In this document: positions 1 through 64,000 of the stretch, in pieces | Layout of the letters: each line of letters begins with the position of its first letter | Numbering within the stretch: position 1 is the stretch's first letter | Source of the DNA: an uncultured Candidatus Saccharibacteria bacterium | GTDB lineage: Bacteria > Patescibacteriota > Minisyncoccia > Phycocordibacterales > JAACPR01 | Direction of reading: 5' to 3' | Assembly: GCA_964402215.1 (NCBI GenBank) | Contig: CAYOAT010000001.1 | Location: 134,703-198,702 of the forward strand | DNA length: 64,000 bases | Position numbers and translations under genes: made by a program | Notes under the pieces: model-generated | What the model was told of the DNA's origin: nothing | Database searches by the model: none | The model's input: only the letters and a program-made list of their open reading frames with translations

Positions 1-462
1 TAATTTATTTGGGGCGACGATTTCAATTTCCCTGGTATTTTCATCAATAAAAGTGAAATTAATTCTAATCATATTTATCGGTAAGGCGTCTTCAATCTTT
101 TCTGGCCACTCAACAAAAATCAGGTTAGTTTTATTTGAAATTGTCTCCTCCCAATCCAATGGCCCAAGCTCTTCGATCAATTCAATTCGGTACATATCAA
201 AATGATATAAATTTTTGAAATTAATCGTGTCAGCCGATTGCGGTATTTCATATCTTCTCTGCACAACAAAAGTCGGACTAGTAATTTCATTAACAATTCC
301 GATCTTTTTTGCAAAGTTTTTTGTAAAAGTTGTTTTGCCGGATCCCAGATCCCCGTGCAGACCAACAACGACTGCCTCATTTTGTCTTTTATCTTTAATA
401 ATATTCAAAACGTAATCCGACACGGTAGATATTTCGTTTTCATTTTTACACAAGAATTTCAT
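1..462 (-). CDS. tsaE: tRNA threonylcarbamoyladenosine biosynthesis protein TsaE (YjeE-like P-loop ATPase), 3' end cut by window edge
   Basis: Minus-strand frame from ATG (460-462) reads MKFLCKNENEISTVSDYVLNIIKDKRQNEAVVVGLHGDLGSGKTTFTKNFAKKIG...LYHFDMYRIE...FVEWPEKI, i.e. the TsaE P-loop and YRL-type motifs. The frame runs off position 1 with no stop. ORF-track entry 177..380(-) is a different frame of the same DNA. Confidence 0.7.
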   Translation of the reverse strand, partial: MKFLCKNENEISTVSDYVLNIIKDKRQNEAVVVGLHGDLGSGKTTFTKNFAKKIGIVNEITSPTFVVQRRYEIPQSADTINFKNLYHFDMYRIELIEELGPLDWEETISNKTNLIFVEWPEKIEDALPINMIRINFTFIDENTREIEIVAPNKL

Positions 463-537
463 GGTTGTATTTTAGCATTTTAAAAGAAAAATTCTGTACA
501 TGAACTTTTATTCAAAAACTGGTAGAATAATATACAA

Positions 538-2217
538 ATGGTCATCCACTTTGACGAACAAAAACAAAACGATCGTATTTCGGATCTTAGAAAGAAAGAA
601 AGCGAAGATCTTGCTCAATATTTATCTGCAACATATGGAATACCATATGTTAATTTAAAAGAAACAATAATAGATACAAATGCCCTTCGTTTAATTAGAG
701 AAGATGACGCAAGAAAAGCAAAAGTCGTGGCATATGAACTCTTTAATAAAGATATAAACCTTGCGGTTTTATCTCCAAATTCAGAGTTTATTCCAACAAT
801 TATTAACGACTTAGCGGAACAAGGATATACAGTAAAAATGAACTTGGCTTCAGAAGGTGGTATCGAATATGCCTGGAATAGATATAAAGATGTTTCTTTT
901 GCAACAGAAAGTAATGCCGGAACACTTGATATCGCAAACGATTTTGTCGAAGACTTTGTTAGTAAAGTAAAATCTATTGAAGGAGCAAAAAAACTTATTG
1001 AAGACGTTATGCAAATGAAAAGAGGTTTCCGCGTTTCGAGAATTGTGGAGATTCTTGTTGCCGCTGGTGTTGCATCAAAAGCTTCCGATATTCACGTCGA
1101 ACCAGAAGTTGATTATATTACTGTTCGTTTCAGAATTGACGGTGTTCTTGCTCATGTCACACAACTAGATTTTGAAACATATAATTTGTTGTTGTCGAGA
1201 ATTAAACTTTTGTCGGGTTTGAAATTAAACATAAAAACTCAAGCACAAAATGGTCGATTCAGTGTAAAAATTGGACAAGTAGAATTTGAAATAAGAACCT
1301 CAACACTTCCTGGAAATAATGGTGAGTCTATTGTCATGAGAATACTCGATCCAAGTTCATTGACCGTTCCACTTACAGAGCTTGGTTTACCACAAAAACT
1401 ACTGACTCGATTTCTTCATGAAATAGAACGTCCAAACGGAATGATCTTAAACACTGGTCCTACGGGTTCTGGTAAAACAACAACTCTTTATTCTTTCCTT
1501 AGCAGAATAAAATCTCCTGGTATAAAAATAATCACAATCGAAGACCCTATTGAATACCATTTGACCGGTGTTGTTCAAACACAAGTCGATCCACACAAAA
1601 ATTATGACTTTGCCTCGGGATTAAAAAATTCTTTGAGACAGGATCCGGACGTAATAATGATCGGAGAAATTCGCGATAATGATACTGCTGAAACTGCTGT
1701 TCAAGCCGCATTAACTGGCCACTTGGTTTTGTCTACACTTCACACCAACAGCGCGTCAGGCGCCTTCCCCAGAATGACAGATCTTGGTGTAGATCCAAAG
1801 ATAATGACTTCAGCTATCAATGTTGTGATTGCACAAAGACTTGTGCGTGTACTTTGTAAAAGTTGTGCTCAAAAAATAAAAATTCCCAACGACAAGAAAG
1901 ATGTTCTTAAAAAATTATATGATGGAATTGTTGATAGAGAAATTCCTGCTTGGTCAGAAGACATCTTCTCTGCAAAAGGTTGCGAAAAATGTAACCACAC
2001 TGGTTATTCCGGTCGCCTAGGAATATTTGAGGCAATATTTATGGATAAAAATGTGGAAAATGCGGTTCAATCAATCGCAAGTGAAGATGAAATAGCAGAA
2101 ATTGCTAGATCACAAGGAATCATGAATATGCAGGAAGATGGTCTTGTAAAAATACTAAATGGTATTACAACAATTGAAGAGGTTGAAAGAGTAGTGGGTT
2201 TTTTCAATCAAGAATAA
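538..2217 (+). CDS. pilB: Type IV pilus / type II secretion assembly ATPase (PilB/GspE family) with C-terminal tetracysteine motif
   Basis: T2SE N-terminal domain. Walker A GPTGSGKTTTLYS, Asp box and His box (LTGHLVLSTLHTN). CKSC...CEKC zinc-binding motif. Confidence 0.85.
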   Translation: MVIHFDEQKQNDRISDLRKKESEDLAQYLSATYGIPYVNLKETIIDTNALRLIREDDARKAKVVAYELFNKDINLAVLSPNSEFIPTIINDLAEQGYTVKMNLASEGGIEYAWNRYKDVSFATESNAGTLDIANDFVEDFVSKVKSIEGAKKLIEDVMQMKRGFRVSRIVEILVAAGVASKASDIHVEPEVDYITVRFRIDGVLAHVTQLDFETYNLLLSRIKLLSGLKLNIKTQAQNGRFSVKIGQVEFEIRTSTLPGNNGESIVMRILDPSSLTVPLTELGLPQKLLTRFLHEIERPNGMILNTGPTGSGKTTTLYSFLSRIKSPGIKIITIEDPIEYHLTGVVQTQVDPHKNYDFASGLKNSLRQDPDVIMIGEIRDNDTAETAVQAALTGHLVLSTLHTNSASGAFPRMTDLGVDPKIMTSAINVVIAQRLVRVLCKSCAQKIKIPNDKKDVLKKLYDGIVDREIPAWSEDIFSAKGCEKCNHTGYSGRLGIFEAIFMDKNVENAVQSIASEDEIAEIARSQGIMNMQEDGLVKILNGITTIEEVERVVGFFNQE

Positions 2218-2530
2218 AAATAAAATCCTTCTAAAATAAATAGAAAACAAAAAAAGTATTTTGGCTAGTTGAATTTAAAACAGATATAACTAATATAGTT
2301 TATAGAACACAAGACTTCGGAAAGTTCCAAGGCATAAACCTCTAAGCAAAACCTTTAAATACTGAGACCTAAAGGCAGGTGGTTATCTAAGGATAGTATC
2401 AGTTAAGCAACGTAAGTTGCCACCAATAACGTCCTCGACTAAACACCAATAGGATCGCCCCCTTTGCTTAGAGATTTATGTCTTTGACCCGAGAGGTCTA
2501 GACCTTGTGTAAAAAAACTTTATACATGGT

Positions 2531-3583
2531 ATGATAACACATACAAATATTATGTCAAGTACCACCCAAAAACAAATCGACACGGCAAGTAATAATAAAG
2601 TGGATAGCTTTTTAGATCAAGAGCTTCGACCAAAGACCTGGGATGAGTATATCGGGCAGGAAAACATCAAAAATAACCTAAATATTCTCCTAAAAGCCGC
2701 AAAACAAAGATCACACCCGCCTGAGCATTTATTGTTCTATGGGCCGCCCGGACTAGGTAAAACAACGCTCGCACACCTTATTGCCCATCACACGAACTCT
2801 CAAATCAAGATAACTTCTGGACCATCAATAGAAAAAGTCGGCGACATTGCCTCCATTTTAACCAACCTTAACCCTGGGGATATCCTGTTTATAGACGAGG
2901 TTCACAGACTCAATAAATCGATTGAAGAGGTGCTTTACCCTGCCATGGAGTCAGGTAGCCTAGATATTATTATTGGAAAAGGGCCGTCGGCAAGAACTCT
3001 CCAACTTGAACTGCCACCATTTACCTTAATCGCGGCAACTACACGTGTTTCCCTACTGTCTTCCCCACTAAGATCACGTTTTTCTGGCGGAATTTATCGA
3101 TTAGAGTTTTATTCAGAGCCAGAAATCGAAAAAATATTAGAACGTTCAGCTAAAATTCTTGGAATCAAAATGGATAAGGATGCGGGAAGAGAAATATCAA
3201 AGAGAAGTCGCCAAACTCCACGAACAGCAAATTATTTATTAAAAAGATGTCGTGACTATGCTCAAGTTAATAATTTAGATTTAAATAAAGACGTCGTTGC
3301 AAAAACTTTGGATATGTTACAAATTGACGAGGTCGGTTTGACTCGTGCTGATCAAACAATTCTCGAAACTATTATAAATAAATTTGGTGGTGGACCCGTT
3401 GGATTAAATACTATCGCAATGGCACTATCAGAAGAACCAGGAACTATTGAAGAATTTAACGAGCCATATTTAATACAGCTTGGTTTTATAGAAAGAACCC
3501 AAAGAGGTCGTGTTGTTACTAAGCTTGGTTACAAACATATTGGTACTGAACCCCCGCCAGACTTGCAGAAAAAACTTATTTAG
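2531..3583 (+). CDS. ruvB: Holliday junction branch migration ATPase RuvB
   Basis: LRPKTWDEYIGQ and GPPGLGKTTLAHLIA (AAA+ Walker A), plus C-terminal winged-helix region. Alternative start at M8. Confidence 0.9.
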   Translation: MITHTNIMSSTTQKQIDTASNNKVDSFLDQELRPKTWDEYIGQENIKNNLNILLKAAKQRSHPPEHLLFYGPPGLGKTTLAHLIAHHTNSQIKITSGPSIEKVGDIASILTNLNPGDILFIDEVHRLNKSIEEVLYPAMESGSLDIIIGKGPSARTLQLELPPFTLIAATTRVSLLSSPLRSRFSGGIYRLEFYSEPEIEKILERSAKILGIKMDKDAGREISKRSRQTPRTANYLLKRCRDYAQVNNLDLNKDVVAKTLDMLQIDEVGLTRADQTILETIINKFGGGPVGLNTIAMALSEEPGTIEEFNEPYLIQLGFIERTQRGRVVTKLGYKHIGTEPPPDLQKKLI

Positions 3584-3620
3584 ATAAATATATTAAAAAT
3601 TAAATTAAATCAGTAATAAT

Positions 3621-4151
3621 ATGTCAGGACACAATAAATGGTCACAAATTAAAAACAAGAAGGGCGCAGAAGACGCAAAGAAAAGTAAAATATTTTCAAG
3701 ATATTCAAAATTAATAACTTCTGAGTCAAAGAAAGCAAACGGTAATCTGTCTTCCCCTTCTCTTGCTGCTGTTATAGAACTTGCCAAGAGAGAAAATATG
3801 CCAAAAGATACTATTGAAAGGGCTGTAAAAAAAGGAACAGAGTCAGGAACTGCAAATATGGAGGCAATAACCTATGAAACCTATGGACCTGGTGGAGTTG
3901 CAATAATAATTGAAACTTTGACTGACAATAAAAATCGAACGGCACCAGAAATAAGACATCTATTAACGAAAAATGGTTTTGAACTAGCCCAACCCGGAGC
4001 TGCTTCATGGGCATTCAAAAAAGAAGGCGGTAAATTAGTCGCCCAAACCACTGTCGATTTATCAGATGCGGATCTAGAATTGCTTACAAAATTAGTTGAT
4101 GATTTGGAAGCGTTTGAAGATGTCCAAGAAGTTTTCACTAACGCTGAATAA
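3621..4151 (+). CDS. yebC: YebC/PmpR family probable transcriptional regulator (short form)
   Basis: N-terminus MSGHNKWSQIKNKKGAEDAKKSKIF matches the YebC signature (MAGHSKWANIKHRK...). It sits in the classic position between ruvB and ruvC. Confidence 0.75.
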   Translation: MSGHNKWSQIKNKKGAEDAKKSKIFSRYSKLITSESKKANGNLSSPSLAAVIELAKRENMPKDTIERAVKKGTESGTANMEAITYETYGPGGVAIIIETLTDNKNRTAPEIRHLLTKNGFELAQPGAASWAFKKEGGKLVAQTTVDLSDADLELLTKLVDDLEAFEDVQEVFTNAE

Positions 4152-4164
4152 CTTAAATTACTAA

Positions 4165-4647
4165 ATGAAAATTATTTCTATTGACCCCGGTTACGAAAGA
4201 CTTGGGATTGCAATATTAGATAAGGACAAGAAAGAAAAAGAATCTTTAATATTTTCGGAATGTTTTAAAACTTCAGCAAAAGAAGAACACCCAGAACGCT
4301 TGGCAAAAATTCAAAATAGAATTATTGAAATAATCAATCAATTTAGTCCCGAAGAGATGGCTATAGAAAGTTTATTTTTTAATACAAACCAAAAAACTGC
4401 TCTTTTGGTGGCAGAAACTCGCGGAACAATAATTTCTACAGCAAAAAACGCTGGGTTGAAAATTTTTGAATATTCACCACAACAAATTAAGATGGCCGTA
4501 ACAGGTATGGGTAATAGCGATAAAAATTCTGTAATTAAAATGTTGACACTGATTATAAAGATTAATAAGGAAATAAAGTACGACGATGAATTTGATGCTA
4601 TTGCCTGCGGAATAACACATATCTCGGTAACCAGAAAGAGTCTTTAG
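4165..4647 (+). CDS. ruvC: Crossover junction endodeoxyribonuclease RuvC
   Basis: MKIISIDPGYERLGIAIL... RNase-H-like fold start. Size about 160 aa. Adjacent to yebC/ruvB. Confidence 0.8.
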   Translation: MKIISIDPGYERLGIAILDKDKKEKESLIFSECFKTSAKEEHPERLAKIQNRIIEIINQFSPEEMAIESLFFNTNQKTALLVAETRGTIISTAKNAGLKIFEYSPQQIKMAVTGMGNSDKNSVIKMLTLIIKINKEIKYDDEFDAIACGITHISVTRKSL

Positions 4648-4770
4648 TCAGTCGTTATTCACAGATTGTCTTTTTTAAGAAGAATTTTCCACAGTTTTAA
4701 TATTTTGACTATTGGCGTTTCAAAAAATATTTGTTACAAGTATATCTAATTAGTTTTTAATTATAAAAAT

Positions 4771-5019
4771 ATGGATGATATTGATGAGAGCAATGATTTA
4801 AAAGATGGCGGTGAAATAAATTCACTGTTAGATATTGATTCAGATGAAGAAGTTGCCGCAGAAGAGGTTGAGGTTGACGATCCAGTTATAATTGATCCTT
4901 TGCTGACAAAAGTTTCTGATACAGATGACGACAACGACCCAATGGATGATGACGGCGACGAAGAAGAGGACGATGACGATATTTATACAGAAAGTTTTGA
5001 AGACGTAGATAACTTTTAA
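4771..5019 (+). CDS. Hyper-acidic small protein (82 aa, about 45% Asp+Glu), function unknown
   Basis: MDDIDESNDLKDGG...DDDNDPMDDDGDEEEDDDD. An intrinsic terminator follows immediately. No recognisable domain. Confidence 0.5.
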   Translation: MDDIDESNDLKDGGEINSLLDIDSDEEVAAEEVEVDDPVIIDPLLTKVSDTDDDNDPMDDDGDEEEDDDDIYTESFEDVDNF

Positions 5020-5022
5020 CAA

Positions 5023-5056
5023 AACAACCCCGGGTCAAGCGCCCGGGGTTGTTTTT
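5023..5056. terminator. Bidirectional intrinsic terminator between the acidic ORF (+) and tyrS (-)
   Basis: 12-bp perfect stem aacaaccccggg / cccggggttgtt with 7-nt loop, flanked by an A-run upstream and a T-run downstream. Confidence 0.6.
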
Positions 5057-5058
5057 AA

Positions 5059-6330
5059 TTATTTCTTTATACTTATCTTCACAAATCTCCTTTTACCAAT
5101 TCGATAAGTGGTTGATTCAATTATTTTATAACCAAAATCCGAAACCTTTTGCTTACTTTCAACAATATTTACTGCCCCTTGTTCAACCAAACGACGCCAT
5201 TCACTTTTTGATGAAACTATTTTATTATCTATCATAACGTCAGCAAGAATACTGTCGGCATCAACTGAAATTTCTAGTATATCTTCTGGTATCTCACCCT
5301 TTGAAAATGTATTATCAAACTTTTCTGCAGCCAGTGCAGATTGTTTTTCTCCGTAGTAAATTGTAACTATATCTTTTGCTAGCTGTTTCTTTGCTTCCAT
5401 TGGATTCAGAGAACCATCTTCTAATTTCTTTTTTATTTCATCAATTTCAGATACAGATCTAAATGTTGTATCAGTAAACATTGGAATAATAACGTAGTCC
5501 GATAAGGCCATAACTTTGCCGAACATATCTTCTGGGCTGTCTTGCAATGAAACATAATTTCCCTCACTCTTGCTCATCAATTTTTTACCAGTCTTTGGAT
5601 TTTCAAGGAGAGTCGTGCTTATAACAAATTTTTCTTTTTGATTGATTTTTCTCTGCAAAATTCGTCCAGTCAACATATTGAATGTTTGATCGCTTCCGCC
5701 GATTTCAATATCTATATCCATTTCAACGCTATCATAACCCTGCATCAGTGGGTACAAAAATTCATGCAAATATATTGGTCGAGCCTCTTTCAATCGCTTT
5801 TGAAACATATCTCGCTCAATCATTTGTTGAACAGTAAAGTTCGCAGATAATTCAATAATTTCTTCAAAATTTAATTTTGACAACCATCGACTATTTCTTT
5901 TTATTTTTACAGGATTTAATCCTTTTGCAGAAACAATTTTTGAAATTTGTTTTTTCCAAGTTTTCAAATTTTCTTTTACTTCTTTTTCTGTTAGACGAAC
6001 TCTCGCGGCACTTTTATCAGAAGGGTCCCCTATTCGCGCGGTGAAATCACCGAACAAAACAATCACTTCATGACCAAGTTTTCGTAATTTTTCTAGTAAA
6101 ATAAAGTTTGTTGCATGTCCAAGATGCAAATCTTTACCAGTAGCATCCGCTCCAATATATATTCGCAGTCTTTTACCACTCATCAACTCTTTTTTGAGAG
6201 CTTCTTTAGAGGGAAAAACCTGACTTACACTCCTTGATAATATCTCATCAATCTTTTTTTCGTCTGTATCTATTTTGTTAATAATTTTAAACATTACGTA
6301 GATTTTAGCATTTAAAATCGACCAAAACAA
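5059..6330 (-). CDS. tyrS: Tyrosine--tRNA ligase
   Basis: HIGH motif (DLHLGHATNF), KMSKS motif (KLMSKSEGN), C-terminal S4-like domain. True start may be the second ATG (MFKIINKI..., 6294). Confidence 0.9.
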   Translation of the reverse strand: MFWSILNAKIYVMFKIINKIDTDEKKIDEILSRSVSQVFPSKEALKKELMSGKRLRIYIGADATGKDLHLGHATNFILLEKLRKLGHEVIVLFGDFTARIGDPSDKSAARVRLTEKEVKENLKTWKKQISKIVSAKGLNPVKIKRNSRWLSKLNFEEIIELSANFTVQQMIERDMFQKRLKEARPIYLHEFLYPLMQGYDSVEMDIDIEIGGSDQTFNMLTGRILQRKINQKEKFVISTTLLENPKTGKKLMSKSEGNYVSLQDSPEDMFGKVMALSDYVIIPMFTDTTFRSVSEIDEIKKKLEDGSLNPMEAKKQLAKDIVTIYYGEKQSALAAEKFDNTFSKGEIPEDILEISVDADSILADVMIDNKIVSSKSEWRRLVEQGAVNIVESKQKVSDFGYKIIESTTYRIGKRRFVKISIKK

Positions 6331-6394
6331 AGCAAACTTTGACCAATGGGATATCTTCTAATATTCTTTATGAATTAAGGCTATAATAGTGTAA

Positions 6395-8842
6395 ATGTTA
6401 AAAATAAGAAAAATGTTTGGCGGAGGAAGGTTCAAAAATATCGCAAAAATAGCGCTTGTCTGTTTTTTGATACTTTCTGGTTTATTATTAATTTGGCTTG
6501 CGACTCTTGATTTACCAAATCTCAACAATTTTGAAGCAAGAAAAGTTGCACAATCAACAAAGATCCTTGATAGAACCGGCGAAATTGTTTTATACGATAT
6601 CCACGGCGAAATAAAGAGAACAATTGTTCCCTTAAATGAAATTTCTGATTATTTGAAAAAAGCAACAATTGCAATTGAGGACCGAAATTTTTACGAACAC
6701 AATGGAATACAAATATCAGCAATCATCAGAGCTATAAAAAATAATTTATTTCAGGGCGACCTATTAAGCGGCCAAGGTGGTTCCACAATCACACAACAGG
6801 TAATTAAAAATGCTTTGTTGACTTCAGATAAAAAAGTTTCGAGAAAAATAAAGGAGTGGGTTTTAGCGCCAAGACTTGAAAAAATACTGACAAAAGATCA
6901 GATCCTTGAAATATATTTAAATGAAATACCATATGGCGGAAATGTTTATGGCGCCGAGGAAGCCTCTCTTAGATTTTTTGGTAAACAAGCTAAAGACCTT
7001 ACTTTAGTTGAAGCGGTTCATTTGGCTGCCCTTCCACAGGCCCCAACATATTTTTCTCCTTATGGAACACATACAGATAAACTTGAAATAAGAAAAAATT
7101 ACATTTTAGATCAAATGTTAAATCTTGGATTTATCACAAAAACAGAACTTGATACTGCAAAATCAGTAAAAATTGAATTTGAAAAACAAGAAGAGTTCGG
7201 CATCAAAGCGCCGCATTTTGTAATGTATGTTAGAGAGTTACTTGAAGAACAATATGGAAAAGATGTCATCGAACAAGAAGGATTAAGAATAACTACATCT
7301 CTTGACTGGGATTTACAAAAAAAGGCCGAGGAAATAGTTAAAAAATACGCCTTAGAAAATGATGAAAAGTTTATGGCTGAAAATGGTGCGCTGGTCGCAA
7401 CTGATCCAAACACTGGAGAAATACTTGTAATGGTAGGATCGAGAGACTATTTTGACAAAGAAATTGATGGAAATTTCAATATTGCCACTGCTGAAAGACA
7501 ACCGGGCTCAGCATTTAAACCAATAGTGTACGCAGAAGCGTTCACAAAGGGATACAGACCTGAAACAATTGTGTTTGATGTTTCAACAGAATTTTCAACT
7601 GCCTGTAAAAATGGTGGTGATTGTTACCGCCCAGTTAATTACGACGGAAAAAATCGCGGCCCAATTTCTCTTAGAAATGCTTTAGCACAATCATTAAACA
7701 TACCTGCAGTCCAAGTTTTATATCTTGCTGGACTTAGAGATTCATTGAACTTAGCAAAGAAAATGGGAATACAAACGCTTACAAATGTTGATCAATATGG
7801 ACTTACTCTTGTTTTGGGTGGTGGTGAAGTTAGACTACTTGATATGGTTAGCGCTTACGGAATATTTGCCGCAGAGGGAAAAAAATACCAACAAAAAGCT
7901 GTACTAAAAATAGAAGACAAAAACGGAAACATTTTATTTGAAGAGAAAAATTCAGAACCAGAAAGAATTTTATCGGAGGATGTATCGAGAACGGTCAGTG
8001 ATATTTTATCCGACAACGCTGCAAGAGCACCAATCTTTGGATCAAACTCTTCATTAAATATTCCTGGTGTTGCCGTTAAAACAGGTACTACAAATGATTA
8101 TAGAGATGCTTGGATAATTGGTTACACTCCAAATATTTCCGTAGGTGCATGGGTTGGAAATAATGATAATTCCCCTATTGATAAAAAGGTCGCTGGTTAT
8201 GTTGTCGGACCGATGTGGAATGAATATATGCAGTTTGTTTTGAAAGAAATAAATAACGCCAGCTTTAATAAACCAGAAAAACAATCTTTGAATGTAAAAC
8301 CAATTATCAATGGATTTTGGAAAGGTGAAAAAATAAAAGTGGTTAATGAAGGTGAAGATAATGAGCAAGTTGTTGTTGTGGGAAAAGAGGGCGGTATCCA
8401 TACTATTTTGTATTGGGTAAACAAAGATGATCCACTTGGACCAGTTCCAGAAAATCCAAATAATGACCCTCAATACGAGGAGTGGGAGAAAGCTGTTAGG
8501 GCATGGGTAAGAGATAATAATATTAGTGACAACGTAACAACAACTGACCCAGATCGAATAAGACCTGCAAAATTAGAAATAACTAACCTATCTAATAACG
8601 CCACATATCTAAAAGACTCTCCCCTAGTAGTGATTATAAAAATGTCTGATGACAGAAAATTAACAAGTGGAGAAATCACATTAAATGATCAGAAGATTGG
8701 AGATATGAATGTCGACACAATGTCGTTTATGTTTGTACCAGAAGAAAATCCTTTTATCCAAGAAAAAAATAAAATAAAAATAACGGTTCGAGACGAAGTT
8801 GGAAATTCTTTCAAAGTAGAGTCAAACTTTAATATTAATTAA
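6395..8842 (+). CDS. mrcA: Class A penicillin-binding protein (glycosyltransferase GT51 + transpeptidase) with about 200-aa C-terminal extension
   Basis: N-terminal TM. GT51 motifs EDRNFYEHNG and QGGSTITQQ. Transpeptidase SAFKP (SxxK) and KTGTTND (KTG). Extra beta-rich C-terminal domain. Confidence 0.85.
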   Translation: MLKIRKMFGGGRFKNIAKIALVCFLILSGLLLIWLATLDLPNLNNFEARKVAQSTKILDRTGEIVLYDIHGEIKRTIVPLNEISDYLKKATIAIEDRNFYEHNGIQISAIIRAIKNNLFQGDLLSGQGGSTITQQVIKNALLTSDKKVSRKIKEWVLAPRLEKILTKDQILEIYLNEIPYGGNVYGAEEASLRFFGKQAKDLTLVEAVHLAALPQAPTYFSPYGTHTDKLEIRKNYILDQMLNLGFITKTELDTAKSVKIEFEKQEEFGIKAPHFVMYVRELLEEQYGKDVIEQEGLRITTSLDWDLQKKAEEIVKKYALENDEKFMAENGALVATDPNTGEILVMVGSRDYFDKEIDGNFNIATAERQPGSAFKPIVYAEAFTKGYRPETIVFDVSTEFSTACKNGGDCYRPVNYDGKNRGPISLRNALAQSLNIPAVQVLYLAGLRDSLNLAKKMGIQTLTNVDQYGLTLVLGGGEVRLLDMVSAYGIFAAEGKKYQQKAVLKIEDKNGNILFEEKNSEPERILSEDVSRTVSDILSDNAARAPIFGSNSSLNIPGVAVKTGTTNDYRDAWIIGYTPNISVGAWVGNNDNSPIDKKVAGYVVGPMWNEYMQFVLKEINNASFNKPEKQSLNVKPIINGFWKGEKIKVVNEGEDNEQVVVVGKEGGIHTILYWVNKDDPLGPVPENPNNDPQYEEWEKAVRAWVRDNNISDNVTTTDPDRIRPAKLEITNLSNNATYLKDSPLVVIIKMSDDRKLTSGEITLNDQKIGDMNVDTMSFMFVPEENPFIQEKNKIKITVRDEVGNSFKVESNFNIN

Positions 8843-9086
8843 CCCTCCGATTAATTTGCAATCTTTCCTTTATCAAAGATTCTATTTTTGATTTATTTAT
8901 AAAAATTTCTGCTTTTTCGATTCCAACTCGTTTGATTTTTATTTGATTATCGTTTACTTCGATATCATCAACTAATAAATCAATTCCGGAAGCATCTTTT
9001 ACACACTCAACAACAACTTTTTTTATATTACTCTCTTTTAACCCTAGGTTTTCGAATTTCTTTAAATAAAAAGATATTTGCTCCAT
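8835..9086 (-). CDS. Small protein downstream of dnaN, DUF721/DciA-like by position and C-terminal motif (tentative)
   Basis: 83 aa. K..LGL near the N-terminus and a C-terminal AEIFINKSKIESLIKERLQ resembling the DUF721 tail (AQELSFLKEEILERLN). Conserved position after dnaN in many genomes. Confidence 0.35.
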   Translation of the reverse strand: MEQISFYLKKFENLGLKESNIKKVVVECVKDASGIDLLVDDIEVNDNQIKIKRVGIEKAEIFINKSKIESLIKERLQINRRVN

Positions 9087-9099
9087 GAGAATATATTTA

Positions 9100-10203
9100 T
9101 TACCTATTCATTGGCATAACGAGGTACAAGAAACTTCTGTCTGTTGTTCCTTGGATAACCATTGGTTTTTCTGAACCACAAAATCTAAGTACAATCCCGT
9201 CCGACTTTATAGAGGCAAAACAATCATTTATATATTTACTATTAAAACTTAATTTTAGACTGTCCCCTGTAATTCTAGACTTGATATTATTTTTTGTTTC
9301 ACCAATTTCGCTTGAATTCGATTCTATTTGGAAAATTTCGTCCTTTGGTGAGATTATAAAAGTCACCTGATTAAATTTGTCGGTGAAGACATTTGAGACA
9401 CGGAGACTTTGCTGAAGATCATCTTTTAGAACGCTAATTTCAGTTTTAACTTCTTTTGGAATTATTTGTCGGTAGTCAGGAAAAACACCGTCTATAACGC
9501 GTGAAACGATAGTAATTTCGCTTGATTCAATGATCACGCGGTCCTGTTCAAAACAAATTTCTATTTCTTCATCAACGTCCTCCAGAGTCCTAATAATTTC
9601 AATAACGTTTTTGTATGGAATAAGTATATTTTCAAATAAATCAACGTTTTTTACTGAGATTCGACTTTCTGCCAATCGGAATGAGTCTGTGCCGACAAAG
9701 ACCAAATCTCCATCGTCAGAAAATATATAAACACTTGATAACTCTGGTTTGATGCTAGATGTCGCAGTGCTGTACCACACAGAATTTAAACCTTTTATAA
9801 AGTCAGAAGAGCTTAATTTAAACTTTTTACCTGACTTTTCATCAGAAATCACAGGAAAATCATCAATAGGTTGGATATTTATGATTGTGTCGGTTGATTC
9901 GCTAGTTAAATGTATTTTTGTTCCATCTGTTTCAATCCTAATATTTGAATCGTGCTTTGGTAGATTAGAAAGAAACGAGTTAAGAATTGTTGCAGGCACT
10001 AAAACTTTACCAATGTCACTCCCTTTTGCCCTAACAATAATTTTAAGACTAATATCAAGATTGGTTGAATTGATTACCAGGTCATTTCCATCAAAATCAA
10101 ACATAAGACACGCTAAAGCAGGTAAAGTAGAATTCTTTGTTGATATCTTTTCTGCCTTGCTAATTGCTTTCACCAATCTTTCTTTATTAATCTCTAATTT
10201 CAT
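9100..10203 (-). CDS. dnaN: DNA polymerase III beta sliding clamp
   Basis: 367 aa, MKLEINKERLVKAISKAEKI... three-domain clamp pattern. Directly downstream of dnaA. Confidence 0.9.
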   Translation of the reverse strand: MKLEINKERLVKAISKAEKISTKNSTLPALACLMFDFDGNDLVINSTNLDISLKIIVRAKGSDIGKVLVPATILNSFLSNLPKHDSNIRIETDGTKIHLTSESTDTIINIQPIDDFPVISDEKSGKKFKLSSSDFIKGLNSVWYSTATSSIKPELSSVYIFSDDGDLVFVGTDSFRLAESRISVKNVDLFENILIPYKNVIEIIRTLEDVDEEIEICFEQDRVIIESSEITIVSRVIDGVFPDYRQIIPKEVKTEISVLKDDLQQSLRVSNVFTDKFNQVTFIISPKDEIFQIESNSSEIGETKNNIKSRITGDSLKLSFNSKYINDCFASIKSDGIVLRFCGSEKPMVIQGTTDRSFLYLVMPMNR

Positions 10204-10429
10204 TTTATATAAAAGTTATTTATTATTATTAGTCCTGTGGATTTGTTGATAACTTCAATTTCTCTATACCCTACTTCATTAAATTGATATTTTTTTTTAT
10301 GTAAACTGTGGAAAAAAGTTTATAAATATTTTTTTATGTTGATAACTTTTTTTAAAGTTATTTTTTATCCACAATTTTACAAACTTCTTCACAAACAAAT
10401 CCGACTTTACCCACAGCTTTTCCAGAACA
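10204..10429. promoter_or_regulatory. oriC: Candidate oriC: DnaA-box cluster plus AT-rich unwinding region in the dnaA-dnaN intergenic spacer
   Basis: One perfect TTATCCACA (10365-10373). Further 8/9 matches at 10244-10252, 10307-10315, 10337-10345 and 10407-10415, and a 7/9 match at 10236-10244. Long A/T runs lie between them. Confidence 0.55.
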
Positions 10430-11779
10430 TTACAGCATCGACCGGATTTGGGTTAGCTGTTGGGAAAGAGAGTTATCTGTTTTTAGATCATTTTTTATTT
10501 TTTCACAAGAATGAATAACAGTTGTGTGATCACGTCCTCCTAATTTATCGCCAATTGTTGGATAAGAAATACTAAAGTCTTCTCTGAGGATGTACATAAC
10601 AATTTGGCGAGGACGAACGACTTCTTTTCGGCGGGTTTTATCACAGACACTGTGTTCTTCTATATTAAAGAAGTTGGCAACGATTTTTATAAGTTCATTA
10701 ACTGAAATCATTTTTTTTGGTTTTGCACTATTCTTAATCAAATCCTTGATTTCATTGAATGATAGAGCCTTACCTTTTAATTGGGTTTGGCAGATAATCG
10801 AATTTACAGCGCCCTCAAGCTCTCTAATGTTTCCCTCTACAGCCTTGGCTATGTAATCAAAGGTTTCCTTGTCCAAACGGATGTTATTTTTCTCTGCCTT
10901 AGAGCGTAAAATTGCGATACGTGACTCGTGATCAGGTGCAGTGATATCAACCATCATCCCTTGATTAAAACGAGATTTTAATCGGTCTTCTAACCCCGGA
11001 ATGAAGTTTGGGTGTTTATCTGATGAAAAGATAATTTGTTTGTTGTTATCGTATAAAGTGTTAAACAAATGGAATAATTCTTCTTGGGTTTTTTCTTTAC
11101 CAGAAAGAAATTGAATATCGTCCATAATTAAAACATCATATTTTCTATATTTATCTTTGAATAGGCTGACTTTGTTTGTTTGAACGGCATTAATATATTC
11201 AACAGTAAATTTTTCTGAAGTTAAATAAAAAACTCTTTTGTCAGGATTTTGAGTTTTTATTGTGTTACCAACCGCTTGGACCAAGTGAGTTTTTCCGTTT
11301 CCTGTGTTTCCATAAATGAACAGTGGATTGTAAACAATTCCTGGTTGTTTAATCACGGCTTGTGAAGCAGCGTGAGCAAGTTCATTGAACGGACCAATAA
11401 TAAAATTATCAAAAGTGTATCGTGGATTTAAATTATCTTCTTTATTTATATAAAAATCTGCTAGAGGAAGTTCGTTTGATTGAGTTTTTGGCTTTATAAC
11501 GACTACTTTCTTTGATTTATCATTTTTACAAACAGTGAATTCCAAGGATCTGATCTCATTGGAAATATCACGAAGGGTTTTTAGGATGTCTTTATGAAAT
11601 TTACTGTTTAGCCAGTCTTTTACGAAGCTGTTGGGTACGCCGACATGCACTACCCCGTCATCTATTTTTGTTATAAAAGTGTCCTTGAACCAAGTATTGA
11701 AATTCGCTTTGGAAATTTGGTTTTCTAGGATGTTTAGTGCATCCTCCCAGATATTTTTTTGTTCAAATATTCCAGACAT
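10430..11779 (-). CDS. dnaA: Chromosomal replication initiator DnaA
   Basis: AAA+ Walker A GNTGNGKTHL. Sensor motifs. C-terminal DnaA-box-binding HTH (RPRQIVMYILRE...GGRDHTTVIH). Confidence 0.92.
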   Translation of the reverse strand: MSGIFEQKNIWEDALNILENQISKANFNTWFKDTFITKIDDGVVHVGVPNSFVKDWLNSKFHKDILKTLRDISNEIRSLEFTVCKNDKSKKVVVIKPKTQSNELPLADFYINKEDNLNPRYTFDNFIIGPFNELAHAASQAVIKQPGIVYNPLFIYGNTGNGKTHLVQAVGNTIKTQNPDKRVFYLTSEKFTVEYINAVQTNKVSLFKDKYRKYDVLIMDDIQFLSGKEKTQEELFHLFNTLYDNNKQIIFSSDKHPNFIPGLEDRLKSRFNQGMMVDITAPDHESRIAILRSKAEKNNIRLDKETFDYIAKAVEGNIRELEGAVNSIICQTQLKGKALSFNEIKDLIKNSAKPKKMISVNELIKIVANFFNIEEHSVCDKTRRKEVVRPRQIVMYILREDFSISYPTIGDKLGGRDHTTVIHSCEKIKNDLKTDNSLSQQLTQIRSML

Positions 11780-11888
11780 TTATTGTGTTTTAACGCTGAC
11801 TCATTATATACCCGAATGTAAATTAAAGAACTTGCTTAAAATTTTTAATTATGTTAAAAACATGTTGATAAGGTGTTAATAATTTTTT

Positions 11889-12023
11889 ATGTCAATTACA
11901 TATCAACCAAAAAAAAGAAAGCGATCAAAAACACACGGATTTTTAGTTCGAAGTCGAAGCCCTGGAGGTAAAAAGGTGTTAAAAAGCCGAAGACAGAAGG
12001 GACGAAAGCGAATTTCAGTCTAA
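11889..12023 (+). CDS. rpmH: 50S ribosomal protein L34 (44 aa; absent from the ORF track because it is under 60 aa)
   Basis: Translation [44 protein letters not shown] matches the bL34 consensus (MKRTYQPSKRKR.KTHGFR.RM....GR.VL..RR.KGR..L). Its stop overlaps the rnpA start as TAATG. Confidence 0.85.
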
Positions 12024-12340
12024 TGTTTGCTAAAAAAAATAGAATATCTGCACTAGAAGTTCAAAAAATGTTCAGCAGTGACGTTAAAACGGCTCACTCT
12101 GAATTTTTTTTATTAAAGAAGAGATCAAATGATCTAGGATTATCAAGATTTGCGGTTTTAATACCAAAAAAAGTCTCCAAAACGGCAGTTCAAAGACACT
12201 TTGATAAAAGAATGGTTGTGTCGGCGATTCAAAAGGTTAATTATCCCGTTAGTTATGATTATGTTTTAACTTTAAAGAAAAGTATAAAAGAATCATCACT
12301 GGATGCAATAACCGCTGATTTGGTCAGAATTCTAATATAG
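12023..12340 (+). CDS. rnpA: Ribonuclease P protein component
   Basis: 105 aa basic protein immediately after rpmH. RLGLSVSKKV-like core (LGLSRFAVLIPKKVSKTAVQRHFDKR). Confidence 0.75.
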   Translation: MFAKKNRISALEVQKMFSSDVKTAHSEFFLLKKRSNDLGLSRFAVLIPKKVSKTAVQRHFDKRMVVSAIQKVNYPVSYDYVLTLKKSIKESSLDAITADLVRILI

Positions 12341-12357
12341 GGTATGATTTTATATAT

Positions 12358-13134
12358 ATGAAGGAAATATTCATCAACGTAGTCGTTCAGCCTTTTTACA
12401 ATGCCTTAATTTTATTAACTAATTTTGTTACAAGCGATTTGGGTATTGCTCTTATTATCTTAACTATAATTTTTCGTTTAGTTCTCTTCCCTCTTTACAA
12501 GAGTCAAATTAGAACGCAAATAAAAATGAATCAAATTCAGGAGCCTTTGAAAAAGATTCAAGAAAAATATAAAAATGACCGCGAGGCGTTGGGCAGAGAG
12601 ATGTTGAAACTTTATAAACAAAATAAAGTAAATCCGTTTTCTGGAATTCTTATTTTAATTATTCAGTTACCACTTCTACTTGGTTTTTATTATGTTTTTT
12701 CTAGAGCCGGATTACCAAACATTAACGAAAATCTTCTTTATTCATTTGTTCACTGGCCAGATAATTTGAGTACCGTTTTTCTTGGAATTATCGACATGAC
12801 TGGAAAAAGTTTACCTCTTGCAATAGCCGCTGCGGTCGCACAATTCTTTCAGATGCAGTTAATGCTTCCAAAAAAGAAAGCTGTTGATGAAACAAAGAAA
12901 ACCAACAATGTTTCGCCAGAGAATGTTATGAAAAGTATGCAAACACAAATGGCGTATGTCATGCCAGCAATGATGGGAATGTTTGCCTACACACTTGGTG
13001 CGATGCTGGGTCTATATTTTCTAGTCGGAAGTTTAATTTCTATTGGTCAAGAATTTTATATAAGAAAAAGTATAAAGGGTCCAGAAGAAGAACGCCTAAA
13101 GAAGGAAAAAGAATTGTCAGAGAAAATTATTTAG
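12358..13134 (+). CDS. yidC: Membrane protein insertase YidC (short Gram-positive-type form)
   Basis: 258 aa, five TM segments, conserved 60KD_IMP core. rpmH-rnpA-yidC synteny. Confidence 0.85.
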   Translation: MKEIFINVVVQPFYNALILLTNFVTSDLGIALIILTIIFRLVLFPLYKSQIRTQIKMNQIQEPLKKIQEKYKNDREALGREMLKLYKQNKVNPFSGILILIIQLPLLLGFYYVFSRAGLPNINENLLYSFVHWPDNLSTVFLGIIDMTGKSLPLAIAAAVAQFFQMQLMLPKKKAVDETKKTNNVSPENVMKSMQTQMAYVMPAMMGMFAYTLGAMLGLYFLVGSLISIGQEFYIRKSIKGPEEERLKKEKELSEKII

Positions 13135-14404
13135 TTATATCTAAACTCCACAAAGATAGGTCTTTTTTGTTTTGAAATAGTATATATTCTTCCTGTTCTG
13201 AAAGCTGGATGCCGTCAATATCAAATGCATATTTTGAAATAGATTCAAATTTTGATGTTGTGTTTAGGTCGAGATCAATTTTATATAGTTCATCTGTAAA
13301 TGAAACTGTTCCCTGGTACCACATGTCTGGGTATGGGCCAGCAGGCATCTTTCTTGGAACTGCACAATAAACCAGGTTTGTATTTTTTTTGCTCCAAACA
13401 CATTTTTCGGCAAAAGTTCTTAACCCAAAACCTTTTGTTTCGTTTGTTTTTAAATCAACAATACTTGTTGTAATAGAATCATTTTTATATTCAGAAACCA
13501 ACATTTTTGTTTGGTTTGAATTCTGATTTACAAGAAGTCCCAATCTGTCGTCTTGGATAATATTTAGCGAACCACTAACCGGGTCAAGAGAAAATGCAAA
13601 TCCTTCTGAGAAGTATGATGGTTTTGTTGTTAATATTATTTGTTTATTGACCCAATTTGCTAGCCATTCTGTGATCGCATAATCCATTATTAGTGTTTGA
13701 TTTTGTGGTGATGAACCATTGAATGTATATCCTTTGCCGTCCTTCGTATAAAAGAATTTATCTTCGGTTGGTGACTTTGTAATTGCCACTACATTTTTCG
13801 GTAAGAAGCTACCCTGTAGTAGTGAAAATGGGCTCTCGTTTTCTTCAGCAGTTGTAGTTGATGTTTTTGACAAAATTTTGGCGACAAATGTTTCTATGTT
13901 TTCGTTTGCATCAAGATATCTTAAAACAACTCCGTCCCCAGCGGTAAAAAATGATGCCTCATATACTTTAGGGACAGTCGTATTTGTAATTCTGTCGATC
14001 TTCAAACTATTTTCCGTTGTTTCAAAAACATTACCAGTTGCGCGGTCCACATATCTATAAATAGTCTCTGTTTGGTTTCGTTTAGACTCCGGAATATTTT
14101 CTTGGGATTGAGCAACTAATCTTTCAAAGGTTGTAAAACCCGAAATTGGAGAAGCGACGATTTGGCGAAGTGTCGGAATACTTTTTATTTCTTCCAAGCT
14201 AGTTGGAACACTTCCATCAGCAGTGTTTGTTGATGAACCTGTGTTATTTGACACTGGCAAAGTATATCCGTTATTTGTTGTGTCAATTTTTCCGTCAGAG
14301 TCGTTATCTACTGTTTTGTAGGATGAAATAATTAAATATCCAATAAATATTAATGCCAAAATTGTTACTGCTGCTAATATTTTTATTGCGGTTTTTCTTG
14401 TCAT
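13127..14404 (-). CDS. Membrane-anchored or secreted protein, last gene of the T4SS-like operon; beta-rich, function unknown
   Basis: N-terminal TM anchor (ILAAVTILALIFIGYLIIS), then a 400-aa hydrophilic Ser/Thr/Asn-rich domain. Confidence 0.5.
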   Translation of the reverse strand: MTRKTAIKILAAVTILALIFIGYLIISSYKTVDNDSDGKIDTTNNGYTLPVSNNTGSSTNTADGSVPTSLEEIKSIPTLRQIVASPISGFTTFERLVAQSQENIPESKRNQTETIYRYVDRATGNVFETTENSLKIDRITNTTVPKVYEASFFTAGDGVVLRYLDANENIETFVAKILSKTSTTTAEENESPFSLLQGSFLPKNVVAITKSPTEDKFFYTKDGKGYTFNGSSPQNQTLIMDYAITEWLANWVNKQIILTTKPSYFSEGFAFSLDPVSGSLNIIQDDRLGLLVNQNSNQTKMLVSEYKNDSITTSIVDLKTNETKGFGLRTFAEKCVWSKKNTNLVYCAVPRKMPAGPYPDMWYQGTVSFTDELYKIDLDLNTTSKFESISKYAFDIDGIQLSEQEEYILFQNKKDLSLWSLDITK

Positions 14405-14415
14405 GTTATTTTTTA

Positions 14416-14940
14416 CTAATCGGCCTCATTTGCAGAACCACCACCCGGCGGAGTAGGCGAAACATTCCCCCCTATTGGGCCTGCTGATGGAATGAATAGG
14501 CGCATTGAAGTAATTGAACTGTTAATTTGGTTCAAAATTAACCAGGATATTAGAGCAAGGATAAGACCAGCAATGGCTGATTGAATTTTAGTTAGACCTT
14601 CCTTTTTTTCGAAAACCGCGTCCGTTGTCATATATTGTATAGAACCTAGAACAATATATAGAATAGCAAGTACTAGTGCTATAACAATCATCCACTTGAA
14701 TACCTTTGCCAGAATTCCACCAGTTGAGTCGAAATCAGATTCAACAAAAAGACCATTGCCACTACCGGTATCAGTTAGTGGCACATAACTATCAAGAGCT
14801 TGTGCGGCTTGCTCATTCTGTGTCAAATTTTTAGTATCAGTATTCCCAAAATTAATAGTTATTAAAACCGAGATTAATATAACTAAAAAAGTTAGTGTGG
14901 CCGACACAAGCATTATTTTTTTATTAAGAATATTTATCAT
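14416..14940 (-). CDS. VirB2/TrbC-like pilin candidate
   Basis: 174 aa. Long N-terminal signal/TM, hydrophilic spacer, then two closely spaced hydrophobic helices (ILAKVFKWMIVIALVLAILYIVLG / IQSAIAGLILALISWLILNQI) and a Gly/Pro tail. This is the topology of T4SS pilins. Sits in the T4SS-like operon. Confidence 0.4.
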   Translation of the reverse strand: MINILNKKIMLVSATLTFLVILISVLITINFGNTDTKNLTQNEQAAQALDSYVPLTDTGSGNGLFVESDFDSTGGILAKVFKWMIVIALVLAILYIVLGSIQYMTTDAVFEKKEGLTKIQSAIAGLILALISWLILNQINSSITSMRLFIPSAGPIGGNVSPTPPGGGSANEAD

Positions 14941-14942
14941 AA

Positions 14943-16013
14943 TTAAAATCGTGAATCATTATTTTTATAATATTGTACCTCCGTTATTTTCGTAGCCTTT
15001 ATAAATGGGTTTGCAAGGTTATTAATGGTAACAGAAAAATATGCTGAACCGTTTGTATTTTCTTCGTTTGCAAAAACTATATAGTTTGCCGTATCTGATA
15101 TATTTAATTTTGTGATTCCTCTATACCACTCGTATCTCAAGTCCTTTAAAGCATTTTTATCAAAAAAGAACGGTGAGATATAAATTTTTATCTCGTCACT
15201 ATTCAACATAATTTTATCACTTAAATCTTTATTTGAAAAAATTCCAAGAGAAGGGCTATTCTCATAGAAAATAGGTAATGGTTTTATAAACCTAAAACTC
15301 TCGATTGTTTTATTGGTTATGCTCTCATTTACTACTTTAATTGAGACGGTAATCATTACTTCCGTGGTGTAATTTTCTGGTTTAAAATAGAGAATATTTT
15401 TTCCTGCTCCTGATGCCTGAATATTTGTTTCGCCGTTAATTCTCCATGTGAAAACTATATTATCGTCGTCAATTCTTTTTCTGTCATACCCGAGTAGGTT
15501 TGTGACGGCAACAAATTCGATCTGTGACCCTTTTGATGGGAGACGCTTGCCTTTATAAAATGGGAAAGTTGTTGTCTGTGCCTCGTAAAATATTGATAAT
15601 TCTGATGCCGATACAGTCTCAGTTGCAGTGTATTCCAAACCACGACTTTTTACCACAACTTTTACTTTTGTGTCCCCTCCGATATCACCTACTTTTGTAT
15701 TAATTTCTTTTAAGCCAAGTCCACTTGTAATCAATTTGTCATTAACATACCAAAATATTGTTGATTCATTAAGTGATAGAGATTGACTCTCAACAATAAC
15801 TGTCACTGGACTGTTAGGCGTAGGGTTTGATGGACTAAATAATAAATTAACAGATGGTTTTCTCATTTCAAGTGAAGAGGGTATCGAATCCCCGGAGTTT
15901 TCAACCGAGCTTGTATCAATATCAGTCCAAGTTGTTTGCGCCGACAGATTGAATATTGGTAAAAAACAAAAAATCAGTGAACTAAATAGTAATGTTAATA
16001 TAAAACGTTTCAT
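14943..16013 (-). CDS. Secreted beta-rich protein in the T4SS-like operon, unknown function
   Basis: Signal peptide MKRFILTLLFSSLIFCFLPIFNLSAQ, 356 aa. Confidence 0.5.
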   Translation of the reverse strand: MKRFILTLLFSSLIFCFLPIFNLSAQTTWTDIDTSSVENSGDSIPSSLEMRKPSVNLLFSPSNPTPNSPVTVIVESQSLSLNESTIFWYVNDKLITSGLGLKEINTKVGDIGGDTKVKVVVKSRGLEYTATETVSASELSIFYEAQTTTFPFYKGKRLPSKGSQIEFVAVTNLLGYDRKRIDDDNIVFTWRINGETNIQASGAGKNILYFKPENYTTEVMITVSIKVVNESITNKTIESFRFIKPLPIFYENSPSLGIFSNKDLSDKIMLNSDEIKIYISPFFFDKNALKDLRYEWYRGITKLNISDTANYIVFANEENTNGSAYFSVTINNLANPFIKATKITEVQYYKNNDSRF

Positions 16014-16072
16014 TAGTATAATTGTAACAAATCACCTACCTTTGTGAAATAGCTTATTAGTGTAATGGCAAA

Positions 16073-16471
16073 TTATACTTTCTTTGTGATAACCGCCTTC
16101 CCTATTTTTGCGACATCAGCCAAGTCGCCACTTGTGTCACCACTGTCTTCTTTCCATGTCTGTCTGATTGTCAGAATTACGCCAATAGTAGTTAGACAGA
16201 AATCAATGACAGGTATAGGTAGCAGTTCGCCAATACTACTAACCCAAAACTTTCCACCAGATTTTGGACTACTTAGTTTTATATTTGAAGCCATGAACCA
16301 AATAGAAAAACTGATAAGCGCAAAAATATCAGGAATATATGCTAATACAACTCCGACAAACGGTAATAAATCAAACAAAAACTCCATTAGATCAAAGAAA
16401 ATGGCCAACATCACCATGCTCGCGGCCGACATTTTCGAAATTCTTCTATATTTATCATTTTCTTGCGCCAT
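16073..16471 (-). CDS. Small polytopic membrane protein in the T4SS-like operon
   Basis: 132 aa, three hydrophobic segments. Co-directional and tightly spaced with virB4. Preferred over the overlapping + strand ORF 16065..16484. Confidence 0.4.
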   Translation of the reverse strand: MAQENDKYRRISKMSAASMVMLAIFFDLMEFLFDLLPFVGVVLAYIPDIFALISFSIWFMASNIKLSSPKSGGKFWVSSIGELLPIPVIDFCLTTIGVILTIRQTWKEDSGDTSGDLADVAKIGKAVITKKV

Positions 16472-16476
16472 CTTTT

Positions 16477-18360
16477 TTATTTAAACCCCTCCAAATCTTT
16501 TTGAATTTTTCTGACATTCGATTCTTGAGTAGAAACGTTTTGTGCAGAGTCGTGTAACATTTGTTTGTTTTTTCTAATATCCAAAACTTGCGCAGGGTTT
16601 GAAGTAATTAGTTGGTCTTCGGCATATGAACCAATAACTTTGATGGCTACGTGTTTTAACCCAGCAAAGAATATTCCCTCCCCGACATCTGATTCCAAGA
16701 GTAAATATTTTTCCTCGTCAGTTAAGTTGAAGGTTTTTTGGACAATATCAATTGATGATACAGATTGTTTCATCAACATTTGCATAGACGAGTTGCTGAT
16801 AATTGGAATTCCATACGGAGAATTCAAAAAGTCTTCAACGTCCTGGGTGATAGTTGAAAGACCTAGATAATATTTTCTTCCTCTTTTTGCCAAACTAAAC
16901 AAAAATGATGCAGTGTCTTCTGATTTCATCATCCACCAAGCCTCGTCGATAACAAGTAATCTTTTTCTGAGATCCTTTCTAATCGCGGTCCAAATATGGT
17001 GTGTGACCAAATACATCGCAATAGGTTTTAGCTCGTCCTCCATGTCTCGTAGAGAGAAAACAATAAAGTTTTTATTTATATCGACATTTGTTGGTTTGTT
17101 GATGAAACCTGACCAAGTTCCCTTTGTATATTTTGTCAGTTTTTGCGCTAAATTTTCCGCACCTTCCATACCACCCAGAACCAATTCAAAGTCAGTCATC
17201 ATTGGGGGTTCGATTTGTGAAAAATCAGATTCAGGCGTGATATCCTTTAAAGCATAAGTTTCTGAAATTGCACGGTCTATTATTGCATCTTCCTCTGGAG
17301 TCAAACCTCCGAACATTAATCTAAATAAACCAACAAGGTTTACAATGTTTGAACGTAAAACATCAGATGGTTGTTCATCTGGTCGTGGAGCCGGAATATC
17401 AAACGGATTAATGTGGTGATTTGAAGTTAAAGAAATATTAAAGAATCTACCGCCCGTTGCTTCGGCCATATATTCATATTCCCTTTCTGGGTCGATAACA
17501 ATAACTTCTACGCCAAACATTAGGGATCTTAGTATTTCAAGTTTTGTTGTATAAGATTTTCCTGCACCGGCCTTTGCAAATGTTACCGAATTATAATTTT
17601 CAAGTGAAAATCTGTCGAACAAAACGAGACCAGAATTGTGTCTGTTAATTCCATATAAAATACCCTTATCGGCGGTTAATTCGAATGAAATGAATGGAAA
17701 AATACTAGACAATGGCTCAGAATTTAATTTTGTATGTATACCAAGTAAATCTGTGGCAATTGGAATAATGCTCTTGAAACCCTCTTCCTGTTGAAAAACG
17801 GCCGGTTTTACATAAACTAATTTCGCTTCAAGAATTGATTTTATTTCAGATTCAACTTTATCAAGTTCGTCATCAGAACTACCATATATAGATAGATATA
17901 AACCAACGTCAAAAATCTTTTCTTGGGCTTGTTGTAGGTTGTCGCGCAATGTTTCAAGATCTCTAAATGCCGTGTCCAATTGTGGATCACGAACCAAGCC
18001 TTTCTCCATTCGCATATTAATTTGGCTTTCGACTTCCGCAACTTTTTTCTGGAACTGGCGCAAAATGACTGTGGTATCGATTGGGTGAACGAAAATTGAA
18101 ATATCAAAAACCTTGTCTAGGTTTATTATTGGAGAGAACCAATTGTCAGATAAAAATCTTGGATAAGAAATAACAAAAAAACTTCTAACAATTCTGTCAC
18201 CAAGGCTTAATTCACGAGGGGAAACTTTTAAAGCGGGAGGAGCAATAATATCCTTTAATTCCAAAACACCTGCCTCATAAATTTGCTGTGGTAAAAATGA
18301 AGTAATTTTTGGTGCTTCTGTTTTAGAACTTTTTCCTTTTATAAAATCTAATATTCCCAT
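16477..18360 (-). CDS. virB4: VirB4/TrbE/CagE-family T4SS ATPase (ATPase and middle domains)
   Basis: Walker A FAKAGAGKSYTTK. Walker B LLVIDEAWWMM. Conserved GLSTITQDVEDF C-terminal motifs. About 260 residues precede Walker A, i.e. the usual N-terminal domain is absent here and lies on the upstream ORF. Confidence 0.85.
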   Translation of the reverse strand: MGILDFIKGKSSKTEAPKITSFLPQQIYEAGVLELKDIIAPPALKVSPRELSLGDRIVRSFFVISYPRFLSDNWFSPIINLDKVFDISIFVHPIDTTVILRQFQKKVAEVESQINMRMEKGLVRDPQLDTAFRDLETLRDNLQQAQEKIFDVGLYLSIYGSSDDELDKVESEIKSILEAKLVYVKPAVFQQEEGFKSIIPIATDLLGIHTKLNSEPLSSIFPFISFELTADKGILYGINRHNSGLVLFDRFSLENYNSVTFAKAGAGKSYTTKLEILRSLMFGVEVIVIDPEREYEYMAEATGGRFFNISLTSNHHINPFDIPAPRPDEQPSDVLRSNIVNLVGLFRLMFGGLTPEEDAIIDRAISETYALKDITPESDFSQIEPPMMTDFELVLGGMEGAENLAQKLTKYTKGTWSGFINKPTNVDINKNFIVFSLRDMEDELKPIAMYLVTHHIWTAIRKDLRKRLLVIDEAWWMMKSEDTASFLFSLAKRGRKYYLGLSTITQDVEDFLNSPYGIPIISNSSMQMLMKQSVSSIDIVQKTFNLTDEEKYLLLESDVGEGIFFAGLKHVAIKVIGSYAEDQLITSNPAQVLDIRKNKQMLHDSAQNVSTQESNVRKIQKDLEGFK

Positions 18361-18365
18361 GATAA

Positions 18366-18986
18366 TTATTGTTTAGTTGGTGAATTAACTTCGCTTGGAT
18401 TGAATATTTTGTAATAAATTTCGATTATTTCTTCCGTTCCAAGGCGGGCGACGCGCACACCGCACCTACTAATTCCCTGTTTAACCACAGAAACTCTTTG
18501 CTCCAGCTGACTTCGACTTTCTTCAAAATCGTCAGCAACCTGTTGAACCTTTGTTTTTTTATTTCCGCCAAACATTTTGCTGCCTTTTGATAAGTTAAGT
18601 CCTGGCGGAGTATAAGGAATGACAATAAAAAAGTTTTTTGTCATTATATTTACACTTTCGGTAAAAGTTTTAATAAAGTTTATGTATTCTTTTGATTGAA
18701 TTCGAAGCAAATCATTTGTCTGCGATTTGGTTTTATCTTCCAACATCGCCAGATAGGGTCTAATATCAAGCTTTCTTGATTGTATAAAAATTTGAATTGT
18801 AAAATCTAATGAGTTAAGAAAATTTTGAAATTGAAAAATTATCGCTTCCTGTTCGTCCTGGGATTTTAAAGCAAAGTTAAGAGACGAGGTCATCATAATT
18901 GCGCGCATCGATCCATCTTTCAATATAGCAACGCCATCCCTGACCTCTTTTATTGGAACAAAATCTTGTGATGTTTTTGGTACCAT
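18366..18986 (-). CDS. Stand-alone VirB4 N-terminal (CagE_TrbE_VirB-like) domain protein
   Basis: 206 aa. ...VPIKEVRDGVAILKDGSMRAIMMTSSLNFALKSQDEQEAIIFQFQNFLNSL... aligns by eye with the VirB4 N-terminus (YLPYIGHLSDHIVLLEDGSIMSIARIDGVAFELEE...AFNTLFRNI). Stop is 5 nt upstream of the virB4 ATG in another frame. Confidence 0.5.
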   Translation of the reverse strand: MVPKTSQDFVPIKEVRDGVAILKDGSMRAIMMTSSLNFALKSQDEQEAIIFQFQNFLNSLDFTIQIFIQSRKLDIRPYLAMLEDKTKSQTNDLLRIQSKEYINFIKTFTESVNIMTKNFFIVIPYTPPGLNLSKGSKMFGGNKKTKVQQVADDFEESRSQLEQRVSVVKQGISRCGVRVARLGTEEIIEIYYKIFNPSEVNSPTKQ

Positions 18987-19028
18987 TTGAAATTATTATA
19001 CACTATATTATCTACACCCCTAAACTTG

Positions 19029-19436
19029 CTATTCGATTTTCTCTTTAATGTCCAAACTCCAAGATAAGTCTTTCAATTTGCTGTCAGAGAGCTTGGGCAA
19101 AAACATTCCTGGATCAATAGCGGCTTCTGCGTTACCTTTTGCTTCTATTTTCTTTGGTATTTTTTTCCAAATATAAATTTTACTGCCTGTAAAATATTTT
19201 ACAGAATTCTCAAATGTTTGGACAAAAGGTTGCCATCCATCAAATTTAAAAAAAGCAAACATAAGGAAAAGAGCAACAACAGGAATGCCTAGAATAATAG
19301 CAATTATTTTTGGAAAGATGCTCCAAATAATAAACCCTATTCCAGCAGCACCACCGACGTACAAAAATTGTTTTGCCGTTAATGGGCCGAATATTTTGTC
19401 TTCAACCCCGATAAATTGTGGAACTTGATATTTCAT
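19029..19436 (-). CDS. VirB3/PrgI-like small two-TM membrane protein
   Basis: 135 aa. Two adjacent TM helices (FLYVGGAAGIGFIIWSIF / IIAIILGIPVVALFLMFAFF) near the N-terminus. Immediately upstream of the VirB4 ORFs, as in Gram-positive-type T4SS. Confidence 0.4.
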   Translation of the reverse strand: MKYQVPQFIGVEDKIFGPLTAKQFLYVGGAAGIGFIIWSIFPKIIAIILGIPVVALFLMFAFFKFDGWQPFVQTFENSVKYFTGSKIYIWKKIPKKIEAKGNAEAAIDPGMFLPKLSDSKLKDLSWSLDIKEKIE

Positions 19437-19443
19437 TTATAAC

Positions 19444-20061
19444 TTATTCTAACACTTCCCTGTAAGGGTCGATAACTTTTGGTTTTACAACATAATTTTC
19501 CGTCTTTGATTCGACAACAGAAGTCAGTTTTTGTTCAGCGATTTTATTTTCTATGCTGGTTACTTCTGTTTTGGCTGGCGCTGTTTCAATATTTTTAACT
19601 AGTGTTGTCGTTGGTTCATCAGATAGTATTTCCAAATGGTCAGACATTTCTGCTGCAATGGATTCCTTTGTAGGTGTGGAGGTTTTTATGTTGTCTTCTG
19701 GCAAGATAGAAACAGATTGCTTCTTCTCTTGTAGCTCTACAAGTTTTTGCTTTATGTCTCTAAAAACTTCATCTTCTACTGAATTAATTATGCTGTTTAA
19801 TTTTTCATCCTCAAGTTTAATTTCTTGTTTAAGGACATCGGCATATTTTATTGGACTAATAATGCCAAGCATTACAAGAAAAGTATTTTTTTCAAGAGTA
19901 TTAGCATCTCCTATTACAAGATTATTTTTTTTAGATATCGCGCGTATTTTTTGTTCCCAATGAGAATTAACAATCGCTTCTTTTATTACTTGTGGTAGCG
20001 AATTAAATATTTCTACTATTGGATCGTTTTCAGTGCTTTGTTGGTTGTTTGGTTCTTGCAT
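19444..20061 (-). CDS. Hydrophilic coiled-coil protein in the T4SS-like operon
   Basis: Start trimmed to M17 (MQEPNN...) to remove a 38-nt overlap with the upstream gene. No TM and no recognisable domain. Confidence 0.4.
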   Translation of the reverse strand: MQEPNNQQSTENDPIVEIFNSLPQVIKEAIVNSHWEQKIRAISKKNNLVIGDANTLEKNTFLVMLGIISPIKYADVLKQEIKLEDEKLNSIINSVEDEVFRDIKQKLVELQEKKQSVSILPEDNIKTSTPTKESIAAEMSDHLEILSDEPTTTLVKNIETAPAKTEVTSIENKIAEQKLTSVVESKTENYVVKPKVIDPYREVLE

Positions 20062-20071
20062 AATAATTTGC

Positions 20072-22210
20072 TTATGATTTTGGAGTAGCTGGAGGAGTTG
20101 GACCGGCACCCTTGCTCATTTCGGCTGTCAGGGTTTTTATCAATTGCGCCATAGCTTTTTCATCATTGCTCTTGTACATACTCTTTACTCGATCTTCAAT
20201 TGCTTTATTTTGTCCCTGCGTTAGTGGAATTATTTCATTAGCAAATTTTCTAATACCCAGATTTGGATCGCTACCCAATATTTTTTTGGCTTCCCTTTTC
20301 TCAATTGAATTCTTTAGAGATTCCAAACTTGCGGAAGTTGCGGTAAGCTCAGACTCATCTTCATTATTGTTTTCAATTTGTGCCGTAATTGCTTCGACGT
20401 CTCTCAAGGCTAAGTCGGCTTGATTTCTATAGTTGTTTGCTCCAATTATGTCACCAGCAGCTTCAAGTTTTACAGCCTCGGCAGAGAAATTCTTTGCCTC
20501 ATCCTTAACTACGTTAAGCTGGGTTTGTAAATCTTTTTGTCTTTGTCTAATACCCTCAAGTTGTGTCTTGGTTCGTGCAAGTTCACTTTCGGCTTCCTTA
20601 TATTCATTATCATCTCTAGCACTTGCAAGTGCGCGTCTCTGAATATCTGCATCTTGACCTCTTCCCGTCAAACCAAGTCTTTCATTTCTGTCAGCGATTT
20701 CTTTTGCAGCATCCTTAGTTTCCTTTTCAAATGTTGAACTCGAACCTTTGCCGGCATCAAGACCTGAAAGTTTTAATAATTCAGCAGCACCCCTAGTGTT
20801 TCTGATATCAAAAGTACTTTTTGCAGCTTTATTTCCAACATCGGATATACCTCGGCCAACAAAGTTCGCAGCAAAATTATTTCCGACACGACGTTTGAAT
20901 CTCGCCCCAAAACTATCGCCCTCTGCAGTTTTCCAATTTTGTAGAGTTGAGCTTGTTTTAGCTAATCTGTTTCCAACTCCACCAATAAGTTTTCTACCAG
21001 CAAATGCGCCCATACCCATTGCCATTCCCATACCTGCTTCTGCACCATGTGCACCTGATTGCTTTCCAACTATAACTGCTCCTATTAAAAATGAAGTAAC
21101 AATTATAAAGTTCAAGATTATACTAAAGGCACCACCATTACCCCCATGTTCGTTAGCTTCAGCAATGTTCCCCCACGCCGATACTCCGTTTGCGACATTT
21201 GTTGCTGAATCAATAAAACCTGGACCCGCAAGCTGATATGAAATATATAAAAAGAGAAACATGGCTGGAAGTGAAATTAAATGGCTTAATAGGCTTGTTG
21301 ACCATTTTTCAGTGTACTTACTTAATACGGGCAATATCCACCCACCGAACATTATAGGTGAAGCAATTAATAGAAAAATTAAACTTATAAATCTCGTAAA
21401 TACAACTATTGCAACTGCAAAAAAAACAATTGCAGCTATTACCAAAAATATAGCGACGAGGATATAAATACCAGCCTTTTTATAGTTGTCGGTTTCTCTT
21501 GCTAGGGCTGGATCACTATCCATATCATAGAACAGTGTAAAACCAAGTCTTTGCATAAAACAATTTGATAAACCACCGTCAGTAAAATAACGCTCATCTT
21601 GAGGTGTTAGGGCTTCAGGATTATCACCGACAGTGACTGTTGGTGCGTTGCAGCCATTCATATTGTCATAGAAACTAAGCGCTAGGACATTTGAAACGTC
21701 GATAGCCACCGATGTAAAAAAGAAGCTAAAATTGATTAGTAGGGCACTCATTATAATTTGGCCCAATCTTTTTTTGCTATTCTCTGACCAACCACCAATT
21801 ATAGTCGTAATTGATAGGTACAAAAGGCCGAAAATAAAGAATAAATTTAATACATCACGGAAAATACTCCAAGCATTTGCAATGGCGTTGGTATCTTTAA
21901 TAATTCTGGCCATTTGTGTTACTCCAATATAAATAACAAAGTTTAGAAAAGTTCCTGAAAGCCATATGATCCATGCACATAGTCTAAAAAATAGTTTAGC
22001 AATCCCTAATATCAAATATCCAAATGCAGTTCTGAGTGCCTCGCCAATGCCCAAAATGGAGCTATCCTCGGTTTCTGCTGCTTTGTTTTCTGCCGGCGCG
22101 GCTTGCGCAATATGAGTTGAAATTATAAAAATAAACGCAATGGCAATTATCAACAAAATAAAAGCCAGTAACGTATTTTTTTTATATGAATTTAATTTCA
22201 ATTTAAACAT
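20072..22210 (-). CDS. VirB6/TrbL-like polytopic inner-membrane protein with Gly-rich segment and about 300-aa C-terminal coiled-coil extension
   Basis: Signal peptide, at least 6 TM segments, GMGMAMGMGAFAG Gly-zipper, long charged coiled-coil tail. Architecture of VirB6/TrbL (or Gram-positive TcpH/PrgH-like) channel proteins. Confidence 0.5.
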   Translation of the reverse strand: MFKLKLNSYKKNTLLAFILLIIAIAFIFIISTHIAQAAPAENKAAETEDSSILGIGEALRTAFGYLILGIAKLFFRLCAWIIWLSGTFLNFVIYIGVTQMARIIKDTNAIANAWSIFRDVLNLFFIFGLLYLSITTIIGGWSENSKKRLGQIIMSALLINFSFFFTSVAIDVSNVLALSFYDNMNGCNAPTVTVGDNPEALTPQDERYFTDGGLSNCFMQRLGFTLFYDMDSDPALARETDNYKKAGIYILVAIFLVIAAIVFFAVAIVVFTRFISLIFLLIASPIMFGGWILPVLSKYTEKWSTSLLSHLISLPAMFLFLYISYQLAGPGFIDSATNVANGVSAWGNIAEANEHGGNGGAFSIILNFIIVTSFLIGAVIVGKQSGAHGAEAGMGMAMGMGAFAGRKLIGGVGNRLAKTSSTLQNWKTAEGDSFGARFKRRVGNNFAANFVGRGISDVGNKAAKSTFDIRNTRGAAELLKLSGLDAGKGSSSTFEKETKDAAKEIADRNERLGLTGRGQDADIQRRALASARDDNEYKEAESELARTKTQLEGIRQRQKDLQTQLNVVKDEAKNFSAEAVKLEAAGDIIGANNYRNQADLALRDVEAITAQIENNNEDESELTATSASLESLKNSIEKREAKKILGSDPNLGIRKFANEIIPLTQGQNKAIEDRVKSMYKSNDEKAMAQLIKTLTAEMSKGAGPTPPATPKS

Positions 22211-22212
22211 GT

Positions 22213-23232
22213 TTATATCGCTATGTCACCCAGACCCGCGGCACCGAAAGATTCTTTAACAACCTCATCTATAATGGCAAATATTAATTCATTAAACTCG
22301 TCTGCAAGCGCCAGTCTGTCATAAGGAATTCCTGTAATATTTGATATCTTTTGTTGAATCATTTGGCCCGGGGTTATTACATTTCCGTCTTTGTCTCTTA
22401 TGTTCATAAAACCACTACCCCAGGTTAAATTCATCGCCCAGGTGTTTTTTTCGGCCTCAATACGGGCTTGAGCTCTCTGAGACAATTTATCAGCGTCGTC
22501 ATAAGGGTCATTTGCCTGTGTTAATGTAAACCAACTACGCCATCCACCTTTAGCAAAATCGCCACTGGTAAATTGTTGTACTACACCTCCGCCAACAGCA
22601 CCATCTTCACCCAAAATCGTTGATAGTCTGCAGTCTTTTGGTTTCTCCTTTGATTGCCAATTAATTAGTAGTGAAGCAGTTATTCTAATTTTAAAATTTG
22701 AACACAAATCAACATCATCGATTAATTCATCCAGTGCTGTTCCAAAGTCCCTATCAGAGATATTTCTGAAAAATGCCCCAGGATTTTCCAAAAACATTGG
22801 CTTACCATTTGCCCCGTTTTTTACCCATTGGGTCATGCTTACTAGTATGTCTCTTAACATGGATTCAACCAGACATGTTGCGATAGAATCCCACGGAGGT
22901 AGGCTGGTTAATCCATTGCCAGTTTCCTTTGCTCGAATCGATGCATCCTTTACTGGAACTTCAAGAGAAAGAATCCCGCCTGTAAATGATGAAATCCATT
23001 CACTTAGCTTGTCACTAAGCCATCTCATTGCTTCCATCAAAAAAAGGTCAGCGTATGCCTTTACAATACATTTAGCAACTGTCGCCCCTATTGCCAATCC
23101 TGCATCGAGTAGAAGATTATCATTTCTATTATCATTACGGTCTGTCGCATAGTAATCGCGCACATCAGAGGTCGAGTCTAAAGCATGTGCCAAATGAGGG
23201 TTGTATAAAAAAAAGTTGCCAAATATTAACAA
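22213..23232 (-). CDS. Soluble 339-aa protein in the T4SS-like operon, unknown function
   Basis: No TM or signal peptide. Abuts the VirB6-like gene with its stop adjacent to that gene's start. Confidence 0.45.
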   Translation of the reverse strand: MLIFGNFFLYNPHLAHALDSTSDVRDYYATDRNDNRNDNLLLDAGLAIGATVAKCIVKAYADLFLMEAMRWLSDKLSEWISSFTGGILSLEVPVKDASIRAKETGNGLTSLPPWDSIATCLVESMLRDILVSMTQWVKNGANGKPMFLENPGAFFRNISDRDFGTALDELIDDVDLCSNFKIRITASLLINWQSKEKPKDCRLSTILGEDGAVGGGVVQQFTSGDFAKGGWRSWFTLTQANDPYDDADKLSQRAQARIEAEKNTWAMNLTWGSGFMNIRDKDGNVITPGQMIQQKISNITGIPYDRLALADEFNELIFAIIDEVVKESFGAAGLGDIAI

Positions 23233-23294
23233 AAAAAATTATTAAAAAATAAATTGATTTAAATATTTTTTTGCACAGTATTTCGTACATGTAA

Positions 23295-24239
23295 TTAGTA
23301 TCCATCTGACATAATAAATGTTTCTCCATTAAATATTATACCATTGTTTTTTAGGTATTGGAGAATATTGGACCAGTCATCCTGTATAATTTCAGCACTT
23401 TTGTAGTACAAAGATAAACCAAGAAGTTGTAAAAGAGGATCGCTTTCAGCATCTAACCATATAAGTGATATCGCAGTATTATAATAATTGTTAGCTAACC
23501 GAGTTTGTATTTCGGCCATTTTGGCTGGAGTTTTCGTTTCGATGAGGGCTATAGATATTTTTTCAATAGCCTCAAACTGTGCGTTTATGTCGCTAACACC
23601 AGACTGTTCGTAAGACGATCTTGCATCACTTTCTATTTTGATTATTCTATTTGCATATTGAAGTATGCCGTTTCTATCAAGCAAATCATCAAAAGTAAAC
23701 AATGTTGATTGTTCGTAACGATTTTTTATTTTTTTGCTGTTTATGGCCTCAGATGAAACTTTTAATATAAAATCTTTTTTTTGCTGCACAGATAAATCAG
23801 AGCCGGTTTCATTTTTTAAAGAAAAATACTCTTGCATAAAAGCATCAGAAAATTCTTTTGTCAGTCCTGTTGATTGAAGCGGACTATTTTCGATTTTATT
23901 AAGTATTCTTTGTTCTATACTAATATTTTCATCGTCTGGTCCGGCCTTGGCTGGGTTTCGATTTAATTTTACTTCCTCCCCATCATTTGTTTTATCGCCA
24001 TCAGTATCGGCAAGGTTGGGGTCGCTTCCCCATAATGATTCTTCCCAATCTAATAAACCATCAGCATCAGTGTCTTCTTGTAATTTTGTGTCTAAATCAA
24101 TCGAAAGAGAAGTAACGGGTTTGGCGCCAGTTTTTTCAGAAAAACCAGACTCCATGTTTCTTGATATTAAAACAATCAACACAACAATTATGGTTGTAAC
24201 CAGAAACACAACCGAGATTTTTTTACTTGGTATCCTCAT
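23295..24239 (-). CDS. Membrane-anchored protein with Asp-rich calcium-binding-like repeats; first gene of the T4SS-like operon
   Basis: N-terminal TM (VVFLVTTIIVVLIVLIS). Repeats DTDADGLLDWEE / DTDGDKTNDGEE resemble DxDxDG Ca-binding (thrombospondin type-3-like) loops. Confidence 0.5.
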   Translation of the reverse strand: MRIPSKKISVVFLVTTIIVVLIVLISRNMESGFSEKTGAKPVTSLSIDLDTKLQEDTDADGLLDWEESLWGSDPNLADTDGDKTNDGEEVKLNRNPAKAGPDDENISIEQRILNKIENSPLQSTGLTKEFSDAFMQEYFSLKNETGSDLSVQQKKDFILKVSSEAINSKKIKNRYEQSTLFTFDDLLDRNGILQYANRIIKIESDARSSYEQSGVSDINAQFEAIEKISIALIETKTPAKMAEIQTRLANNYYNTAISLIWLDAESDPLLQLLGLSLYYKSAEIIQDDWSNILQYLKNNGIIFNGETFIMSDGY

Positions 24240-24368
24240 TTATAAATTATTATATCAGATTAAAATTCAATAAAAACATTACAATTAATTATACTGTGCA
24301 AAACCCCGCATTGAGGGAATAAGTATTAAATTATTTTAAATATAAAACGCTTTCATTATTCATTTTTT

Positions 24369-27353
24369 TTGATTATAATGCAGAATAAGATGTTTTTATC
24401 TGTTAGACAAAATAAATTTTGGTTTTTTTCTTTAAGATCTATTTTTACCACCATAATTTTTGTTTTAATTTTTTCTAATGTTGATATCAAGTTTGCAAAC
24501 GCTGTTGGTTGGGTTGGTATACCATCGGATTTTTATTCAGCAGGTGCGGTAATGCCTTACGGAGGACAAAGTATTTTAGGCATGTTTTGCCCATGCTCTA
24601 AGGGAAACATTTTTCTTATGCACGATTACAGAACAAGGATGATGTTTCCTGTTTTCCAGGATTTTGCTGAAACAATTTACCATACTAAGCAAAATCTCCC
24701 TGCACTACTTTCACCTGGAAATTACCAGTTAGGAAATTTGGAAGGAGAAACTGAATGTATCGTCGGTGTACCGCCATATTGTCTTGATTTTCTATCAATA
24801 CCAGCATTTAAAATAAAAAACTTTGGTAATGGTGGAATTGTGGCTGCTGGAGGCAATCCAATAAACCCACTAGCCTGGGTTGCACTTGGAACAGCCGCGG
24901 CGATATATGGTTGGTCACTTATTTATGCTGATGGAGATGATGGAACAGCTGAAGGTAGCCCCGGCTGTAATGCCAAATTAACCAAAGTTTGGTTCTGTGG
25001 TAAAGAGCATGGACCAATGGTGGCACATTTTGAAACGCCAGGAAGAACATCTTGGCCACAGAAACAAGATGGAGGTGGTCCAATTGAATATTTATATACA
25101 TGGAGCGGAGCGATTTCTGGTGAAGGGCAGACGCGAACCGTAAATTTCCCGACTCAGGGTTTGAAAAATGTTAAAGTAAAAGTTAAAGATTCATCAAAGG
25201 CCGAACTTTCTAGAGATTGTCCACCAGTTATTGTGGCAAAGCAATCGCCAACAGTTAATCCAAGCTCAAGTGATTTAAATGTTTCATGTACAGTAAGTAA
25301 AACCGTTGTAAATACCGGCGATCGGGTCACCTTTTCTCTAGAAGTCTTTGGTGGCAGCGGGGGCTCTGAATATAGATGGTATGGCGACGTTACGAGCGCG
25401 ACAACAACCTACGCAACTTCCTCGTCCTCTTGGTACAATGAAAATTATATAGATAAATCATTTACGTCAGCAGGAACAAAAATTGTCAGTGTTATGGTCT
25501 CTGATAGTAACGGTAATACCGCACTTAGATATTGCGCGCCAGTTGTAGTGAAAAACGAGGCAGAAACTTTGATGTGCGGTAGAAACTATTTAAATTTAAC
25601 TTGTACAGTTGATAAAAGATCTGTTAATCCGGGAGAGACAATTACCTACTCTGCCAATGGGGCTGGAGGAACGCCGGAACCGGCAATTATGCTTAACGGC
25701 TTAATATATTTAAATGGAAAAAAAGTTGACTGGTTAAAAGTCTGCCAGAACAGCAAAAATTTAGTTAATATGTTTACGTATTACGGAGATTGGAATAGTT
25801 CGAACCTTCCTCATGCCGGAGATATGGTAGAAGTGTCAATTCGATCAATTGATGGTCGTTATGAATTAAAGGGTGAAGCCGAGTGGCCAGAGAGCGGCTG
25901 CGGACCAGAGGGCGGTCAAACATATGATTCATGTGCTGGTTCAGGAGCACCGACAGACGGAGGTTTATCCTGTCCTGGAGCAACACCAACAATACCACCA
26001 GTAAATCCTGTTGAGTGTCCAGATTACTCTGGATCAGCTCCTGCTACTGCCGGATTGGAACCAATTACTTCTTCAACCAATTTAGTTTCATTTGCTGAAA
26101 AAAATGGAGTTGTGTCAATGGAAGCCGAACACTACAAATCACAGACCGGGTACTCTCTTTACAGTAATTCTGAAGCATCGGGTGGAAAAATTATGCAGGT
26201 TGGCGCCGGTGGAAGTCTAAATTTTGAATTCAATATAACAAACCCAGGAACTTGGTATCTATGGATCAGAACCCATGTTACAGATTCGAATAACAACGGC
26301 ATGTATATTAAATTAAATGGTTCCGATCTACGTCATTCAAGCGGAATAAATGATATATATTTAAGCAAAAATGGTTGGTCTTGGATGCCAGAGTGGTTAT
26401 TTGGTGAATCAGATCACAATGGTCCTATTAGTTTTAGATTAAACTCTGGTAAAAATACTATCTCTATTACAAAGAGAAAAATTGAACAACCAATAATAGA
26501 TAAAATTGTTTTAACCAGAACAAATAATCCACCAACTGGTTTTGGACCTGCCGAAACAACTGCGTCGTCAGCGGGGACAACTCCAATAACCGATCCAATT
26601 TCTAATCCTGGCGCAACAGATTTTGCTGCAGTCACGGGACACAGAGCTAGTTTCTTGTTTGATGATGCGGATACACGTGTCATGAACATTTTGTCGCCAA
26701 GGTTATCTAATTCAAGATTTGAACAAATTTTGTCGAGGACGAAAGGAAATGGTGATAATGCAATTTATTTGTTCTTAATCAATCAGGGAGACGGACCTTA
26801 TACGCCACACACATTTTATAAAGATGACCGAATTGGTGGTCAAATTGATAGTGCCAAACTCTCAATATATAAGCAGAGATTAGATGCAATCAAGTCTTTG
26901 GGTTATAAAGTAATATTTTGGATACGCGCTGATGATTCTAGAACAATGATGCAAGAATCAATACAAAATTATAAAAAATACCATCAAGATATTGTTGATA
27001 ATTTTAGTTCATATGCCGACGGATATGTAATTGGTTTAGAGTCAAACGAATATATGGATGCCTCGACCGAAAAAACACTGATCGCTGATATGAAATCGAG
27101 AACAAATAAGACGGTTGGTGTACATTATGGGTCAAGCGATAGTTATAATTCTAGGGCGAAAAATAGTGGAGCTGATATATACTATAGGCAATACGGGTGG
27201 GTATCTTGTAGCAAAGTTGTATCGGTAACAGCTACTACAATTTCGGCAGTTTCTCCAATGAAAGTTGTGGCTGCTGAGTATGATAAAGATTCTGATAGTG
27301 GTTGTGGAGCAGGTGCCCTTCAAGCAGGAGCAATCGGTTACGGAAATGGATAG
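24369..27353 (+). CDS. Large (994 aa) secreted or membrane-anchored surface protein: Cys-rich N-domain, Ig/PKD-like repeats, CBM-like beta-sandwich, C-terminal clan GH-A-like TIM-barrel region
   Basis: N-terminal hydrophobic anchor. Repeated ...V(S/T)CTV(S/D)K..VN(T/P)G(D/E).(V/I)T(F/Y)S... Ig-like modules. Trp/Tyr-rich 'AEHYKSQTGY...WYLWIRTH' CBM-like block. GLESNEY resembling the Asn-Glu acid/base motif of clan GH-A. GC about 45-50%, above neighbours. Start ambiguous (24369/24378/24390). Confidence 0.7.
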   Translation: MIIMQNKMFLSVRQNKFWFFSLRSIFTTIIFVLIFSNVDIKFANAVGWVGIPSDFYSAGAVMPYGGQSILGMFCPCSKGNIFLMHDYRTRMMFPVFQDFAETIYHTKQNLPALLSPGNYQLGNLEGETECIVGVPPYCLDFLSIPAFKIKNFGNGGIVAAGGNPINPLAWVALGTAAAIYGWSLIYADGDDGTAEGSPGCNAKLTKVWFCGKEHGPMVAHFETPGRTSWPQKQDGGGPIEYLYTWSGAISGEGQTRTVNFPTQGLKNVKVKVKDSSKAELSRDCPPVIVAKQSPTVNPSSSDLNVSCTVSKTVVNTGDRVTFSLEVFGGSGGSEYRWYGDVTSATTTYATSSSSWYNENYIDKSFTSAGTKIVSVMVSDSNGNTALRYCAPVVVKNEAETLMCGRNYLNLTCTVDKRSVNPGETITYSANGAGGTPEPAIMLNGLIYLNGKKVDWLKVCQNSKNLVNMFTYYGDWNSSNLPHAGDMVEVSIRSIDGRYELKGEAEWPESGCGPEGGQTYDSCAGSGAPTDGGLSCPGATPTIPPVNPVECPDYSGSAPATAGLEPITSSTNLVSFAEKNGVVSMEAEHYKSQTGYSLYSNSEASGGKIMQVGAGGSLNFEFNITNPGTWYLWIRTHVTDSNNNGMYIKLNGSDLRHSSGINDIYLSKNGWSWMPEWLFGESDHNGPISFRLNSGKNTISITKRKIEQPIIDKIVLTRTNNPPTGFGPAETTASSAGTTPITDPISNPGATDFAAVTGHRASFLFDDADTRVMNILSPRLSNSRFEQILSRTKGNGDNAIYLFLINQGDGPYTPHTFYKDDRIGGQIDSAKLSIYKQRLDAIKSLGYKVIFWIRADDSRTMMQESIQNYKKYHQDIVDNFSSYADGYVIGLESNEYMDASTEKTLIADMKSRTNKTVGVHYGSSDSYNSRAKNSGADIYYRQYGWVSCSKVVSVTATTISAVSPMKVVAAEYDKDSDSGCGAGALQAGAIGYGNG

Positions 27354-27376
27354 AAAATTATTTAAAATTAGTATTT

Positions 27377-27401
27377 TAAAACCGGCAGAAGCCGGTTTTT
27401 T
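27377..27401. terminator. Bidirectional intrinsic terminator between the large surface-protein gene and ksgA
   Basis: aaaaccggc-agaa-gccggtttttt hairpin with flanking A and T runs. Confidence 0.55.
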
Positions 27402-27424
27402 ACTTTGTACAATATGGTTTATTT

Positions 27425-28225
27425 TTAATTGATATTCTTTACCAATTCTCGCCAGTCAACAAGCGATAACTCCTCTGCCCTAACGTTTATATTAAAATTA
27501 TTGTTTGAAATTATATTTTTCTCATCAAAATTAAATTTTTCTTTCAGATTTGAGAAAAGTTTTTTTCTTTTATGTGCGAAACCGGTTTTTAAGATTTTAA
27601 AAAATATATCCTCGTCCACATTATTTTCTACAAAGAATTTTTTTGAAATAGAATCGAACAAAACAATTGCTGAATCCACGCTTGGTGCCGGAACAAATGA
27701 CCCCGCTTTAACAGTTTCAATAAATTTCGGATTACAATAAACTTTTGTGGCAATTGATAAAATACTTTCCTTTCCATCACGAGCAATTATTCTATCTGAT
27801 ACCTCTTTCTGAATTAATAAAACCATTTTTTCTGGTTGATTATTCCCTGTCAAAAATTTTCTAATAATTTCTCCAGTAATATAGTAAGGAATATTTGCAA
27901 TTAATTTATATTTATTTTCTTTTAGACTCTCTATTGAACTCGGATCAAATTTCAGAATGTTGTCTTTTATTAAAATCATTTTTTTTGATTTTATTTCGCT
28001 GGCAAATTTGTCCTCAAGAAATTTAATCATTTCTGTGTCGGTTTCTACGGCAATAACCATTGCGCCGGCTGCCAACAAATATTCGGTCAAAGCACCTTTT
28101 CCAGGCCCAATTTCAAGTATAAAATCATTACTAGAAACATTGCCCGCATCAACTATTTTTTGCAGTGCCGATTTTGATTGTAAGAAATGCTGCCCAAGTG
28201 ATTTTTTCGCGTACATTTTGTTCAT
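27425..28225 (-). CDS. rsmA: 16S rRNA (adenine1518/1519-N6)-dimethyltransferase RsmA/KsgA
   Basis: SLGQHFL, SAM-binding EIGPGKGALT, 266 aa. Confidence 0.85.
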   Translation of the reverse strand: MNKMYAKKSLGQHFLQSKSALQKIVDAGNVSSNDFILEIGPGKGALTEYLLAAGAMVIAVETDTEMIKFLEDKFASEIKSKKMILIKDNILKFDPSSIESLKENKYKLIANIPYYITGEIIRKFLTGNNQPEKMVLLIQKEVSDRIIARDGKESILSIATKVYCNPKFIETVKAGSFVPAPSVDSAIVLFDSISKKFFVENNVDEDIFFKILKTGFAHKRKKLFSNLKEKFNFDEKNIISNNNFNINVRAEELSLVDWRELVKNIN

Positions 28226-28234
28226 TTGATTGTT

Positions 28235-30247
28235 TTAGAAATCTATCAAGTATTCGATTTTTCCACCAGTTTTGTAATCTTCTCCACCATCAAAGTTTTC
28301 TATTTCAATTATCTCTTCGCTTATATCATCCAAAAATTCAGAAGATAAATTTACTTGTTTTGAACCAAAGATTGTTCGAAAACTTGTCCAAGTTAAAAAT
28401 AATTTCTTTTTTGCACGTGTGATTGCGACATAAAATAGACGGCGCTCTTCTTCGGAATCCTCGACTTTGTCATTTTCACGCTCCATCGGGAATAGTCCAT
28501 TTTCAAGACCTGTTACAAATACATAATCGAACTCCAGACCTTTTGCCGCGTGGACTGTCATTAATTTCACGCCGTTTTTATTTCTTTCTAGGTCGTCTTG
28601 ATCACTGGTTAGTGAAATATCATCCAAGAAATTTTCCATCGCTTCTTTTGGTTCAAAATCTTCGTATTTTTTTGCAAGTGAAGCCAACTCTTTTATGTTT
28701 TGAATTCTTTCAAGCCCTTCGTCCCCTTCTTCTTTTAATGCTTCCTCAAGACCAGATTCCTTTAAAATTAGTGCCACAATTTCTGCCGGTTTTTTTGTTA
28801 CTGATTCATCTCTAATTTTTTGCAAGAAATTTCTAAAATTCTTTATTTTTTCTTTAACTGCTGGTGTTAAAGTATCTTCTTCGTGAGCGTGAATTTTCAA
28901 AACAGTTGTTTTACCAAGTCCTCGTGGCGGCGTATTTATTATTCTGTTTAGGCTTGTAAAATCTTGTTCATTCAATGCGGCTTTTATATATGAAATTACA
29001 TCCTTGACCTCTTTTCGGTCAAAGAATTTTGTTCCGACCACTTGGTGTGGCAAATTGTGGCGCAAACAGATTTCTTCCAAAACTCGTGACTGGAAATTTG
29101 CGCGGTAAAGAAAAACAATTTCATTTGGCGATGTCCCTTTTGCTATTAATTCCTTAGCTTTCAGAATAGAAAAAGTTGCCTCATCATATTCATCAATGGC
29201 TCTATAAACCTGTATTTTTTCTCCAGCCGCGTTGTTTGTGAACAGATTCTTCTTTCTGCGAATTGAATTTTTGGAAATAATTTCATTTGCCGCCCTTAGA
29301 ATATTTTTTGTTGAACGATAATTTTCTTCGAGAACTATTTCTTTCGCCTCTGGATAATCGTGTTCAAAACTCATAATATTTTTAATTGTGGCACCTCTCC
29401 ACGTATAAATATTTTGATCGACGTCACCGACAACACAAATGTTTTTGTGTTCCTCCGCTAACAATTTTGTCATTTGATATTGAACTTCATTTGTATCTTG
29501 ATATTCATCAACATGAATATATTTCCAACGGTTCTGATATTTTTTTCTAATCTCTAGGTCTTTTTCAAGTAACCACACTGTTCGCACCAACAGATCATCA
29601 AAATCAAGTGCCCCACCCTTGTGAAGTTGTTCGTCATATCTTTTCCAAACGGTCGCAACAATACCCTTTATGTAGTCATTATAATGAATTGTATCTTCAT
29701 ATTCCTCGGGCGTAATCATATCTCCCTTTTGTCTGGAAATAATCGCAAGGATTTTTGCTGGGTCATATTGCTTTATGTCGTAACCCTCGTCTTTCAAAAT
29801 ATCTCTAATTATTTTTTTGGAGTCAGATCTATCTAGAATTGAAAACCTTTTGGGCAATTTCAGTTTTTCAAAATTTTCTCTAAGAATTAGTACTCCCAAT
29901 GAATGAAATGTTTTTATAGTGGGTCGTTCTTCAAACTCGGTAGGTCGTTTTAGGGTGTCTTCTTCTCTAAGTAGCCGATCAACACGTTCGCGCATTTCCG
30001 TTGCGGCTTTGTTTGTAAAAGTTACAGCCAGAATATTTTTTGGATCGACACCGTTTGCAATTAAATTGGCAATTCTGTACGTAATTGTTTTTGTTTTACC
30101 TGCACCGGCCCCCGCCATGATCAGTAGCGGCCCATCGATGTGCATCGCCGCTTCTTTTTGTTGTGGATTTAGGTTATTTAGGTAGGACATCCTGACTATC
30201 TTATCATTAGATAAGTCAAGATGCCCCTGTTGATAGCTGTTTGACAA
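28235..30247 (-). CDS. pcrA: ATP-dependent DNA helicase PcrA/UvrD family
   Basis: Walker A GAGAGKTKT and helicase motifs I-VI (TFTNKAA, DEYQDTN, VGD.DQ.IY.WRGA, VTRAKK). Confidence 0.9.
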   Translation of the reverse strand: MSNSYQQGHLDLSNDKIVRMSYLNNLNPQQKEAAMHIDGPLLIMAGAGAGKTKTITYRIANLIANGVDPKNILAVTFTNKAATEMRERVDRLLREEDTLKRPTEFEERPTIKTFHSLGVLILRENFEKLKLPKRFSILDRSDSKKIIRDILKDEGYDIKQYDPAKILAIISRQKGDMITPEEYEDTIHYNDYIKGIVATVWKRYDEQLHKGGALDFDDLLVRTVWLLEKDLEIRKKYQNRWKYIHVDEYQDTNEVQYQMTKLLAEEHKNICVVGDVDQNIYTWRGATIKNIMSFEHDYPEAKEIVLEENYRSTKNILRAANEIISKNSIRRKKNLFTNNAAGEKIQVYRAIDEYDEATFSILKAKELIAKGTSPNEIVFLYRANFQSRVLEEICLRHNLPHQVVGTKFFDRKEVKDVISYIKAALNEQDFTSLNRIINTPPRGLGKTTVLKIHAHEEDTLTPAVKEKIKNFRNFLQKIRDESVTKKPAEIVALILKESGLEEALKEEGDEGLERIQNIKELASLAKKYEDFEPKEAMENFLDDISLTSDQDDLERNKNGVKLMTVHAAKGLEFDYVFVTGLENGLFPMERENDKVEDSEEERRLFYVAITRAKKKLFLTWTSFRTIFGSKQVNLSSEFLDDISEEIIEIENFDGGEDYKTGGKIEYLIDF

Positions 30248-30325
30248 TCATTGTCACAAAACTATAATGAAATTTACCACAGAAAAGGTTGACCGAGGGC
30301 GATCCGTAGATCACAGACAGAAAAA

Positions 30326-31507
30326 TTGAAAATACCGCTTAAAATAAGGCTTATTAAACGAAAATCACATACAAGAGACCAGCTCCCTGAGGACAGTAGT
30401 AATGGGTGCGGCCCGGTAAATAAAGACGAAATAGGAATCTCAAAAAGATTTTCTTTGCGTTTATTGGCCAGATTTATTTCGGCATCACTATTTTTACCTT
30501 ATTTTTCTTTTGCGGCATCATTTCCAATTGTTTCCTTACCAGCGATTATCGGCCAGAATACGGTCAAAGAAAACTTTGATGTTATTACTGAGCCGTCCTT
30601 TAACTCACAAAACGCTGAAATTCTTGCCCCGCAAGTCAATAATAACCAGATAGAGGGAGCAATTGGCGGCGGACGACTATTAGTTATTGATGACACCGCC
30701 CTTGCACCGGAAATTGGTTCGGCCGGAACAACTCTTGATGTGAATTTAACTCAAAATAATGGAAAGATTTCTATTTATGAGGTTCGTGATGGCGATACTC
30801 TGTCGCAAATAGCAGAAATGTTTGGAGTTTCGGCCAATACGATCAGATGGGCTAACGATATAAGCGGAGCAATTCAACCAGGACAGATTCTAGTCATTTT
30901 GCCGGTAACGGGTATCACTCATAAAGTTAAAAGCGGTGGAACAATTGCTGACATTGCCAAAATTTACAAAGCTGACGTGAAAGAAATAGCATTATTCAAC
31001 GGAATTGGAATTGATACTCAATTAAAACCGGGAGACGAAATTATCGTTCCAAATGTTGACCCCGTTGTTAAAAGTAGCGGAAAGAAAACTTCATCATTGG
31101 CTTCTACTTACTCAAGTCCAGCTGCAGCAGCGGGCTATTACATGAACCCTCTTCCTGGAGAAATTCTCACTCAAAATCTTCATGGATATAATTCTGTTGA
31201 TATCGGGGCGCCAAATGGCACACCAATTTATGCTGCGGCGGACGGAAAAGTTATTGATAGTAGATACGGCGGTTGGAATGGAGGATATGCGGTGATGATA
31301 ATTATTTCACACGATAATGGTACGCAGACATTGTATGCACATCTAAGTGATAACCTGACAAAAATTGGTCAAAAAGTTGATAAGGGTGATGTGATTGGGT
31401 ACGTTGGATCAACAGGTAACTCGACAGGACCACACTTACATTTTGAAGTGCGTGGTGCCAAAAATCCTCTGTCAGTTTGCCGCGTAGGTTCACCTTGTAA
31501 CATATAG
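30326..31507 (+). CDS. LysM-domain M23 family peptidoglycan endopeptidase
   Basis: Two LysM repeats (DGDTLSQIAEMFGVS.., GGTIADIAKIYKAD..). M23 motifs HGYNSVDIGA, YAHLS, GSTGNSTGPHLHFEV. Signal-like hydrophobic segment near the N-terminus. Confidence 0.85.
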   Translation: MKIPLKIRLIKRKSHTRDQLPEDSSNGCGPVNKDEIGISKRFSLRLLARFISASLFLPYFSFAASFPIVSLPAIIGQNTVKENFDVITEPSFNSQNAEILAPQVNNNQIEGAIGGGRLLVIDDTALAPEIGSAGTTLDVNLTQNNGKISIYEVRDGDTLSQIAEMFGVSANTIRWANDISGAIQPGQILVILPVTGITHKVKSGGTIADIAKIYKADVKEIALFNGIGIDTQLKPGDEIIVPNVDPVVKSSGKKTSSLASTYSSPAAAAGYYMNPLPGEILTQNLHGYNSVDIGAPNGTPIYAAADGKVIDSRYGGWNGGYAVMIIISHDNGTQTLYAHLSDNLTKIGQKVDKGDVIGYVGSTGNSTGPHLHFEVRGAKNPLSVCRVGSPCNI

Positions 31508-31508
31508 T

Positions 31509-33065
31509 TTAATTGTATAAATCCTTTGGTCGATATTGCAAAGCCTCTAAAATATGGGGCTGTTTTATTTTTTCAGATAATTCGATGTCCGCAATTGTTC
31601 TGGCAAGTTTCAATATATTGTAGTAACTTCGCACAGATAAACTAAGTTTTTCGGCGGAATTGTCTAAAATATTTTGCGTTGTTTCATCAAGGGAACAATA
31701 TTTTTTGATTTCATTTAAAGATAAATTGTGGTTTAATTTTCCAATTCTGTTAATTTGAAGCTTTCTTGTATCGGAAACTATTTTTTTCGCTTCTGACGAC
31801 TTTAATCCACTATTTTGATAAACATTTTTTGGGTTCAGTTTTTTGTAATCAATTGTGGCAACTTCAATCCAAATATCTATTCTGTCTATAATTGGGCCAG
31901 AAATTTTTCTTTTATAATTTTGTATTGAATTTTGTGTACACAAACACTGTTTAATATTAGTTTTAAAGTATCCACAAGGACAAGGATTCATTGATACAAC
32001 AAGAGTAAAGTTTGCAGGAAATTTTGTGGCGCCTGAAGCTCTGGATATAGTGATACTGTGTTCTTCTAATGGTTGACGAAGAGAATCAATAACTCGACGA
32101 TCAAATTCTGGAAATTCGTCCAAAAATAAAACACCGTTGTGGGCTAATGTAATTTCACCGGATTTCAGATTATTTCCTCCCCCGATTATCGACACATATG
32201 AAGATGTGTGATGACGAGCACGAAATGGAGGAATTATAATCAAATCACGTAGCTGTTCGTTTATTGAATATATAGATGAACATTCGATTATTTTTTGTGT
32301 ATCAAGTGGGGGCAGAATTTCCTTTAGGGATTTTGCTAGCATGGTTTTTCCAGTTCCCGGCGGTCCAAATAATGAAATGTTGTGACCACCACTGGCCGCG
32401 ATAATCAACCCCCTCTTTGCGTTCTCTGCGCCGATTATTTGGTCAAACAAATTTTCATCTTTTTGAGCAGAAATCATTTTCACATCATTACAAGCGTTGT
32501 TTATTATTTTTTCTTTGCCAGAAATATGATTAATAATTTCATTTAAATTTTTTGCGCCAAAAACTTTTATATTATCTATAATTTTGGTTTCCGAAATATT
32601 TTGATAAGGAACAAAGATTTCTTTGAAGCCATGTTGTTTTGCAAAAGATACGATTGGCAAAACTCCGCAAACAGGGCGTAATTTGCCATCAAGTGATAAT
32701 TCACCGACAAATAATCTGTCTTGAGTTTCTGCTTTTATTTCTCTTGCAGCAATTAAATATGCTATTGCGACTGGAACATCAAAACAGTTGCCAGATTTTT
32801 TTAAATCTGCTGGCGCAAGAGAGATAACCATTTTTTGATTTTTCTGTTTTGGAGCTGTAAAACCAGAATTTTTTATTGCAGCTGAAACACGGTCTTTTGC
32901 CTCTTCAACTGCTTTGTCAGGTAAACCAACAATTACAATAGAAAAAAGACCACGAGAAATATCGATTTCAATATCTACAAGGTCCGCACCAAGTAATTTC
33001 GCTTGTGCGCTATGAACTTTTGAAAAATACACACCCCGTATTTTGGGGTGTGTATCTAAAATCAA
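31509..33065 (-). CDS. comM: YifB/ComM family Mg-chelatase-like AAA+ ATPase (competence-associated)
   Basis: N-terminal ChlI/Lon-like domain (IVGLPDKAVEEAKDRV), Walker A GPPGTGKTMLAKS, Mg_chelatase C-terminal domain. Confidence 0.85.
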   Translation of the reverse strand: MILDTHPKIRGVYFSKVHSAQAKLLGADLVDIEIDISRGLFSIVIVGLPDKAVEEAKDRVSAAIKNSGFTAPKQKNQKMVISLAPADLKKSGNCFDVPVAIAYLIAAREIKAETQDRLFVGELSLDGKLRPVCGVLPIVSFAKQHGFKEIFVPYQNISETKIIDNIKVFGAKNLNEIINHISGKEKIINNACNDVKMISAQKDENLFDQIIGAENAKRGLIIAASGGHNISLFGPPGTGKTMLAKSLKEILPPLDTQKIIECSSIYSINEQLRDLIIIPPFRARHHTSSYVSIIGGGNNLKSGEITLAHNGVLFLDEFPEFDRRVIDSLRQPLEEHSITISRASGATKFPANFTLVVSMNPCPCGYFKTNIKQCLCTQNSIQNYKRKISGPIIDRIDIWIEVATIDYKKLNPKNVYQNSGLKSSEAKKIVSDTRKLQINRIGKLNHNLSLNEIKKYCSLDETTQNILDNSAEKLSLSVRSYYNILKLARTIADIELSEKIKQPHILEALQYRPKDLYN

Positions 33066-33082
33066 TCTAAATTCTTAATAAA

Positions 33083-33439
33083 TTAATTACAAGTTCTAGC
33101 GGCTGGATATGCCTCTAATCTATTTAACGGAATTTGTTTACCTGTAGCTTCACAGATACCAAAAGTACCTTTTTCTATTCTCTCAAGTGCTGCTTTTACT
33201 TCAACCAGTTCTGTTTCAAGCTCTTTTAAAATAGCTGTATTTTGTTCAAATTGCTCGATTTCGTCTGCAAAGTCATTTGGATCCGCAGTAGCCTCTGCTA
33301 CCTCCCCAGGGGTCGGTTCCCAATCGTTAGGGTTGTCTGGGTTTACTCTACCAACAGACTTTAACTCAACTATTAAACGCTCTTCTTCTTTTAAAAGTTT
33401 TTCCTTAAAATAATTAAGATCGATTTTTTCTGTTTCCAT
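33083..33439 (-). CDS. DksA/TraR-family C4 zinc-finger protein
   Basis: 118 aa with a coiled-coil N-part and C-terminal CEATGKQIPLNRLEAYPAARTC zinc-finger-like motif. Confidence 0.65.
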   Translation of the reverse strand: METEKIDLNYFKEKLLKEEERLIVELKSVGRVNPDNPNDWEPTPGEVAEATADPNDFADEIEQFEQNTAILKELETELVEVKAALERIEKGTFGICEATGKQIPLNRLEAYPAARTCN

Positions 33440-33477
33440 ATTTTTATATTAACATTTTAACTTTAACTGACAAACAT

Positions 33478-34479
33478 TTACCTAACAATATTTTGAAGAT
33501 TCAATTTTGTAGCGATTTCTTGAACAACTGCAGGCTTTGAGGTAATTAATAAGTGATCATTGTTTACAAAAGTATAAAAGAAAAGAATTTGATTTTGACT
33601 ATTAATTATCGCCCTTACGTCTTTGTTATAGATAACGATATCTGTAAATTTATTTGGATCAAAATAAGCTACGCCAGTGTTGTTTGGTGTAAGAGTCAGA
33701 AAGTCATTTGTTCCAAGTGTTTTAAAGAAGATATCATTGATTTCCCTGTATAATTTTATTTCCCAATTCAACATTCCAGAAAAGACCCTCTCGTATTCTA
33801 GCGTTTTTATCAAAATAAAAGGAACTGTGTCCCCTTCAGTCTTGATTAGACCAAGTAAATAGTTTTCACCGAGCGATCGCATCATCGTGTCGTCAGGATA
33901 AAATTCTAGATATTTGAATAATTCTTGGATATTAATTTTTTCTTTGACCTCAATAGTTTTATCGCCTTTTGTAATAGGGACAGTTTTGTTTATCACAATT
34001 TCGGCAATTTCACTGTTGTTTAAATCAGTTGGTGGATTTTCAATATTTCCAACAATTTCTTTTTTTACTTCCGATCCCAATTTGTAGTCGGCGACAATCT
34101 CTATTTCTTGTTTTTTATCAATCAAGACATCCCGAAAGTTTTTTGGAATATTTGAAGTAAAATCTCCATCGTTTTTTAGCAGATAAAACGCGCCCCATAA
34201 TATTAATCCAGCCAAGATAAAAAGACATAAACTAACAATAATTATTAATGAAATTTTCTTCTTTGTTTCATCGGCACCTCTAATTTGTTCTGTTTCGTAT
34301 TGTCTTTTTTGTTCAGCTGCAATAATTTTGGAAGTAGAAATCTGCCCTCTTTTTACAAAGTTTGCAACGTCCTCCTCATAAGTACGTAAAGGGCGAGTAA
34401 CAAATTTTTCTTTTGCCACTGGGGCAGTTGAATTTGTTTGTATTTCTCCGTTATTAGAATTATTAGGTTCTTCTACCAT
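33478..34479 (-). CDS. Membrane-anchored hypothetical protein (single TM, about 230-aa extracytoplasmic domain)
   Basis: TM segment ISLIIIVSLCLFILAGLILWGAFYLL. No recognisable domain. Confidence 0.45.
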   Translation of the reverse strand: MVEEPNNSNNGEIQTNSTAPVAKEKFVTRPLRTYEEDVANFVKRGQISTSKIIAAEQKRQYETEQIRGADETKKKISLIIIVSLCLFILAGLILWGAFYLLKNDGDFTSNIPKNFRDVLIDKKQEIEIVADYKLGSEVKKEIVGNIENPPTDLNNSEIAEIVINKTVPITKGDKTIEVKEKINIQELFKYLEFYPDDTMMRSLGENYLLGLIKTEGDTVPFILIKTLEYERVFSGMLNWEIKLYREINDIFFKTLGTNDFLTLTPNNTGVAYFDPNKFTDIVIYNKDVRAIINSQNQILFFYTFVNNDHLLITSKPAVVQEIATKLNLQNIVR

Positions 34480-34501
34480 GGGTACATTTTATCTACTCTT
34501 T

Positions 34502-35029
34502 TTATTTTCGCCAATTTTTTGACTGACCAATTAGGAATCTTCCTGGTTCCCTATCGATATCGATAAAGTCATCGGCAGCTTCTATTAATTTACTTGATGA
34601 AGATCTTCCAAATGATATTACTTCAACTTGGCAACCACCACTGGTTTTTAAATATTCAACTAATGGGACAAAATCCCCGTCACCAGATGCAATCACGATC
34701 GAGTCCACCTTATTCATTGCTTTAATTGTGTCGACAGCCAAGCCGATATCCCAATCACCTTTTTTAGCTCCTCCAGAAAAAACCTGTAGGTCCTTGGTTT
34801 TTGTTTCTATACCAAGTTTACTAAGTGCATCAAAAAAGCCCTGCTCTTCACCACTTTCTGAAGTGATGACATAAGCAATCGCTCTGGCCAATTTTCTTCC
34901 TGCAACGGCCTCTTTCAAAACTGTTCCAAAATTAACTTTCTTCTTATATAAATTCTTTGCGCTGTGATACAAATTTTGTGTATCTATAAAAACAGCAACG
35001 CGCTGTTCTTTGTGTTTAATTACTGACAT
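34502..35029 (-). CDS. NYN-domain (LabA/DUF88-like) predicted RNase
   Basis: VAVFIDTQNLYHSAK...DWDIGLAVDTI...IVIASGDGDFVPLVEYLK matches the NYN/PIN-like catalytic Asp pattern. Confidence 0.75.
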   Translation of the reverse strand: MSVIKHKEQRVAVFIDTQNLYHSAKNLYKKKVNFGTVLKEAVAGRKLARAIAYVITSESGEEQGFFDALSKLGIETKTKDLQVFSGGAKKGDWDIGLAVDTIKAMNKVDSIVIASGDGDFVPLVEYLKTSGGCQVEVISFGRSSSSKLIEAADDFIDIDREPGRFLIGQSKNWRK

Positions 35030-35116
35030 ATAAAAATAAAAATGAAATATTAAAAATATTAAAAATCACGCTTCTCGCTAAATTATATCAAAAAATAGAG
35101 ATATCTGCTTGGAAAA

Positions 35117-35377
35117 TTATAGACCAACTTTTTTTGCCAAAGCCTTGTGTCTTCTTGGACTCTTTTTTATCAAATACTTTAATAGTGTTTGTCTATTCGC
35201 AACCATTCCCAATAAACCACGTCTTGAATGATTATCTTTTGGGTGTTTTTTTAAGTGTTTTGTTAATTCTTCTATACCTTTAGTTAATATGGAGATTTGA
35301 ACCTCGGCAGAACCTGTGTCCTTGGCGTGGGTCTGAACTTCCTTTATTGCCTTTGTTTTCTTTGATTTTGTAAGCAT
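35117..35377 (-). CDS. rpsO: 30S ribosomal protein S15
   Basis: HLKKHPKDNHSRRGLLGMVANRQTLLKYL matches the uS15 signature (H.KD.HSRRGLL.MV..RR.LL.YL). Confidence 0.9.
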   Translation of the reverse strand: MLTKSKKTKAIKEVQTHAKDTGSAEVQISILTKGIEELTKHLKKHPKDNHSRRGLLGMVANRQTLLKYLIKKSPRRHKALAKKVGL

Positions 35378-35501
35378 GATAAAAAAGATGGTAACACAAA
35401 TTAACTAGTATTGCAAGCCGTTATATTGGCGAGCCACACTTGGCCGTGATGAGCAGACCCCACACATAATATTGTGCGACATTAAATGATATAATGAAAT
35501 T

Positions 35502-36452
35502 ATGTCGAATAAGTCTGAAATTGATACTTTGCGTCAAGAATTTCTCGAATATATAGAAATTGAGAGAGGACGAAGCGTTAAAACCGTTGAAAATTACGAT
35601 CATTATTTAAGCCGTTTTTTTGCTGAACAAGGTATTAAAGAAGTTAAAGATATTACTGAGCGGGCAGTTCGTGAATTTCGTCTTTGGTTGAATCGTCAAA
35701 ATACAACGAAAAATATCGGTGGAAGGCTAACCTCCGGTACAATGAAGAAAAGAACTCAAAATTACTATTTAATCGCCCTTAGATCTTTTCTTAAATTTCT
35801 TTTAAAGAGAAATTATAAAGTAATCGCTCCAGATCAAATTGAATTAGCAAAAATTCCAGAGCGTTCTATCGATTTAATTACAAATGACGAATTAAGGAGG
35901 ATTATGGAGGGACCGAAAGGTCAAGACATAAAAGATTTGCGTGACAAAGCGATTTTAGAATTATTTTTTTCGACAGGACTCCGTGTTTCTGAATTATGTT
36001 CATTGAATCGTGAAGTTGATTTGAGTCGAGGAGAATTTGCGATACGAGGAAAAGGAGACAAAATTCGTGTTGTTTTTATTTCTGATTCAGCAAAAAAATC
36101 ATTGGATAAATATTTAGATAAAAGAGATGATATGGACGAGGCAATGTTTGTTCAGCTTGCAGGGAAAGGCGGAAATGATTTATTAAAAAAGAAAGAATCA
36201 ATAAGACTTACTCCGCGATCAATTGAAAGGATAGTCAGATTTTATGCTGTTAAAGCTGGTATTTCAAAGAAAGTTACGCCTCACATTATTCGCCACTCAT
36301 TTGCCACTGATTTACTGTCTAATGGAGCTGATTTGCGTTCTGTTCAGGCGTTACTTGGTCACGCAAATATCACTACAACCCAGGTTTATACTCACGTTAC
36401 AGATAGACATTTAAAAGAAATTCACAATAAATTTCATAATAAAGGATTGTAA
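35502..36452 (+). CDS. xerC: Tyrosine recombinase XerC/XerD family
   Basis: N-terminal SAM-like core-binding domain. C-terminal catalytic R..HxxR..Y (HIIRHSFATDLL...LLGHANITTTQVYTHV). Confidence 0.85.
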   Translation: MSNKSEIDTLRQEFLEYIEIERGRSVKTVENYDHYLSRFFAEQGIKEVKDITERAVREFRLWLNRQNTTKNIGGRLTSGTMKKRTQNYYLIALRSFLKFLLKRNYKVIAPDQIELAKIPERSIDLITNDELRRIMEGPKGQDIKDLRDKAILELFFSTGLRVSELCSLNREVDLSRGEFAIRGKGDKIRVVFISDSAKKSLDKYLDKRDDMDEAMFVQLAGKGGNDLLKKKESIRLTPRSIERIVRFYAVKAGISKKVTPHIIRHSFATDLLSNGADLRSVQALLGHANITTTQVYTHVTDRHLKEIHNKFHNKGL

Positions 36453-36473
36453 AATTTAATTAAGAAAATGAAA

Positions 36474-36511
36474 AAGGCGCTTGATGTATCAACATACTGT
36501 CAGGCGCCTTG
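36474..36511. terminator. Hairpin (7-bp GC stem, 24-nt loop) between xerC and the GC-rich cassette; terminator and/or recombination-site candidate
   Basis: aaggcgc ...24 nt... gcgcctt with T-rich tract on the minus strand (tttcatttt). The loop contains the near-palindrome tgatgtatcaacat. Confidence 0.35.
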
Positions 36512-36552
36512 TGAAATTAATGCTGGTTAATTTCGTTTGCTTCTACTGCTTG

Positions 36553-36942
36553 TTACGGCAGTTCTTTTTTTGCTTCTGCCAGTGCCGTCTCGCAGCCGAT
36601 ATGGTTTTTCCCGATCACCAAGAGGTCTTTGCCGTGATTTACAAACACGACGCAAACTTCGTAATGATATTCCACGCCTGCTCGAGCCAGCGAATCTTGC
36701 ATGAAAAGTTTCAGCTGCTGTTCCGCCGCGTCCTTTCCAACGAGCCAGCAAGCCACGGTGTGTTCACCGCCACCTGCTTTGATTTTTTTCACGAGTTTCT
36801 CGAGCAATTCTTTGCCTTCAGGCAAGGATTCGCTCTTTATGGCGAAACAATTCAGTGCCGCACGCTTCTTTGCGGCAATGATTTGCGTCGACCTCGTCGT
36901 GAAAACGTACTTTCCAACTCCAATTCCTCTGCTATCTTGCAT
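36553..36942 (-). CDS. 129-aa protein of unknown function in a GC-anomalous (about 50% GC) segment; likely foreign
   Basis: Only protein-like ORF in the 36.48-37.0 kb GC-rich block. Preceded on the minus strand by AAGGAG and an exact TTGACA-N18-TATAAT promoter. Predicted alternating beta/alpha small domain (..HTVACWLVGKDAAEQQ..VEYHYEVCVVFVNHGKDLLVIGKNH..). Confidence 0.45.
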   Translation of the reverse strand: MQDSRGIGVGKYVFTTRSTQIIAAKKRAALNCFAIKSESLPEGKELLEKLVKKIKAGGGEHTVACWLVGKDAAEQQLKLFMQDSLARAGVEYHYEVCVVFVNHGKDLLVIGKNHIGCETALAEAKKELP

Positions 36943-36999
36943 ACAATCACCATTCTCCTTATTCTGCTTGTTTGTAACGAACTAACCAGCAAGGCAAAA

Positions 37000-37029
37000 A
37001 TTATACACAACTTTTATGAGTATTGTCAA
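37000..37029 (-). promoter_or_regulatory. Consensus sigma70-type promoter for the GC-rich cassette gene
   Basis: Minus-strand reading ttgaca-atactcataaaagttgtg-tataat: exact -35, 18-nt spacer, exact -10. An AAGGAG SD lies 12 nt before the ATG at 36942. Confidence 0.45.
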
Positions 37030-37084
37030 ATTTTAAAAAGTCGGATGTGTACAACTTAATATGCTAATATTTATTTAATATTAT

Positions 37085-37858
37085 ATGAAAATAATTTCTT
37101 GGAATGTAAACGGTATTCGTGCGTGGCACAAAAAAGGTTGTCTAGAATGTTTACTTGAAACTAATCCGGACATAATCTGTTTTCAAGAAACAAAAGCTGA
37201 GAAAGAACAATTACCACCAGAGCTAGTAAATATTCCAGGATATTTTTCTTATTTTAATTCTTCTGCTGAAAGAAAAGGTCACTCGGGTACAGCAGTTTTT
37301 ACTAAGGCAAAACCAGACAATGTAACTTATGGCCTTGGTGTTAATGGTTTAGACGAGCAGGGCCGCCAAATCAACTTGTTTTATAAAGATTTTGTTCTAA
37401 TTAATTGTTACTTCCCTAACGGTGGCGGGCCAAAAGAGAGATTAGAGAAAAAACTTCGTTACTATAATGAATTTCTAAAATTTTTAAATAAGATAAGAAA
37501 AAGTGGTAAAAAAATAATTTTTTGTGGTGATGTAAATGTTGCACATAATGAAATAGATTTAGCACGACCAGAAAGTAATAAAGAAAATGTTGGTTTCTTG
37601 CCTGTTGAAAGAAAATGGGTTGATGAGTTAATTGAAAATAACTATGTTGACACATTCAGAAATCTGTATCCGAAAAAAGTTGTATATTCGTGGTGGGATA
37701 TGAAAACAAGAGCGCGTGATAGAAATGTTGGTTGGCGCCTAGACTACTTTTTCGTTGATAATACCCTCACAAATAAAGTCAAAGATTCACTAATTCATTT
37801 TAATGTTATTGGATCTGACCACGCGCCGATTGAACTACAAATTGATTTGAAATTATAA
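37085..37858 (+). CDS. xth: Exodeoxyribonuclease III / AP endonuclease (Xth family)
   Basis: MKIISWNVNGIRA..., catalytic E (CFQETK), D/N/H motifs (GDVNVAHNEID, WW.MK.RAR, SDHAPI). Confidence 0.9.
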   Translation: MKIISWNVNGIRAWHKKGCLECLLETNPDIICFQETKAEKEQLPPELVNIPGYFSYFNSSAERKGHSGTAVFTKAKPDNVTYGLGVNGLDEQGRQINLFYKDFVLINCYFPNGGGPKERLEKKLRYYNEFLKFLNKIRKSGKKIIFCGDVNVAHNEIDLARPESNKENVGFLPVERKWVDELIENNYVDTFRNLYPKKVVYSWWDMKTRARDRNVGWRLDYFFVDNTLTNKVKDSLIHFNVIGSDHAPIELQIDLKL

Positions 37859-38203
37859 AGGACACTTATCCACATTAATGTCCTTTACAAATGTCCTTTA
37901 AGAAATACAATATATTCAGGATTGTTCATTTCAGTTCTTTCCACAATTAAATATATAATTTCGTTCTGCTCTCGCGCGCATGTAACCCTCTTAGGGAAAA
38001 TTAAAAGGCGGTGCAATGAGCTAAAAACGGAAGACCATCGTAAGCTTCAAAACAATATAATAATAGTCCTCAACACTCCTATTATTCAAAAATAAAGTTC
38101 CCCACTTTATCCCAATTTCACTGAAGTCTACGGTGGTTTTTTATTTGTCTAAAATAAAAGGCCAAGACGTTATAAATCTTGGCACAATTATTCAAAAATG
38201 TTT

Positions 38204-39673
38204 CTATTTCACGTGTCTTTTTTGTCTAATTTTTGTAATTTCAGCAGTTTCGGCTTCGTTTTTTACTTCTTTGGCCTTTAGGGCAATGTTTCTCAAGTCT
38301 TTTTCTGACAGATCTAACAGTTTTTCAATTTGTTTCACAAGAAACGCCTCTGTATTTTTTGTTGGATCTTCAATTACCTCTTCTAATAGAGCGTTTAATA
38401 TATAACCAATTCGTGGTCCCGGTTCCATGTGAAACCTTTTCATTATTTCGTTACCATCAATTTTTAGCATTGATACTGAAATAGGGTCTCTTATTACCTC
38501 TTCAATCATTGATTGATATTTGCGCAGCCTGTAAGGCTCTTCCTTTGGTCTTCCTGTGCCTATTCTGTCGCAGATGCGTAGATTCATCAATTCCCAGATA
38601 TTATCCTTGGAAACCTTGCTTATAAGCCTCCTGACGGCAGATGGTGTGATTTGTTCTGTGTCCGAGAAGAACATGTGGTATCTAACTAGTTTTTCAACCT
38701 TATCAATAACCTCTTTTGGAAAAGCTAGTTTTTTTAATGTTTCGCGCGCTATTTTTGCGCCGCCTACTTCGTGGTTATAAAAAGTAGTTTTATTTTTTTC
38801 CTCACGTTTTGTTTCGGGTTTTGCCGAATCGTGGAATAGTGCTGCCAATCTAACCTCAAGTGAAAAGTTTTTATCTGCAGCATGCTGAACTGCACGTAAT
38901 GAATGTTCCCAGACGTCATATAAATGAGCTTCTTTATTTTGCTCAACACCAACCATTTCTTCAAGTATTGGTAAAATATGGCTTAAAATATTAAGTCTTT
39001 GGGCAAGACCTAAACCCATGCTTGGGTTTCTTGATAAAATTATTTTCTTGAACTCCTCCCCTATTCTTTCATTCGAAATATGTTTAATCAGAACAGAATT
39101 TTTTAAAATCGATTCTGCAGTTTCTTTTTCAATTACAAAATCAAGTTCCGACGCAAATCTGATTGTTCGCAACATACGAAGTGCGTCTTCGCTAAAACGT
39201 TTATCGGGATCACCCACTGCCCTAACTAATTTTGCCTTCAAATCCTCCTGTCCTTTATAGTTATCTACAATCTGTCCTTTATTAAGATCCACAGCCATTG
39301 CGTTAATTGTAAAGTCCCTTCTCCCTAGGTCATCTTCGATTTTATGGCTAAAGACAACGCTATTTGGATGTCTTTTATCTGAATACTCAGATTCAAGTCT
39401 GTATGGAGTTACTTCAATTACCTTTAGTGTCGGATCTTCTGACTCAGTTTTTACACCTACAGTGCCAAAGGTATTCTCATAAAATGAATCTGGAAAGATT
39501 TTTTGAATTTCTTCCGGGACAGCGTTTGTTGCAAAATCCCAGTCTTTTGGTTTATTACCCAAAATAATATCGCGGACACTACCACCGACGATGTATGCTT
39601 CAAAACCCGCCTCCTTTATTTTTTTTGAGACGTCAATAACTTCATTTGGAATGAGATCGATGTTTATTTTCAC
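38204..39673 (-). CDS. cca: CCA-adding tRNA nucleotidyltransferase with C-terminal HD domain
   Basis: Pol-beta-like GGSVRD..DWDF head domain, RxxR..ERxxxExxK body, HD-domain motifs (HD...H...D). Confidence 0.85.
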   Translation of the reverse strand: MKINIDLIPNEVIDVSKKIKEAGFEAYIVGGSVRDIILGNKPKDWDFATNAVPEEIQKIFPDSFYENTFGTVGVKTESEDPTLKVIEVTPYRLESEYSDKRHPNSVVFSHKIEDDLGRRDFTINAMAVDLNKGQIVDNYKGQEDLKAKLVRAVGDPDKRFSEDALRMLRTIRFASELDFVIEKETAESILKNSVLIKHISNERIGEEFKKIILSRNPSMGLGLAQRLNILSHILPILEEMVGVEQNKEAHLYDVWEHSLRAVQHAADKNFSLEVRLAALFHDSAKPETKREEKNKTTFYNHEVGGAKIARETLKKLAFPKEVIDKVEKLVRYHMFFSDTEQITPSAVRRLISKVSKDNIWELMNLRICDRIGTGRPKEEPYRLRKYQSMIEEVIRDPISVSMLKIDGNEIMKRFHMEPGPRIGYILNALLEEVIEDPTKNTEAFLVKQIEKLLDLSEKDLRNIALKAKEVKNEAETAEITKIRQKRHVK

Positions 39674-39730
39674 TAAGTTATTCTAGCCTAATTTTGATTT
39701 TTGGCCAATTTATCGTATGATTTCATTACT

Positions 39731-39802
39731 GCGCCCGTGGTGAAATGGATATCACAACGGTCTTCGGAACCGTCGTTGTGGGTTCGAATCCTGCCGGGCG
39801 CA
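39731..39802 (+). tRNA. tRNA-Arg (anticodon TCG)
   Basis: Hand-folded cloverleaf: acceptor gcgcccg/cgggcgc, D-arm gtga/tcac, anticodon arm acggt-cttcgga-accgt, T-arm with ttcgaat loop, 72 nt, no encoded CCA. Confidence 0.75.
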
Positions 39803-39848
39803 CAAGAAGATGATGTTTTCCGAAAATTATTATTAATAATAAAAACAA

Positions 39849-40079
39849 ATGCTTGAAAAATTTAGGAGTTTAGTTAGAAAAAATAAGAATTTAAACCTTA
39901 TTTTAAGCGGTATTTCGTTGGTTTATATTTGGAGAGGAGTTTGGAGTTTAACTGATATGTTCACATACGGTGAATATTCAAGTCCAGAATTTTGGTCATA
40001 TTTAATTCCAATGATTATTTCTTTCGCTTATATTTATTTTAATGATTATAAGTTTGATGAGTTGGTTCATAAGGATTAA
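39849..40079 (+). CDS. Small two-TM membrane protein between two tRNA genes (hypothetical)
   Basis: 76 aa, two hydrophobic segments. Only ORF in the tRNA-Arg / tRNA-Gly spacer. Confidence 0.3.
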   Translation: MLEKFRSLVRKNKNLNLILSGISLVYIWRGVWSLTDMFTYGEYSSPEFWSYLIPMIISFAYIYFNDYKFDELVHKD

Positions 40080-40133
40080 TTTAAAAAGGATCTATTGAAT
40101 TTTCTTTAAAAAAGATTATACTTTAGATCTTCT

Positions 40134-40204
40134 GCGAGTATGGTTTAGTGGTAGAATGCGTCCTTGCCAAGGACGAGACGGGAGTTCGATTCTCCCTACT
40201 CGCA
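40134..40204 (+). tRNA. tRNA-Gly (anticodon GCC)
   Basis: Acceptor gcgagta/tactcgc, anticodon arm cgtcc-ttgccaa-ggacg, T-arm gggag-ttcgatt-ctccc, 71 nt. Confidence 0.8.
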
Positions 40205-40389
40205 CAAAATATTTTCAATATCAGATAAGGACAAGTTGTTTTTGTAAATAATTGTCTGTTAAAAAACGCTCAAAATCTGGGTTATTTGGTGTTATGTGGA
40301 TAACTATGGGGATATGTGTATAAAAGACATGTCTTTTTGACTTATATAGTATTGACAACGGCTCTAAATATGATTATTTTATGTATGTT

Positions 40390-40417
40390 TCACGTAAAAC
40401 GTTTCACGTGAAACACT
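40390..40417. repeat. Tandem pair of 14-bp palindromes (gtttcacgtaaaac + gtttcacgtgaaac) upstream of yraN
   Basis: Consensus GTTTCACGTGAAAC is a perfect 14-bp palindrome. This 28-mer is 25/28 identical to the in-ORF copy at 40652-40679. Confidence 0.6.
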
Positions 40418-40518
40418 ATTTATCTATTCTTCGGACTGATTTTATTTTCTTGTGTTAACATACCAAGATACCAAGTAAAATAAGGATAAAAGGGGATTTT
40501 GGCGAGCAAATTGCCTGT

Positions 40519-40869
40519 ATGTTTCTCGTGAAACATGGTTTTTGTGTTAAGAAAAGAAATTATTTAAGAAGGGTTGGAGAAATAGATGTAATTGCGCAAA
40601 AAAATGAAAAGCTATACTTTATTGAGGTAAAAACGTTTTTTATTGAATCGGTTTCATGTGAAACGTTTCGCGTGAAACAAAATATATATTTACCAGAAGA
40701 AAATGTTTGTGAAAGTAAGATTAGAAAAATGATTGTAACTGCAGAATTGTTTTTGTTGGAAAATAATTTAAAGGACAGGGAAGTAGAGTTTGGCGTAATT
40801 TCAGTTGTTATTGGTAAAAGTAAAAAAATATTGAGAATTAGATATATTGGAAATGTAAACATTAATTAA
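40519..40869 (+). CDS. yraN: YraN/UPF0102 family predicted PD-(D/E)xK endonuclease; N-terminus apparently truncated or non-ATG start
   Basis: GEIDVIAQKNEKLYFIEVKT matches the UPF0102 core (GEIDLIA....L.FVEVKTR). The in-frame upstream sequence ..KGDFGEQIAC continues the family's N-terminal similarity back to a stop at 40456 with no ATG/GTG/TTG. Confidence 0.6.
   Translation: MFLVKHGFCVKKRNYLRRVGEIDVIAQKNEKLYFIEVKTFFIESVSCETFRVKQNIYLPEENVCESKIRKMIVTAELFLLENNLKDREVEFGVISVVIGKSKKILRIRYIGNVNIN
40521..40534. repeat. Single 14-bp palindrome copy (gtttctcgtgaaac) overlapping the yraN ATG
   Basis: 13/14 match to the consensus. The preceding tgtATG context is shared with the upstream copy (tgtatgtttcacgt vs tgtatgtttctcgt). 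Confidence 0.55.
40652..40679. repeat. Second tandem pair of the 14-bp palindrome (gtttcatgtgaaac + gtttcgcgtgaaac) inside the yraN coding sequence
   Basis: Encodes ...VSCETFRVKQN... of the predicted protein. 262 bp downstream of the first 28-mer. Confidence 0.6.
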
Positions 40870-40874
40870 TTTAA

Positions 40875-40905
40875 TTAAAAAACACCACGTACTTTTACGT
40901 GGTGT
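40875..40905. terminator. Intrinsic terminator, mainly for the minus-strand gene 40920..41429
   Basis: 9-bp perfect stem caccacgta/tacgtggtg, loop cttt, followed on the minus strand by a T-run. Confidence 0.55.
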
Positions 40906-40919
40906 CGGAATCTGCGGCT

Positions 40920-41429
40920 CTAGATAAGAGTCATTCCGAAAAACTTGTGAAAACCAAGAATTGTGCTGTCACAACCTTTTAGAATTTTCTCCTCCCCAGA
41001 GAAAAGAAGAAAGTTGTTACATGCGGGATTGTTGGTGTTTAAATACACAAGACTGACACCGTCAATGTCTCCCGCATAGACAATTGGTCCGCGACCGCAA
41101 TTAAAGTTTTCATCTTTATATGCTTCAGCCAATGCTTTTTTCAAAAATGGGATTACGGCTTCTGGATAACATCCGCCGTAACTCATTCCCCATACGGCAT
41201 TGCCCTTGAAAAAAATGGTTGTGTTACCCATACTCCAGTCAGAATTTGGGAAAACCCGCCATTCATCGACCACTTTAAAGAAACCCTCTTCCCATGTGTG
41301 GATGCGCCTGCCGTCAGGAAATTTCTCTTTTTTGACACCGCTGCCATCGCCTGCATAGCCCGCAAGAAGTGCCTTAAAAAAGACTTTGAGAGCCTCAGCT
41401 AGAATCATCGACCTCGACCATGAATCCAT
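40920..41429 (-). CDS. 169-aa protein of unknown function, GC-elevated (about 45%), with Shine-Dalgarno; likely foreign cassette
   Basis: Upstream on the minus strand: TTGACA (41502-41507), 17-nt spacer, weak -10 TAATGT, then accAAGGAAaatt-ATG. No recognisable domain (..GNTTIFFKGNAVWGMSYGG..GPIVYAGDIDGVSLVYLNTNNPACNNF..). Confidence 0.5.
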   Translation of the reverse strand: MDSWSRSMILAEALKVFFKALLAGYAGDGSGVKKEKFPDGRRIHTWEEGFFKVVDEWRVFPNSDWSMGNTTIFFKGNAVWGMSYGGCYPEAVIPFLKKALAEAYKDENFNCGRGPIVYAGDIDGVSLVYLNTNNPACNNFLLFSGEEKILKGCDSTILGFHKFFGMTLI

Positions 41430-41529
41430 AATTTTCCTTGGTTTGTTTTGTTTTCTATATCAAAAATCGCTCTGCCGGAACATTACAATTAAAAAAAATC
41501 AATGTCAATTTTTACCTAAACAATTTTTG

Positions 41530-41602
41530 TCGGAGCGCAGGGATTCGAACCCTGAGTCATCTGCTCCCAAAGCAGACATGTTAGCCGTTACACCACGCTC
41601 CG
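41530..41602 (-). tRNA. tRNA-Pro (anticodon TGG)
   Basis: The reverse complement folds as acceptor cggagcg/cgctccg, anticodon arm tctgc-tttggga-gcaga, T-arm caggg-ttcgaat-ccctg, 73 nt. Confidence 0.8.
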
Positions 41603-41665
41603 TTTATGCTTCAAAATAGTACACGAAAAATGGAGATATATCAAATATAATGATAAATTATTATT

Positions 41666-41971
41666 ATGTTTGGAAAATTATTTCAAAAGAAAAAAGAAGA
41701 TTTCATTTGTGAAAAATGTGGTTTTGTTAATGTTGGGGATGGATATACTAATCATTGCCAAAAATGTCTTTGGTCAAAACATGTTGATATTAATCCAGGT
41801 GATCGTGCAGAAAAGTGTCAGGGGCTAATGGAACCAATTAATCTGGTAAATAATAGCGATGTTTTTTTTATCACGCATAAATGTACGAAATGTTCTAAGG
41901 AAAAAAGAAACAAAGCTCAGAAAGGAGACGACTTCAACCAATTAGTAAAAATTAGTTGTAAAGGAAAATAA
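41666..41971 (+). CDS. RNHCP-domain zinc-ribbon protein
   Basis: 101 aa with CEKCG..(N)..TNHCQKC..(N)..CTKCSK cysteine pairs. The TNHC.KC signature fits the RNHCP domain. Confidence 0.55.
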   Translation: MFGKLFQKKKEDFICEKCGFVNVGDGYTNHCQKCLWSKHVDINPGDRAEKCQGLMEPINLVNNSDVFFITHKCTKCSKEKRNKAQKGDDFNQLVKISCKGK

Positions 41972-41973
41972 TT

Positions 41974-43203
41974 TTAAATTTCCTTTAATAGTAATTTGGC
42001 GAGTCGTTCGATATATTCGTTTTTAAATTCTACAACTCTTGATGCTATATCTCCTTTGATAAAATAATTTAAACTTTTTCCAGTTTCTTTTTCTATATCT
42101 CTACTTATATATGAAGTAGTGATCCCATTAATTTTTGCTTTTCCGTTTGATCCATCAGTTGTCGCAATTATTCCAACAAGGTCAAGAGAATTTTCGCTTT
42201 CACCATAAAATATTCCACCACCAGAAGCGCCTTGCGCACCAACATTTGATTTTGAAGTTGTAATAACATCAGTTTTGTTTCCGCCGAATGTGAATATTTC
42301 TAGTACTGAAACTGCCGCAGCTTGTAATTTTCCTGCGTGACTAATGTCCAAGAGACTCGCAGGTCCACCTGGGAAGCCCGAAACAACCACGCTGTCGTTG
42401 ATTTTGATTTCTTTATCGTATATGCCCGCACTTGGAAATATTTGCGGAATACCTAGGGCCGGGTTCGTATTTTTAGTTATCAATATAAGAGCATAATCGT
42501 CTTCTCCAGTACCACGAGCACCTTCCGCCCCAATTGACTTGTAATTATTTTGAATCCATTCCGGAGACGAATAAACCATCTCACCTTTATATCCATAAGT
42601 TGAAATATTTTCTTTATAAATTGAACAGTTAATTAAATCTGGATCGTAACTTTCTAAAATAAAAAATTGTGCAACATGCGAATTTGTTAGCACAACTCCC
42701 CGTGGAGAAATAATGACACCACTACCAGTCGAAACATTTATGTAATTTCCGTTTGTGTATGTACAAATTATATTTACAACAACATCGCGAATAGAGGCTG
42801 AAGCTGTGTTTTCTGTGGGTATAATCTCAGCAGTTGGAGGAGTTGGTTTAACAATTGGTGGAATCTGAATTGGAGTTTCTGTCGCTGGAGCAATTGTTGG
42901 TGCCGGCGTGACAACTGGCTCAGTGACTTCTTGTGGTTTTGAAATTACCGGATCTGGAATAACTCTTTCAATATTATCTGTTGGCTTGTCAGAAGTGTTT
43001 TGAATGTTTCGAAGATTTTGTCTTTCAATAATTTCGGCAACAGCTTCTTTTCGGGCCTGCTGAATTTGAATTGATTGCTGAGTAGGAATATTTATTTCTG
43101 GTGAGATTCCTAAAAATGTTAAAATAGAATAACTAAACAAAAGAGTTCTTTGAAGGATTATTCTAAGTAAAAAAGGCATAGGGGAATTATATCTGAAAAA
43201 CAA
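41974..43203 (-). CDS. Secreted trypsin-like (S1/HtrA-like) serine protease with Pro/Thr-rich linker
   Basis: Signal/TM N-terminus, PT-rich spacer. GSGVIISPRGVVLTNSHV (catalytic His region) and GASGGGIF (catalytic Ser GxSGG). No PDZ domain. Confidence 0.8.
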   Translation of the reverse strand: MFFRYNSPMPFLLRIILQRTLLFSYSILTFLGISPEINIPTQQSIQIQQARKEAVAEIIERQNLRNIQNTSDKPTDNIERVIPDPVISKPQEVTEPVVTPAPTIAPATETPIQIPPIVKPTPPTAEIIPTENTASASIRDVVVNIICTYTNGNYINVSTGSGVIISPRGVVLTNSHVAQFFILESYDPDLINCSIYKENISTYGYKGEMVYSSPEWIQNNYKSIGAEGARGTGEDDYALILITKNTNPALGIPQIFPSAGIYDKEIKINDSVVVSGFPGGPASLLDISHAGKLQAAAVSVLEIFTFGGNKTDVITTSKSNVGAQGASGGGIFYGESENSLDLVGIIATTDGSNGKAKINGITTSYISRDIEKETGKSLNYFIKGDIASRVVEFKNEYIERLAKLLLKEI

Positions 43204-43252
43204 AATTCTTTCATTGATGTTTGGTCGTTTGTTTGGTATATTTTTATAACCT

Positions 43253-43323
43253 GCGGGTGTGGTTTAGTGGTAGAATGTCTGCCTTCCAAGCAGAAGACGG
43301 GAGTTCGATTCTCCCCACCCGCA
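43253..43323 (+). tRNA. tRNA-Gly (anticodon TCC)
   Basis: Acceptor gcgggtg/cacccgc, anticodon arm tctgc-cttccaa-gcaga, T-arm gggag-ttcgatt-ctccc, 71 nt. Confidence 0.8.
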
Positions 43324-43335
43324 CATAAATAATTT

Positions 43336-43361
43336 ACCAACAGAAAATCTGTTGGTTTTTT
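43336..43361 (+). terminator. Hairpin plus T-run immediately after tRNA-Gly(TCC)
   Basis: accaacag-aaaat-ctgttggt followed by tttttt. Confidence 0.4.
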
Positions 43362-43380
43362 AATGTTTATTAAAGGATAT

Positions 43381-43417
43381 TTGCAAAAGAAAACACCGCG
43401 TAAAGCTTACGCGGTGT
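43381..43417 (-). terminator. Intrinsic terminator of the GC-rich cassette gene 43440..43802
   Basis: 11-bp stem acaccgcgtaa/ttacgcggtgt, 3-nt loop, T-rich tract on the minus strand. Confidence 0.5.
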
Positions 43418-43439
43418 GTTTGGCAGAAAGGCTGGGGAG

Positions 43440-43802
43440 CTATTTCTCCAATATGAGCAGGGGCCGGTATCCCACCAAAGAGTTTGTCCCAATTGTTTGG
43501 ACGATCTCTTGGAGGTATTTGGGGCCGTTTTCGTCGTTGTACATGGCGATGATCATGGCCCCCGGCTGGATCAGGCGGATGTTTCCGCCGTCTTTGACCA
43601 GGAGTTCGGTAGGTTCATATCCACCGAGCTCGGCGCCTGGGACCGAAGGGTAGACCTTCTCGATAACTTCGAGCACGGTTTCGGTTTTTGTGAGGTCGGC
43701 CAGTGTCGGTTGGACATTGCGGTGGCCTAAACTAAAAGTGCCGATCGCTATTCCGAAGAATATAACCGCAATTGCCAATGCCGCACGAATTGAATTCTTC
43801 AT
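43440..43802 (-). CDS. 121-aa secreted or membrane-anchored protein of unknown function in a GC-anomalous (about 52% GC) segment next to tRNA-Gly; likely foreign
   Basis: N-terminal signal/TM (AALAIAVIFFGIAIGTFSLG). Start taken as ATG 43802 (the ORF track starts one codon earlier at TTG). Strong SD accAAGGAGaagttg-ATG. Confidence 0.5.
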   Translation of the reverse strand: MKNSIRAALAIAVIFFGIAIGTFSLGHRNVQPTLADLTKTETVLEVIEKVYPSVPGAELGGYEPTELLVKDGGNIRLIQPGAMIIAMYNDENGPKYLQEIVQTIGTNSLVGYRPLLILEK

Positions 43803-43860
43803 CAACTTCTCCTTGGTTTATTTTTTCTAAATCGTTTGAAAGATCACCTTTACACTAAGT

Positions 43861-43890
43861 ATTATAGCATAGATTATATACACTTGTCAA
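43861..43890 (-). promoter_or_regulatory. Consensus sigma70-type promoter for the 43440..43802 cassette gene
   Basis: Minus-strand reading ttgaca-agtgtatataatctatgc-tataat: exact -35, 18-nt spacer, exact -10. Confidence 0.45.
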
Positions 43891-43918
43891 GTATCATGTT
43901 TTTTATATTTATCAAAAC

Positions 43919-43946
43919 AAAAAACCGCCCATGGCGGTATTTTTGC
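43919..43946. terminator. Intrinsic terminator downstream of hup (bidirectional hairpin)
   Basis: aaaaaccgcc-cat-ggcggtattttt. Confidence 0.5.
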
Positions 43947-43968
43947 ATAGAAGCTTCTATAAAATAGA

Positions 43969-44241
43969 TTATCTAACTAAATCCTTTAAAGCCTTTGCCG
44001 CTCTGAATTTTGGAACGCGCATTGCTGGAACAGTGATCGATTCACCAGTTCGAGGATTTCTTGCTGTACGAGCAGCTCTTTCTTTGGCGCTGAAGATACC
44101 GAATCCTGCGACTGATACTTCTTCACCTTTCTTTAGAGAACCAGAAATTGAATCAAAAATTGAATCAACAACTTGTTCTGCTTGTACCTTGGTACCACCT
44201 AGTACCTCATGAACCTTTTCTACAAGATTTGCTTTATTCAT
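43969..44241 (-). CDS. hup: DNA-binding protein HU
   Basis: MNKANLVEKV...GFGIFSAKERAARTARNPRTGESI...VPKFRAAKALKD: HU/IHF fold with the beta-arm signature. Confidence 0.9.
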   Translation of the reverse strand: MNKANLVEKVHEVLGGTKVQAEQVVDSIFDSISGSLKKGEEVSVAGFGIFSAKERAARTARNPRTGESITVPAMRVPKFRAAKALKDLVR

Positions 44242-44391
44242 ATGAATTTTAAATCTGTTTTACCAATAAATTGTGCTTTTATTGGTTTATTAATTTATAA
44301 CAGCACGTGCTTTAACTGTTCATTAGCACGTGGATATTATATAAAACCTTATTTTAAGCCGCAACTAGGAGATACTTTATAATAAGTTTGA

Positions 44392-45921
44392 CTATCTAGC
44401 AAAATCTATGACTCTGTTTTCTCGGATTACGGTTATTTTTATTTCACCTGGATATCTAATAGCCCCCTCTATCTTTTCAGCTATATTTCTAGCCATTATT
44501 TTAGCTTCAGCATCGGAAACTCTTTCTGGTTTGACGAATACTCTGATCTCTCTACCAGCCTGTAGGGCATAAGATTTTTCAACACCATCAAATGAATCAG
44601 CAATTATTTCAAGTTCCTCAAGACGTTTTAAGTAATTTTCAGCATTATCCTTTCTTGCCCCAGGTCTACCGCCCGAAATTGAGTCGGCGACATAAACAAT
44701 TACCGCCTCTGGAGTTTCAAATGGATATTCTTCGTGATGTGACTGCATCGCCTTAATGATTTTTTCGTCAGCACCAAATTTTTGCAGAATTCTGCGACCA
44801 ATTTCAACGTGCGTACCGGCCACTTCATGATCAAGAGCTTTTCCAATGTCGTGTAGAAGGGCGCCGGCCTTGGCAACTTTAACATCGACGCCAACTTCCT
44901 CGGCGATCATGCCAGCAATATGGGCCATTTCAATAGAATGTTGTAAAACATTTTGTCCGTAACTTGTTCTGAAATGTAAACGACCAAGGATTAACAAAAT
45001 TCTCTGATCCAGACCAATAACTCCACATTCGAATGCCGCCTTTTCGCCACGCTCTTTTATTATTTTATTTATGTTCTTCTTTGCTTTCTCGATTTCTTCT
45101 TCAATTTTTGCGGGCTGAATTCTGCCATCTTCTATCAAACTCTCCAGTGCAATTTTTGCAGTTTCACGTCTGATTGGATCAAAAGTTGAAATTACGATAA
45201 CACCAGGAGTATCATCAATAATTAATTCAACGCCAGTTTTTCTTTCAAAAGTTTTGATATTTCTTCCGTCTTTACCAATAATTTTTCCTTTAACTTCGTC
45301 ATTTGGTAATGTGACAGTTGTTGTAAAAACATCACTTGAAACAGAAGTTCCAAGTCTTTCGATCGCCGAGATTAAAATATTTTGAACACGATGATCGTAA
45401 ATTTCTTTATCAGCGAGTTCAATTTTTTGAATTCTGTTTTGTAAATCCTGATCTTGACGAGCCTCAATATTTTTTAATAGTTCAACTTTTGCTTCTTCCA
45501 ATGAAAGATTGGAAATATTTTGTAATTCAGAAATTTTATCGTCAATAATTTTCTGTAATTTTTCTTTTAAAGTTTCAGATTCTTCAATTTTACTTTTTAG
45601 TTCATCTGATTCCGTTTCAAGTCCAACTTGTCTTTCATCAAGAAATGACTCTTTTGCAATTAAACGATCTTCTGTTTTTTGAATTCTTTCCTCCTCTTTT
45701 TTTATTTCTTCCTTCGCTTCTTTAATTATTTCTTCAGCTTTAACACCGGCCTCACTCGTAATTTTTTCGGCCTCTTCGCGAGCCTCAAGCAGCTTTTCTT
45801 TTATTTCAAGCTCCATTGAACCCTTTTTTCCAAGGGCCACAATAAAGCGCAAAAACCAACCAAGAGCAATACCGATAAGGCCTGCTGCCGTTGCGATCAA
45901 CAACACAATTAACAACTCCAT
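44392..45921 (-). CDS. rny: Ribonuclease Y
   Basis: N-terminal TM, coiled coil, KH domain (GKIIGKDGRNIKTFE), HD domain (HSIEMAHIAGMIAEE...LLHDIGKA). Confidence 0.9.
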   Translation of the reverse strand: MELLIVLLIATAAGLIGIALGWFLRFIVALGKKGSMELEIKEKLLEAREEAEKITSEAGVKAEEIIKEAKEEIKKEEERIQKTEDRLIAKESFLDERQVGLETESDELKSKIEESETLKEKLQKIIDDKISELQNISNLSLEEAKVELLKNIEARQDQDLQNRIQKIELADKEIYDHRVQNILISAIERLGTSVSSDVFTTTVTLPNDEVKGKIIGKDGRNIKTFERKTGVELIIDDTPGVIVISTFDPIRRETAKIALESLIEDGRIQPAKIEEEIEKAKKNINKIIKERGEKAAFECGVIGLDQRILLILGRLHFRTSYGQNVLQHSIEMAHIAGMIAEEVGVDVKVAKAGALLHDIGKALDHEVAGTHVEIGRRILQKFGADEKIIKAMQSHHEEYPFETPEAVIVYVADSISGGRPGARKDNAENYLKRLEELEIIADSFDGVEKSYALQAGREIRVFVKPERVSDAEAKIMARNIAEKIEGAIRYPGEIKITVIRENRVIDFAR

Positions 45922-46207
45922 GAATTTTTATTCGCTTCTTATATCCCTAAATATTTTACTATTTTGTTTCATGCTTCGCGGACATTTTAATCGATTCTGG
46001 CGGGCGGGATTTTGAAGCGTTTTAATTTAATTACTAATAAATTCATACTATATTGTTGTTTAAGTAAAGTCAAAAAGTGTGAAAAAGAAAATACCTAAAC
46101 ATCTTTTATTTGATCTCGCCCTCGAATAATTTTCGTCAATTTACATTTGATCAAAATAAATCTGCGAAGGATCTCAAAAAGAGTTTAGGTATTTTCGTTA
46201 TCAGTTA

Positions 46208-46780
46208 TTATGAAATTACTTTATCAATAATTCCGTATTTTTTTGCTTCTTCAGCATTCATAAAATAATCTCGATCAACATCATGCTCAACTTGTTCAAT
46301 TGGTTTGCCAGTATTTTTTGCCATCATTGCAACCAAAGTTTTTTTCATTTCTAAAATTCTTTTTGCAGAAATTTCGATATCAGAAGCTTGACCCTGTGCA
46401 CCACCAAGAGGTTGGTGAATCATTACTTCGGCATTTGGTAATGCAAATCTCTTTCCCTTTTCTCCGGCGGATAAAATCCATGCAGCTGCACTTGCCGCCA
46501 TACCAACACAAACAGTAGAGACATTATTTTTTATATGATGCATCGTGTCCATGATTGCCATTGCATCTGTCACTGAACCACCAGGAGAATTTATATACAA
46601 CTGTACATCTTTCTTTGGATCTTCAGATTGTAAAAATAATAGTTGGGCGATAACAATGTTTGCAGCATCATCGTCAATTGGGCCGCACAGAAAAACAATT
46701 CCTTCTTTTAATAACCTTGAGTAAATATCAAAGGCTCTTTCACCAAACTGACTCTTCTCTATTACTGTTGGAATAAGCAT
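46208..46780 (-). CDS. clpP: ATP-dependent Clp protease proteolytic subunit
   Basis: Start trimmed to [24 protein letters not shown]... (canonical ClpP N-terminus). Catalytic [11 protein letters not shown] (Ser) and H/D motifs. Confidence 0.9.
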
Positions 46781-46930
46781 ATTTTTAATGATTATATTAA
46801 TGATAAAACGATACAAAAAATGGGGGAGGAAAGCAAATTCGAGTCAGGGATACTCCCCTCATAATCCACTGATTGTGCACAGTTTGTGCAGTTTTTCAGG
46901 TAATTTAGAATTTCTTTAGAAAAACTTTAA

Positions 46931-47986
46931 CTATAGGTTTTCCAAAAACTCAAAAACCTTTTCATTAGTCAAAACATGGCTTAAATAAACACGAGCAACG
47001 TTTTCATCAACATCTTTGTGATGTTCCACAATATGTTTCATTTCATGTTCCAAACGATCTTTATCGGCTACGATCTTCTCTTCATGAGCAATTTTAGGCA
47101 AAATTAAATTCATTTTTGCACGTTTCACGGCATCTGTGTGCCATTCTTTTTTAAGATCATCTTCCGTCTTTTTAATTTCCTTTATATAGTCATCAAATTT
47201 AATTCCGATTCGTTCAATATCGGATTTATACTGATTTATCATTCTTTGCTTTTCCTCATCAATCAAAACCTCCGGTAAATCAACTTTTGATTCATCAATT
47301 ATTTTTTCAATTATTTCCGTTCGGCGTTTATTTTTTTCTTGAACCTCTTTTTCAGTTTTCATATTTTCAGAAAGTTGTTTTTTGAAATCATCAACGTTAT
47401 TAAATTTTCCTAAAGTTTTTACGAACTCGTCATTAAGTTCTGGTAATTTTTCTTTATCGGCTTCTTCAACTTTTTCACCGGAAGTTTTTTTCTTCATGAA
47501 TTCTGCTTCAGCGCGATTTTTTCTAATGTAGTCGATATAATCATTAATTTCTTTTTCTGTAATTTCAACTTTTGAAATTGATTTTATTCCTTTTGCAATT
47601 TTTTTATAATCTGCAAGTTCAACTGTCGGCATCAATGTAAATGTTGCTTTGAATTCAAAATCATCACTTGGAGAAATTTTTGTGATTGAAATTTTTGGAC
47701 TGGTTAATGCATCAATTTTTTCTTCAAGCATTATCACTGGCAGAACTTCATGTAGGGCAGTATAAGCTTGTTCCTCAAAAATCTTTAAATCACCGACACT
47801 TTCTACAATCATTTTTTCAGGTGCCATGCCTTTTCTGAATCCTTTCAGTTCAATATCTTTACCAATTTTTTTAATTGTTTTTTCTCTAAAACTTTTTACA
47901 AAATTATTCTCTACAATTACATCTATTGTTAATTCTCGTCCGTCCTCTTTTTTATCTTTTATTTTGTAATTTTTATTATTTGTCAT
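46931..47986 (-). CDS. tig: Trigger factor (short form)
   Basis: Ribosome-binding signature GFRKGMAPEKMI (GFRKGKVP-like). tig-clpP synteny. Confidence 0.85.
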   Translation of the reverse strand: MTNNKNYKIKDKKEDGRELTIDVIVENNFVKSFREKTIKKIGKDIELKGFRKGMAPEKMIVESVGDLKIFEEQAYTALHEVLPVIMLEEKIDALTSPKISITKISPSDDFEFKATFTLMPTVELADYKKIAKGIKSISKVEITEKEINDYIDYIRKNRAEAEFMKKKTSGEKVEEADKEKLPELNDEFVKTLGKFNNVDDFKKQLSENMKTEKEVQEKNKRRTEIIEKIIDESKVDLPEVLIDEEKQRMINQYKSDIERIGIKFDDYIKEIKKTEDDLKKEWHTDAVKRAKMNLILPKIAHEEKIVADKDRLEHEMKHIVEHHKDVDENVARVYLSHVLTNEKVFEFLENL

Positions 47987-48112
47987 TTTATAATTAATTA
48001 ACTCTTATATAGTAAAGTCGAGTCTAACTTATATTTTGATTTTTGAAAAGAATGTGGAACGAAATAAAAACTCCCCAAACAGGGAAGTTTTCTGGCGGCT
48101 AAATTGGAGATA

Positions 48113-48388
48113 TTATATTTCCTTTAATGCGGCGTCTATTTCTGATTCTATATCAATTAGTTCTTTGTCTAAATTATCTACATCTGTGCCGTCTAGATCA
48201 TTTTGGATGTCAGAAATTTCTGTTGATGTGCCAAGAGTGGTCGTTGAATTATCAATTGGTTTGTTTTCTGTAATTTTATCTTTTGTGTTTTTTAAATAAT
48301 AAATTCCGCCTATTGCAATGACAAGAATTATTATTATCGAGCCTATAATAGGACCAACCCCTTTTTTGTTATTTTCTTGTGGTTCCAT
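48113..48388 (-). CDS. Small membrane protein (91 aa), hypothetical
   Basis: Single TM (IIGSIIIILVIAIGGIYYL) plus acidic C-terminal tail. Own terminator hairpin downstream (about 48060-48090). Confidence 0.4.
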   Translation of the reverse strand: MEPQENNKKGVGPIIGSIIIILVIAIGGIYYLKNTKDKITENKPIDNSTTTLGTSTEISDIQNDLDGTDVDNLDKELIDIESEIDAALKEI

Positions 48389-48408
48389 GTTTATATTATT
48401 TCAGATTA

Positions 48409-49053
48409 TTAATCATTAGACAAAGTTGATTCGATCGAGGCCTTAAAACTGCTTAGTGCATCAACCAAAGATTCTTTTGCAGATTTAATCACATTTTTTG
48501 CTTCTACAAACAATGAATGAATTTCTTCTTTACTACTTTCCCCAATTTCAGAATCGAGTAAAGCTGATATTTCACCTTGTAGTGTTTCTATATTAACTTT
48601 TGCTTCATCAATCTTTTCTATCGCTGCATCAAGTTTACTTTGGGCTTCACTTACATCAGCCCCACGTTCGGTGGCGTTATCAATTCTTGTTTGAAATCTT
48701 TCAGCCACATTTGACAGTCTTTCAACAGCACCATTTAATCTATTTTTGATCACTTCAGTAAGGCGTTCAATTTTTTGTTGTCTTATTTGAGACATTTTTG
48801 CCTTTCGTTCGGCAACTTTTTCTTCTCGCTGTTCTTTTTTGGCTTCAAATTCAGTTCTTCTGTTTTCTATTCTCTCTTGGATATTTTGTTGCCTATCCTC
48901 CACTTTTTCTTGTCTTTCTCTTATGCGGTTCTCACGATTTGTTATTGCGCTCTCCGAGTCTTCTGCCACATCTTCTTCGGCCCAAGCTTTTTCTGCTATA
49001 ACAAAAGAAAAAACAGTTAGTAAAATAATTGTAAACCCAATAATTTTTTTCAT
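48409..49053 (-). CDS. Secreted coiled-coil protein (214 aa), hypothetical
   Basis: Signal peptide MKKIIGFTIILLTVFSFVIAEKAWA, then highly charged heptad-like sequence (R/E/Q rich). Confidence 0.5.
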   Translation of the reverse strand: MKKIIGFTIILLTVFSFVIAEKAWAEEDVAEDSESAITNRENRIRERQEKVEDRQQNIQERIENRRTEFEAKKEQREEKVAERKAKMSQIRQQKIERLTEVIKNRLNGAVERLSNVAERFQTRIDNATERGADVSEAQSKLDAAIEKIDEAKVNIETLQGEISALLDSEIGESSKEEIHSLFVEAKNVIKSAKESLVDALSSFKASIESTLSND

Positions 49054-49104
49054 AGTACTAATTTATATTAGTTAATAACTGTAATGTATTATACCAAATA
49101 CAAA

Positions 49105-49131
49105 AAACACCGCTTTTGCGGTGTTTTTCAA
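49105..49131. terminator. Intrinsic terminator downstream of ppa
   Basis: aaaaaacaccgc-tttt-gcggtgttttt, bidirectional. Confidence 0.5.
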
Positions 49132-49141
49132 ATAAATTGTA

Positions 49142-49696
49142 TTATGACTCTTTTGGAGTACCAAATTTATCATCGTATAATTTCATTCCTTTCTTTACGG
49201 CCTCATATGCATCTTCTTTGCCTTTTACTCCATTAATTTCGACTTTCACTTCCTCACCATCTTTCTTTAATTGTTTGTATGTCTTAAAGAAATGTATGAT
49301 TTCTTTGATTTTATGGCCATTTATATCTGCCAGGTCCTGTGTGTCATCCCAACGTCTATCTTTTTCCGGAACACCGATAACCTTGTAGTCTGATTCGCCG
49401 TCATCAATCATTTCAATGACCGCAATTGGTCTAACTTTAACCAAAATTCCAGGATGTAATGGAAAAGTTGCTAGAACAACGACATCTAAAGGATCATTAT
49501 CATCCCACAATGTTTGTGGAACAAATCCGTAATCAAATGGATATGCTGCTGAAGAATAATTTGCTCGGTCAAGAGAAATTAGACCAGTTTTTTTGTTGAT
49601 CTCATATTTATTATTTGATCCACAAGGAATTTCAATAATAACGTTTATTAATTTAGGAACATCTTCTCCTCTTGATATTTCGTGCCAAAGGTTCAT
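49142..49696 (-). CDS. ppa: Inorganic pyrophosphatase (family I)
   Basis: EIP...NKYE, DPLDVVVL, DDGESDYKVI acidic active-site motifs. Confidence 0.9.
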   Translation of the reverse strand: MNLWHEISRGEDVPKLINVIIEIPCGSNNKYEINKKTGLISLDRANYSSAAYPFDYGFVPQTLWDDNDPLDVVVLATFPLHPGILVKVRPIAVIEMIDDGESDYKVIGVPEKDRRWDDTQDLADINGHKIKEIIHFFKTYKQLKKDGEEVKVEINGVKGKEDAYEAVKKGMKLYDDKFGTPKES

Positions 49697-49728
49697 GTTT
49701 TTATTTTAAATTAAACTTTAATAATTAA

Positions 49729-50919
49729 TTATTCTGATTTTTCAGCTTCGGAAACTTGTTCTGTTATTACTGCTTCTACCTTTTTTTCATCTTCAACAAC
49801 AGCTTCAACGGGTTTTGCATCAGATACAACATCAATTTTCCATCCTGTTAATTTTGCAGCCAGTCTGACATTTTGACCACCCTTACCGATTGCTAACGAT
49901 TGTTGATCAGGACTAACTTTCACTCTTGCAATTCTAGTTTCAAGATTGGCATCAATTTCAATAATTTTTGCTGGAGAGAGGGCCTCGGCGATAAATTCAC
50001 TAGGAGTTTCTGACCACTCAATAATATCAATTTTTTCTCCACCAAGCTCTGACATTATTGTGCTAACTCGAACACCTCGTTGACCTACTAATGCGCCGAC
50101 AGGATCAACATGGTCGTCTGTTGAATGAGCGGCAATTTTTGATCTTGAACCAGCTTCTCTGGCAATTGCTTTGATCTGAACAGTTCCGGCATCAATTTCT
50201 GGAACTTCTGCTCTAAATAGTTCTTCCAAAAATTTTGGATGAGATCTAGAAAGTTTTAAAAATACACCATGATTTGTTTCATCAACTCTAAATAGATAAG
50301 CGCGGACACGCTCGCCTTGTTTAAATCTTTCACCTGGAATTTGCTCTTCATAATTAAGCATACCGACAGCTCTACCCATATCTAGGTAAATAGTTCCTCT
50401 CTCAATTCTTTCAACTGTTCCGGAAATTATTTCTCCTTCACGTTCACCAAATTCTGAAACAACAGAAGTTTTTTCAGCCTCGCGAATTTTTTGGGTTATA
50501 ACTTGTTTTGCAGTTTGCGCAGCAATTCGTCCAAAGTCGCTTTTCTTTTCAAGTGGGAAAGTCAATTCATCTCCAATTTGGGCGCCTTTTTTGATTAGGC
50601 GAGCTTCCTCAACGAAAATATGGTGTTCAGGATTGTATCTTGGTTTTGGTTCTTCACCTTCCTTTAATTCGGTTGGTTTATATTCTACGTCGTCCATAAT
50701 AACGCCGTCTTTGTCCACAACGATTTTTGATTGCCAAAATTCAACATCACCGCTGTCGATGCTAAATTTTGCCTTTATAATCTGGCCTTTTTTGCCGTAT
50801 TCTTTCTTGTATGCAGTACCAAGAGCCATTTCTATTGCTTCTAGAATTTTGGCTTTTGGTATTCCACGTTCTTCCTCCATCTGCGATAAAACCGCATTTA
50901 TTACTTTTAAATCGAACAT
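49729..50919 (-). CDS. nusA: Transcription termination/antitermination factor NusA
   Basis: Start trimmed to MFDLKVINAVLSQMEEERGI (canonical NusA N-terminus). S1 and two KH domains. Acidic C-terminal tail. Confidence 0.85.
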   Translation of the reverse strand: MFDLKVINAVLSQMEEERGIPKAKILEAIEMALGTAYKKEYGKKGQIIKAKFSIDSGDVEFWQSKIVVDKDGVIMDDVEYKPTELKEGEEPKPRYNPEHHIFVEEARLIKKGAQIGDELTFPLEKKSDFGRIAAQTAKQVITQKIREAEKTSVVSEFGEREGEIISGTVERIERGTIYLDMGRAVGMLNYEEQIPGERFKQGERVRAYLFRVDETNHGVFLKLSRSHPKFLEELFRAEVPEIDAGTVQIKAIAREAGSRSKIAAHSTDDHVDPVGALVGQRGVRVSTIMSELGGEKIDIIEWSETPSEFIAEALSPAKIIEIDANLETRIARVKVSPDQQSLAIGKGGQNVRLAAKLTGWKIDVVSDAKPVEAVVEDEKKVEAVITEQVSEAEKSE

Positions 50920-51084
50920 ATTCAGTTTTGTTATTTTTAGTGAAACTTTTGGCTCCACCGCTTTTAAAAAAATTAGTCCGCGGTTAAGCGAACTGTCCTT
51001 GATAGATAAGTAGATATTATCACATTCAATATTGTGTGGCAATTTTGTTATCTTATCTATTTTATTTTGATATAATTACAGCAA

Positions 51085-52821
51085 ATGTTCATCGATGAAA
51101 ATAAACTTAAAGAATTCATAATTGATTCGGGTATAGTGACTCGAGATATTATTGATCGTGCGGTAGAAAATGTTGGAAAAGATGATAAGAAGAGCATTGG
51201 TGATTATCTTGTTAGCGAGGGAATAATTTCAGAAGATGAACTTAAGAGGGTGCAGGCTTATATTCTTGGAATTCCTTTTATTGATGTTGGTTCACAGAAA
51301 ATTTCTATTGAAGTGTTAAGTTTAATTCCAGAACCAATTGCCAGAAAAAATAATATTGTTGCCTTTAATAAAGATGCAACAAGTTTGGAAGTCGCAATGT
51401 TGGATACTGATAATCTCGGTGCGATTGATTTTATAAAGAAAAAAACTGGTCTAAAGATTCTACCAAGACTAACTTCGACAGAAGGCTTGAAAAAAGCACT
51501 TGTTCAATATCAAAAAAGTTTGAAAGATGATTTCGGGGATTTGATCAAGCAAGAGATGGTAAATTTGGGGCAAGCAAGTTCTGATGATCCAGAAAGTCTA
51601 AAAAAAGTAGCTGGTGGTTTACCTGTTGTGAGAATTGTTGATACATTGTTGAAACACGCATTACTTCAGGGTGCTTCTGATATTCATATCGAGCCAGCCG
51701 AGGATAATGTCATTGTTAGATATCGGGTGGATGGACTTTTGCATGATGCGATGACTTTGCCAAAAAATAGCAGTTCGGCGATTGTGGCAAGAATAAAGGT
51801 TTTGGCTAGTTTAAAACTTGATGAAAAACGTTTACCGCAAGACGGCCGTTTCAGAATGGATTTGGACGGCGAAAAAGTTTCTTTCCGTGTCTCAATTTTG
51901 CCAATTTCATTTGGAGAAAAAATTGTTTTGAGAATTTTAAGAGAAGGTGCGGGTGGTTTCACACTTGAATCACTTGGTTTTCACGGCGATGGATTAGAAA
52001 AACTTCATCATGCGTTGAAACAAACAACAGGAATGGTTTTGACTACTGGTCCGACAGGTTCTGGTAAAACAACAACTTTGTATACATTGATTGATTTGTT
52101 GAACAGTCCAGATGTAAATATTTCTACTATCGAGGATCCAATCGAATATCAAATGGCCAGAGTTAATCAGACTCAGGTTAAACCAGATATTGGTTTTACT
52201 TTTGCTAATGGATTACGTTCATTAGTTAGACAGGATCCAGACATTATTATGGTTGGTGAAATTAGAGATGGTGAAACGGCCGGGTTAGCGATTAACGCTG
52301 CTCTGACTGGACATTTGGTTTTATCAACGCTGCACACAAATAGCGCCGCTGGTGCGATTCCAAGACTTATTGATATGGGTGCGCAAAGTTTTCTATTAGT
52401 TTCAACAATAAAAGTTATTATTGCTCAAAGATTAGTTAGAAAACTTTCGGCAAGTAAAGAAAGGTATTTCTTGAAGAAAGCTGGTGTTGATCAACTGGCA
52501 AAGATAGCAAATCTTGATCGTCTACATAAAGTTTTGGTAGATGAAAAGATTATTTCAGAAAACACCAATTGGATGCAAATTCCATTTTATCGACCAATTA
52601 TATCCGAGAACGAGGATGGATTTTTCGGCCGAATTGGAATTCATGAAATATTGAACGTTTCAGAAAATATCCGTGATTTAATTATTAAAAACGCAACTTC
52701 AGAAAAAATTGAAGAACAGGCCAAAATAGAGGGAATGTTAACAATGATTGAAGACGGTATATACAAGGCGATTCTTGGACAAACAACAATAGAAGAAGTC
52801 TTGAGAGTTGTTTCCGAATAA
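51085..52821 (+). CDS. Second PilB/GspE-family secretion ATPase (no tetracysteine motif), operonic with pilC
   Basis: T2SE_Nter domain, Walker A GPTGSGKTTTLYT, Asp/His boxes. Lacks the CxxC...CxxC motif of the 538..2217 paralog. Overlaps the pilC start by 14 nt. Confidence 0.8.
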   Translation: MFIDENKLKEFIIDSGIVTRDIIDRAVENVGKDDKKSIGDYLVSEGIISEDELKRVQAYILGIPFIDVGSQKISIEVLSLIPEPIARKNNIVAFNKDATSLEVAMLDTDNLGAIDFIKKKTGLKILPRLTSTEGLKKALVQYQKSLKDDFGDLIKQEMVNLGQASSDDPESLKKVAGGLPVVRIVDTLLKHALLQGASDIHIEPAEDNVIVRYRVDGLLHDAMTLPKNSSSAIVARIKVLASLKLDEKRLPQDGRFRMDLDGEKVSFRVSILPISFGEKIVLRILREGAGGFTLESLGFHGDGLEKLHHALKQTTGMVLTTGPTGSGKTTTLYTLIDLLNSPDVNISTIEDPIEYQMARVNQTQVKPDIGFTFANGLRSLVRQDPDIIMVGEIRDGETAGLAINAALTGHLVLSTLHTNSAAGAIPRLIDMGAQSFLLVSTIKVIIAQRLVRKLSASKERYFLKKAGVDQLAKIANLDRLHKVLVDEKIISENTNWMQIPFYRPIISENEDGFFGRIGIHEILNVSENIRDLIIKNATSEKIEEQAKIEGMLTMIEDGIYKAILGQTTIEEVLRVVSE

Positions 52822-54046
52822 TCTTATGGAAATTGAATACGAATACAAAGCAATAGATGCAAACGGTAATTTGGTTACTGGTTTTAAAATTGCAGCAGAT
52901 GAAATTTCTCTTGGAAAGGATTTGTTGCAAGATAAATTAAAACTAATTTCAGCCGATCAGGCGTCAAAATTTAGTAGCCGTTTAATTATGAATAAATTAA
53001 ACGCACTTGGTCGAATTTCTGAACACGAAAAAATTGTTATGTATAGAAATCTAAGTTCGATGCTCGAGGCCGGGTTGCCTTTGACAAGAGCGCTGTCTGT
53101 AATGTATCGACAAACTAAAAGTAATATTTTCAGAAAAATTCTTGGCGAAATTACTGAAAATGTTAAGAAAGGTTTAAGCTTGTCAGATTCTCTTGGAAAA
53201 TTTCCAAAGATTTTTAATACTTTAATGACTTCCATGGTTAAATCTGGGGAGGAGTCCGGAAATATGGTGCAATCTTTGCGAGTGACGGCTGACCAAATGG
53301 AAAAAACTTATTTGTTAAAGAAAAAGGTTAAGGGCGCTATGGTTTATCCTTGTTTCATTATTTTTGCCATTACCGTAATTGGTTTTTTAATGATGATTTA
53401 TGTGGTTCCTGTTTTAACTAGCACTTTCACAGAATTAAGCATCGATCTGCCAGCAACAACACAATTTATTATTAATGTAAGTACTTTTTTGCAGAATAAT
53501 TCTGTTGTCACTCTGCTATCTATATTATTAGTGATTACACTTATGACTTGGTTTTTTAAAACAAAGACTGGCAGGATAATGCTGGATTGGGTGGTAATAA
53601 GAACTCCTGGTATTTCACCAATTGCAAAAGAAATAAACTCTGCCAGAGCGACAAGAACTTTGGCGTCACTGCTTTCTTCCGGTGTTCCATTTATGAGAGC
53701 ATTAGAAATTTCGCGGGACGTTATTCAAAATTCTTATTACAAAGAAGTCCTTGAAAAAGCCATGAAAAATATAGAAGATGGTCTGCCGATTTCAAAGGTT
53801 TTTGCAGAAAATCAAGATTTATTTCCAACTTTCGTTTCTGAAATGATGGCTGTCGGTGAAGAAACAGGTGAACTTGATTCAATGTTGCTGCAGGTCGCTA
53901 ATTTTTATGAAGAAGAGGTGGACCAAAAAATGAAAAGTATTTCTACAATTGTGGAACCAGTTTTAATGATAGTTGTTGGAGCCGCAGTTGGATTTTTTGC
54001 CCTTTCAATGATCAGTCCGATATATTCTTTGACTGAAAGTATCTAA
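52808..54046 (+). CDS. pilC: Type IV pilus / T2SS platform protein PilC/GspF
   Basis: Two T2SSF repeats (..LSSMLEAGLPLTRAL.., ..LASLLSSGVPFMRALEI..), three TM segments. Confidence 0.85.
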   Translation: MFPNNLMEIEYEYKAIDANGNLVTGFKIAADEISLGKDLLQDKLKLISADQASKFSSRLIMNKLNALGRISEHEKIVMYRNLSSMLEAGLPLTRALSVMYRQTKSNIFRKILGEITENVKKGLSLSDSLGKFPKIFNTLMTSMVKSGEESGNMVQSLRVTADQMEKTYLLKKKVKGAMVYPCFIIFAITVIGFLMMIYVVPVLTSTFTELSIDLPATTQFIINVSTFLQNNSVVTLLSILLVITLMTWFFKTKTGRIMLDWVVIRTPGISPIAKEINSARATRTLASLLSSGVPFMRALEISRDVIQNSYYKEVLEKAMKNIEDGLPISKVFAENQDLFPTFVSEMMAVGEETGELDSMLLQVANFYEEEVDQKMKSISTIVEPVLMIVVGAAVGFFALSMISPIYSLTESI

Positions 54047-54103
54047 TTTTTATTCTTTTTCTATACAATATGGGCGTGTGGTTTTATGTTAATATATTTA
54101 TCA

Positions 54104-54709
54104 ATGGCTACTAAAAAAGCATCAAAACTTAATCAGATGAAAAAAGTTCGTGATGAGATTTTTAATTTAGTCGAGTCTCCTTTATATGCAGAGCGCGTAG
54201 CAAATGGAGTTTTTCCAGTTATCGGCGACGGAAATCATGATGCAAAAATTATTTTTGTTGGTGAGGCCCCAGGAAGGAATGAAGCGAAAACCGGCCGGCC
54301 ATTTTGTGGTGTTTCCGGAAAAGTTTTGGATGAGTTATTGAAACATGTAGGAATTAATCGCGATGATATATACATAACTAATATTGTAAAAGACCGCCCA
54401 ACAAATAATAGAGATCCGAAACCAGAGGAAATTGAAATTTACGCGCCATTTCTTGATCGACAAATAGATATTATAAAACCAAAAGCAATCGTCACACTTG
54501 GGCGCTTTTCGATGGACTATATAATGAGAAAAATGGGTCTGGAGGCAGAATTACAGACGATTAGTACATTGCATGGAAAGAAATTTTATTCAAAAGAGAG
54601 AAAATTATTTGTTGTACCGTTGTACCACCCAGCAGTTGCTGTTTATAATCGGAACATGTTACCGTCCCTAAAAAAGGATTTTGAAGTTTTAAAAGAAATT
54701 TTGAAGTGA
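54104..54709 (+). CDS. Uracil-DNA glycosylase, family 4
   Basis: GEAPGRNE and FCGVSGKVL motifs (family 4 UDG GEAPG / F.G.AG). Start placed at MATKK. Confidence 0.8.
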   Translation: MATKKASKLNQMKKVRDEIFNLVESPLYAERVANGVFPVIGDGNHDAKIIFVGEAPGRNEAKTGRPFCGVSGKVLDELLKHVGINRDDIYITNIVKDRPTNNRDPKPEEIEIYAPFLDRQIDIIKPKAIVTLGRFSMDYIMRKMGLEAELQTISTLHGKKFYSKERKLFVVPLYHPAVAVYNRNMLPSLKKDFEVLKEILK

Positions 54710-54755
54710 TCTAATAATTTGGAATCATTATCAAAAATGGTTACAATTAGCTGAT

Positions 54756-55535
54756 ATGGACAAAAAAAATCTCTTAAAAAATAGAAAACTTGTTGTTGCA
54801 AATTGGAAAATGAATCCTAATAACCTTGCTGATGCCAGAAAAATTTTTTCTGACCTAAAGAAAAAAAATCTTAAAACACCAAAGACAATAAACGTAATTT
54901 GCCCCCCAAGTATTTTTCTTGGTGATTTGGCCAGCGATTATACCGGAACAAAGTATGTTTTTGGCGCCCAGGACGTTTCATATAAAAAAGAGTCAGAATC
55001 AACAGGGGAAATTGGAACAGAAATTTTGAAATCAATCGGAGCAAGCTTTGTTATAGTCGGACATTCTGAAAGAAGAGCTATCGGTGAAACGAATGAAATA
55101 GTGGCAATGAAAATGAAAGTGGTTGTCGATAGCGGATTAATACCAATTTTGTGTGTGGGCGAGAGTGAAAGAGATTTTTCTGGACAATATTTACGATTGA
55201 TAGAAGAACAAATTCATGTTTCACTTTCCAAACTTTCAAAAAACGATATTAAAAAAATAATTATCGCTTATGAACCTGTTTGGTCTATCGGTGCTGGACA
55301 CAAAGCAATGATTTCTAATGAAGTTCATCAGATGAGTTTATTTATTAAAAAAATATTAACTCGAATTTACAATAGAAAGGACGCCATGAATATGCCGATT
55401 TTGTATGGCGGTTCTGTTGATGTTACTAATTGCAAGGAAATCGTTGAATCTGGGGAAGTCGATGGTTTACTGATTGGACGAGCGAGTCTAAATCAATTTG
55501 TTTTTCTAGATATTCTAAAGGAATTAAATAAATAG
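54756..55535 (+). CDS. tpiA: Triosephosphate isomerase
   Basis: VANWKMN, VGHSERR, AYEPVWSIGAG, YGGSV motifs. Confidence 0.9.
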   Translation: MDKKNLLKNRKLVVANWKMNPNNLADARKIFSDLKKKNLKTPKTINVICPPSIFLGDLASDYTGTKYVFGAQDVSYKKESESTGEIGTEILKSIGASFVIVGHSERRAIGETNEIVAMKMKVVVDSGLIPILCVGESERDFSGQYLRLIEEQIHVSLSKLSKNDIKKIIIAYEPVWSIGAGHKAMISNEVHQMSLFIKKILTRIYNRKDAMNMPILYGGSVDVTNCKEIVESGEVDGLLIGRASLNQFVFLDILKELNK

Positions 55536-55537
55536 AA

Positions 55538-55597
55538 AACCACTATTAATTTATTTTTTTGTTACGGCCGCGCGTCTCAAATAAATTAATAGTGGTT
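55538..55597. repeat. 18-bp perfect inverted repeat (aaccactattaatttatt / aataaattaatagtggtt) enclosing a 24-nt GC-rich loop, immediately after the tpiA stop
   Basis: AT-only stem with cggccgcgcg in the loop. Terminator variant or remnant of a small mobile or recombination element. Confidence 0.5.
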
Positions 55598-55604
55598 ATG
55601 ATAA

Positions 55605-55754
55605 TTAGTTTTTGGAAATTTTATATTTTTTGATAATAAAGTTTATTGGACCTTTTGATAAATCTGCAATTACCGTACAAAAGAACCAAATACAATAAAT
55701 TACCCATAGATAAAATATAGAACCCCAAACAAATTTCATAATTATATTTTGCAT
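55605..55754 (-). CDS. Candidate 49-aa hydrophobic peptide with basic tail (type I toxin-like), not in the ORF track
   Basis: Minus strand MQNIIMKFVWGSIFYLWVIYCIWFFCTVIADLSKGPINFIIKKYKISKN. Preceded by aAAGGAGaaaa-ATG, a strong SD that is unusual for this genome. Lies in a 320-nt convergent intergenic gap. Confidence 0.2.
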   Translation of the reverse strand: MQNIIMKFVWGSIFYLWVIYCIWFFCTVIADLSKGPINFIIKKYKISKN

Positions 55755-55856
55755 TTTTCTCCTTTTATAAAAAACAATCTGTCGCGATTATGACAATTTG
55801 GAATAATATTTTAATAAATTTACTTTAAAGATTTGTAAAAATTCTCTGATTTTAAT

Positions 55857-56270
55857 TTACTCAATTGCTACAATAATTTTCTTTGCTATTTCTGCCATCT
55901 CACCGTTTTTATAAGAAATATGATTATGTAGACCAGCATCGCCGTCTTTTCTTGGAATAATATGAATATGTGCATGAAAAACGATTTGCCCCGCTGATTT
56001 TTCATTGTTCATAATAATATTTATGCCATCACAATTTGTCGCTTTTTTTATTGCCGGTGCGATTTTCTTTACTGTTTTAATCAAACTTTCTGCCGCGTTG
56101 TCAGTTAAATCAAAGATATTTCTGTAAGGATGTTTTGTGATTACAAGGGTATGGCCAACGGAATTAGGGTTTATATCAAGAAAAGCAAAAGTTTCGGAAT
56201 CCTCGTATATCTTTGTACAAGGAATTCCTCCTGCCACGATTTTTTCAAAAATTGTTTTTTCTGTTGTCAT
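55857..56270 (-). CDS. HIT family (histidine triad) nucleotide hydrolase
   Basis: HAHIHIIPR histidine triad, 137 aa. Confidence 0.8.
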   Translation of the reverse strand: MTTEKTIFEKIVAGGIPCTKIYEDSETFAFLDINPNSVGHTLVITKHPYRNIFDLTDNAAESLIKTVKKIAPAIKKATNCDGINIIMNNEKSAGQIVFHAHIHIIPRKDGDAGLHNHISYKNGEMAEIAKKIIVAIE

Positions 56271-56353
56271 TATTTTATTTATACTACCACCTTATTTTAA
56301 CAGAAATTTAACTAAACATTCTACTATTAGACTTGTGCTAGAATACGAAAACC

Positions 56354-58066
56354 ATGGAACATGAAATTTCTCCACAAATTGCAGCAGAAGACAGAAAAAA
56401 ACTCAATAAATATTCTGATGTCGTGGCTCAGTTGCTATATAATCGTGGATTTTTTACAAACGAAGCTGCCGAGGCATTTATTTCTGTTGATTACGATAAG
56501 GGAATTAATGATCCTTTTGAATTAAAGGATATAAATATTGCGATTGAAAGAATTTTACGAGCGATTACAGAAAAAGAAAAAATTTGTATTTATAGCGATT
56601 ATGACGCCGACGGGATTCCTGGTGCGGTTATTTTATCGGATTTTTTCAGAAAAATTAAATTTGAAAATTTCTTTGTTTACATTCCGCACAGAAATAAGGA
56701 AGGTTTTGGTTTGAATAAAAACGCTATTGAAAAGATTGCCGGTCAGGATGCTAAATTGATTATTACGATTGATTGCGGGATTAGCGATGTTTTACCAATT
56801 GCTTTTGCTGTTGAAAAAAATATCGATGTGATTATTACTGATCATCATGATCCAAATAATCATGAATCAAAAGCTCTTGCCGTCATAAATCCAAAACAAA
56901 AAGATTGTAATTACAAAGACAAAAATCTTTGCGGCGCCGGTGTAATTTTTAAAGTTGTTGAGGCTCTCATCAAAAAAAATAATTTTAATATTAATGGAGT
57001 AGTAATTAGTGCTGGCTGGGAAAAATGGTTATTGGATATGGTTGGGATTGCAACCTTATCTGACATGGTTCCTCTTGTCGGTGAAAATAGAATTTTTGCA
57101 AAATACGGCCTGATGGTTATGAGGAAAAGTCCAAGAAAAGGTTTTGTTCGTTTATTAAAAGAATGCAAACTCGACCAAGAAAAAATAGTTGAAGATGATG
57201 TTGGTTTTTCAATCGCGCCAAGAATTAATGCCGCTTCTAGAATGGATGAGCCAGAAACCGCTTATCGAATGTTATTTACTGATTCTGATGTTGAAGCTGA
57301 TGAAACCGTAAAACATTTACATAAAATTAATGCAGAAAGAAAAAGCGTCGTAGCTGTAATGGTAAAAGAAATTAAAAAGGATCTCGGTAAAAAACACGAT
57401 AAATCTATTGTGGTGAAAGGAAGTCCTGATTGGTCACCATCCCTTTTGGGTTTGGCTGCAAGCAGTATTGTCGAAGCCTACAAAATGCCGGTGTTTTTGT
57501 GGGGCCGTGGATGTGGTGAAAATTTAAAAGGTTCTTGTCGTTCTGATGGCTCTGTTGATTTGGTAAAAATGATGAATGAAGTTGGGTCAGGAATAATCGA
57601 CCAGTTTGGTGGTCACAAAATGGCAGGAGGTTTTATTGTTACTGATAACGGAGTTTTTACTTTATCCGATGAATTAGAAAAAGCTTATGAAAAAGCCAAA
57701 AATGATTTTGAAAAACAAAAAATAAAAGTTGATGCGGAACTTAACATTAACGATTTAACGTGGAACTTATTTAACGATATTCAAAAACTTGCACCATTTG
57801 GAGTTCAAAATGAAAAACCCATATTTCTATTTAAAGATTTAACCATTGAAAAAATTGATAATTTTGGAAAAGATAAAAACCATCTAAAAATTTCATTCAA
57901 AAAAAACGATGGTCGATTAATTACTGCAATAAAGTTTTTTGCTGAAGATCACGAACATTTATCCAAAATAGTTCCAGGCCAAAAAATTAATTTGATAGCC
58001 AATCTAGAAAAATCCGATTTTGGACGATATCCTGAATTAAGATTGCGAATAGTAAATATTCAATAA
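56354..58066 (+). CDS. recJ: Single-stranded-DNA-specific exonuclease RecJ
   Basis: DHH motifs (IYSDYDADGI, ITDHHDP), DHHA1 domain (GGH..AGG), C-terminal OB-like region. Confidence 0.85.
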   Translation: MEHEISPQIAAEDRKKLNKYSDVVAQLLYNRGFFTNEAAEAFISVDYDKGINDPFELKDINIAIERILRAITEKEKICIYSDYDADGIPGAVILSDFFRKIKFENFFVYIPHRNKEGFGLNKNAIEKIAGQDAKLIITIDCGISDVLPIAFAVEKNIDVIITDHHDPNNHESKALAVINPKQKDCNYKDKNLCGAGVIFKVVEALIKKNNFNINGVVISAGWEKWLLDMVGIATLSDMVPLVGENRIFAKYGLMVMRKSPRKGFVRLLKECKLDQEKIVEDDVGFSIAPRINAASRMDEPETAYRMLFTDSDVEADETVKHLHKINAERKSVVAVMVKEIKKDLGKKHDKSIVVKGSPDWSPSLLGLAASSIVEAYKMPVFLWGRGCGENLKGSCRSDGSVDLVKMMNEVGSGIIDQFGGHKMAGGFIVTDNGVFTLSDELEKAYEKAKNDFEKQKIKVDAELNINDLTWNLFNDIQKLAPFGVQNEKPIFLFKDLTIEKIDNFGKDKNHLKISFKKNDGRLITAIKFFAEDHEHLSKIVPGQKINLIANLEKSDFGRYPELRLRIVNIQ

Positions 58067-58155
58067 ACAAGCCCTTTTTGTCGAATAGATTTGAAATGCT
58101 ATAATAAATATATATTTAAGCTACTTTAAGTTATTTTATTAATTAAAAACAAACA

Positions 58156-58746
58156 ATGAAAACATACGAAATAAAAAAATTTGATATTCCTGAATTAAAA
58201 GGTATTTCCTTAAAAAATATTGAAGAGCATTTAAAACTTTATGAAGGTTACGTAAAAAATACTAATTATATTCTTGGTCAAATAGATAAAATTTCTAATT
58301 CAGAAAATTTGGGTGATCAAGTTTATTCAATTACTGAATTACATAGACGATTTTCGTTTGAATTTGATGGAATGAGAAATCATGAATATTATTTTTCAGG
58401 TTTTGTTGGTGGGCCAAAAAATATCTCGGATGGCGCACTAAAATCAGAAATTGCATTGGAGTGGGGAAGTTTTGAGCGATGGTTAAATTTATTTAAAATT
58501 TTAGCAAAGACCAAGGGTCCAGGTTGGGCGATTTTATATAAAGATCCCGCAACAAACAAATTAACTCATGGGTGGGTTGACGAACAACATCTGGGTCATT
58601 TGACTGGCCTTTTACCTATATTATGTTTAGATATGTGGGAGCACTCTTATATCGCAGACTATTTGCCGAGTGGAAAAATTCAGTATATTGAAGATTTTTT
58701 TGCTAACTTGAATTGGTCAGTGATAGAGAAAAATTTTAAAGAATAA
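58156..58746 (+). CDS. sodA: Fe/Mn superoxide dismutase
   Basis: HH..H N-domain pattern and C-terminal DMWEHSY metal-ligand motif. Confidence 0.85.
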   Translation: MKTYEIKKFDIPELKGISLKNIEEHLKLYEGYVKNTNYILGQIDKISNSENLGDQVYSITELHRRFSFEFDGMRNHEYYFSGFVGGPKNISDGALKSEIALEWGSFERWLNLFKILAKTKGPGWAILYKDPATNKLTHGWVDEQHLGHLTGLLPILCLDMWEHSYIADYLPSGKIQYIEDFFANLNWSVIEKNFKE

Positions 58747-58748
58747 AA

Positions 58749-59516
58749 ATGGAGGGAATAAAATATAAAAAAATAGAAGATTCAGGATCCGGACCCGAAG
58801 AAATAAAAACTTTATTTCGTGGTGTCTGGGCTGATGAATTATATAGTGGCCAAGAATTGCCAGTTGGTGGTTCTATTTTTTCTGAAGAATTAACATCGAA
58901 ATTAAAACTTGATTTTGATAATTTTGAAGACGACCTCGGCGGCTATACAGAAGAAAATATGATTGATGTTTTTAAAACTGGTGAAAATCAAAAACAGTAT
59001 GAAGAATATTTAAACGTATACGAATCTGATGTTGATTCATATTTACATTTTATTTGTTTTCAAATTCAAAATAAAGTAGCGCGTCTATTGGAAATTGATC
59101 CGGTCAAGAGAATAAATGCAATGCAAAGAAATCAAATGTTTAGTGACGGGATACCTAATTTGTCGGATTTAAAAGGAAAATCAATGTGTGCAGAAAGAGC
59201 CGCACTCGCTCAATTTTTATTACAAAGAATTGGAATTGAATCAGCTTATGTCAGCGGGGTTTCTTCGTCTGTTGAATCTGGTGACGATATGGAGGACCAT
59301 AGCTTTGTTGTTTTGAAAAATCGTGATGGTCAAACTCTGATTTTCGATGTAGCCCGTCCAAATGATTTGGATAATATGCCGGCAGTTTACAAAACCGGTG
59401 AAACTTTTGATTATGAATTATTGGCTGGTAAAGAACATTTACTTGTCGAGGCGGAAGAAGTTTTACATGGAAATAAAGTCTATTTTGGTGTTGGCGACGC
59501 AAATGCGGCTAGATGA
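58749..59516 (+). CDS. Hypothetical protein with transglutaminase-like Cys-His-Asp core
   Basis: ..KSMCAERAALAQFLLQRIGIESAYVSG..HSFVVL..D pattern typical of the transglutaminase-like papain-fold superfamily. Confidence 0.45.
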   Translation: MEGIKYKKIEDSGSGPEEIKTLFRGVWADELYSGQELPVGGSIFSEELTSKLKLDFDNFEDDLGGYTEENMIDVFKTGENQKQYEEYLNVYESDVDSYLHFICFQIQNKVARLLEIDPVKRINAMQRNQMFSDGIPNLSDLKGKSMCAERAALAQFLLQRIGIESAYVSGVSSSVESGDDMEDHSFVVLKNRDGQTLIFDVARPNDLDNMPAVYKTGETFDYELLAGKEHLLVEAEEVLHGNKVYFGVGDANAAR

Positions 59517-59527
59517 TTTTGCCAAAT

Positions 59528-60910
59528 CTATATTGAAATTGTTGCAAATTTTAATTGTGCAAATAAGTTCACAATAAACAATATATATTTTAGAAATAAA
59601 TATGGCAGGAATCCGACAAAAATTCCAACATTTTGATTAATAAAAGCAGTTATTCCGGCGATAAATCCAAGTAACATTGTTATAGGTATAAATTGGAGAG
59701 TTACAATATTTACAATTGGTGCGACAATCGACAGCTGACCAGTCATTTTCATTAGAAGCGGTAAAACAGTAATTTGTGTAGAAAACGTTGCAGTAATAAT
59801 TTCCCGTAAATTGAATTTTTCAGTTACAAATGGAAAAAATTTCTTAACAAAACCACTTAAGTTAATTAATCCTAAGGTAGCCAAAAAAGATAATTGAAAG
59901 GAAGGATCATAAAACAAAATCATCGGATTTATGATAATCATTATTGCTCCTGCAAAAAATAATGCTCTATTTACAGAGTAAGTTCGACCTGAAACTCTGG
60001 CAATAATAGCGAGTAATGTCATTACTGTTGATCTAACGACAGTTGCGCCTGAACCAACCATCACGCTAAAAATAATTATTGAAATAATGCCAAATGTGAC
60101 AGAAAATATTTTTGGTAGAAAACCAAAAAACTTAAAAATTGCCTCAGCGATTATTGTCACGTTGTATCCCGAAAGAACAATGATGTGAACAAGTCCAACC
60201 TTTCTAAAATTATTTTCCAAATCAGGACCTAGTGATCTTTTTGAACCTAGTAATATTCCACCGAGGAGTTCTGCCTCGGGTGAGGGGATAACTTTTTGAA
60301 TATTTTCTAAAAAACTTTGTTTGATTTTAAAGATTGATCTAAGAAAATGAAAATTTGTGGCCAAGTCGATAATTTCAATTTTTGGATAATACATCAAAGA
60401 ATAAATTTTGTCCTTTTCTAAAAATTTTATGTAATTAAATTCAATTCCGCTGTCATTAGAAAAGTTTTCGGGTAATAAAACTTTTCCTGTTATTTTTAAT
60501 TTTTGTCCAACCAGAAATTCTGGGTAGGTTGGTATAGTTACGACCATCTTTTCATTCAAAAATATTTTCTGATCATTTATTTCAAGAGAATATAGTTCGA
60601 CGATTAATCTAGTGTTACTTTCTCTAATATCTGGCTCATTAACAATTTCTCCGCTAACAGAGATTTCTTTATCGTTATATTCCAAAATTTTTGATTTAGT
60701 AAAAGTCACTGCACCCCGCCAAATTGTTAAAGTAGAAAACAACGTGACAATAGTGAGGATCACAAAAATTTTCTTTTTTGTGATTGTTAGAAAAAAAATA
60801 CAAACAAAAAATACAATAAACAATTCACCATAATAGTTTCCAAAGAAATTGAATATAATCGAACCAACCATTGTTCCTCCCACGGCACCGTAAATAAATA
60901 GGTTTATCAC
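59528..60910 (-). CDS. comEC: ComEC/Rec2 DNA-uptake channel protein (DUF4131 + competence domain; no C-terminal MBL domain)
   Basis: N-terminal OB-like DUF4131 region, then polytopic competence domain (VGLVHIIVLSGYNVTIIAEAI). Ends after the membrane domain. Confidence 0.7.
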   Translation of the reverse strand: MINLFIYGAVGGTMVGSIIFNFFGNYYGELFIVFFVCIFFLTITKKKIFVILTIVTLFSTLTIWRGAVTFTKSKILEYNDKEISVSGEIVNEPDIRESNTRLIVELYSLEINDQKIFLNEKMVVTIPTYPEFLVGQKLKITGKVLLPENFSNDSGIEFNYIKFLEKDKIYSLMYYPKIEIIDLATNFHFLRSIFKIKQSFLENIQKVIPSPEAELLGGILLGSKRSLGPDLENNFRKVGLVHIIVLSGYNVTIIAEAIFKFFGFLPKIFSVTFGIISIIIFSVMVGSGATVVRSTVMTLLAIIARVSGRTYSVNRALFFAGAIMIIINPMILFYDPSFQLSFLATLGLINLSGFVKKFFPFVTEKFNLREIITATFSTQITVLPLLMKMTGQLSIVAPIVNIVTLQFIPITMLLGFIAGITAFINQNVGIFVGFLPYLFLKYILFIVNLFAQLKFATISI

Positions 60911-60971
60911 TAACTAATTGTGTGATATCAAAACGTATTTTAAAACAAAAAAATTTATTAAAAATTTAACT

Positions 60972-61670
60972 TTACCTCACGCCCCAACTTTTCATTATTT
61001 CAAGCTCATCTTCGGCAGAAATAGTTTTTCTAAACTTTGCACCCTCTTTTCCTTTTACACGCGTTTCACATTCTGACCACGTTGAATGTTTGATCAGTTT
61101 TCCATCCACAAGACTAATGTATGAATATGCTCGAGTATTCCTTCTTTCACGATCTGAAGTTTCTGACATCTCTTCTTTTGAAGGTTCTGAAATATTTATA
61201 TTATAATTTCGAATATCGCCATTAAATAAAATAACTCTATCGCCGTCGCCAAAACCCGTAGCAATCTCATCGGCACGATTATTTCCAGCGATTCCGGCAT
61301 GACCTTTAACCTGAAACCATTCAATTTCTCTATCTTCTACGACTTCATACAAACTCTGCCAAAGATCTTTATTAAGCACATCTTTTTTGTCAGAAGTTTT
61401 CCAATTGTTACGCAGCCAGCCATGAATCCATTTTGTAATTCCATTTATCAAATATCCTGAGTCTGTAAAAATTCTAATTTTACTTCCTACAGGTGTTTTT
61501 TTAAGTGCGTATAATGCAGCCGAAATTTCCATTCTATTATTTGTCGTTTTTGTTTCGCCGTCGCCAATTTCTAAAACATTTTTTCCTTCAACAATAATGG
61601 CGCCATATCCACCAGGTCCAGGATTTCCGCGCGAAGCCCCATCTGTATAAATTAAAATTTTATCGCTCAT
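60972..61670 (-). CDS. rnhA: Ribonuclease HI with C-terminal extension
   Basis: Start trimmed to MSDKILIYTDGASRGNPGPGGYG. Catalytic D-E-D-D pattern (TDGA, NNRMEISA, FTDS, NNRADEIA). Confidence 0.85.
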   Translation of the reverse strand: MSDKILIYTDGASRGNPGPGGYGAIIVEGKNVLEIGDGETKTTNNRMEISAALYALKKTPVGSKIRIFTDSGYLINGITKWIHGWLRNNWKTSDKKDVLNKDLWQSLYEVVEDREIEWFQVKGHAGIAGNNRADEIATGFGDGDRVILFNGDIRNYNINISEPSKEEMSETSDRERRNTRAYSYISLVDGKLIKHSTWSECETRVKGKEGAKFRKTISAEDELEIMKSWGVR

Positions 61671-61729
61671 ATTATTGCTGAATAGTATAACAAATAATTT
61701 TTTTATAGATATTTTATACAAATTTTATT

Positions 61730-62644
61730 GTGAGTCGTTTAAATTCACATGTGGAACTTTTAAAAAAGATTCAAAAACGAGCAGTATATGTGTTTTTAGG
61801 AGTATTTTTCGTTATCGCAATTTTTATTTACTCAGTATATTTTCAAGAATCTTCTAGGAAATATTTAACCGTTGCATTTCTAGATGTGGGGCAAGGGGAT
61901 TCTATTTTTATAGAAGCCCCGAACGGGAATCAAATTTTAATAGATGGTGGGCCGACAGCTTCTGTAGTTAGGCAACTCTCGAAATATATTCCATTTTATG
62001 ATCGCTCTATTAATATGATTATTTCAACACACTCTGATCTGGATCATATTGGTGGTTTTCCAGAAATTTTCAAACGCTACAAAATTGGTAAATACATTAC
62101 TTCAGACAAAAAAGACTCGGCCGATTTGTATCTTGAACTTGAAAAACTAAACGAAACAGAAAAAGCTGATAGAATTTTTTTGCAATCAGGCGATCGAATC
62201 ATTTTGGACGAAAAAAGAAATATTTATTTAGAGGCGCTGTGGCCTAAGGATTCAAATTCCGCAAATGATAATAACGATACATCAGTTGTAGTTAAATTAA
62301 TCTACGGTAAAAAATCATTTTTGTTGACCGGTGATGCTTCAACATTAGTAGAGAGCGAAATAATTTCATATTTAGGTGATGATTTGTCAAAATCTATACT
62401 GAATAGTGATATTTTAAAAATTGGCCACCACGGTTCAAAAACTTCATCTAGTGATCAATTTGTTAGGTATGTTTCTCCTGAATATTCGATTATTTCCGTT
62501 GGTAAAGATAATAAATTTGGACATCCCGATAAAGAAGTAATTGATTTCTTGGATCAAGAAAAAATAAAAATACTCGAAACGAGTATTTTTGGGTCAATTG
62601 TTTTTGAAACAGACGGGGAGAGTGTCTGGCGGAAAACTAATTAA
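61730..62644 (+). CDS. Membrane-anchored ComEC-type metallo-beta-lactamase-fold hydrolase (stand-alone ComEC C-terminal domain)
   Basis: N-terminal TM. LDVGQGDS, HSDLDHIGG, GDAS, KIGHHGSKTSS motifs as in the ComEC Lactamase_B domain. Confidence 0.7.
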   Translation: MSRLNSHVELLKKIQKRAVYVFLGVFFVIAIFIYSVYFQESSRKYLTVAFLDVGQGDSIFIEAPNGNQILIDGGPTASVVRQLSKYIPFYDRSINMIISTHSDLDHIGGFPEIFKRYKIGKYITSDKKDSADLYLELEKLNETEKADRIFLQSGDRIILDEKRNIYLEALWPKDSNSANDNNDTSVVVKLIYGKKSFLLTGDASTLVESEIISYLGDDLSKSILNSDILKIGHHGSKTSSSDQFVRYVSPEYSIISVGKDNKFGHPDKEVIDFLDQEKIKILETSIFGSIVFETDGESVWRKTN

Positions 62645-62883
62645 ATAAGACCAGCTTTTTTAAGAGTAATATAAGCTCCTCTTTTTGTAATAGTTTTTAA
62701 ACCTTTTGCAGAAACATTTACGCTGACGCTTTTTCCAAGTTCAGGTACGAAAATTTTCTTTCTTTGGATATTCGCATAACGGCGAGTATTGCCTCCTGGG
62801 TTATATTTTGTAGCACGAGTTCTGTTTGAATATCGTCCGCTAACCTGTGATGATTTTTTTGTTATTGCGCAAGTTTTTGCCAT
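62641..62883 (-). CDS. rpmB: 50S ribosomal protein L28
   Basis: MAKTCAITKK..G...SN....K....NTRRY...QRKK...PELGK.V.V.VSAKGLKTITKRG fits the bL28 pattern. Confidence 0.7.
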   Translation of the reverse strand: MAKTCAITKKSSQVSGRYSNRTRATKYNPGGNTRRYANIQRKKIFVPELGKSVSVNVSAKGLKTITKRGAYITLKKAGLI

Positions 62884-62935
62884 GGTTTTATGTTTGTGCG
62901 TGTCATGCTATCATGTTTATACATTTTTGCAATAT

Positions 62936-63553
62936 ATGGATATACAAACAATTTTTAGTATCGCAATTCTAATAATGTCAGTAATGATTCACGAAGTTTC
63001 GCATGGATATGCCGCACTTTATCTTGGCGATGTAACAGCAAAGTACGCTGGAAGACTTACTTTAAATCCGATAAAGCATATTGATCCTGTTGGTTCGATT
63101 TTGCTCCCTTTCATTTTTGCTATCATGGGTTCCGGTTTAATTTTGGGTTGGGCAAAACCGGTTCCTTATAATCCATATAATTTGCGCAATCAAAGATGGG
63201 GAGAATTAATTGTTGCGATTGCTGGCCCAGCTTCAAACTTTATAATTGCCATTGTTTTTGGTTTATTGATTAGATTTTCAGATATTTTCGGACTTCCAAG
63301 CACTTTTGTAGAATTATCTGCGTCAGTTGTATTAATAAACCTTGTATTGGCTGTTTTTAATCTTATTCCAATTCCACCACTTGATGGATCGAAAATTCTT
63401 TTTGCACTTATTCCCACAGAGAGCGCCCTAAAAATTCGCGCTACCTTTGAAAGATACGGTCTTTTCTTAATATTATTTATTGCTTTTTTTGTGTGGCAAA
63501 TGATTTTACCAATAGTTTTTTACTTGGCTCGACTAATTACTGGTCTAAATTAA
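62936..63553 (+). CDS. Peptidase M50 (site-2 protease-like) family membrane metalloprotease
   Basis: Start trimmed to MDIQTIF to avoid antisense overlap with rpmB. HEVSHG (HExxH) in TM1. Four or more TM segments. LDGSK second motif. Confidence 0.7.
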   Translation: MDIQTIFSIAILIMSVMIHEVSHGYAALYLGDVTAKYAGRLTLNPIKHIDPVGSILLPFIFAIMGSGLILGWAKPVPYNPYNLRNQRWGELIVAIAGPASNFIIAIVFGLLIRFSDIFGLPSTFVELSASVVLINLVLAVFNLIPIPPLDGSKILFALIPTESALKIRATFERYGLFLILFIAFFVWQMILPIVFYLARLITGLN

Positions 63554-63616
63554 TATCGAAACAGTCAGGTAGAGTCTTGCATTTTAAATATCTATATAGT
63601 AAAGTACCTTCCACTT

Positions 63617-64000
63617 ATGCCAACAATTAATCAATTGGTAAAAAGAAACCGCAGCAAAGTCGCCAGAAAATCAAAGGCGATTGTTTTGACTCGTGGTTTC
63701 AATACCCAAAAGAACAAACCAACTTTTTATATGTCTCCATTTAAAAGAGGTGTTTGTACAAAAGTTACAACAAAAACTCCAAGAAAGCCGAACTCAGCTA
63801 TTCGTAAAATTGCTCGTGTCAGATTAACTAACGGTGCTGAAATCACTGCTTATATTCCTGGTATTGGTCACAATTTACAAGAGCACTCTGTTGTTTTAGT
63901 TCGTGGAGGTCGAGTAAAAGACGTTAACTTGAAATACACAATTGTACGAGGTGTTCTAGACTCCGAAGGTGTACAAACTCGTCGAAAAGGTCGCAGTCAA
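63617..64000 (+). CDS. rpsL: 30S ribosomal protein S12 (3' end beyond window)
   Basis: [14 protein letters not shown]...[46 protein letters not shown] matches uS12 nearly throughout. No stop before the window end. Confidence 0.9.

Follow-up and report, generated by a model that had tools for sequence, protein, structure and literature searches.

The gene cluster and its chromosomal setting

Eleven co-directional open reading frames (ORFs) lie on the minus strand of the window (the whole stretch of DNA analyzed, 64,000 nucleotides), running from position 24239 to 13127 with inter-gene gaps of 2-62 nt. An earlier note, made from the sequence alone, had described a single-strand operon of eleven genes, and every ORF was found where that note had placed it. 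The cluster lies beside the replication origin of an ultrasmall bacterium of the Paceibacteria (candidate phyla radiation). It is flanked by ksgA on one side and by yidC-rnpA-rpmH-dnaA-dnaN on the other, with rpmH and DnaA boxes no more than 3 kb away. The GC content is 0.33-0.38 throughout the window, host-like and with no shift at the locus. Terminator-like sites are not enriched (5 found, vs. 7.6 expected from shuffled sequence). For comparison, related loci were taken from 80 listed species representatives, of 582 confirmed relatives, chosen by VirB4 similarity. The genes of the cluster are as follows:

g1, 23295..24239, minus strand: 314 aa, anchored extracytoplasmic protein with Asp-rich Ca-binding-type motifs
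g2, 22213..23232 as read, probably from 23290, minus strand: exported protein of a large unnamed family
g3, 20072..22210, minus strand: 712 aa, extended VirB6/TrbL-like polytopic protein
g4, 19444..20061 (ATG), or GTG at 20109, minus strand: 205 aa, hydrophilic acidic protein
g5, 19029..19436, minus strand: 135 aa, PrgI/VirB3-like two-TM protein
g6, 18366..18986, minus strand: 206 aa, stand-alone VirB4 N-terminal domain (TrsD/TraC-like)
g7, 16477..18360, minus strand: 627 aa, VirB4 ATPase
g8, 16073..16471, minus strand: 132 aa, small polytopic membrane protein
g9, 14943..16013, minus strand: 356 aa, secreted protein with three tandem Ig/FN3-like domains
g10, 14416..14940, minus strand: 174 aa, VirB2/TrbC-like T4SS pilin
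g11, 13127..14404, minus strand: 425 aa, anchored, probable TolB/PD40-type beta-propeller

A hydrophobicity scan places a single N-terminal transmembrane (TM) segment in g1, g9 and g11, about seven in g3, two in g5 and two to three in g8, and a signal segment plus two helices in g10.

Core components of a type IV secretion system

Profile searches recognize five parts of a type IV secretion system (T4SS): VirB4, a VirB4 N-domain/TrsD-like protein, PrgI/VirB3, a VirB2-like pilin and a TrbL/VirB6-like protein. The g7 product scores 355.5 bits against the NCBIfam model NF045971 (CD1110 VirB4; cutoff 325), covering profile positions 184-733 of 752, and 80 bits against PF19044. Its matches in the PDB include 4ag5 (E=1.3e-40) and TrwK (E=5e-4), and it carries Walker A (AKAGAGKS) and Walker B (LLVIDE, at residue 468) motifs. 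It is a VirB4 ATPase without the N-terminal domain, which g6 supplies. The latter aligns to VirB4 profiles (NF045975 positions 103-233, 44 bits; NF045971 positions 2-117) and, under the cutoff, to positions 14-199 of 201 of the TrsD model NF041427 (24.8 bits); it also has a precomputed match to the TraC-like family PF26593, and is present in 78 of the 80 loci at 61% identity. The predicted cytoplasmic motor is split into two polypeptides, the TrsD-like g6 and the VirB4 ATPase g7.

The two-TM protein g5 matches PrgI (PF12666) well above its cutoff (42.1 bits vs. 27, E=1.3e-10) and occurs in 77 of the 80 loci (median identity 48%); it is presumed to be the membrane tether of VirB4. The TM segments of g3 are confined to residues 1-385 and are followed by a hydrophilic coiled-coil-type tail of about 300 residues. 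Its match to TrbL (PF04610, residues 237-343) falls just below threshold (23.3 bits; cutoff 25.9), and a sequence search of the PDB gave no match. This assignment is backed by relatives: 8 of 35 g3 orthologues also match TrbL, and sequence relatives carry precomputed PF04610 or PF19590 matches. The pilin candidate g10 scores 32.7 bits against PF18895 (T4SS_pilin; cutoff 26.6) and consists of a long leader followed by two hydrophobic helices joined via a short charged loop. The two-helix core is visible in an alignment of 12 orthologues, 9 of which also match, below threshold, the pilin-like family of mycoplasma ICEs (NF045849).

The core assignments of the earlier note are supported, that of VirB6 only near threshold, and the T4SS reading survives the profile searches that might have overturned its VirB6-, VirB3- and VirB2-like proteins. 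No VirB8-like or VirB1-like component was recognized inside the cluster, and no VirB7/9/10 core, VirB5, VirB8, VirB11 or VirD4 was found at the locus.

Accessory and extracytoplasmic proteins

Beside the core parts, the cluster encodes five proteins that are exported or anchored and a further small membrane protein, all conserved in position. We infer roles for g1, g2, g4, g8, g9 and g11 only from location, predicted topology and fold class.

In g1, one TM-like segment (residues 8-26) precedes two Asp-rich calcium-binding-type (TSP3-like) motifs and a helical region. The motif DxDxD..D, at residues 56 and 78, is kept in 30 of 31 orthologues, and the match to TSP3_bac is sub-threshold (16.7 bits; cutoff 25). 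The gene was detected in 33 of the 80 loci, at about 28% identity.

The g2 ORF reads as 339 aa (22213-23232), but a 1-nt homopolymer difference has shortened its N-terminus by frameshift; in a second assembly from this population, g2 has an intact signal peptide (MYEILCKKIFKSIYFLIIFLLIFGNFFLYNPHLAHA). The full protein probably has about 359 aa, starting at 23290. A hydrophobic N-terminal segment is found in 40 of 43 orthologues, and so g2, which had been taken for a soluble protein, is predicted to be exported. It has no match in Pfam, NCBIfam or PDB sequences, and its AF2 model is mostly helical and of low confidence (pLDDT 46). The unnamed family to which it belongs has 6022 representatives at 50% clustering, and longer members bear surface Ig-like or discoidin domains.

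The g4 product (205 aa in public gene calls) is hydrophilic and acidic, with no TM segment, and is presumably cytoplasmic. A Pfam search assigns it to no family, none of 23 orthologues has a hydrophobic N-terminal stretch, and it is detectable in the same position in 22 of the 80 loci. Neither g8 nor its 33 positional orthologues match Pfam or NCBIfam. In 38 of 68 loci the slot after virB4 is filled by an ORF of 60 aa or more, and almost all of the ones inspected are small membrane proteins with the shared motif D..Q....IP..G / F..WF...GV.F / E.IP....LP..T; g8 appears to represent an unnamed and rapidly evolving family that occupies this slot.

The g9 product is a secreted protein built from three tandem Ig/FN3-like beta-sandwich domains. 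The g11 product (TM segment at residues 9-27) is probably an anchored extracytoplasmic beta-propeller of the TolB/PD40 type: a 36-sequence profile weakly matches TolB propellers (7mx5, E=3e-4), and single orthologues weakly match DPPIV_N or PD40. It occurs in 58 of the 80 loci (32% identity), with C335, C347, W362, Y363, G365, D371, D395 and K413 invariant. Apart from the solubility of g2, the topologies given in the earlier note agree with the hydrophobicity scan.

Conservation across Paceibacteria

The VirB4 protein is 73-87% identical (median 76%) to those of the 80 listed species representatives, whose record titles name Paceibacterota, Parcubacteria, Taylorbacteria, Campbellbacteria, Kaiserbacteria and similar groups. 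Synteny, which the earlier note had proposed to compare, proved collinear: all 24 of the long loci listed, a subset of the 80 Paceibacteria species loci fetched, retain the order ksgA - g1..g11 - yidC - (rnpA) - dnaA - dnaN as far as their genes can be detected. The eleven-gene arrangement is therefore not due to chance. Median identities in the same loci are 76% for VirB4 (a figure biased upwards by the selection of loci on VirB4 similarity), 61% for TrsD and 48% for PrgI, vs. 62% for DnaA, 44% for DnaN and 48% for KsgA. Judged by these values, the locus appears housekeeping-like and under strong purifying selection.

Relationship to known systems

Relaxase-free, pilin-bearing T4SSs have been described for the phylum in 2023-2025, and the locus is therefore a typical example rather than a discovery. 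The published systems descend from the conjugation machinery of monoderms. A survey of the Patescibacteria-clade T4SS (Quinonero-Coronel et al. 2025, Microb Genom, PMC12102498) found VirB4, TrsD, PrgI/VirB3, VirB6 and a VirB2-like pilin near dnaA/dnaN/rnpA/ksgA, in 2,417 of 3,035 genomes and rarely with a relaxase. The window shares the phylum, the chromosomal position, the lack of a nearby relaxase or coupling protein (T4CP), and the component set of the Paceibacteria/Microgenomatia arrangement. Nothing essential differs. There is one pilin gene in the window instead of an array, and between ksgA and g1 lies an extra gene for a 994-aa secreted protein, found in none of the 80 related loci. 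Six "grey" genes are characterized slightly further here: what is new is that g2 is a predicted exported protein, frameshifted in the window and a member of a large unnamed family, that g9 has three Ig-like domains, and that g11 resembles a TolB-type propeller.

The cluster SEML1_0006-0019 of the saccharibacterium Southlakia epibionticum ML1 (Wang et al. 2023, Cell, PMC10633639) is also origin-proximal, with the same one-strand order VirB6-like - PrgI - TrsD-like - VirB4 and PF18895 pilins, likewise without a recognizable relaxase or coupling protein. Tn-seq found this equivalent cluster, pilins included, to be essential for epibiotic growth, whereas comEC was not (PMC10633639); the essential genes include counterparts of g3, g5, g6, g7 and g10. 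In the S. epibionticum cluster, six paralogous pilins are encoded on the other strand, the VirB6-like proteins number two and are very large, there is an NTF2/VirB8-like protein, and virB4 is followed by genes for lysozyme-like and PEGA-domain proteins. In the window, by contrast, g8, the triple-Ig protein, one pilin and the TolB-like propeller are present, and the operon encodes no hydrolase.

Among monoderm systems of the MPF-FATA type (pCF10 Prg/Pcf, pGO1 Trs, CTn2 CD1110 type, mycoplasma ICE), the likeness extends to the above-cutoff VirB4 (CD1110) and PrgI matches, the separate TrsD-type N-domain of pGO1 Trs, the absence of a VirB7, VirB9 and VirB10 outer-membrane core and, at a sub-threshold level, the "pilin-like" protein Mbov_0395 of the mycoplasma ICE. 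However, those conjugative systems reside on mobile elements with a relaxase, T4CP, VirB1-type hydrolase, VirB8-like proteins and surface adhesins, and VirB2 pili are not known from them, the mycoplasma protein aside. Agrobacterium VirB and R388 Trw (MPF-T) share the logic of VirB2 pilin, VirB3, VirB4 and VirB6, and TrwK is detectable by sequence, but they belong to diderms and include a VirB7/9/10 core, VirB5, VirB8, VirB11 and VirD4.

Conjugative element, uptake machine or host-contact apparatus

The locus could in principle be an ordinary integrative conjugative element (ICE), or the remnant of one, with its relaxase, coupling protein and integrase outside the window. In favor of this, the family of the VirB4 takes its name from an ATPase of a conjugative transposon (CD1110 type), the pilin and the VirB4 N-domain show a likeness to proteins of mycoplasma ICEs, and a tyrosine recombinase (35502-36452) lies 11 kb away. 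The recombinase makes the earlier statement that the window lacks an integrase literally wrong, but leaves the argument unchanged, because it resembles XerC/XerD, scoring 242 bits against both TIGR models, and housekeeping genes separate it from the cluster; it is the only recombinase found. In agreement with the earlier note, Pfam scans of the window's long (at least 100 aa) non-nested ORFs found no relaxase or VirD4, and no relaxase or T4CP occurs among the genes called in the 10 kb upstream of the window or in about 5.5 kb on its downstream side. A T4CP may nevertheless be encoded elsewhere in the genome; in the published survey, VirD4-like genes lie far from virB4 in most Patescibacteria genomes. 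The same ksgA / yidC-dnaA context recurs, collinear, in dozens of species; across the phylum, the nearest relative of a VirB4 belongs to the same class in 99.3% of cases, and the 3,035 genomes yielded only 109 relaxases (PMC12102498). The origin-side chromosomal location, host-like GC content, conserved housekeeping flanks and lack of a nearby relaxase or T4CP therefore argue against an ICE, which we regard as very improbable. The earlier proposal of a non-conjugative apparatus for DNA uptake or host interaction is also the published view (PMC12102498, PMC10633639, PMC12857230); of the two roles, DNA uptake is the weaker.

On that account the T4SS would work backwards, as ComB does in Helicobacter and Ced in Sulfolobales, and would take in DNA from the host or the environment, either to supply nucleotides or for transformation. 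This reduced genome has to obtain nucleotides by scavenging, neither a relaxase nor a coupling protein is nearby, comM lies 7 kb from the cluster, and the authors of PMC12102498 favor import of DNA or other macromolecules. However, the window already encodes a standard competence route, with ComEC (59528-60910), ComM, two PilB and PilC, and the Ced matches are far below cutoff (CedB 34 bits vs. 700; CedD 17 bits vs. 600). In S. epibionticum, comEC deletion is tolerated with loss of transformation, but the T4SS is essential (PMC10633639, PMC12857230), and so its essential role is not ComEC-linked DNA uptake. Overall, an uptake machine seems unlikely. It is quite unlikely that the system has been reduced to a VirB2-type filament for host attachment, with no translocation. 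Several exported Ig-like or adhesin-type proteins, the lack of a coupling protein for substrate recruitment, and the retention of a pilin gene in a T4SS of the monoderm type, which normally lacks pili (PMC12857230), would fit such an organelle. On the other hand, type IV pili, whose genes are in the window, already serve host adhesion in the phylum (PMC10633639, PMC12102498), and the strongly conserved extended VirB6-like channel protein and split VirB4 fit a working translocon, although neither point is decisive.

The preferred reading, to which we assign a probability of roughly 0.85, is a chromosomal, origin-proximal Patescibacteria T4SS with the Paceibacteria gene order, derived from single-membrane conjugation machinery (MPF-FATA), no longer conjugative, and linking the epibiont to its host. 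In this model, VirB4 and TrsD, docked via PrgI on the VirB6 platform, would pull pilin out of the membrane, and the pilin would polymerize to form a pilus, or a short conduit, through the cell wall. The g11 propeller, the triple-Ig g9, the Ca-binding-type g1 and the g2-family protein would form the wall-spanning and host-contact part. The apparatus would thereby join the epibiont to the host cell and move protein or other macromolecules, and this transport may consist of effector export, import of host material, or both.

Organization of the cluster and its surroundings

Eleven minus-strand ORFs lie between positions 24239 and 13127 of the window. From gene 1 to gene 11 the gaps are 62, 2, 10, 7, 42, 5, 5, 59, 2 and 11 nt, with gene 4 taken from its 205-aa start as in the public gene calls, and the co-directional eleven-gene cluster described in the earlier note is thereby confirmed. 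A scan for transcription signals found 43 promoter-like sites against 43.0 in shuffled sequence, and fewer terminator-like hairpins than in shuffled sequence (5 against 7.6). Because neither count rises above the shuffled value, the scan argues neither for nor against a single transcript.

Features of the window referred to in the text
538-2217: PilB-type T2SSE ATPase
9100-10203: dnaN, in the flank on the yidC side
10204-10429: dnaA-dnaN spacer, probable oriC
10430-11779: dnaA, in the flank on the yidC side
about 11886-12022: rpmH (L34, 44 aa), a previously unlisted ORF before rnpA, in the flank on the yidC side
24239-13127, minus strand: genes 1 to 11
24369-27353, plus strand: gene for a 994-aa secreted protein
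30326-31507, plus strand: LysM-M23 peptidase gene
31509-33065: comM
35502-36452, plus strand: tyrosine recombinase gene
39731-43324: region with four tRNA genes
51085-52821: second PilB-type T2SSE ATPase
52808-54046: PilC (T2SSF)
59528-60910: ComEC

The genes rnpA and yidC lie on the dnaN/dnaA side of the cluster. The dnaA-dnaN spacer contains two perfect DnaA boxes (TTWTCCACA, at 10307 and 10365) together with relaxed ones and is probably oriC, which places the cluster a few kilobases from the probable origin. The opposite flank carries the gene for the 994-aa secreted protein, ksgA, a UvrD/PcrA helicase gene, the LysM-M23 peptidase gene and comM. The GC content is uniform, at 0.33-0.38, over the cluster and its flanks. 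Elsewhere in the window, the region with four tRNA genes (Arg-TCG, Gly-GCC, Pro-TGG and Gly-TCC) also contains small genes, including those for DUF5680 and RNHCP domain proteins.

Two of the neighboring genes call for separate comment. The 994-aa protein, encoded divergently from the cluster, gave sub-threshold Ig/PKD-like matches and a GH115_C-like domain above the Pfam cutoff, and has a long C-terminal region; it may bind or degrade glycans on the host surface. No homologue was found at this position or in the fetched flanks of any of the 80 related loci (those of the best VirB4 relatives, see below). The gene was accordingly dropped as a candidate part of the secretion system, and it appears to have been inserted between ksgA and the cluster in this lineage specifically. 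The LysM-M23 peptidase gene is 6 kb from the operon, and 8 of the 80 loci (e.g. L002, L009 and L035) have such a gene close to the cluster. M23 and LysM domains were noted on some VirB1-like proteins in a published survey (PMC12102498). The linkage is weak, and the peptidase could be the missing wall hydrolase.

Recognized secretion components

The earlier note had taken gene 7 for the VirB4 ATPase, gene 6 for a stand-alone VirB4 N-domain, gene 5 for a VirB3-like protein with two transmembrane segments and gene 10 for a VirB2-like pilin, and profile searches uphold all four assignments. The gene 7 product reaches 355.5 bits with NF045971, the CD1110-type VirB4 model of NCBIfam (cutoff 325), and 80.1 bits with Pfam PF19044 (P-loop_TraG), and its nucleotide-binding motifs are intact (Walker A, AKAGAGKS; Walker B, LLVIDE). 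Against PDB sequences it matches the VirB4 C-domain 4ag5 (E=1.3e-40) and TrwK of R388 (5e-4). Its alignment to the VirB4 profile begins only at position 184 of 752. The N-terminal part that is missing from gene 7 is encoded directly upstream of virB4 by gene 6, which matches two VirB4 models, one over positions 2-117 and the other over 103-233. The best VirB4 model for gene 6 is that of mycoplasma ICEs; it also aligns end to end with TrsD (positions 14-199 of 201), at a score below the TrsD cutoff, and carries the precomputed annotation PF26593 (TraC-like). Gene 6 on its own matched no PDB sequence.

Two genes upstream of virB4, gene 5 encodes a PrgI protein (PF12666, 42.1 bits; cutoff 27) with two transmembrane segments. 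Gene 10, three genes downstream of virB4, matches the T4SS pilin family PF18895 (32.7 bits; cutoff 26.6) and consists of a leader and two hydrophobic helices separated by a charged loop, with the two-helix core conserved. Gene 3 is probably VirB6/TrbL-like, judging from a near-threshold TrbL match (23.3 bits, below the cutoff of 25.9; E=6.4e-5). TrbL is matched at E<=0.01 in 8 of 35 gene 3 orthologues, and PF04610 and/or PF19590 are annotated in 5 of 24 sequence relatives; a profile search of the orthologue alignment against PDB sequences gave chance-level matches only.

At the level of sequence profiles, no VirB8 or PrgL family was found in the eleven proteins with Pfam or in nine of them with NCBIfam; the gene 11 product is bitopic and matches a propeller, not NTF2. 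VirB8 was also rarely found in the survey of Patescibacteria (PMC12102498). An all-against-all hhalign comparison of the ten cluster families listed no pair with a probability higher than 30% and thus showed no hidden paralogy, such as one of gene 8 with PrgI or the pilin. HMMs built from the cluster families detected no second copies elsewhere in the window.

Components without an assigned family

Genes 1, 2, 4, 8, 9 and 11 have no above-threshold family. The gene 1 product has one transmembrane segment and two DxDxD-type motifs, which are kept in 30 of 31 orthologues. Gene 8 is fast-evolving: 38 of 68 loci have an ORF of 60 aa or more at the equivalent position behind virB4, and the products of nearly all the ORFs examined are small polytopic proteins that share a motif. 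An NCBIfam scan of 34 proteins from this position found nothing. Gene 11 encodes a protein anchored by one transmembrane segment; TolB propellers are matched by its 36-sequence profile (E=3e-4), and weak matches to PD40 or DPPIV_N come from single orthologues.

Gene 2 had been described as encoding a soluble protein, a description that does not hold. In the window its ORF is 339 aa long, cut behind two stop codons. Three assemblies of the same population were compared at the start of the gene (window 23233-23295, minus strand, against positions 2650-2860 of both L081 and L082), and the only differences concern how long one A run and one T run are: A3/T8 in the window, A4/T7 in the JGI version and A3/T7 in the ENA version. 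The ENA version alone, with its ATG at window position 23290, four bases past the gene 1 stop, gives an intact and typical signal peptide (MYEILCKKIFKSIYFLIIFLLIFGNFFLYNPHLAHA/LDS), and the other two are frameshifted, each in another way. The frameshift is either an assembly error in the A/T runs or true slippage-type variation. An N-terminal hydrophobic segment is present in 40 of 43 orthologues, and this, together with the signal peptide of the ENA version, argues that the protein is exported or anchored.

A profile search against 1.84 billion cluster representatives (50% clustering) returned 6,022 relatives of gene 2 (3,657 at E<=1e-30), mostly of 500-560 aa. Most of them have no Pfam domain, and some long ones end in Bact_surface_Ig-like or F5/8 type C (discoidin) domains. 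Among the relatives checked (proteins P0058-P0204), no Pfam model covers the conserved N-terminal ~330 residues, and the group might be defined as a new family. An AlphaFold2 prediction from a 19-sequence alignment failed (pLDDT 46), and the orthologue alignments of genes 2 and 9 gave only chance-level matches in profile searches against PDB sequences. Homology of gene 2 to VirB5 is without sequence support and is speculation only.

Overall, the products of genes 4, 6 and 7 are predicted to be cytoplasmic, those of genes 3, 5 and 8 to be polytopic membrane proteins, and those of genes 1, 2, 9, 10 and 11 to be exported or anchored.

Conservation of the locus

A search for VirB4 relatives, covering one genome per species, gave 582 that were confirmed. 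The best 80 of the 582 are 73-87% identical and are all Patescibacteria or uncultured MAG records, with titles naming Paceibacterota, Parcubacteria, Taylorbacteria, Campbellbacteria, Kaiserbacteria and similar groups. In the 24 long loci listed, the order is that of the window: ksgA, genes 1 to 11, yidC, (rnpA), dnaA, dnaN.

Median identity of proteins encoded at the related loci
VirB4 (gene 7): 76%
TrsD-like (gene 6): 61%
PrgI (gene 5): 48%
Pilin (gene 10): 40%
Gene 11: 32%
Genes 1, 2, 3, 4 and 9: 27-28%
DnaA: 62%
DnaN: 44%
KsgA: 48%

The comparison somewhat favors VirB4, because the loci were ranked by VirB4 similarity; this bias notwithstanding, the motor is constrained at least as much as core replication proteins.

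Search for mobile-element features

The earlier note had argued against a conjugative element on the grounds that relaxase, VirD4 and integrase were all absent. The Pfam scans bear out the first two points: among the long (at least 100 aa), non-nested ORFs of the window there is no relaxase family and no T4SS-DNA_transf, TraG-D_C or TcpA-type coupling protein, and the same is true of the called genes in 10 kb upstream and about 5.5 kb downstream of the window on the public contig, which are housekeeping genes only. The only further secretion ATPases in these scans are the two T2SSE (PilB-type) proteins. The third point is literally wrong, harmlessly for the argument. A tyrosine recombinase, the sole recombinase found, is encoded 11 kb away with housekeeping genes between. 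It scores 242 bits on both the XerC and the XerD model and 234.5 bits on an archaeal XerA-type model (cutoff 220), and it could be the only Xer recombinase that this reduced genome encodes. Patchy presence was not seen among the 24 long loci, where the cluster occupies the same site. With the uniform GC content, nothing here points to an integrative conjugative element, and the original conclusion stands.

Relation to described systems

Quinonero-Coronel et al. (2025) surveyed 3,035 Patescibacteria genomes and found VirB4 in 2,417; almost all of these VirB4s form one clade nested in MPF-FATA, and TrsD, PrgI/VirB3, VirB6 and VirB2-like pilins are encoded close to virB4 (PMC12102498). Relaxases are rare, coupling-protein homologues are mostly far away, and in Paceibacteria and Microgenomatia the virB4 neighborhood is rich in dnaA, dnaN, rnpA, ksgA and rpmH (PMC12102498). 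The window agrees in the following respects: its VirB4 scores best on the monoderm CD1110 and mycoplasma models, it belongs to the matching phylum, a TrsD-like N-domain protein is encoded by virB4 and a VirB2-like pilin near it, and the cluster lies close to dnaA, dnaN, rnpA and ksgA with no relaxase in the scanned ORFs and flanks. The Ced system of Sulfolobales fits poorly, CedB (NF041017) scoring 34 bits against a cutoff of 700 and CedD 17 against 600. The locus is thus a typical representative of a system described before and already known in kind, and the secretion-system interpretation in the earlier note was correct and repeats the published view (PMC12102498, PMC10633639, PMC12857230).

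The pilin offers one lead beyond this. Gene 10 and 9 of 12 orthologues (from L003, L005, L007 and other loci) show a sub-threshold, nearly whole-model match to NF045849, the 'Mbov_0395 pilin-like conjugal transfer protein' of mycoplasma ICEs. Together with the best match of gene 6 to the mycoplasma ICE VirB4, this hints at a VirB2-like protein within part of MPF-FATA, and suggests that such proteins are not foreign to monoderm systems. The similarity bears on the published suggestion that the pilin was possibly co-opted from diderm systems.

Possible functions

The mechanism outlined here is drawn from established T4SS biology, to which the present analysis contributes the parts list and its conservation. 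VirB4 hexamers, built with a separate N-domain, would dock via VirB3/PrgI on a VirB6 platform, and VirB4 would drive the extraction and polymerization of the VirB2-type pilin. The exported proteins would, in a cell with one membrane only, stand in for the VirB7/9/10 core and for adhesins.

Conjugation is unlikely for a system with neither a relaxase nor a local coupling protein. Dedicated DNA uptake is ranked below host contact-dependent exchange, that is, protein export and/or import of host material. A separate route for DNA, consisting of ComEC, ComM and a type IV pilus (two PilB-type ATPases and PilC), is encoded by genes scattered through the same 64 kb, and this makes uptake through the T4SS less likely. 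Saccharibacterial genetics also separate DNA uptake from T4SS function (PMC10633639). In Southlakia epibionticum, Tn-seq by Wang et al. (2023) found the cluster, pilins included, to be essential for growth on the host, and the absence of coupling and relaxase proteins was remarked on there as well (PMC10633639). The comEC gene of that organism is needed for transformation and dispensable for growth. A 2025 review lists these systems as the first T4SS to be essential for its own carrier bacterium, and offers the speculation that exchange with the host runs through the pilus (PMC12857230). The pilus may instead have a role in adhesion only.

Host contact-dependent exchange also frames a tentative and, taken jointly, rather unlikely reading of the remaining genes (a chance of about one in four), namely that genes 1, 2, 4, 8, 9 and 11 form a previously undescribed wall-spanning and host-contact module specific to Paceibacteria-type T4SSs. 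The anchored TolB-like propeller and the triple-Ig protein (gene 9) would form a wall scaffold, the gene 2 family would supply a VirB5-like tip or an adhesin, and the module with the VirB2 pilus would let a monoderm epibiont import host macromolecules. If this is true, the pilin's weak but consistent similarity to the mycoplasma ICE pilin-like protein would imply that part of MPF-FATA had VirB2-type pilins ancestrally and did not borrow them from diderm systems.

Significance

Much of bacterial diversity belongs to the Patescibacteria, which live attached to other microbes. The window adds no new kind of system; it provides a clean and complete Paceibacteria-type example, with all eleven genes, and a sharper account of the unannotated parts, namely the exported gene 2 family, the triple-Ig protein, the TolB-like propeller and the small membrane protein encoded after virB4. 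What makes the locus interesting is not its discovery but the function of the system and those conserved components that lack annotation, and these descriptions could guide structural and genetic work once a culture of Paceibacteria with their host can be manipulated.

Follow-up and report, generated by a model that had tools for sequence, protein, structure and literature searches.

A TrsD-like gene and a shortened VirB4-type ATPase gene as the probable two parts of one VirB4 in a Patescibacteria type IV secretion cluster

The cluster of type IV secretion system (T4SS) genes analysed in this study raises the question of whether a VirB4-type ATPase that appears as two open reading frames is a broken gene, a frameshifted gene or a protein genuinely encoded by two genes. 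The two frames, ORF1 and ORF2, lie in a stretch of 64,000 nucleotides (hereafter the window). A preliminary description had regarded them as one VirB4 split at the domain boundary and had named three options, namely genuine gene fission, programmed frameshift and inactivating mutation. Overall, our analysis makes it very likely that the two-gene VirB4 is genuine and conserved, being neither an error, a frameshift nor a dead gene. The genes and junction elements are listed below in window coordinates.

9100-10203, minus strand: dnaN (Pfam)
10430-11779, minus strand: dnaA (Pfam)
12023-12340, plus strand: rnpA (Pfam)
12358-13134, plus strand: yidC (Pfam)
13127-14404, minus strand: conserved cluster gene, 425 aa (ORF list)
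14416..14940, minus strand: T4SS pilin (VirB2-like), 174 aa (PF18895 T4SS_pilin, E 8e-8, above cutoff)
14943-16013, minus strand: conserved cluster gene, 356 aa (ORF list)
16073-16471, minus strand: conserved cluster gene, 132 aa (ORF list)
16477..18360, minus strand: ORF2, VirB4-type ATPase, 627 aa (ORF list)
18358-18360, minus strand: start codon ATG of ORF2 (junction sequence)
18361..18365, minus strand: spacer TTATC, 5 nt, between the ORF1 stop and the ORF2 ATG
18366-18368, minus strand: stop codon TAA of ORF1 (junction sequence)
18366..18986, minus strand: ORF1, TrsD-like, 206 aa (ORF list)
19029..19436, minus strand: PrgI family (VirB3-like) membrane protein, directly upstream of ORF1 (PF12666, E 1.3e-10)
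20072..22210, minus strand: 712-aa polytopic membrane protein, weak TrbL/VirB6 match (PF04610, E 6.4e-5, 23.3 bits against a cutoff of 25.9)

Inspection of the junction confirmed the earlier coordinates and lengths of both ORFs, their 5-nt distance, their different frames and the lack of a homopolymer between them. With respect to ORF1, ORF2 is shifted into the -1 frame. The junction is free of homopolymers of at least five bases; the closest A5 run lies 26 nt inside ORF2. A TAA is present in the ORF2 frame four codons upstream of its ATG and therefore the open frames of ORF1 and ORF2 overlap over approximately AAA-CAA only; a slippery heptamer of the type X XXY YYZ is absent from this overlap. 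The sequence upstream of the ORF2 ATG contains no recognisable Shine-Dalgarno element. When the cluster was scanned for promoters and terminators, the counts equalled the shuffled expectation, and no terminator was found between ORF1 and ORF2.

The replication-origin marker genes dnaN, dnaA, rnpA and yidC flank the T4SS cluster. Among the T4SS partners near ORF2, PrgI and T4SS_pilin scored over their Pfam cutoffs and TrbL/VirB6 just under. The pilin gene sits between the 356-aa and 425-aa cluster genes; these two genes and the 132-aa gene have no significant Pfam match. In a relative at 82% identity the genes of 356/358 and 425/429 aa (window/relative) are of the same order and size, and the 132-aa gene is missing. 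The gene for the 712-aa membrane protein is syntenic in relatives, and the position of the PrgI gene upstream of the ORF1 homologue is kept in relatives as well as in Firmicutes plasmids.

Correspondence of ORF1 and ORF2 to the parts of VirB4

Analysis of ORF2 revealed a VirB4-type ATPase. The NCBIfam profile NF045971 matched ORF2 at positions 184-733 of 752 (E 6e-106, 355.5 bits, over the cutoff of 325), while TIGR00929 gave 104.8 bits, below its cutoff of 643. Pfam P-loop_TraG was found with an E of 1.7e-22. The VirB4 structure 4AG5 was matched by phmmer over ORF2 residues 232-586 (E 1.3e-40) and by Foldseek with a TMt of about 0.7. The subdivision of ORF2 is as follows.

18262..18360, minus strand: ORF2 residues 1-33, N-terminal peptide MGILDFIKGK..., then variable linker
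17668..18261, minus strand: ORF2 residues 34 to about 231, remaining half of the VirB4 N-terminal domain
16477..17667, minus strand: ORF2 residues 232-627, RecA-like ATPase domain and C-terminal tail
17554-17577, minus strand: Walker A AKAGAGKS, ORF2 residues 262-269 (motif scan)
16942-16959, minus strand: Walker B LLVIDE, ORF2 residues 468-473 (motif scan)

The Walker A position agrees with the earlier statement that ORF2 starts about 260 residues before this motif. ORF2 does not contain the whole N-terminal domain, which would take up about 400 residues; the ATPase domain of ORF2 is preceded by only about 230, and the profile match starts at position 184 of 752. The region from residue 34 to about 231 forms a folded alpha/beta subdomain in the model and is conserved with a mean column identity of 85% across 32 species. 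The part of the N-terminal domain that is missing from ORF2 is ORF1.

Three NCBIfam profiles matched ORF1: NF045971 (CD1110) at positions 2-117 of 752 (E 5e-8), NF045975 at positions 103-233 of 894 (E 5e-12) and TIGR00929 at positions 8-172 of 792 (E 2e-4). These matches fall at N-terminal profile positions and thus place ORF1 at the N-terminal end of VirB4-type proteins; with ORF2 covering the remainder of NF045971, the alignment to VirB4 profiles that had been proposed as a check bears out the assignment. ORF1 alone gave a confident AF2 model (pLDDT 87.5), and its top 14 Foldseek matches, at prob 1.0 and TMq 0.50-0.62, were without exception R388 TrwK/VirB4 chains. The ORF1 family profile retrieved nothing meaningful from PDB chains by sequence, its best match being a ketoacyl-ACP reductase with an E of 0.93; for ORF1, VirB4 was recovered among PDB structures by fold comparison only. 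No transmembrane segment was predicted in ORF1, in keeping with a soluble protein.

ORF1 is probably a TrsD-like or 'TraC-like' (PF26593) protein. The TrsD/TraD profile NF041427 aligned with positions 14-199 of 201 (E 1.6e-5), its 24.8 bits lying far under the cutoff of 200, and comparison of the ORF1 family profile with pSK41 TrsD by hhalign gave an E of 3.3e-4 over 167 columns at a probability of only 38%. PF26593 is present in the precomputed annotation of the ORF1 protein and of all 120 best homologues, and is absent from our Pfam hmmscan. The position of ORF1 is that of a stand-alone gene of about 200 aa between a PrgI/VirB3-like gene and a shortened VirB4-like ATPase gene. The idea of an internal duplication of the N-terminal domain, with ORF1 resembling ORF2 residues 34-232, was prompted by the similar order of secondary structures in the ORF1 and concatenated models and found no support at the sequence level (hhalign probability 0.2%, E 0.28).

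Taken together, ORF1 and ORF2 are collinear with full-length VirB4. The concatenated pair is collinear end to end with 30 naturally fused VirB4 proteins at 50-53% identity, and an AF2 model of the concatenated pair, built on an alignment that included natural fusions, was of moderate quality (pLDDT 70.7, pTM 0.54) and matched full-length TrwK over 832 aligned columns (E 7e-27, TM 0.55-0.57). The fused proteins, the profiles and the TrwK fold match uphold the earlier proposal that the 206-aa ORF is the missing VirB4 N-terminal piece; ORF1 is the counterpart of the first half of that domain, here detached. Its proposed resemblance to CagE_TrbE_VirB was not borne out, as PF03135 matched neither ORF at E <= 0.1 in the Pfam search. 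The placing of the split at a domain boundary also has to be corrected. The TrwK N-terminal domain comprises residues 15-400 (PMC9259494) and the ATPase domain starts at about ORF2 residue 232; the break therefore falls in the middle of the N-terminal domain, of which ORF2 residues 1 to about 230 are still a part. The break maps to about TrwK residue 190, while TrwK residue 446 is the counterpart of ORF2 residue 257 in the alignment. It lies in a variable linker that is predicted to be disordered, with pLDDT below 50 at residues 200-239 of the concatenated model.

Conservation of the split and alternative readings

Comparison with orthologous loci, which had been suggested as a check, revealed that the split is conserved: about 75 of 80 Paceibacteria species loci keep both genes. 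A search for ORF1 homologues found 7955 proteins, the best 120 of which are all stand-alone (202-226 aa, 64-100% identity), as are 149 of the 150 best representatives at the 50% cluster level. In some ORF1 homologues the C-terminus is extended by a long low-complexity tail of at least 200 residues. The junction table comprised 85 loci with both genes, namely 77 of the 80 Paceibacteria species loci, seven further loci and the window. The 77 species loci have the PrgI/VirB3, TrsD and ATPase genes in this order, and in about 75 of these ORF1 has its own stop codon, followed by a separate ATG. The two genes of the species loci are separated by 1 nt to about 500 nt, short overlaps being occasional exceptions. 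In all loci the ATPase alignment begins within the first 25 residues, and in most at residue 1. A motif M-[GSA]-[ILF]-[FL]-D-[FK]-[LIF]-K-x-K-K, counted in 54 loci, is conserved at the ORF2 N-terminus in split forms; it is common to pSK41 TrsE/TraE and missing from fused forms, where the alignment has a gap. Both genes are under strong purifying selection, with dN/dS of about 0.03-0.05 (0.045 for ORF1 and 0.026 for ORF2, both at saturated synonymous sites).

The closeness of the two ORFs and their differing frames would suit a 1-nt indel introduced by sequencing or assembly, fused relatives of 775-807 aa exist, and an assembly gap indeed explains one of the apparently short forms in the fused clade as an artefact. 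However, the same 206-aa and 627-aa pair with the same 5-nt gap is found in the independent JGI and ENA assemblies, and a Logan contig contains the same ORF1/ORF2 junction but ends inside the ATPase gene. The split recurs in about 75 of 80 other species with three frame relations and spacers of up to about 500 nt, a stop precedes the ATG in the ORF2 frame, and the conserved ORF2 motif begins at its own methionine; we therefore give an artificially broken virB4 practically no credence. A programmed -1 ribosomal frameshift or read-through yielding a single-chain VirB4 would suit the -1 frame of ORF2 and the very short spacer. It is contradicted by the lack of an X XXY YYZ site where both frames are open, by frame relations that vary over the 85 loci (0 in 17, +1 in 37 and +2 in 31) and by spacers of 100-500 nt in several relatives. 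Even the closest relative, at 89% identity, has a spacing of 4 nt and frame +1, against 5 nt and +2 in the window; the spacing in the relative at 82% identity is 2 nt. With the independent ATG and N-terminal motif conserved as well, recoding is hardly conceivable here. In a single genome, a broken essential ATPase also has the look of a nonsense or frameshift pseudogene. A decaying T4SS ATPase, inactivated by mutation, is nevertheless at odds with the purifying selection on both parts, with lengths kept at 202-224 aa for the small protein and 599-692 aa for the ATPase over 54 species, with intact Walker A and B motifs and with the synteny of the whole cluster; a homologous TrsD gene has moreover been reported as essential in Ca. 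Southlakia epibionticum (PMC12102498). The chance of a dead gene is accordingly negligible. Among the three earlier options, genuine fission thus stands, and conservation, frames and dN/dS refute the other two.

A different reading accepts both genes as real and takes ORF1 for an independent accessory factor derived from the VirB4 N-terminus, such as an adaptor, a regulator or an assembly chaperone binding PrgI/VirB3, and not for an obligate part of the ATPase. The TrsD homologues of Gracilibacteria, which are not adjacent to virB4 (PMC12102498), are in its favour, as are the low-complexity tails of some homologues, the confident folding of the ORF1 model on its own and the higher evolutionary rate of ORF1 (57-66% identity) compared with ORF2 (70-77%). 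Against this, the same module occupies the same position in fused relatives at 50% identity, the ATPase of split lineages contains nothing that could stand in for the missing first half of the domain, and adjacency is near-universal in this clade. We consider an accessory role of this kind very unlikely, and the two-gene VirB4 remains the preferred reading.

Known two-gene systems and the direction of evolution

The two-gene TrsD and VirB4 arrangement is already known and has been described before in the literature, and it went unrecognised in the preliminary description. Among the T4SS components of Patescibacteria, TrsD is reported to be the most abundant (Quinonero-Coronel et al., Microb Genom 2025, PMC12102498); virB4 adjoins 1664 of 2272 TrsD genes, and the same paper describes TrsD as remotely homologous to the VirB4 N-terminus and gives it no function. 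It also reports Paceibacteria T4SS loci in a chromosomal context of replication-origin marker genes. The window agrees with this system in gene content (PrgI/VirB3, TrsD-like, VirB4, VirB6-like and VirB2-like pilin), in the adjacency of TrsD and virB4, in its location by dnaA/dnaN/rnpA/ksgA and in phylum, its relatives being labelled Paceibacterota/Parcubacteria. Nothing substantive differs and the window is one instance of the pair. Beyond the 'remote homology' of the earlier report (PMC12102498), our analysis finds that the pair aligns collinearly with the single-chain VirB4 of a sister clade, at an identity of about 50%, and maps the break.

The staphylococcal plasmids pSK41 and pGO1 (MPF_FATA, pGO1 subclass) have the same order of VirB3-like, TrsD and DUF87 ATPase genes; in pSK41, trsD encodes 227 aa and the ATPase 672 aa. 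The TrsD profile aligns with ORF1 over its full length. The break point is the same, with ORF2 residue 3 aligned by BLASTP to residue 2 of the pSK41 ATPase at the start of the alignment, and the ATPase N-termini have I-[LM]-x-F-[IL]-K-x-K in common. Identity is nevertheless very low, TrsD reaching about 16% and the ATPase 23%, and ORF1 scores far under the NCBIfam TrsD cutoff. Furthermore, pSK41 is a conjugative system on a plasmid, with relaxase and coupling protein, whereas the cluster in the window is chromosomal and origin-proximal. The order PrgI, TraC-like, DUF87 ATPase also occurs in pXO1, pRSJ2_3 and pGspE55-1 (Bacillus/Clostridium/Geobacillus), where the ATPase begins at an equivalent position (query residues 24-37). 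The ATPase beside the TraC-like gene is annotated as DUF87/ATP-binding in the Geobacillus and C. botulinum plasmids and was located by tblastn in pXO1. In these plasmids the small protein is longer (261-318 aa) and identity is 22-30%; unlike the 5-nt gap in the window, the genes overlap by 11-14 nt in pGspE55-1 and pRSJ2_3 and are about 2 nt apart in pXO1 (tblastn).

Single-chain proteins of the VirB4/TraC type (R388 TrwK, the CD1110 family and Colwellbacteria) are spanned as a whole by ORF1 and ORF2, and they have the 4AG5-type ATPase domain with Walker A and B in common with ORF2. They differ in that the chain in the window is broken at the TrwK position given above, and split forms carry about 23 additional residues at the N-terminus created by the break. 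In the sister clade Candidatus Colwellbacteria VirB4 is a fused single chain of 775-807 aa. Two apparent short ATPases were observed inside the fused clade, P0289 (600 aa) and P0385 (601 aa); P0289 was rejected as an independent fission, as an N-run scaffold gap inside its N-terminal region makes it an artefact.

Fused and split clades were reciprocally monophyletic in a crude NJ tree, for which two Firmicutes outgroups were used, and polarity therefore rests on the break point shared with pSK41. On this basis the split is probably ancient and common to the pGO1/pSK41 subclass of monoderm systems, and the single chain of Colwellbacteria probably arose by secondary re-fusion, with about 23 residues lost at the junction. 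Ancient fission followed by re-fusion was weighed against independent fissions at the same linker by parsimony and the same crude tree.

Proposed assembly and meaning for Patescibacteria secretion systems

In the mechanism that we propose, one transcript would yield both polypeptides, and the tight spacing of 5 nt suggests coupled translation. The ORF1 and ORF2 products would then associate non-covalently into a complete VirB4 N-terminal domain, an interaction for which adjacency, co-conservation and collinearity with fused forms are indirect evidence. The assembled VirB4 would serve as the hexameric motor of the origin-proximal chromosomal T4SS typical of Patescibacteria. The N-terminal domain of R388 VirB4 mediates VirB4 dimerisation and binds VirB3 and VirB8 tails; the region concerned here has VirB3 as its contact in the 'central' protomers, and in those termed 'outside' its contact is with VirB8 tails. 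It is conceivable, though on balance unlikely, that the split is non-neutral: the separate TrsD subunit may be a dedicated adaptor that chooses which ATPase protomers dock to PrgI/VirB3 via settable stoichiometry or exchange, with the MGIFDF...KK peptide as docking element and with Colwellbacteria as a re-fusion of the ancient split shared with pGO1/pSK41.

The two-gene VirB4 is ordinary, being conserved across many Patescibacteria and some Gram-positive plasmids, and the relation of TrsD to VirB4 is no new discovery, as it is present in the 2025 literature. For annotation, a TrsD and ATPase pair is not to be taken for a virB4 that is frameshifted or disrupted; where a pipeline asks for a full-length VirB4 profile, the 600-aa ATPase may score too low and its 200-aa partner may stay 'hypothetical'. 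The T4SS of Patescibacteria has been reported as essential for epibiotic growth, and reading TrsD as one half of the N-terminal domain of VirB4 would give a concrete structural role to the most widespread component of this system.

Gene layout and identity of the two pieces

Two adjacent genes on the reverse strand were analysed, a TrsD-like gene (ORF1) and a VirB4-type ATPase gene (ORF2), in a window with a G+C content of 34.8%. They lie within a type IV secretion system (T4SS) cluster whose contents include PrgI (VirB3-like, upstream of ORF1), a VirB6-like protein and a T4SS pilin, from Pfam matches of which that of the VirB6-like protein is weak and just below its cutoff. The features are listed below.

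Genes and features of the T4SS cluster and its surroundings
9100-13134: dnaN, dnaA, rnpA and yidC (Pfam matches)
13127 to ~24239, reverse strand: T4SS cluster, directly beside dnaN, dnaA, rnpA and yidC; ksgA lies a few kb further on
16073-16471, reverse strand: membrane-protein ORF of 132 aa, starting 5 nt after the ORF2 stop (gap 16472-16476)
16477-18360, reverse strand: ORF2, 627 aa, ATG start
18366-18986, reverse strand: ORF1, 206 aa, stop codon TAA
24369-27353, opposite strand, far end of the cluster: ORF of 994 aa, only match a GH115 C-terminal domain (E 1.8e-6)
27425-28225: ksgA (Pfam matches)

Patescibacteria T4SS loci often adjoin dnaA, dnaN, rnpA and ksgA (PMC12102498), and the origin-proximal position of this cluster matches the context published for Paceibacteria T4SS loci. 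Relative L004 (82% identity) lacks the 132-aa gene and has a gap of 74 nt after its ATPase gene.

The ORF1 stop and the ORF2 ATG are separated by 5 nt (TTATC), ORF2 lies in the -1 frame and no homopolymer is found at the junction. Walker A occupies ORF2 residues 262-269 and Walker B residues 468-473. The preliminary description was accurate on the spacing, the frames, the missing homopolymer and the location of Walker A. Neither ORF1 nor ORF2 is preceded by a visible Shine-Dalgarno sequence. An extended -10-like element, TGTATAAT (18995-19002, reverse strand), stops 8 nt short of the ORF1 ATG; it is missing from the promoter-scan list because it has no -35 match. Together with the lack of a visible Shine-Dalgarno, it hints at an internal promoter with a very short or absent leader.

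ORF2 scores above the curated cutoff of the CD1110-type VirB4 model, matching only from profile position 184 (E 6e-106), and its residues 232-586 match 4AG5, the crystallised C-terminal ATPase domain of Thermoanaerobacter VirB4 (E 1.3e-40). For ORF1, four VirB4-type models gave matches at their extreme N-terminal positions, as expected from the proposal that it carries the missing VirB4 N-terminal piece; the suggested resemblance to Pfam CagE_TrbE_VirB was not recovered in the profile search. The TrsD/TraD model matches ORF1 over its full length, and its annotation in a public protein collection is Pfam PF26593, 'TraC-like'. Comparison of the ORF1 AlphaFold model (pLDDT 87.5) with solved structures returned only R388 TrwK/VirB4 chains as the top 14 matches (probability 1.0, TMq 0.50-0.62), the first match beyond them having an E of 0.3. 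The concatenated ORF1-ORF2 model aligned with full-length TrwK, the single-chain VirB4 of R388, over 832 columns (E 7e-27, TM 0.55-0.57). The models of ORF1 and the ORF2 N-terminal subdomain (together 17668-18986) are similar in the order of their secondary-structure elements: three strands, helix, strand, two helices, strand, helix, strand, helix. At the sequence level, profile-profile comparison detected no similarity between the two (probability 0.2%).

Conservation of the split among relatives

A total of 7955 ORF1 homologues were detectable. The best 120 of these (64-100% identity), from Candidatus Paceibacterota and related Patescibacteria, were all stand-alone proteins of 202-226 aa, as were 149 of the 150 best cluster representatives. 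The junction was surveyed at 80 loci from different species. Both genes were found in 77; the other three either ran into the end of their contig or lacked a clean match to the ATPase downstream. An ORF1 stop followed by a separate ATG was present in about 75 of the 77 two-gene loci (L035 and L084 show no clean junction in the junction table), and hence the split is conserved in orthologous loci. Alignment of the ATPase began at residue 1 in most two-gene loci and within the first 25 residues in every one.

Fission, programmed frameshift and inactivation had been offered as readings of this arrangement. Sequencing or assembly error is ruled out by the recurrence of both proteins unchanged, again 5 nt apart, in separate JGI and ENA assemblies and by the conservation across loci; a Logan contig has the same junction and ends inside the ATPase gene. 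A programmed frameshift is contradicted by both the junction and its variation. The ORF2 frame has a stop only four codons upstream of the ATG, which leaves the open frames an overlap of about two codons, devoid of any slippery heptamer. Frame relations in the junction table (77 species loci, seven other loci and the window) were 0 in 17, +1 in 37 and +2 in 31, and the spacer could be as short as 1 nt, or in occasional cases give way to a short overlap, and as long as about 500 nt. Unlike the window, the closest relative (89% identity) has a gap of 4 nt and frame +1, and the next closest (82%) a gap of 2 nt. Spacers of 420-500 nt occur in four species (L021:4619-5114, L026:4625-5045, L054:4625-5088, L073:1498-1978). 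Inactivation is likewise refuted: strong purifying selection acts on both genes (dN/dS 0.045 for ORF1 and 0.026 for ORF2, with dS saturated), and lengths are kept in 54 species at 202-224 aa for the small gene and 599-692 aa for the ATPase. The two-ORF VirB4 was thus rightly spotted as a real feature, a genuine conserved split. ORF1 and ORF2 are neighbouring genes, each with its own start and stop, that are conserved together and jointly amount to one VirB4.

Break point and single-chain relatives

The N-terminal domain of TrwK spans residues 15-400, with the C-terminal domain from residue 400 (PMC9259494). Since TrwK residue 446 aligns with ORF2 residue 257, about 210-230 ORF2 residues still belong to the N-terminal domain. 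The break therefore lies within the N-terminal domain and not, as had been proposed, at its boundary with the ATPase, and ORF1 is predicted from the alignment to supply only the first half of that domain. Alignment of the concatenation with 30 naturally fused relatives placed the break between a conserved ...YNP motif at the ORF1 end and an ...AP..(E/K) motif near ORF2 residue 40, in a variable segment with about 23 extra residues in split versus fused forms. In the concatenated model pLDDT falls below 50 at residues 200-239, in keeping with a flexible linker. The peptide M-[GSA]-[ILF]-[FL]-D-[FK]-[LIF]-K-x-K-K at the ORF2 start (18328-18360, residues 1-11) is conserved in 54 split Paceibacteria loci and absent from the fused forms aligned; it may serve to dock the TrsD-like partner.

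The single fused form among the 150 representatives (P0244, 797 aa), used as query, revealed a large clade of single-chain proteins of 775-807 aa with PF26593 and ATPase domains (P0244, P0271-P0389). Named members are mostly labelled Candidatus Colwellbacteria, and identity to ORF1 plus ORF2 is 50-53% over the full length. A neighbour-joining tree built on the ATPase part shows split and fused forms as reciprocally monophyletic sister clades. Of two 'short' fused-clade proteins, P0289 (600 aa) was checked and rejected as a real fission: an N-run scaffold gap lies in its N-terminal region (L090:1212-1668, MAG contig). The Colwellbacteria form may be a secondary re-fusion with loss of the junction peptide.

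The same split in known systems and the role of the small gene

On the staphylococcal plasmid pSK41, trsD (227 aa) comes after a VirB3-like gene and before a DUF87 ATPase gene (672 aa). Residue 2 of the pSK41 ATPase aligns with ORF2 residue 3 (ILDFIKGK/IMAFLKKK; E 1e-34), and therefore the break point is the same. This TrsE/TraE ATPase shares the N-terminal peptide of the split Paceibacteria ATPases (at L092:26584-26620), and TrsD matches the ORF1 family profile weakly over its full length (E 3.3e-4). In plasmids of Geobacillus, C. botulinum and B. anthracis (pXO1), a TraC-like gene of 261-318 aa comes after PrgI and adjoins an ATPase gene (620-636 aa). Annotation gives this ATPase for the first two; tblastn placed it in pXO1. 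The split is probably old, with the pGO1/pSK41 subclass sharing it.

ORF1 and ORF2 would be co-transcribed, since the promoter/terminator scan found no terminator-like site between them, and ORF1 would complete the N-terminal domain of ORF2 by non-covalent assembly. In R388 the VirB4 N-terminal domain mediates dimerisation and binds VirB3 and VirB8 tails (PMC9259494); the gene order PrgI-ORF1-ORF2 parallels the N-to-C order of VirB3-VirB4. TrsD lies next to virB4 for 1664 of 2272 Patescibacteria TrsD genes (Quinonero-Coronel et al. 2025, PMC12102498), and a TrsD homologue is essential in Ca. Southlakia epibionticum (PMC12102498). That TrsD is now an independent adaptor, and not an obligate structural half of the ATPase, is considered quite improbable. 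Four points speak for it: ORF1 folds on its own, TrsD evolves faster than the ATPase, some homologues have long disordered tails, and TrsD is unlinked from virB4 in Gracilibacteria (PMC12102498). In P0143, P0163 and P0193 (406-443 aa) the C-terminal tails, at least 200 residues long, are of low complexity with much Pro, Gln, Ala and Thr; such tails are probable in other TrsD-like representatives of 280-440 aa.

The ORF1-ORF2 arrangement is conserved and already described, with existing Pfam and NCBIfam families. This analysis adds modestly to that: the break point is placed exactly, in a mid-N-domain linker as in pSK41, and a conserved junction peptide and a single-chain sister clade are described.

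Follow-up and report, generated by a model that had tools for sequence, protein, structure and literature searches.

CPR/Patescibacteria, a very poorly annotated group with tiny genomes, are thought to spend their lives attached to other microbes. Their surface proteins are the most direct clues to diet and partners. Described systems relevant to the protein reported here include the clan GH-A glycosidases, the surface or secreted modular CAZymes of monoderm bacteria, and the tail-fibre and tail-spike depolymerases of phages, most known examples of which are β-helix proteins and not TIM barrels. Also relevant are the hydrolases and adhesins that accompany type IV secretion systems (T4SS). In patescibacterial T4SS clusters, PrgB-type adhesins are undetected and VirB1 is mostly missing, and other glycosidases might substitute according to the authors (PMC12102498).

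Here we describe a 994-aa protein encoded beside a T4SS operon in a 64,000-nucleotide stretch of DNA (the window) from a Paceibacteria (CPR/Patescibacteria) bacterium. This protein is, in our view, fairly likely to be a modular carbohydrate-active enzyme that is lineage-specific, secreted and probably retained at the surface. The features discussed below are the following.

13127..24239, minus strand: origin-proximal T4SS operon (domain matches), given as context only and not judged part of the feature
24240..24368, no strand: divergent intergenic region, 129 bp, AT-rich, between p314 (minus strand, first gene of the T4SS operon) and the 994-aa gene
24369..27353, plus strand: complete ORF, 994 aa plus stop (ORF call, intactness checks, full-length homologues P0001 and P0002)
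24369..24503, plus strand: Sec-type signal peptide or signal anchor, aa 1-45 (hydropathy)
24504..24965, plus strand: clade-specific N-terminal domain, aa 46-199 (conserved only in P0001 and P0002)
24966..25244, plus strand: PKD-like Ig repeat 1, aa 200-292 (aligns to PKD-annotated repeats of P0003)
25254..25562, plus strand: PKD-like Ig repeat 2, aa 296-398 (BLASTP to P0003 repeats, E 2e-27)
25563..25883, plus strand: divergent third Ig-like repeat, aa 399-505 (start aligns with repeat 2 and the P0003 repeats)
25884..26090, plus strand: Gly/Pro/Ser/Thr/Cys-rich linker with four Cys, aa 506-574 (composition; holds the local GC maximum)
26091..26555, plus strand: GH115_C-type β-sandwich, putative glycan-binding (CBM-like) module, aa 575-729 (Pfam PF17829)
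26640..27350, plus strand: compact (β/α)8 barrel of an uncurated clan GH-A-like family, aa 758-994 (AF2, Foldseek, family alignment)
27378..27409, plus strand: terminator-like hairpin, 9-bp stem with five GC pairs and a T-rich tail (sequence)

The ORF is real and intact: it runs uninterrupted through the window sequence from a TTG start. In-frame ATG codons at positions 4 and 8 are alternative starts, and no clear Shine-Dalgarno sequence lies upstream of the TTG. In a near-identical public contig (L004), the same gene is called as two proteins of 454 and 411 aa. This split is due to a 160-N scaffold gap, which the window fills, and the public calls therefore do not indicate a pseudogene. The homologue P0001 is full-length and collinear with the 994-aa protein (59% identity, 99% coverage), and P0002 is a further homologue. 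A sequence search of the PDB with the full-length protein returned no significant match. The terminator-like hairpin separates the gene from the convergent ksgA, suggesting a monocistronic unit.

The initial annotation had put the GC content of the gene at 45-50% against 38% nearby and had read this as a compositional anomaly. The measured values are 39.5% for the ORF, 34.8% for the window and 36% for the 5-kb flanks; a value of 48% is reached in just a single 300-nt stretch, starting at 25779. The ORF does have the highest 3-kb GC of the window, but among the 48 other genes (mean, 35.2%) four have a higher GC content, and its z score is 1.4. GC3 is 28.0% compared with a mean of 27.2% (z = 0.16), GC1 is average (z = -0.24), and of all 49 genes this one has the synonymous codon usage nearest to the genome pool. 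The sole outlier is GC2, at 46% versus 33% (z = 3.0). The GC excess is thus confined to codon position 2 and reflects the amino acid composition of the protein, which is rich in Gly, Ser, Thr, Pro and Cys, and poor in Lys, Ile, Glu and Leu. These are the GC3 and codon-usage comparisons that the initial annotation had proposed, and their outcome, a composition typical of the genome, is one that it had named as counter-evidence. A recently acquired foreign island, in which a surface-protein gene had moved horizontally into the flank of the T4SS, would fit the location of the GC maximum and the lineage-specific distribution of the gene, which none of 80 relatives carries in this slot. We nevertheless regard it as very improbable. 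Besides the native synonymous sites, the flanks are devoid of integrase, repeats and tRNA, and 59% identity with full synteny is kept in a diverged relative, so that any acquisition must be old. Recent transfer, as deduced from GC content, is thereby largely refuted.

The protein begins with a basic n-region followed by a hydrophobic core (aa 17-37; Kyte-Doolittle peak at aa 16-29), in agreement with the N-terminal anchor noted originally. The signal would be cleaved at about aa 45, in the sequence ANA|VG; P0001 and P0002 have equivalent hydrophobic N-termini (VYA|FP in P0002). The domain that follows contains the motifs PYGGQ, C-x-CS, HDY, PGNYQLGNL, FGNGG, INPLAW and DGDDGTAEGSPGC, as well as a moderately hydrophobic helix at aa 166-187 (24864-24929). 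Pfam and NCBIfam gave no match for aa 46-199, a search of 5.8 billion proteins found no relatives beyond P0001 and P0002, and a metagenome pattern scan added none. The AF2 model of the N-terminal 294 aa has a pLDDT of 35.8. A fusion to a VirB2-like pilin was considered and rejected: hhalign gave a probability of 13% against a pilin alignment, and only the signal peptide was aligned.

Tandem Ig-like repeats follow, as the first reading of the sequence had proposed; there are three of them. BLASTP aligns this region in many registers to the repeats of P0003 (E 2e-27), which carry precomputed PF00801 and PF18911 annotations. The Pfam PKD model itself (PF00801) scores the 994-aa protein at 13.9 bits, below the cut-off of 23.5. 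Repeat 1 contains the motif Y-x-W-x-G...F...G...V-x-V-x-D...C-P-x-V. Repeat 2 has sub-threshold matches to Pfam PKD, Ig_3 and DUF11, and resembles repeat 3 (46% identity over 28 aa, E 6e-4). Beyond its start, the third repeat has conserved counterparts in P0001 and P0002 alone. Cysteine makes up 1.8% of the protein compared with 0.6% in other genes, which bears out the earlier remark on cysteine richness, but not its confinement to one region: the 18 residues are spread over aa 74-550 plus positions 947 and 979. One Ig-like repeat also matches the NCBIfam model of PamR (NF058578) with 17.2 bits against an equivalog threshold of 300 bits. Given that PamR is a protein of two FnIII domains with a C-terminal TM helix, the resemblance is one of generic fold only, and membership of the CPR Pam pilus was rejected.

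The aromatic-rich block recognised at the outset as a β-sandwich corresponds to Pfam GH115_C. The match covers positions 2-172 of the 172 in the profile, with an E-value of 1.8e-6 and 28.4 bits, above the cut-off of 24.1. Only this C-terminal model matches; Pfam detects no GH115 catalytic domain anywhere in the protein. A PDB sequence search with the sandwich alone gave no significant relative. The module may bind glycans.

An AF2 model of the C-terminal 250 aa predicts eight strand/helix units with high confidence (pLDDT 86.5, pTM 0.88), and thus has the (β/α)8 TIM barrel characteristic of clan GH-A. Foldseek against the PDB placed clan GH-A enzymes (GH1, GH5, GH113 and 4N0R) at the top, with E-values down to 9e-8; 49 of the 50 top matches are glycosidases or putative glycoside hydrolases, and where a family is stated, it is GH1, GH5 or GH113. 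The best superposition is with 4N0R (TMq 0.68, rmsd 4.5), which has been assigned to a GH-A family without a name, close to GH140. The structure prediction suggested in the initial annotation therefore favours its view of the C-terminus as glycoside hydrolase-like. None of the curated GH families gives a match that reaches its threshold. For GH5 (PF00150, Cellulase), the window domain scores 14.7 bits (E 0.022) against a gathering threshold of 23.5 bits, and only two of 53 diverse family members have even sub-threshold matches. GH140/DUF4038 (PF13204, Apiosidase) does not match the window protein, and matches one of the 53 members at E 6.3e-5. Sub-threshold matches to Pfam Cellulase, GH2_C and Apiosidase occur among the barrel members. 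A family profile weakly matches the GH5 cellulase 6xso (E 0.0036) and the GH140 entries 3kzs/5msy (E 0.019). In the 6xso alignment, the family sequence AAEY lines up with IIGEW, which we take to be the GH5 strand-7 nucleophile motif.

Five residues are invariant in all 53 members: Asp855 (26931-26933), Glu891 (27039-27041), His919 (27123-27125), Gln941 (27189-27191) and Glu970 (27276-27278). Asp856 is conserved in 52. In the predicted model, all five invariant residues lie at or just past the C-terminal ends of strands; Glu891 comes immediately after strand 4 (segment residues 141-146), while Glu970 is in strand 7 (221-227), so that the modelled barrel has the strand-4 and strand-7 glutamates of clan GH-A. 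The sequence GLESNEY, previously likened to the GH-A Asn-Glu motif, is indeed predicted to sit at the C-terminal end of strand 4, where the GH-A acid/base is found, but the details differ. The invariant glutamate is the first one, Glu891, which is preceded by Leu (in 47 of the 53 members) and not by the Asn of the clan motif. The 'NE' itself, at 893-894, is in a helical turn after strand 4 in the model; this pair is Asp-Glu in 36 members and Asn-Glu in 14, and Glu894 is present in 46.

The barrel belongs to a family with 422 cluster representatives, for which Pfam, NCBIfam and PHROG all lack a model. We found no characterised member or family name in public sources; all members are called 'hypothetical protein'. 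Some are fused to FG-GAP, Laminin_G_3, fn3, Big_5, PKD and dockerin modules, and others have T9SS tails, LPXTG or lipoprotein signals. A paralogue with the same sandwich and barrel cassette, P0012, is encoded elsewhere in the genome of the closest relative. It too has a GH115_C-type module ahead of the barrel (E 5.5e-8), and its gene is flanked by those for a PfkB kinase and an aldolase, near rpiB, rpe and transketolase. Phage-encoded members adjoin the major head protein or sit inside a phage replication module; in the phage protein P0055 (L090; 807 aa), whose gene is next to that of the major head protein, the barrel forms the C-terminal module. A tblastn search of annotated GenBank phages gave no match, and IMG/VR pattern scans yielded no confirmed relative, which leaves two metagenomic contexts, confirmed with PHROGs, as the basis of the phage link. 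A GTDB scan using patterns from close relatives found nothing.

These observations are consistent with the modular surface protein for glycan binding or cutting that the initial annotation had envisaged, and suggest how it may work. The Sec-type signal or anchor would export the protein. The N-terminal domain, the three PKD-like repeats and the Gly/Pro/Cys linker may form a disulphide-stabilised stalk, keeping the enzyme at a distance from the cell, and the sandwich beside the catalytic module could bind or position polysaccharide. The barrel would then hydrolyse glycosidic bonds with Glu891 (or possibly the nearby Glu894) as the acid/base and Glu970 as the nucleophile, as in retaining clan GH-A enzymes. 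The phage, dockerin/T9SS/LPXTG and sugar-catabolic contexts of the family point to an extracellular target, probably a microbial cell-surface or matrix polysaccharide, which may be cut for sugars and/or for access to partner cells.

The barrel might, alternatively, not be a glycosidase at all, but either a module that binds glycans or mediates adhesion without catalysis, or a TIM-barrel hydrolase of another kind, such as a metal-dependent phosphodiesterase acting on teichoic acid-like polymers, in which the Asp-Asp/Glu/His/Gln/Glu set would provide metal or phosphate ligands. An invariant His and a nearly invariant Asp-Asp pair would be compatible with metal binding, and GP-PDE-type barrels occur among the weaker viral fold matches; the lack of a curated GH match and of Asn-Glu at the invariant glutamate points the same way. 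We regard this as improbable, given that the best PDB fold matches are almost all glycosidases, that the weak sequence-profile matches are all from clan GH-A, and that the two invariant glutamates are positioned as in the 4/7 superfamily. The domain partners of the family (GH115_C, ConA-like, dockerin, fn3 and PKD) are typical of glycosidases, and five strictly invariant polar residues favour catalysis over mere binding.

The relationship of the presumed enzyme to the neighbouring T4SS also needs to be considered. The operon (p314, p339, VirB6-like, p221, PrgI, TrsD-like and VirB4, p356, VirB2-like pilin, p425) encodes a T4SS_pilin, a split VirB4 (a TrsD-like protein of 206 aa and one of 627 aa), and PrgI/VirB3-like and TrbL/VirB6-like proteins. 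With dnaA, dnaN and yidC at 9100-13134, the arrangement matches the origin-proximal one in PMC12102498. The 994-aa gene is divergent from this operon, as first noted, and could encode an accessory factor co-regulated with it, serving as the missing PrgB-like adhesin or VirB1/PrgK-like wall or envelope cutter at the site of partner or host contact. The divergent arrangement, with its 129-bp spacer, is conserved in the genome of P0001, the absence of PrgB-type adhesins and of most VirB1 leaves room for the substitution by other glycosidases suggested in PMC12102498, and the use of the barrel by phages suggests bacterial envelope glycans as substrates. Of the 26 related loci in which both anchors are present, 12 have nothing in the slot between ksgA and the T4SS, four have a small ORF there, and ten have a different secreted surface protein, a PG_binding_1 + TIG protein pair, so that the slot may favour surface proteins. 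An accessory role is nonetheless unlikely. Using tblastn with four domain segments (aa 1-505, 575-735, 755-994) against 80 related Paceibacteria T4SS loci with 10-kb flanks (E <= 1e-5), we found none with any domain of the 994-aa protein, whereas TrsD was present in 78, PrgI in 77 and VirB6 in 55. Only the closest relative shares the divergent arrangement, as part of synteny across the entire region, and the paralogous cassette lies amid sugar-metabolism genes. Pfam and NCBIfam revealed no homology to VirB1/PrgK, PrgB, VirB2, VirB5, VirB6 or VirB8. A shared regulatory element in the intergenic region was rejected as well: there are nine promoter-like matches compared with 12 expected from shuffles (one of them, TTTATA-16-TAAAAT at 24239-24266, on the plus strand), the block conserved in the orthologous locus L001 adjoins p314 and not the 994-aa gene, and the latter has its own terminator. 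The co-regulation initially proposed thus finds no support, and the gene does not appear to encode a component of this T4SS. What the adjacency reflects is a variable insertion slot, and the protein should not be annotated as part of the T4SS. A joint reading, which we consider more doubtful still, is that the barrel, with its Leu-Glu instead of Asn-Glu strand-4 motif and its use by phages in structural-region proteins, founds a new clan GH-A glycoside hydrolase family for bacterial envelope or matrix glycans, and that the unique N-terminal domain serves as a docking domain, recruiting it as the 'missing' adhesin or envelope-cutting factor of the T4SS during attachment to partner cells.

Taken as a modular carbohydrate-active enzyme, the protein is a concrete, expressible candidate for a polysaccharide hydrolase displayed at the surface. 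Through its barrel, a family of about 420 sequence clusters comes to light that has a clan GH-A-like fold and is common to CPR, other bacteria and phages. One characterised member would annotate the whole barrel family, and might define a new CAZy family.

How does the protein compare with the known systems? Like the VirB1/PrgK/TraG hydrolases and PrgB adhesins of MPF-FATA systems, it is a presumably secreted protein with a T4SS-adjacent gene, a predicted hydrolase module and Ig-like repeats. Unlike them, it lacks SLT, lysozyme, CHAP and PrgB domains, its fold is clan GH-A-like and not lysozyme-like, and it is co-conserved with the T4SS in none of the 80 loci. Phage tail-fibre and tail-spike depolymerases share the layout of a long N-terminal part followed by a C-terminal enzymatic module, and P0055 brings a phage protein into the barrel family, but the window gene is chromosomal, lies in a syntenic housekeeping region and has native codon usage, and annotated GenBank phages lack a match. 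The order of signal or anchor, PKD-like repeats, β-sandwich and barrel is that of the surface or secreted modular CAZymes of monoderm bacteria, and relatives of the barrel carry dockerin, fn3, Big_5, PKD and ConA-like modules. The differences are a sandwich of GH115_C type and not of an established CBM family (Pfam and PDB sequence searches), the lack of an LPXTG, SLH or dockerin anchor, and a unique 150-aa N-terminal domain with a hydrophobic helix. Compared with clan GH-A (the '4/7 superfamily', in the area of GH5, GH113, GH140 and 4N0R), the window barrel is short, at about 235 aa versus more than 300 for most Foldseek matches, and only about 10-13% identical to any solved structure. Its family passes no curated threshold, has Leu and not Asn before the strand-4 glutamate, and is marked by a signature of its own (W-L-x-A-D-D-S, G-L-E-x-[DN]-E, G-x-H, Q-Y-G, A-A-E-Y), while the predicted (β/α)8 barrel with an invariant glutamate on each of strands 4 and 7 is what it has in common with that clan.

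The initial annotation placed the gene exactly and was right that it diverges from the T4SS operon; an AT-rich spacer of 129 bp separates the two. The features of the gene and its product are:

24369..27353, plus strand: 994-aa ORF, TTG start, in-frame ATG at codons 4 and 8
aa 1-45: Sec signal peptide or signal anchor (basic n-region, hydrophobic core, ANA|VG)
aa 46-199: N-terminal domain with motifs PYGGQ, C-x-CS, HDY, PGNYQLGNL, FGNGG, INPLAW and DGDDGTAEGSPGC
aa 200-505: three PKD-like Ig repeats (Pfam PKD and Ig_3 below threshold; multi-register alignment to the homologue P0003)
aa 506-574: linker rich in Gly, Pro, Ser, Thr and Cys
aa 575-729: GH115_C-type β-sandwich (Pfam E 1.8e-6, 28.4 bits against a cut-off of 24.1, full-length profile)
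aa 758-994: C-terminal module

On the near-identical public contig L004 (JGI Ga0207193_1000328), the gene is called as two, encoding 454 aa and 411 aa (P0004 is the C-terminal piece), because a 160-N scaffold gap lies within it (L004 5708-5867, corresponding to window 25728-25984). The window sequence spans this gap with 257 nt to give a single 994-aa ORF, which rules out the two-gene reading. The homologue P0001 is full-length and collinear with the 994-aa protein at 59% identity. Thus, the ORF is real and intact.

The gene had been described as having a GC content of 45-50% against 38% nearby. These values are wrong: the ORF has 39.5% GC, the window 34.8% and the flanks about 36%. The mean over the 48 other genes is 35.2% (z = 1.4), four of them are higher than the ORF, and the sole 300-nt stretch to reach 48% is the Gly/Pro-rich linker. 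GC3 is 28.0% versus 27.2% (z = 0.16) and GC1 is likewise ordinary. The outlier is GC2 (46% versus 33%, z = 3.0), owing to an amino acid composition that is high in Gly, Ser, Thr, Pro and Cys and low in Lys, Ile, Glu and Leu. Among all 49 genes, this one has the synonymous codon usage nearest to the pooled genome. Given the ordinary GC3 and GC1 and the native codon usage, the composition shows no sign of recent foreign origin; the supposed anomaly, when checked, fell within the normal range, which counts against that part of the initial annotation.

GC peaks at just one further place in the window, 42.8-43.3 kb (about 43% in 1-kb windows), which coincides with two features:

41974-43203, minus strand: trypsin-like peptidase ORF, product probably exported
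43253-43324: tRNA-Gly, beside the peptidase ORF

This peak fits local GC maxima arising from particular gene products, not foreign DNA. A tyrosine recombinase of the Phage_integrase family (XerC/D-like; 35502-36452, plus strand) is located about 8 kb downstream of the 994-aa gene. The same recombinase is present in the syntenic relative L001, and it is therefore probably the chromosome's own Xer recombinase and not the integrase of a mobile element.

The N-terminal domain (aa 46-199) is kept in P0001 and in one other homologue, P0002, only; it has no Pfam or NCBIfam match, and protein and metagenome searches returned no further relatives. The structure model of the N-terminal region is unusable (pLDDT 35.8). 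Residues 166-187 (window 24864-24929) form a conserved Ala/Gly/Trp-rich, moderately hydrophobic helix, INPLAWVALGTAAAIYGWSLIY, followed by the invariant acidic motif DGDDGTAEGSPGC. If this helix were membrane-spanning, the remaining 800 aa would be on the wrong side, contradicting an extracellular location. The Ig region can be aligned in numerous registers with the repeats of P0003, a protein that has PKD assignments in Pfam (E 2e-27). The protein contains 18 cysteine residues, spread across aa 74-550 plus positions 947 and 979, a distribution that would suit a disulphide-bonded extracellular protein.

The C-terminal module is predicted to be a (β/α)8 barrel. An AF2 model built from a seven-sequence alignment has a pLDDT of 86.5 and a pTM of 0.88, and shows eight alternating strands and helices. 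A Foldseek search of the PDB gave 308 matches at E <= 1e-3; 49 of the best 50 are glycosidases or putative glycoside hydrolases, and the families stated among these 50 are GH1, GH5 or GH113. Two Bacteroides structures are among these top matches, one of which, 4N0R, gives the best superposition (TMq 0.68, r.m.s. deviation 4.5 Å). According to a 2026 preprint, 4N0R is an unpublished structure whose family has no name and is a distant relative of GH140 and of a new β-agarase family, all in clan GH-A. We found no model covering the barrel family in Pfam, NCBIfam or PHROG and no name for it in public sources, where its members appear as 'hypothetical protein'.

Five residues are invariant in a 53-member alignment (D855, E891, H919, Q941 and E970), and D856 is present in 52 of the 53. 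In TIM barrels the catalytic face is made up of the C-terminal strand ends, and it is there, or immediately beyond, that the predicted model places the invariant residues, on strands 3, 4, 5, 6 and 7; E891 comes straight after strand 4 and E970 is in strand 7. The family profile matches two known structures weakly: the GH5 cellulase 6xso (E 0.0036), in which the family's AAEY is aligned opposite IIGEW, which we take to be the GH5 strand-7 nucleophile motif, and the GH140 structure 3kzs (E 0.019). Single family members have below-threshold Pfam matches to Cellulase, GH2_C and Apiosidase.

When 1.84 billion cluster representatives were searched exhaustively with the profile, 422 family members were recovered at E <= 1e-3, 114 of them at <= 1e-30. 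Most are stand-alone proteins of 260-300 aa. Elsewhere, the barrel is fused to FG-GAP repeats, to a ConA-like Laminin_G_3 domain or to fn3, Big_5, PKD and dockerin modules, and some members carry T9SS sorting tails, LPXTG anchors or lipoprotein signals; these partners and sorting signals all mark extracellular, carbohydrate-related proteins. In one case, the 870-aa P0009 (FG-GAP repeats and barrel), the gene is located directly 3' of a sulphatase gene (L007 945-2894 and L008 2727-4676) on two independent contigs, a possible hint that sulphated glycans are substrates of some members of the family.

The same combination of GH115_C-like sandwich and barrel makes up a 552-aa paralogue, P0012 (L005 10001-11659; also L006), from the metagenome sample that yielded P0001. 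It is encoded on a different long contig, but probably in the same genome. Its flanking genes encode a PfkB sugar kinase and fructose-bisphosphate aldolase, with rpiB, rpe and transketolase adjacent, and there is no T4SS close by. Two members are encoded by phages. P0055 (L090 3463-5886) is an 807-aa protein with a C-terminal barrel, whose gene adjoins that of a major head protein (Pfam Gp23; phrog_138, E 1.5e-60). P0015 (L091 2585-3373 and L092 1158-1946) is a stand-alone protein of 262 aa inside a replication module with DNA polymerase, Cas4-like exonuclease, RecA, Dam, MT-A70, radical SAM and QueC genes. From the context of P0012 and the phage members, we conclude that sandwich and barrel are a self-contained cassette tied to sugar use and, in the case of phages, probably to bacterial surface glycans.

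The T4SS operon (13127-24239) encodes a VirB2-like pilin, a split VirB4, a PrgI/VirB3-like protein and a TrbL/VirB6-like membrane protein. Directly beyond it are dnaN, dnaA and yidC (window 9100-13134), making it origin-proximal. We compared it with 80 related loci, retrieved from GTDB genomes with a VirB4 query (VirB4 identity 73-87%) and belonging to Taylor-, Campbell-, Zambryskii-, Kaiser-, Wolfebacteria and other Paceibacteria. The backbone UvrD-KsgA-p314-p339-VirB6-p221-PrgI-TrsD-VirB4-p356-pilin-p425-YidC-DnaA is kept, and the gene order, including the split VirB4 and yidC/dnaA/dnaN, is repeated in nearly all 80, in agreement with the origin-proximal chromosomal T4SS with ksgA close by described in Paceibacteria and Microgenomatia (PMC12102498). 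The operon genes discussed here, all on the minus strand, with the number of loci in which each is conserved at E <= 1e-5, are:

13127-14404: p425, 58/80
14943-16013: p356, 72/80
16477-18360: VirB4 part of the split VirB4, 627 aa
18366-18986: TrsD-like part of the split VirB4, 206 aa
19444-20109: p221, 22/80
22213-23232: p339, 41/80
23295-24239: p314, 33/80

Neither Pfam nor NCBIfam gives a significant match for the five proteins named by length, which, judged by this conservation, look like lineage-specific T4SS components. p314 has faint matches to TSP3-type calcium-binding repeats.

The divergent arrangement had been taken to suggest co-regulation of the 994-aa gene with the T4SS. It is kept only in the genome of P0001, where the entire region is syntenic (ksgA, uvrD, LysM/M23, Mg-chelatase); no domain of the 994-aa protein was detected in any of the 80 loci at E <= 1e-5. 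In the 26 loci where ksgA and a p314 homologue could both be located, the interval between them is empty (<400 bp) in 12, holds only an ORF of 123-158 aa in four, and in ten (L019, L025, L031, L035, L040, L051, L057, L073, L078, L084) carries a divergent insert of 1.4-1.7 kb encoding a small protein (115-154 aa) and a larger one (297-423 aa). Three of the larger proteins were scanned with Pfam, giving PG_binding_1 plus IPT/TIG in two and TIG only in one. The interval is thus variable and, when occupied, tends to encode surface proteins. The intergenic block common to both orthologous loci is on the T4SS side, promoter-like matches are not enriched in the spacer, and a hairpin terminator of its own (27378-27399, with a T-tract after it) closes the 994-aa gene, so that co-regulation is not borne out. 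Nor does the N-terminal domain resemble the operon pilins. A published survey found no PrgB-type adhesin in such systems and VirB1 mostly missing, and allowed that other glycosidases might substitute (PMC12102498). Because of this gap we retain a role as a T4SS accessory factor as an alternative, but an improbable one, since the comparative evidence opposes a specific link. Coupling to the T4SS, the more exciting idea, is not supported.

We favour, with moderate confidence, a surface-retained modular polysaccharide hydrolase. The protein would be exported by Sec and kept at or near the cell surface by its N-terminal region, with the PKD repeats and linker as a stalk. The sandwich would position a polysaccharide, which the barrel may hydrolyse by retaining double displacement via the strand-4 and strand-7 glutamates. 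What we observed are the domains, the predicted fold, the invariant residues with their positions, how the family is distributed and how the genomes compare; export, surface retention, glycan binding, chemistry and substrate class are our interpretation. The protein would be a modular surface glycosidase of a CPR lineage, with a barrel from an uncurated clan GH-A-like family and a non-canonical strand-4 motif. Though not surprising in kind, it is a helpful lead for annotation and lends itself to biochemical study.

With E891 and E970 so placed, the barrel shows clan GH-A's '4/7' arrangement. The motif GLESNEY, likened in the initial annotation to the catalytic Asn-Glu of that clan, is indeed at the right topological place, the end of strand 4, but the canonical Asn-Glu is absent: Leu stands before the invariant E891, and of the 53 members 36 have Asp-Glu as the second pair and 14 have Asn-Glu. 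Since fold and glutamates match but the Asn-Glu is missing, we propose that the barrel works like a clan GH-A glycosidase and assign it to no existing GH family; it differs from the clan in having Leu, not Asn, before its strand-4 glutamate.
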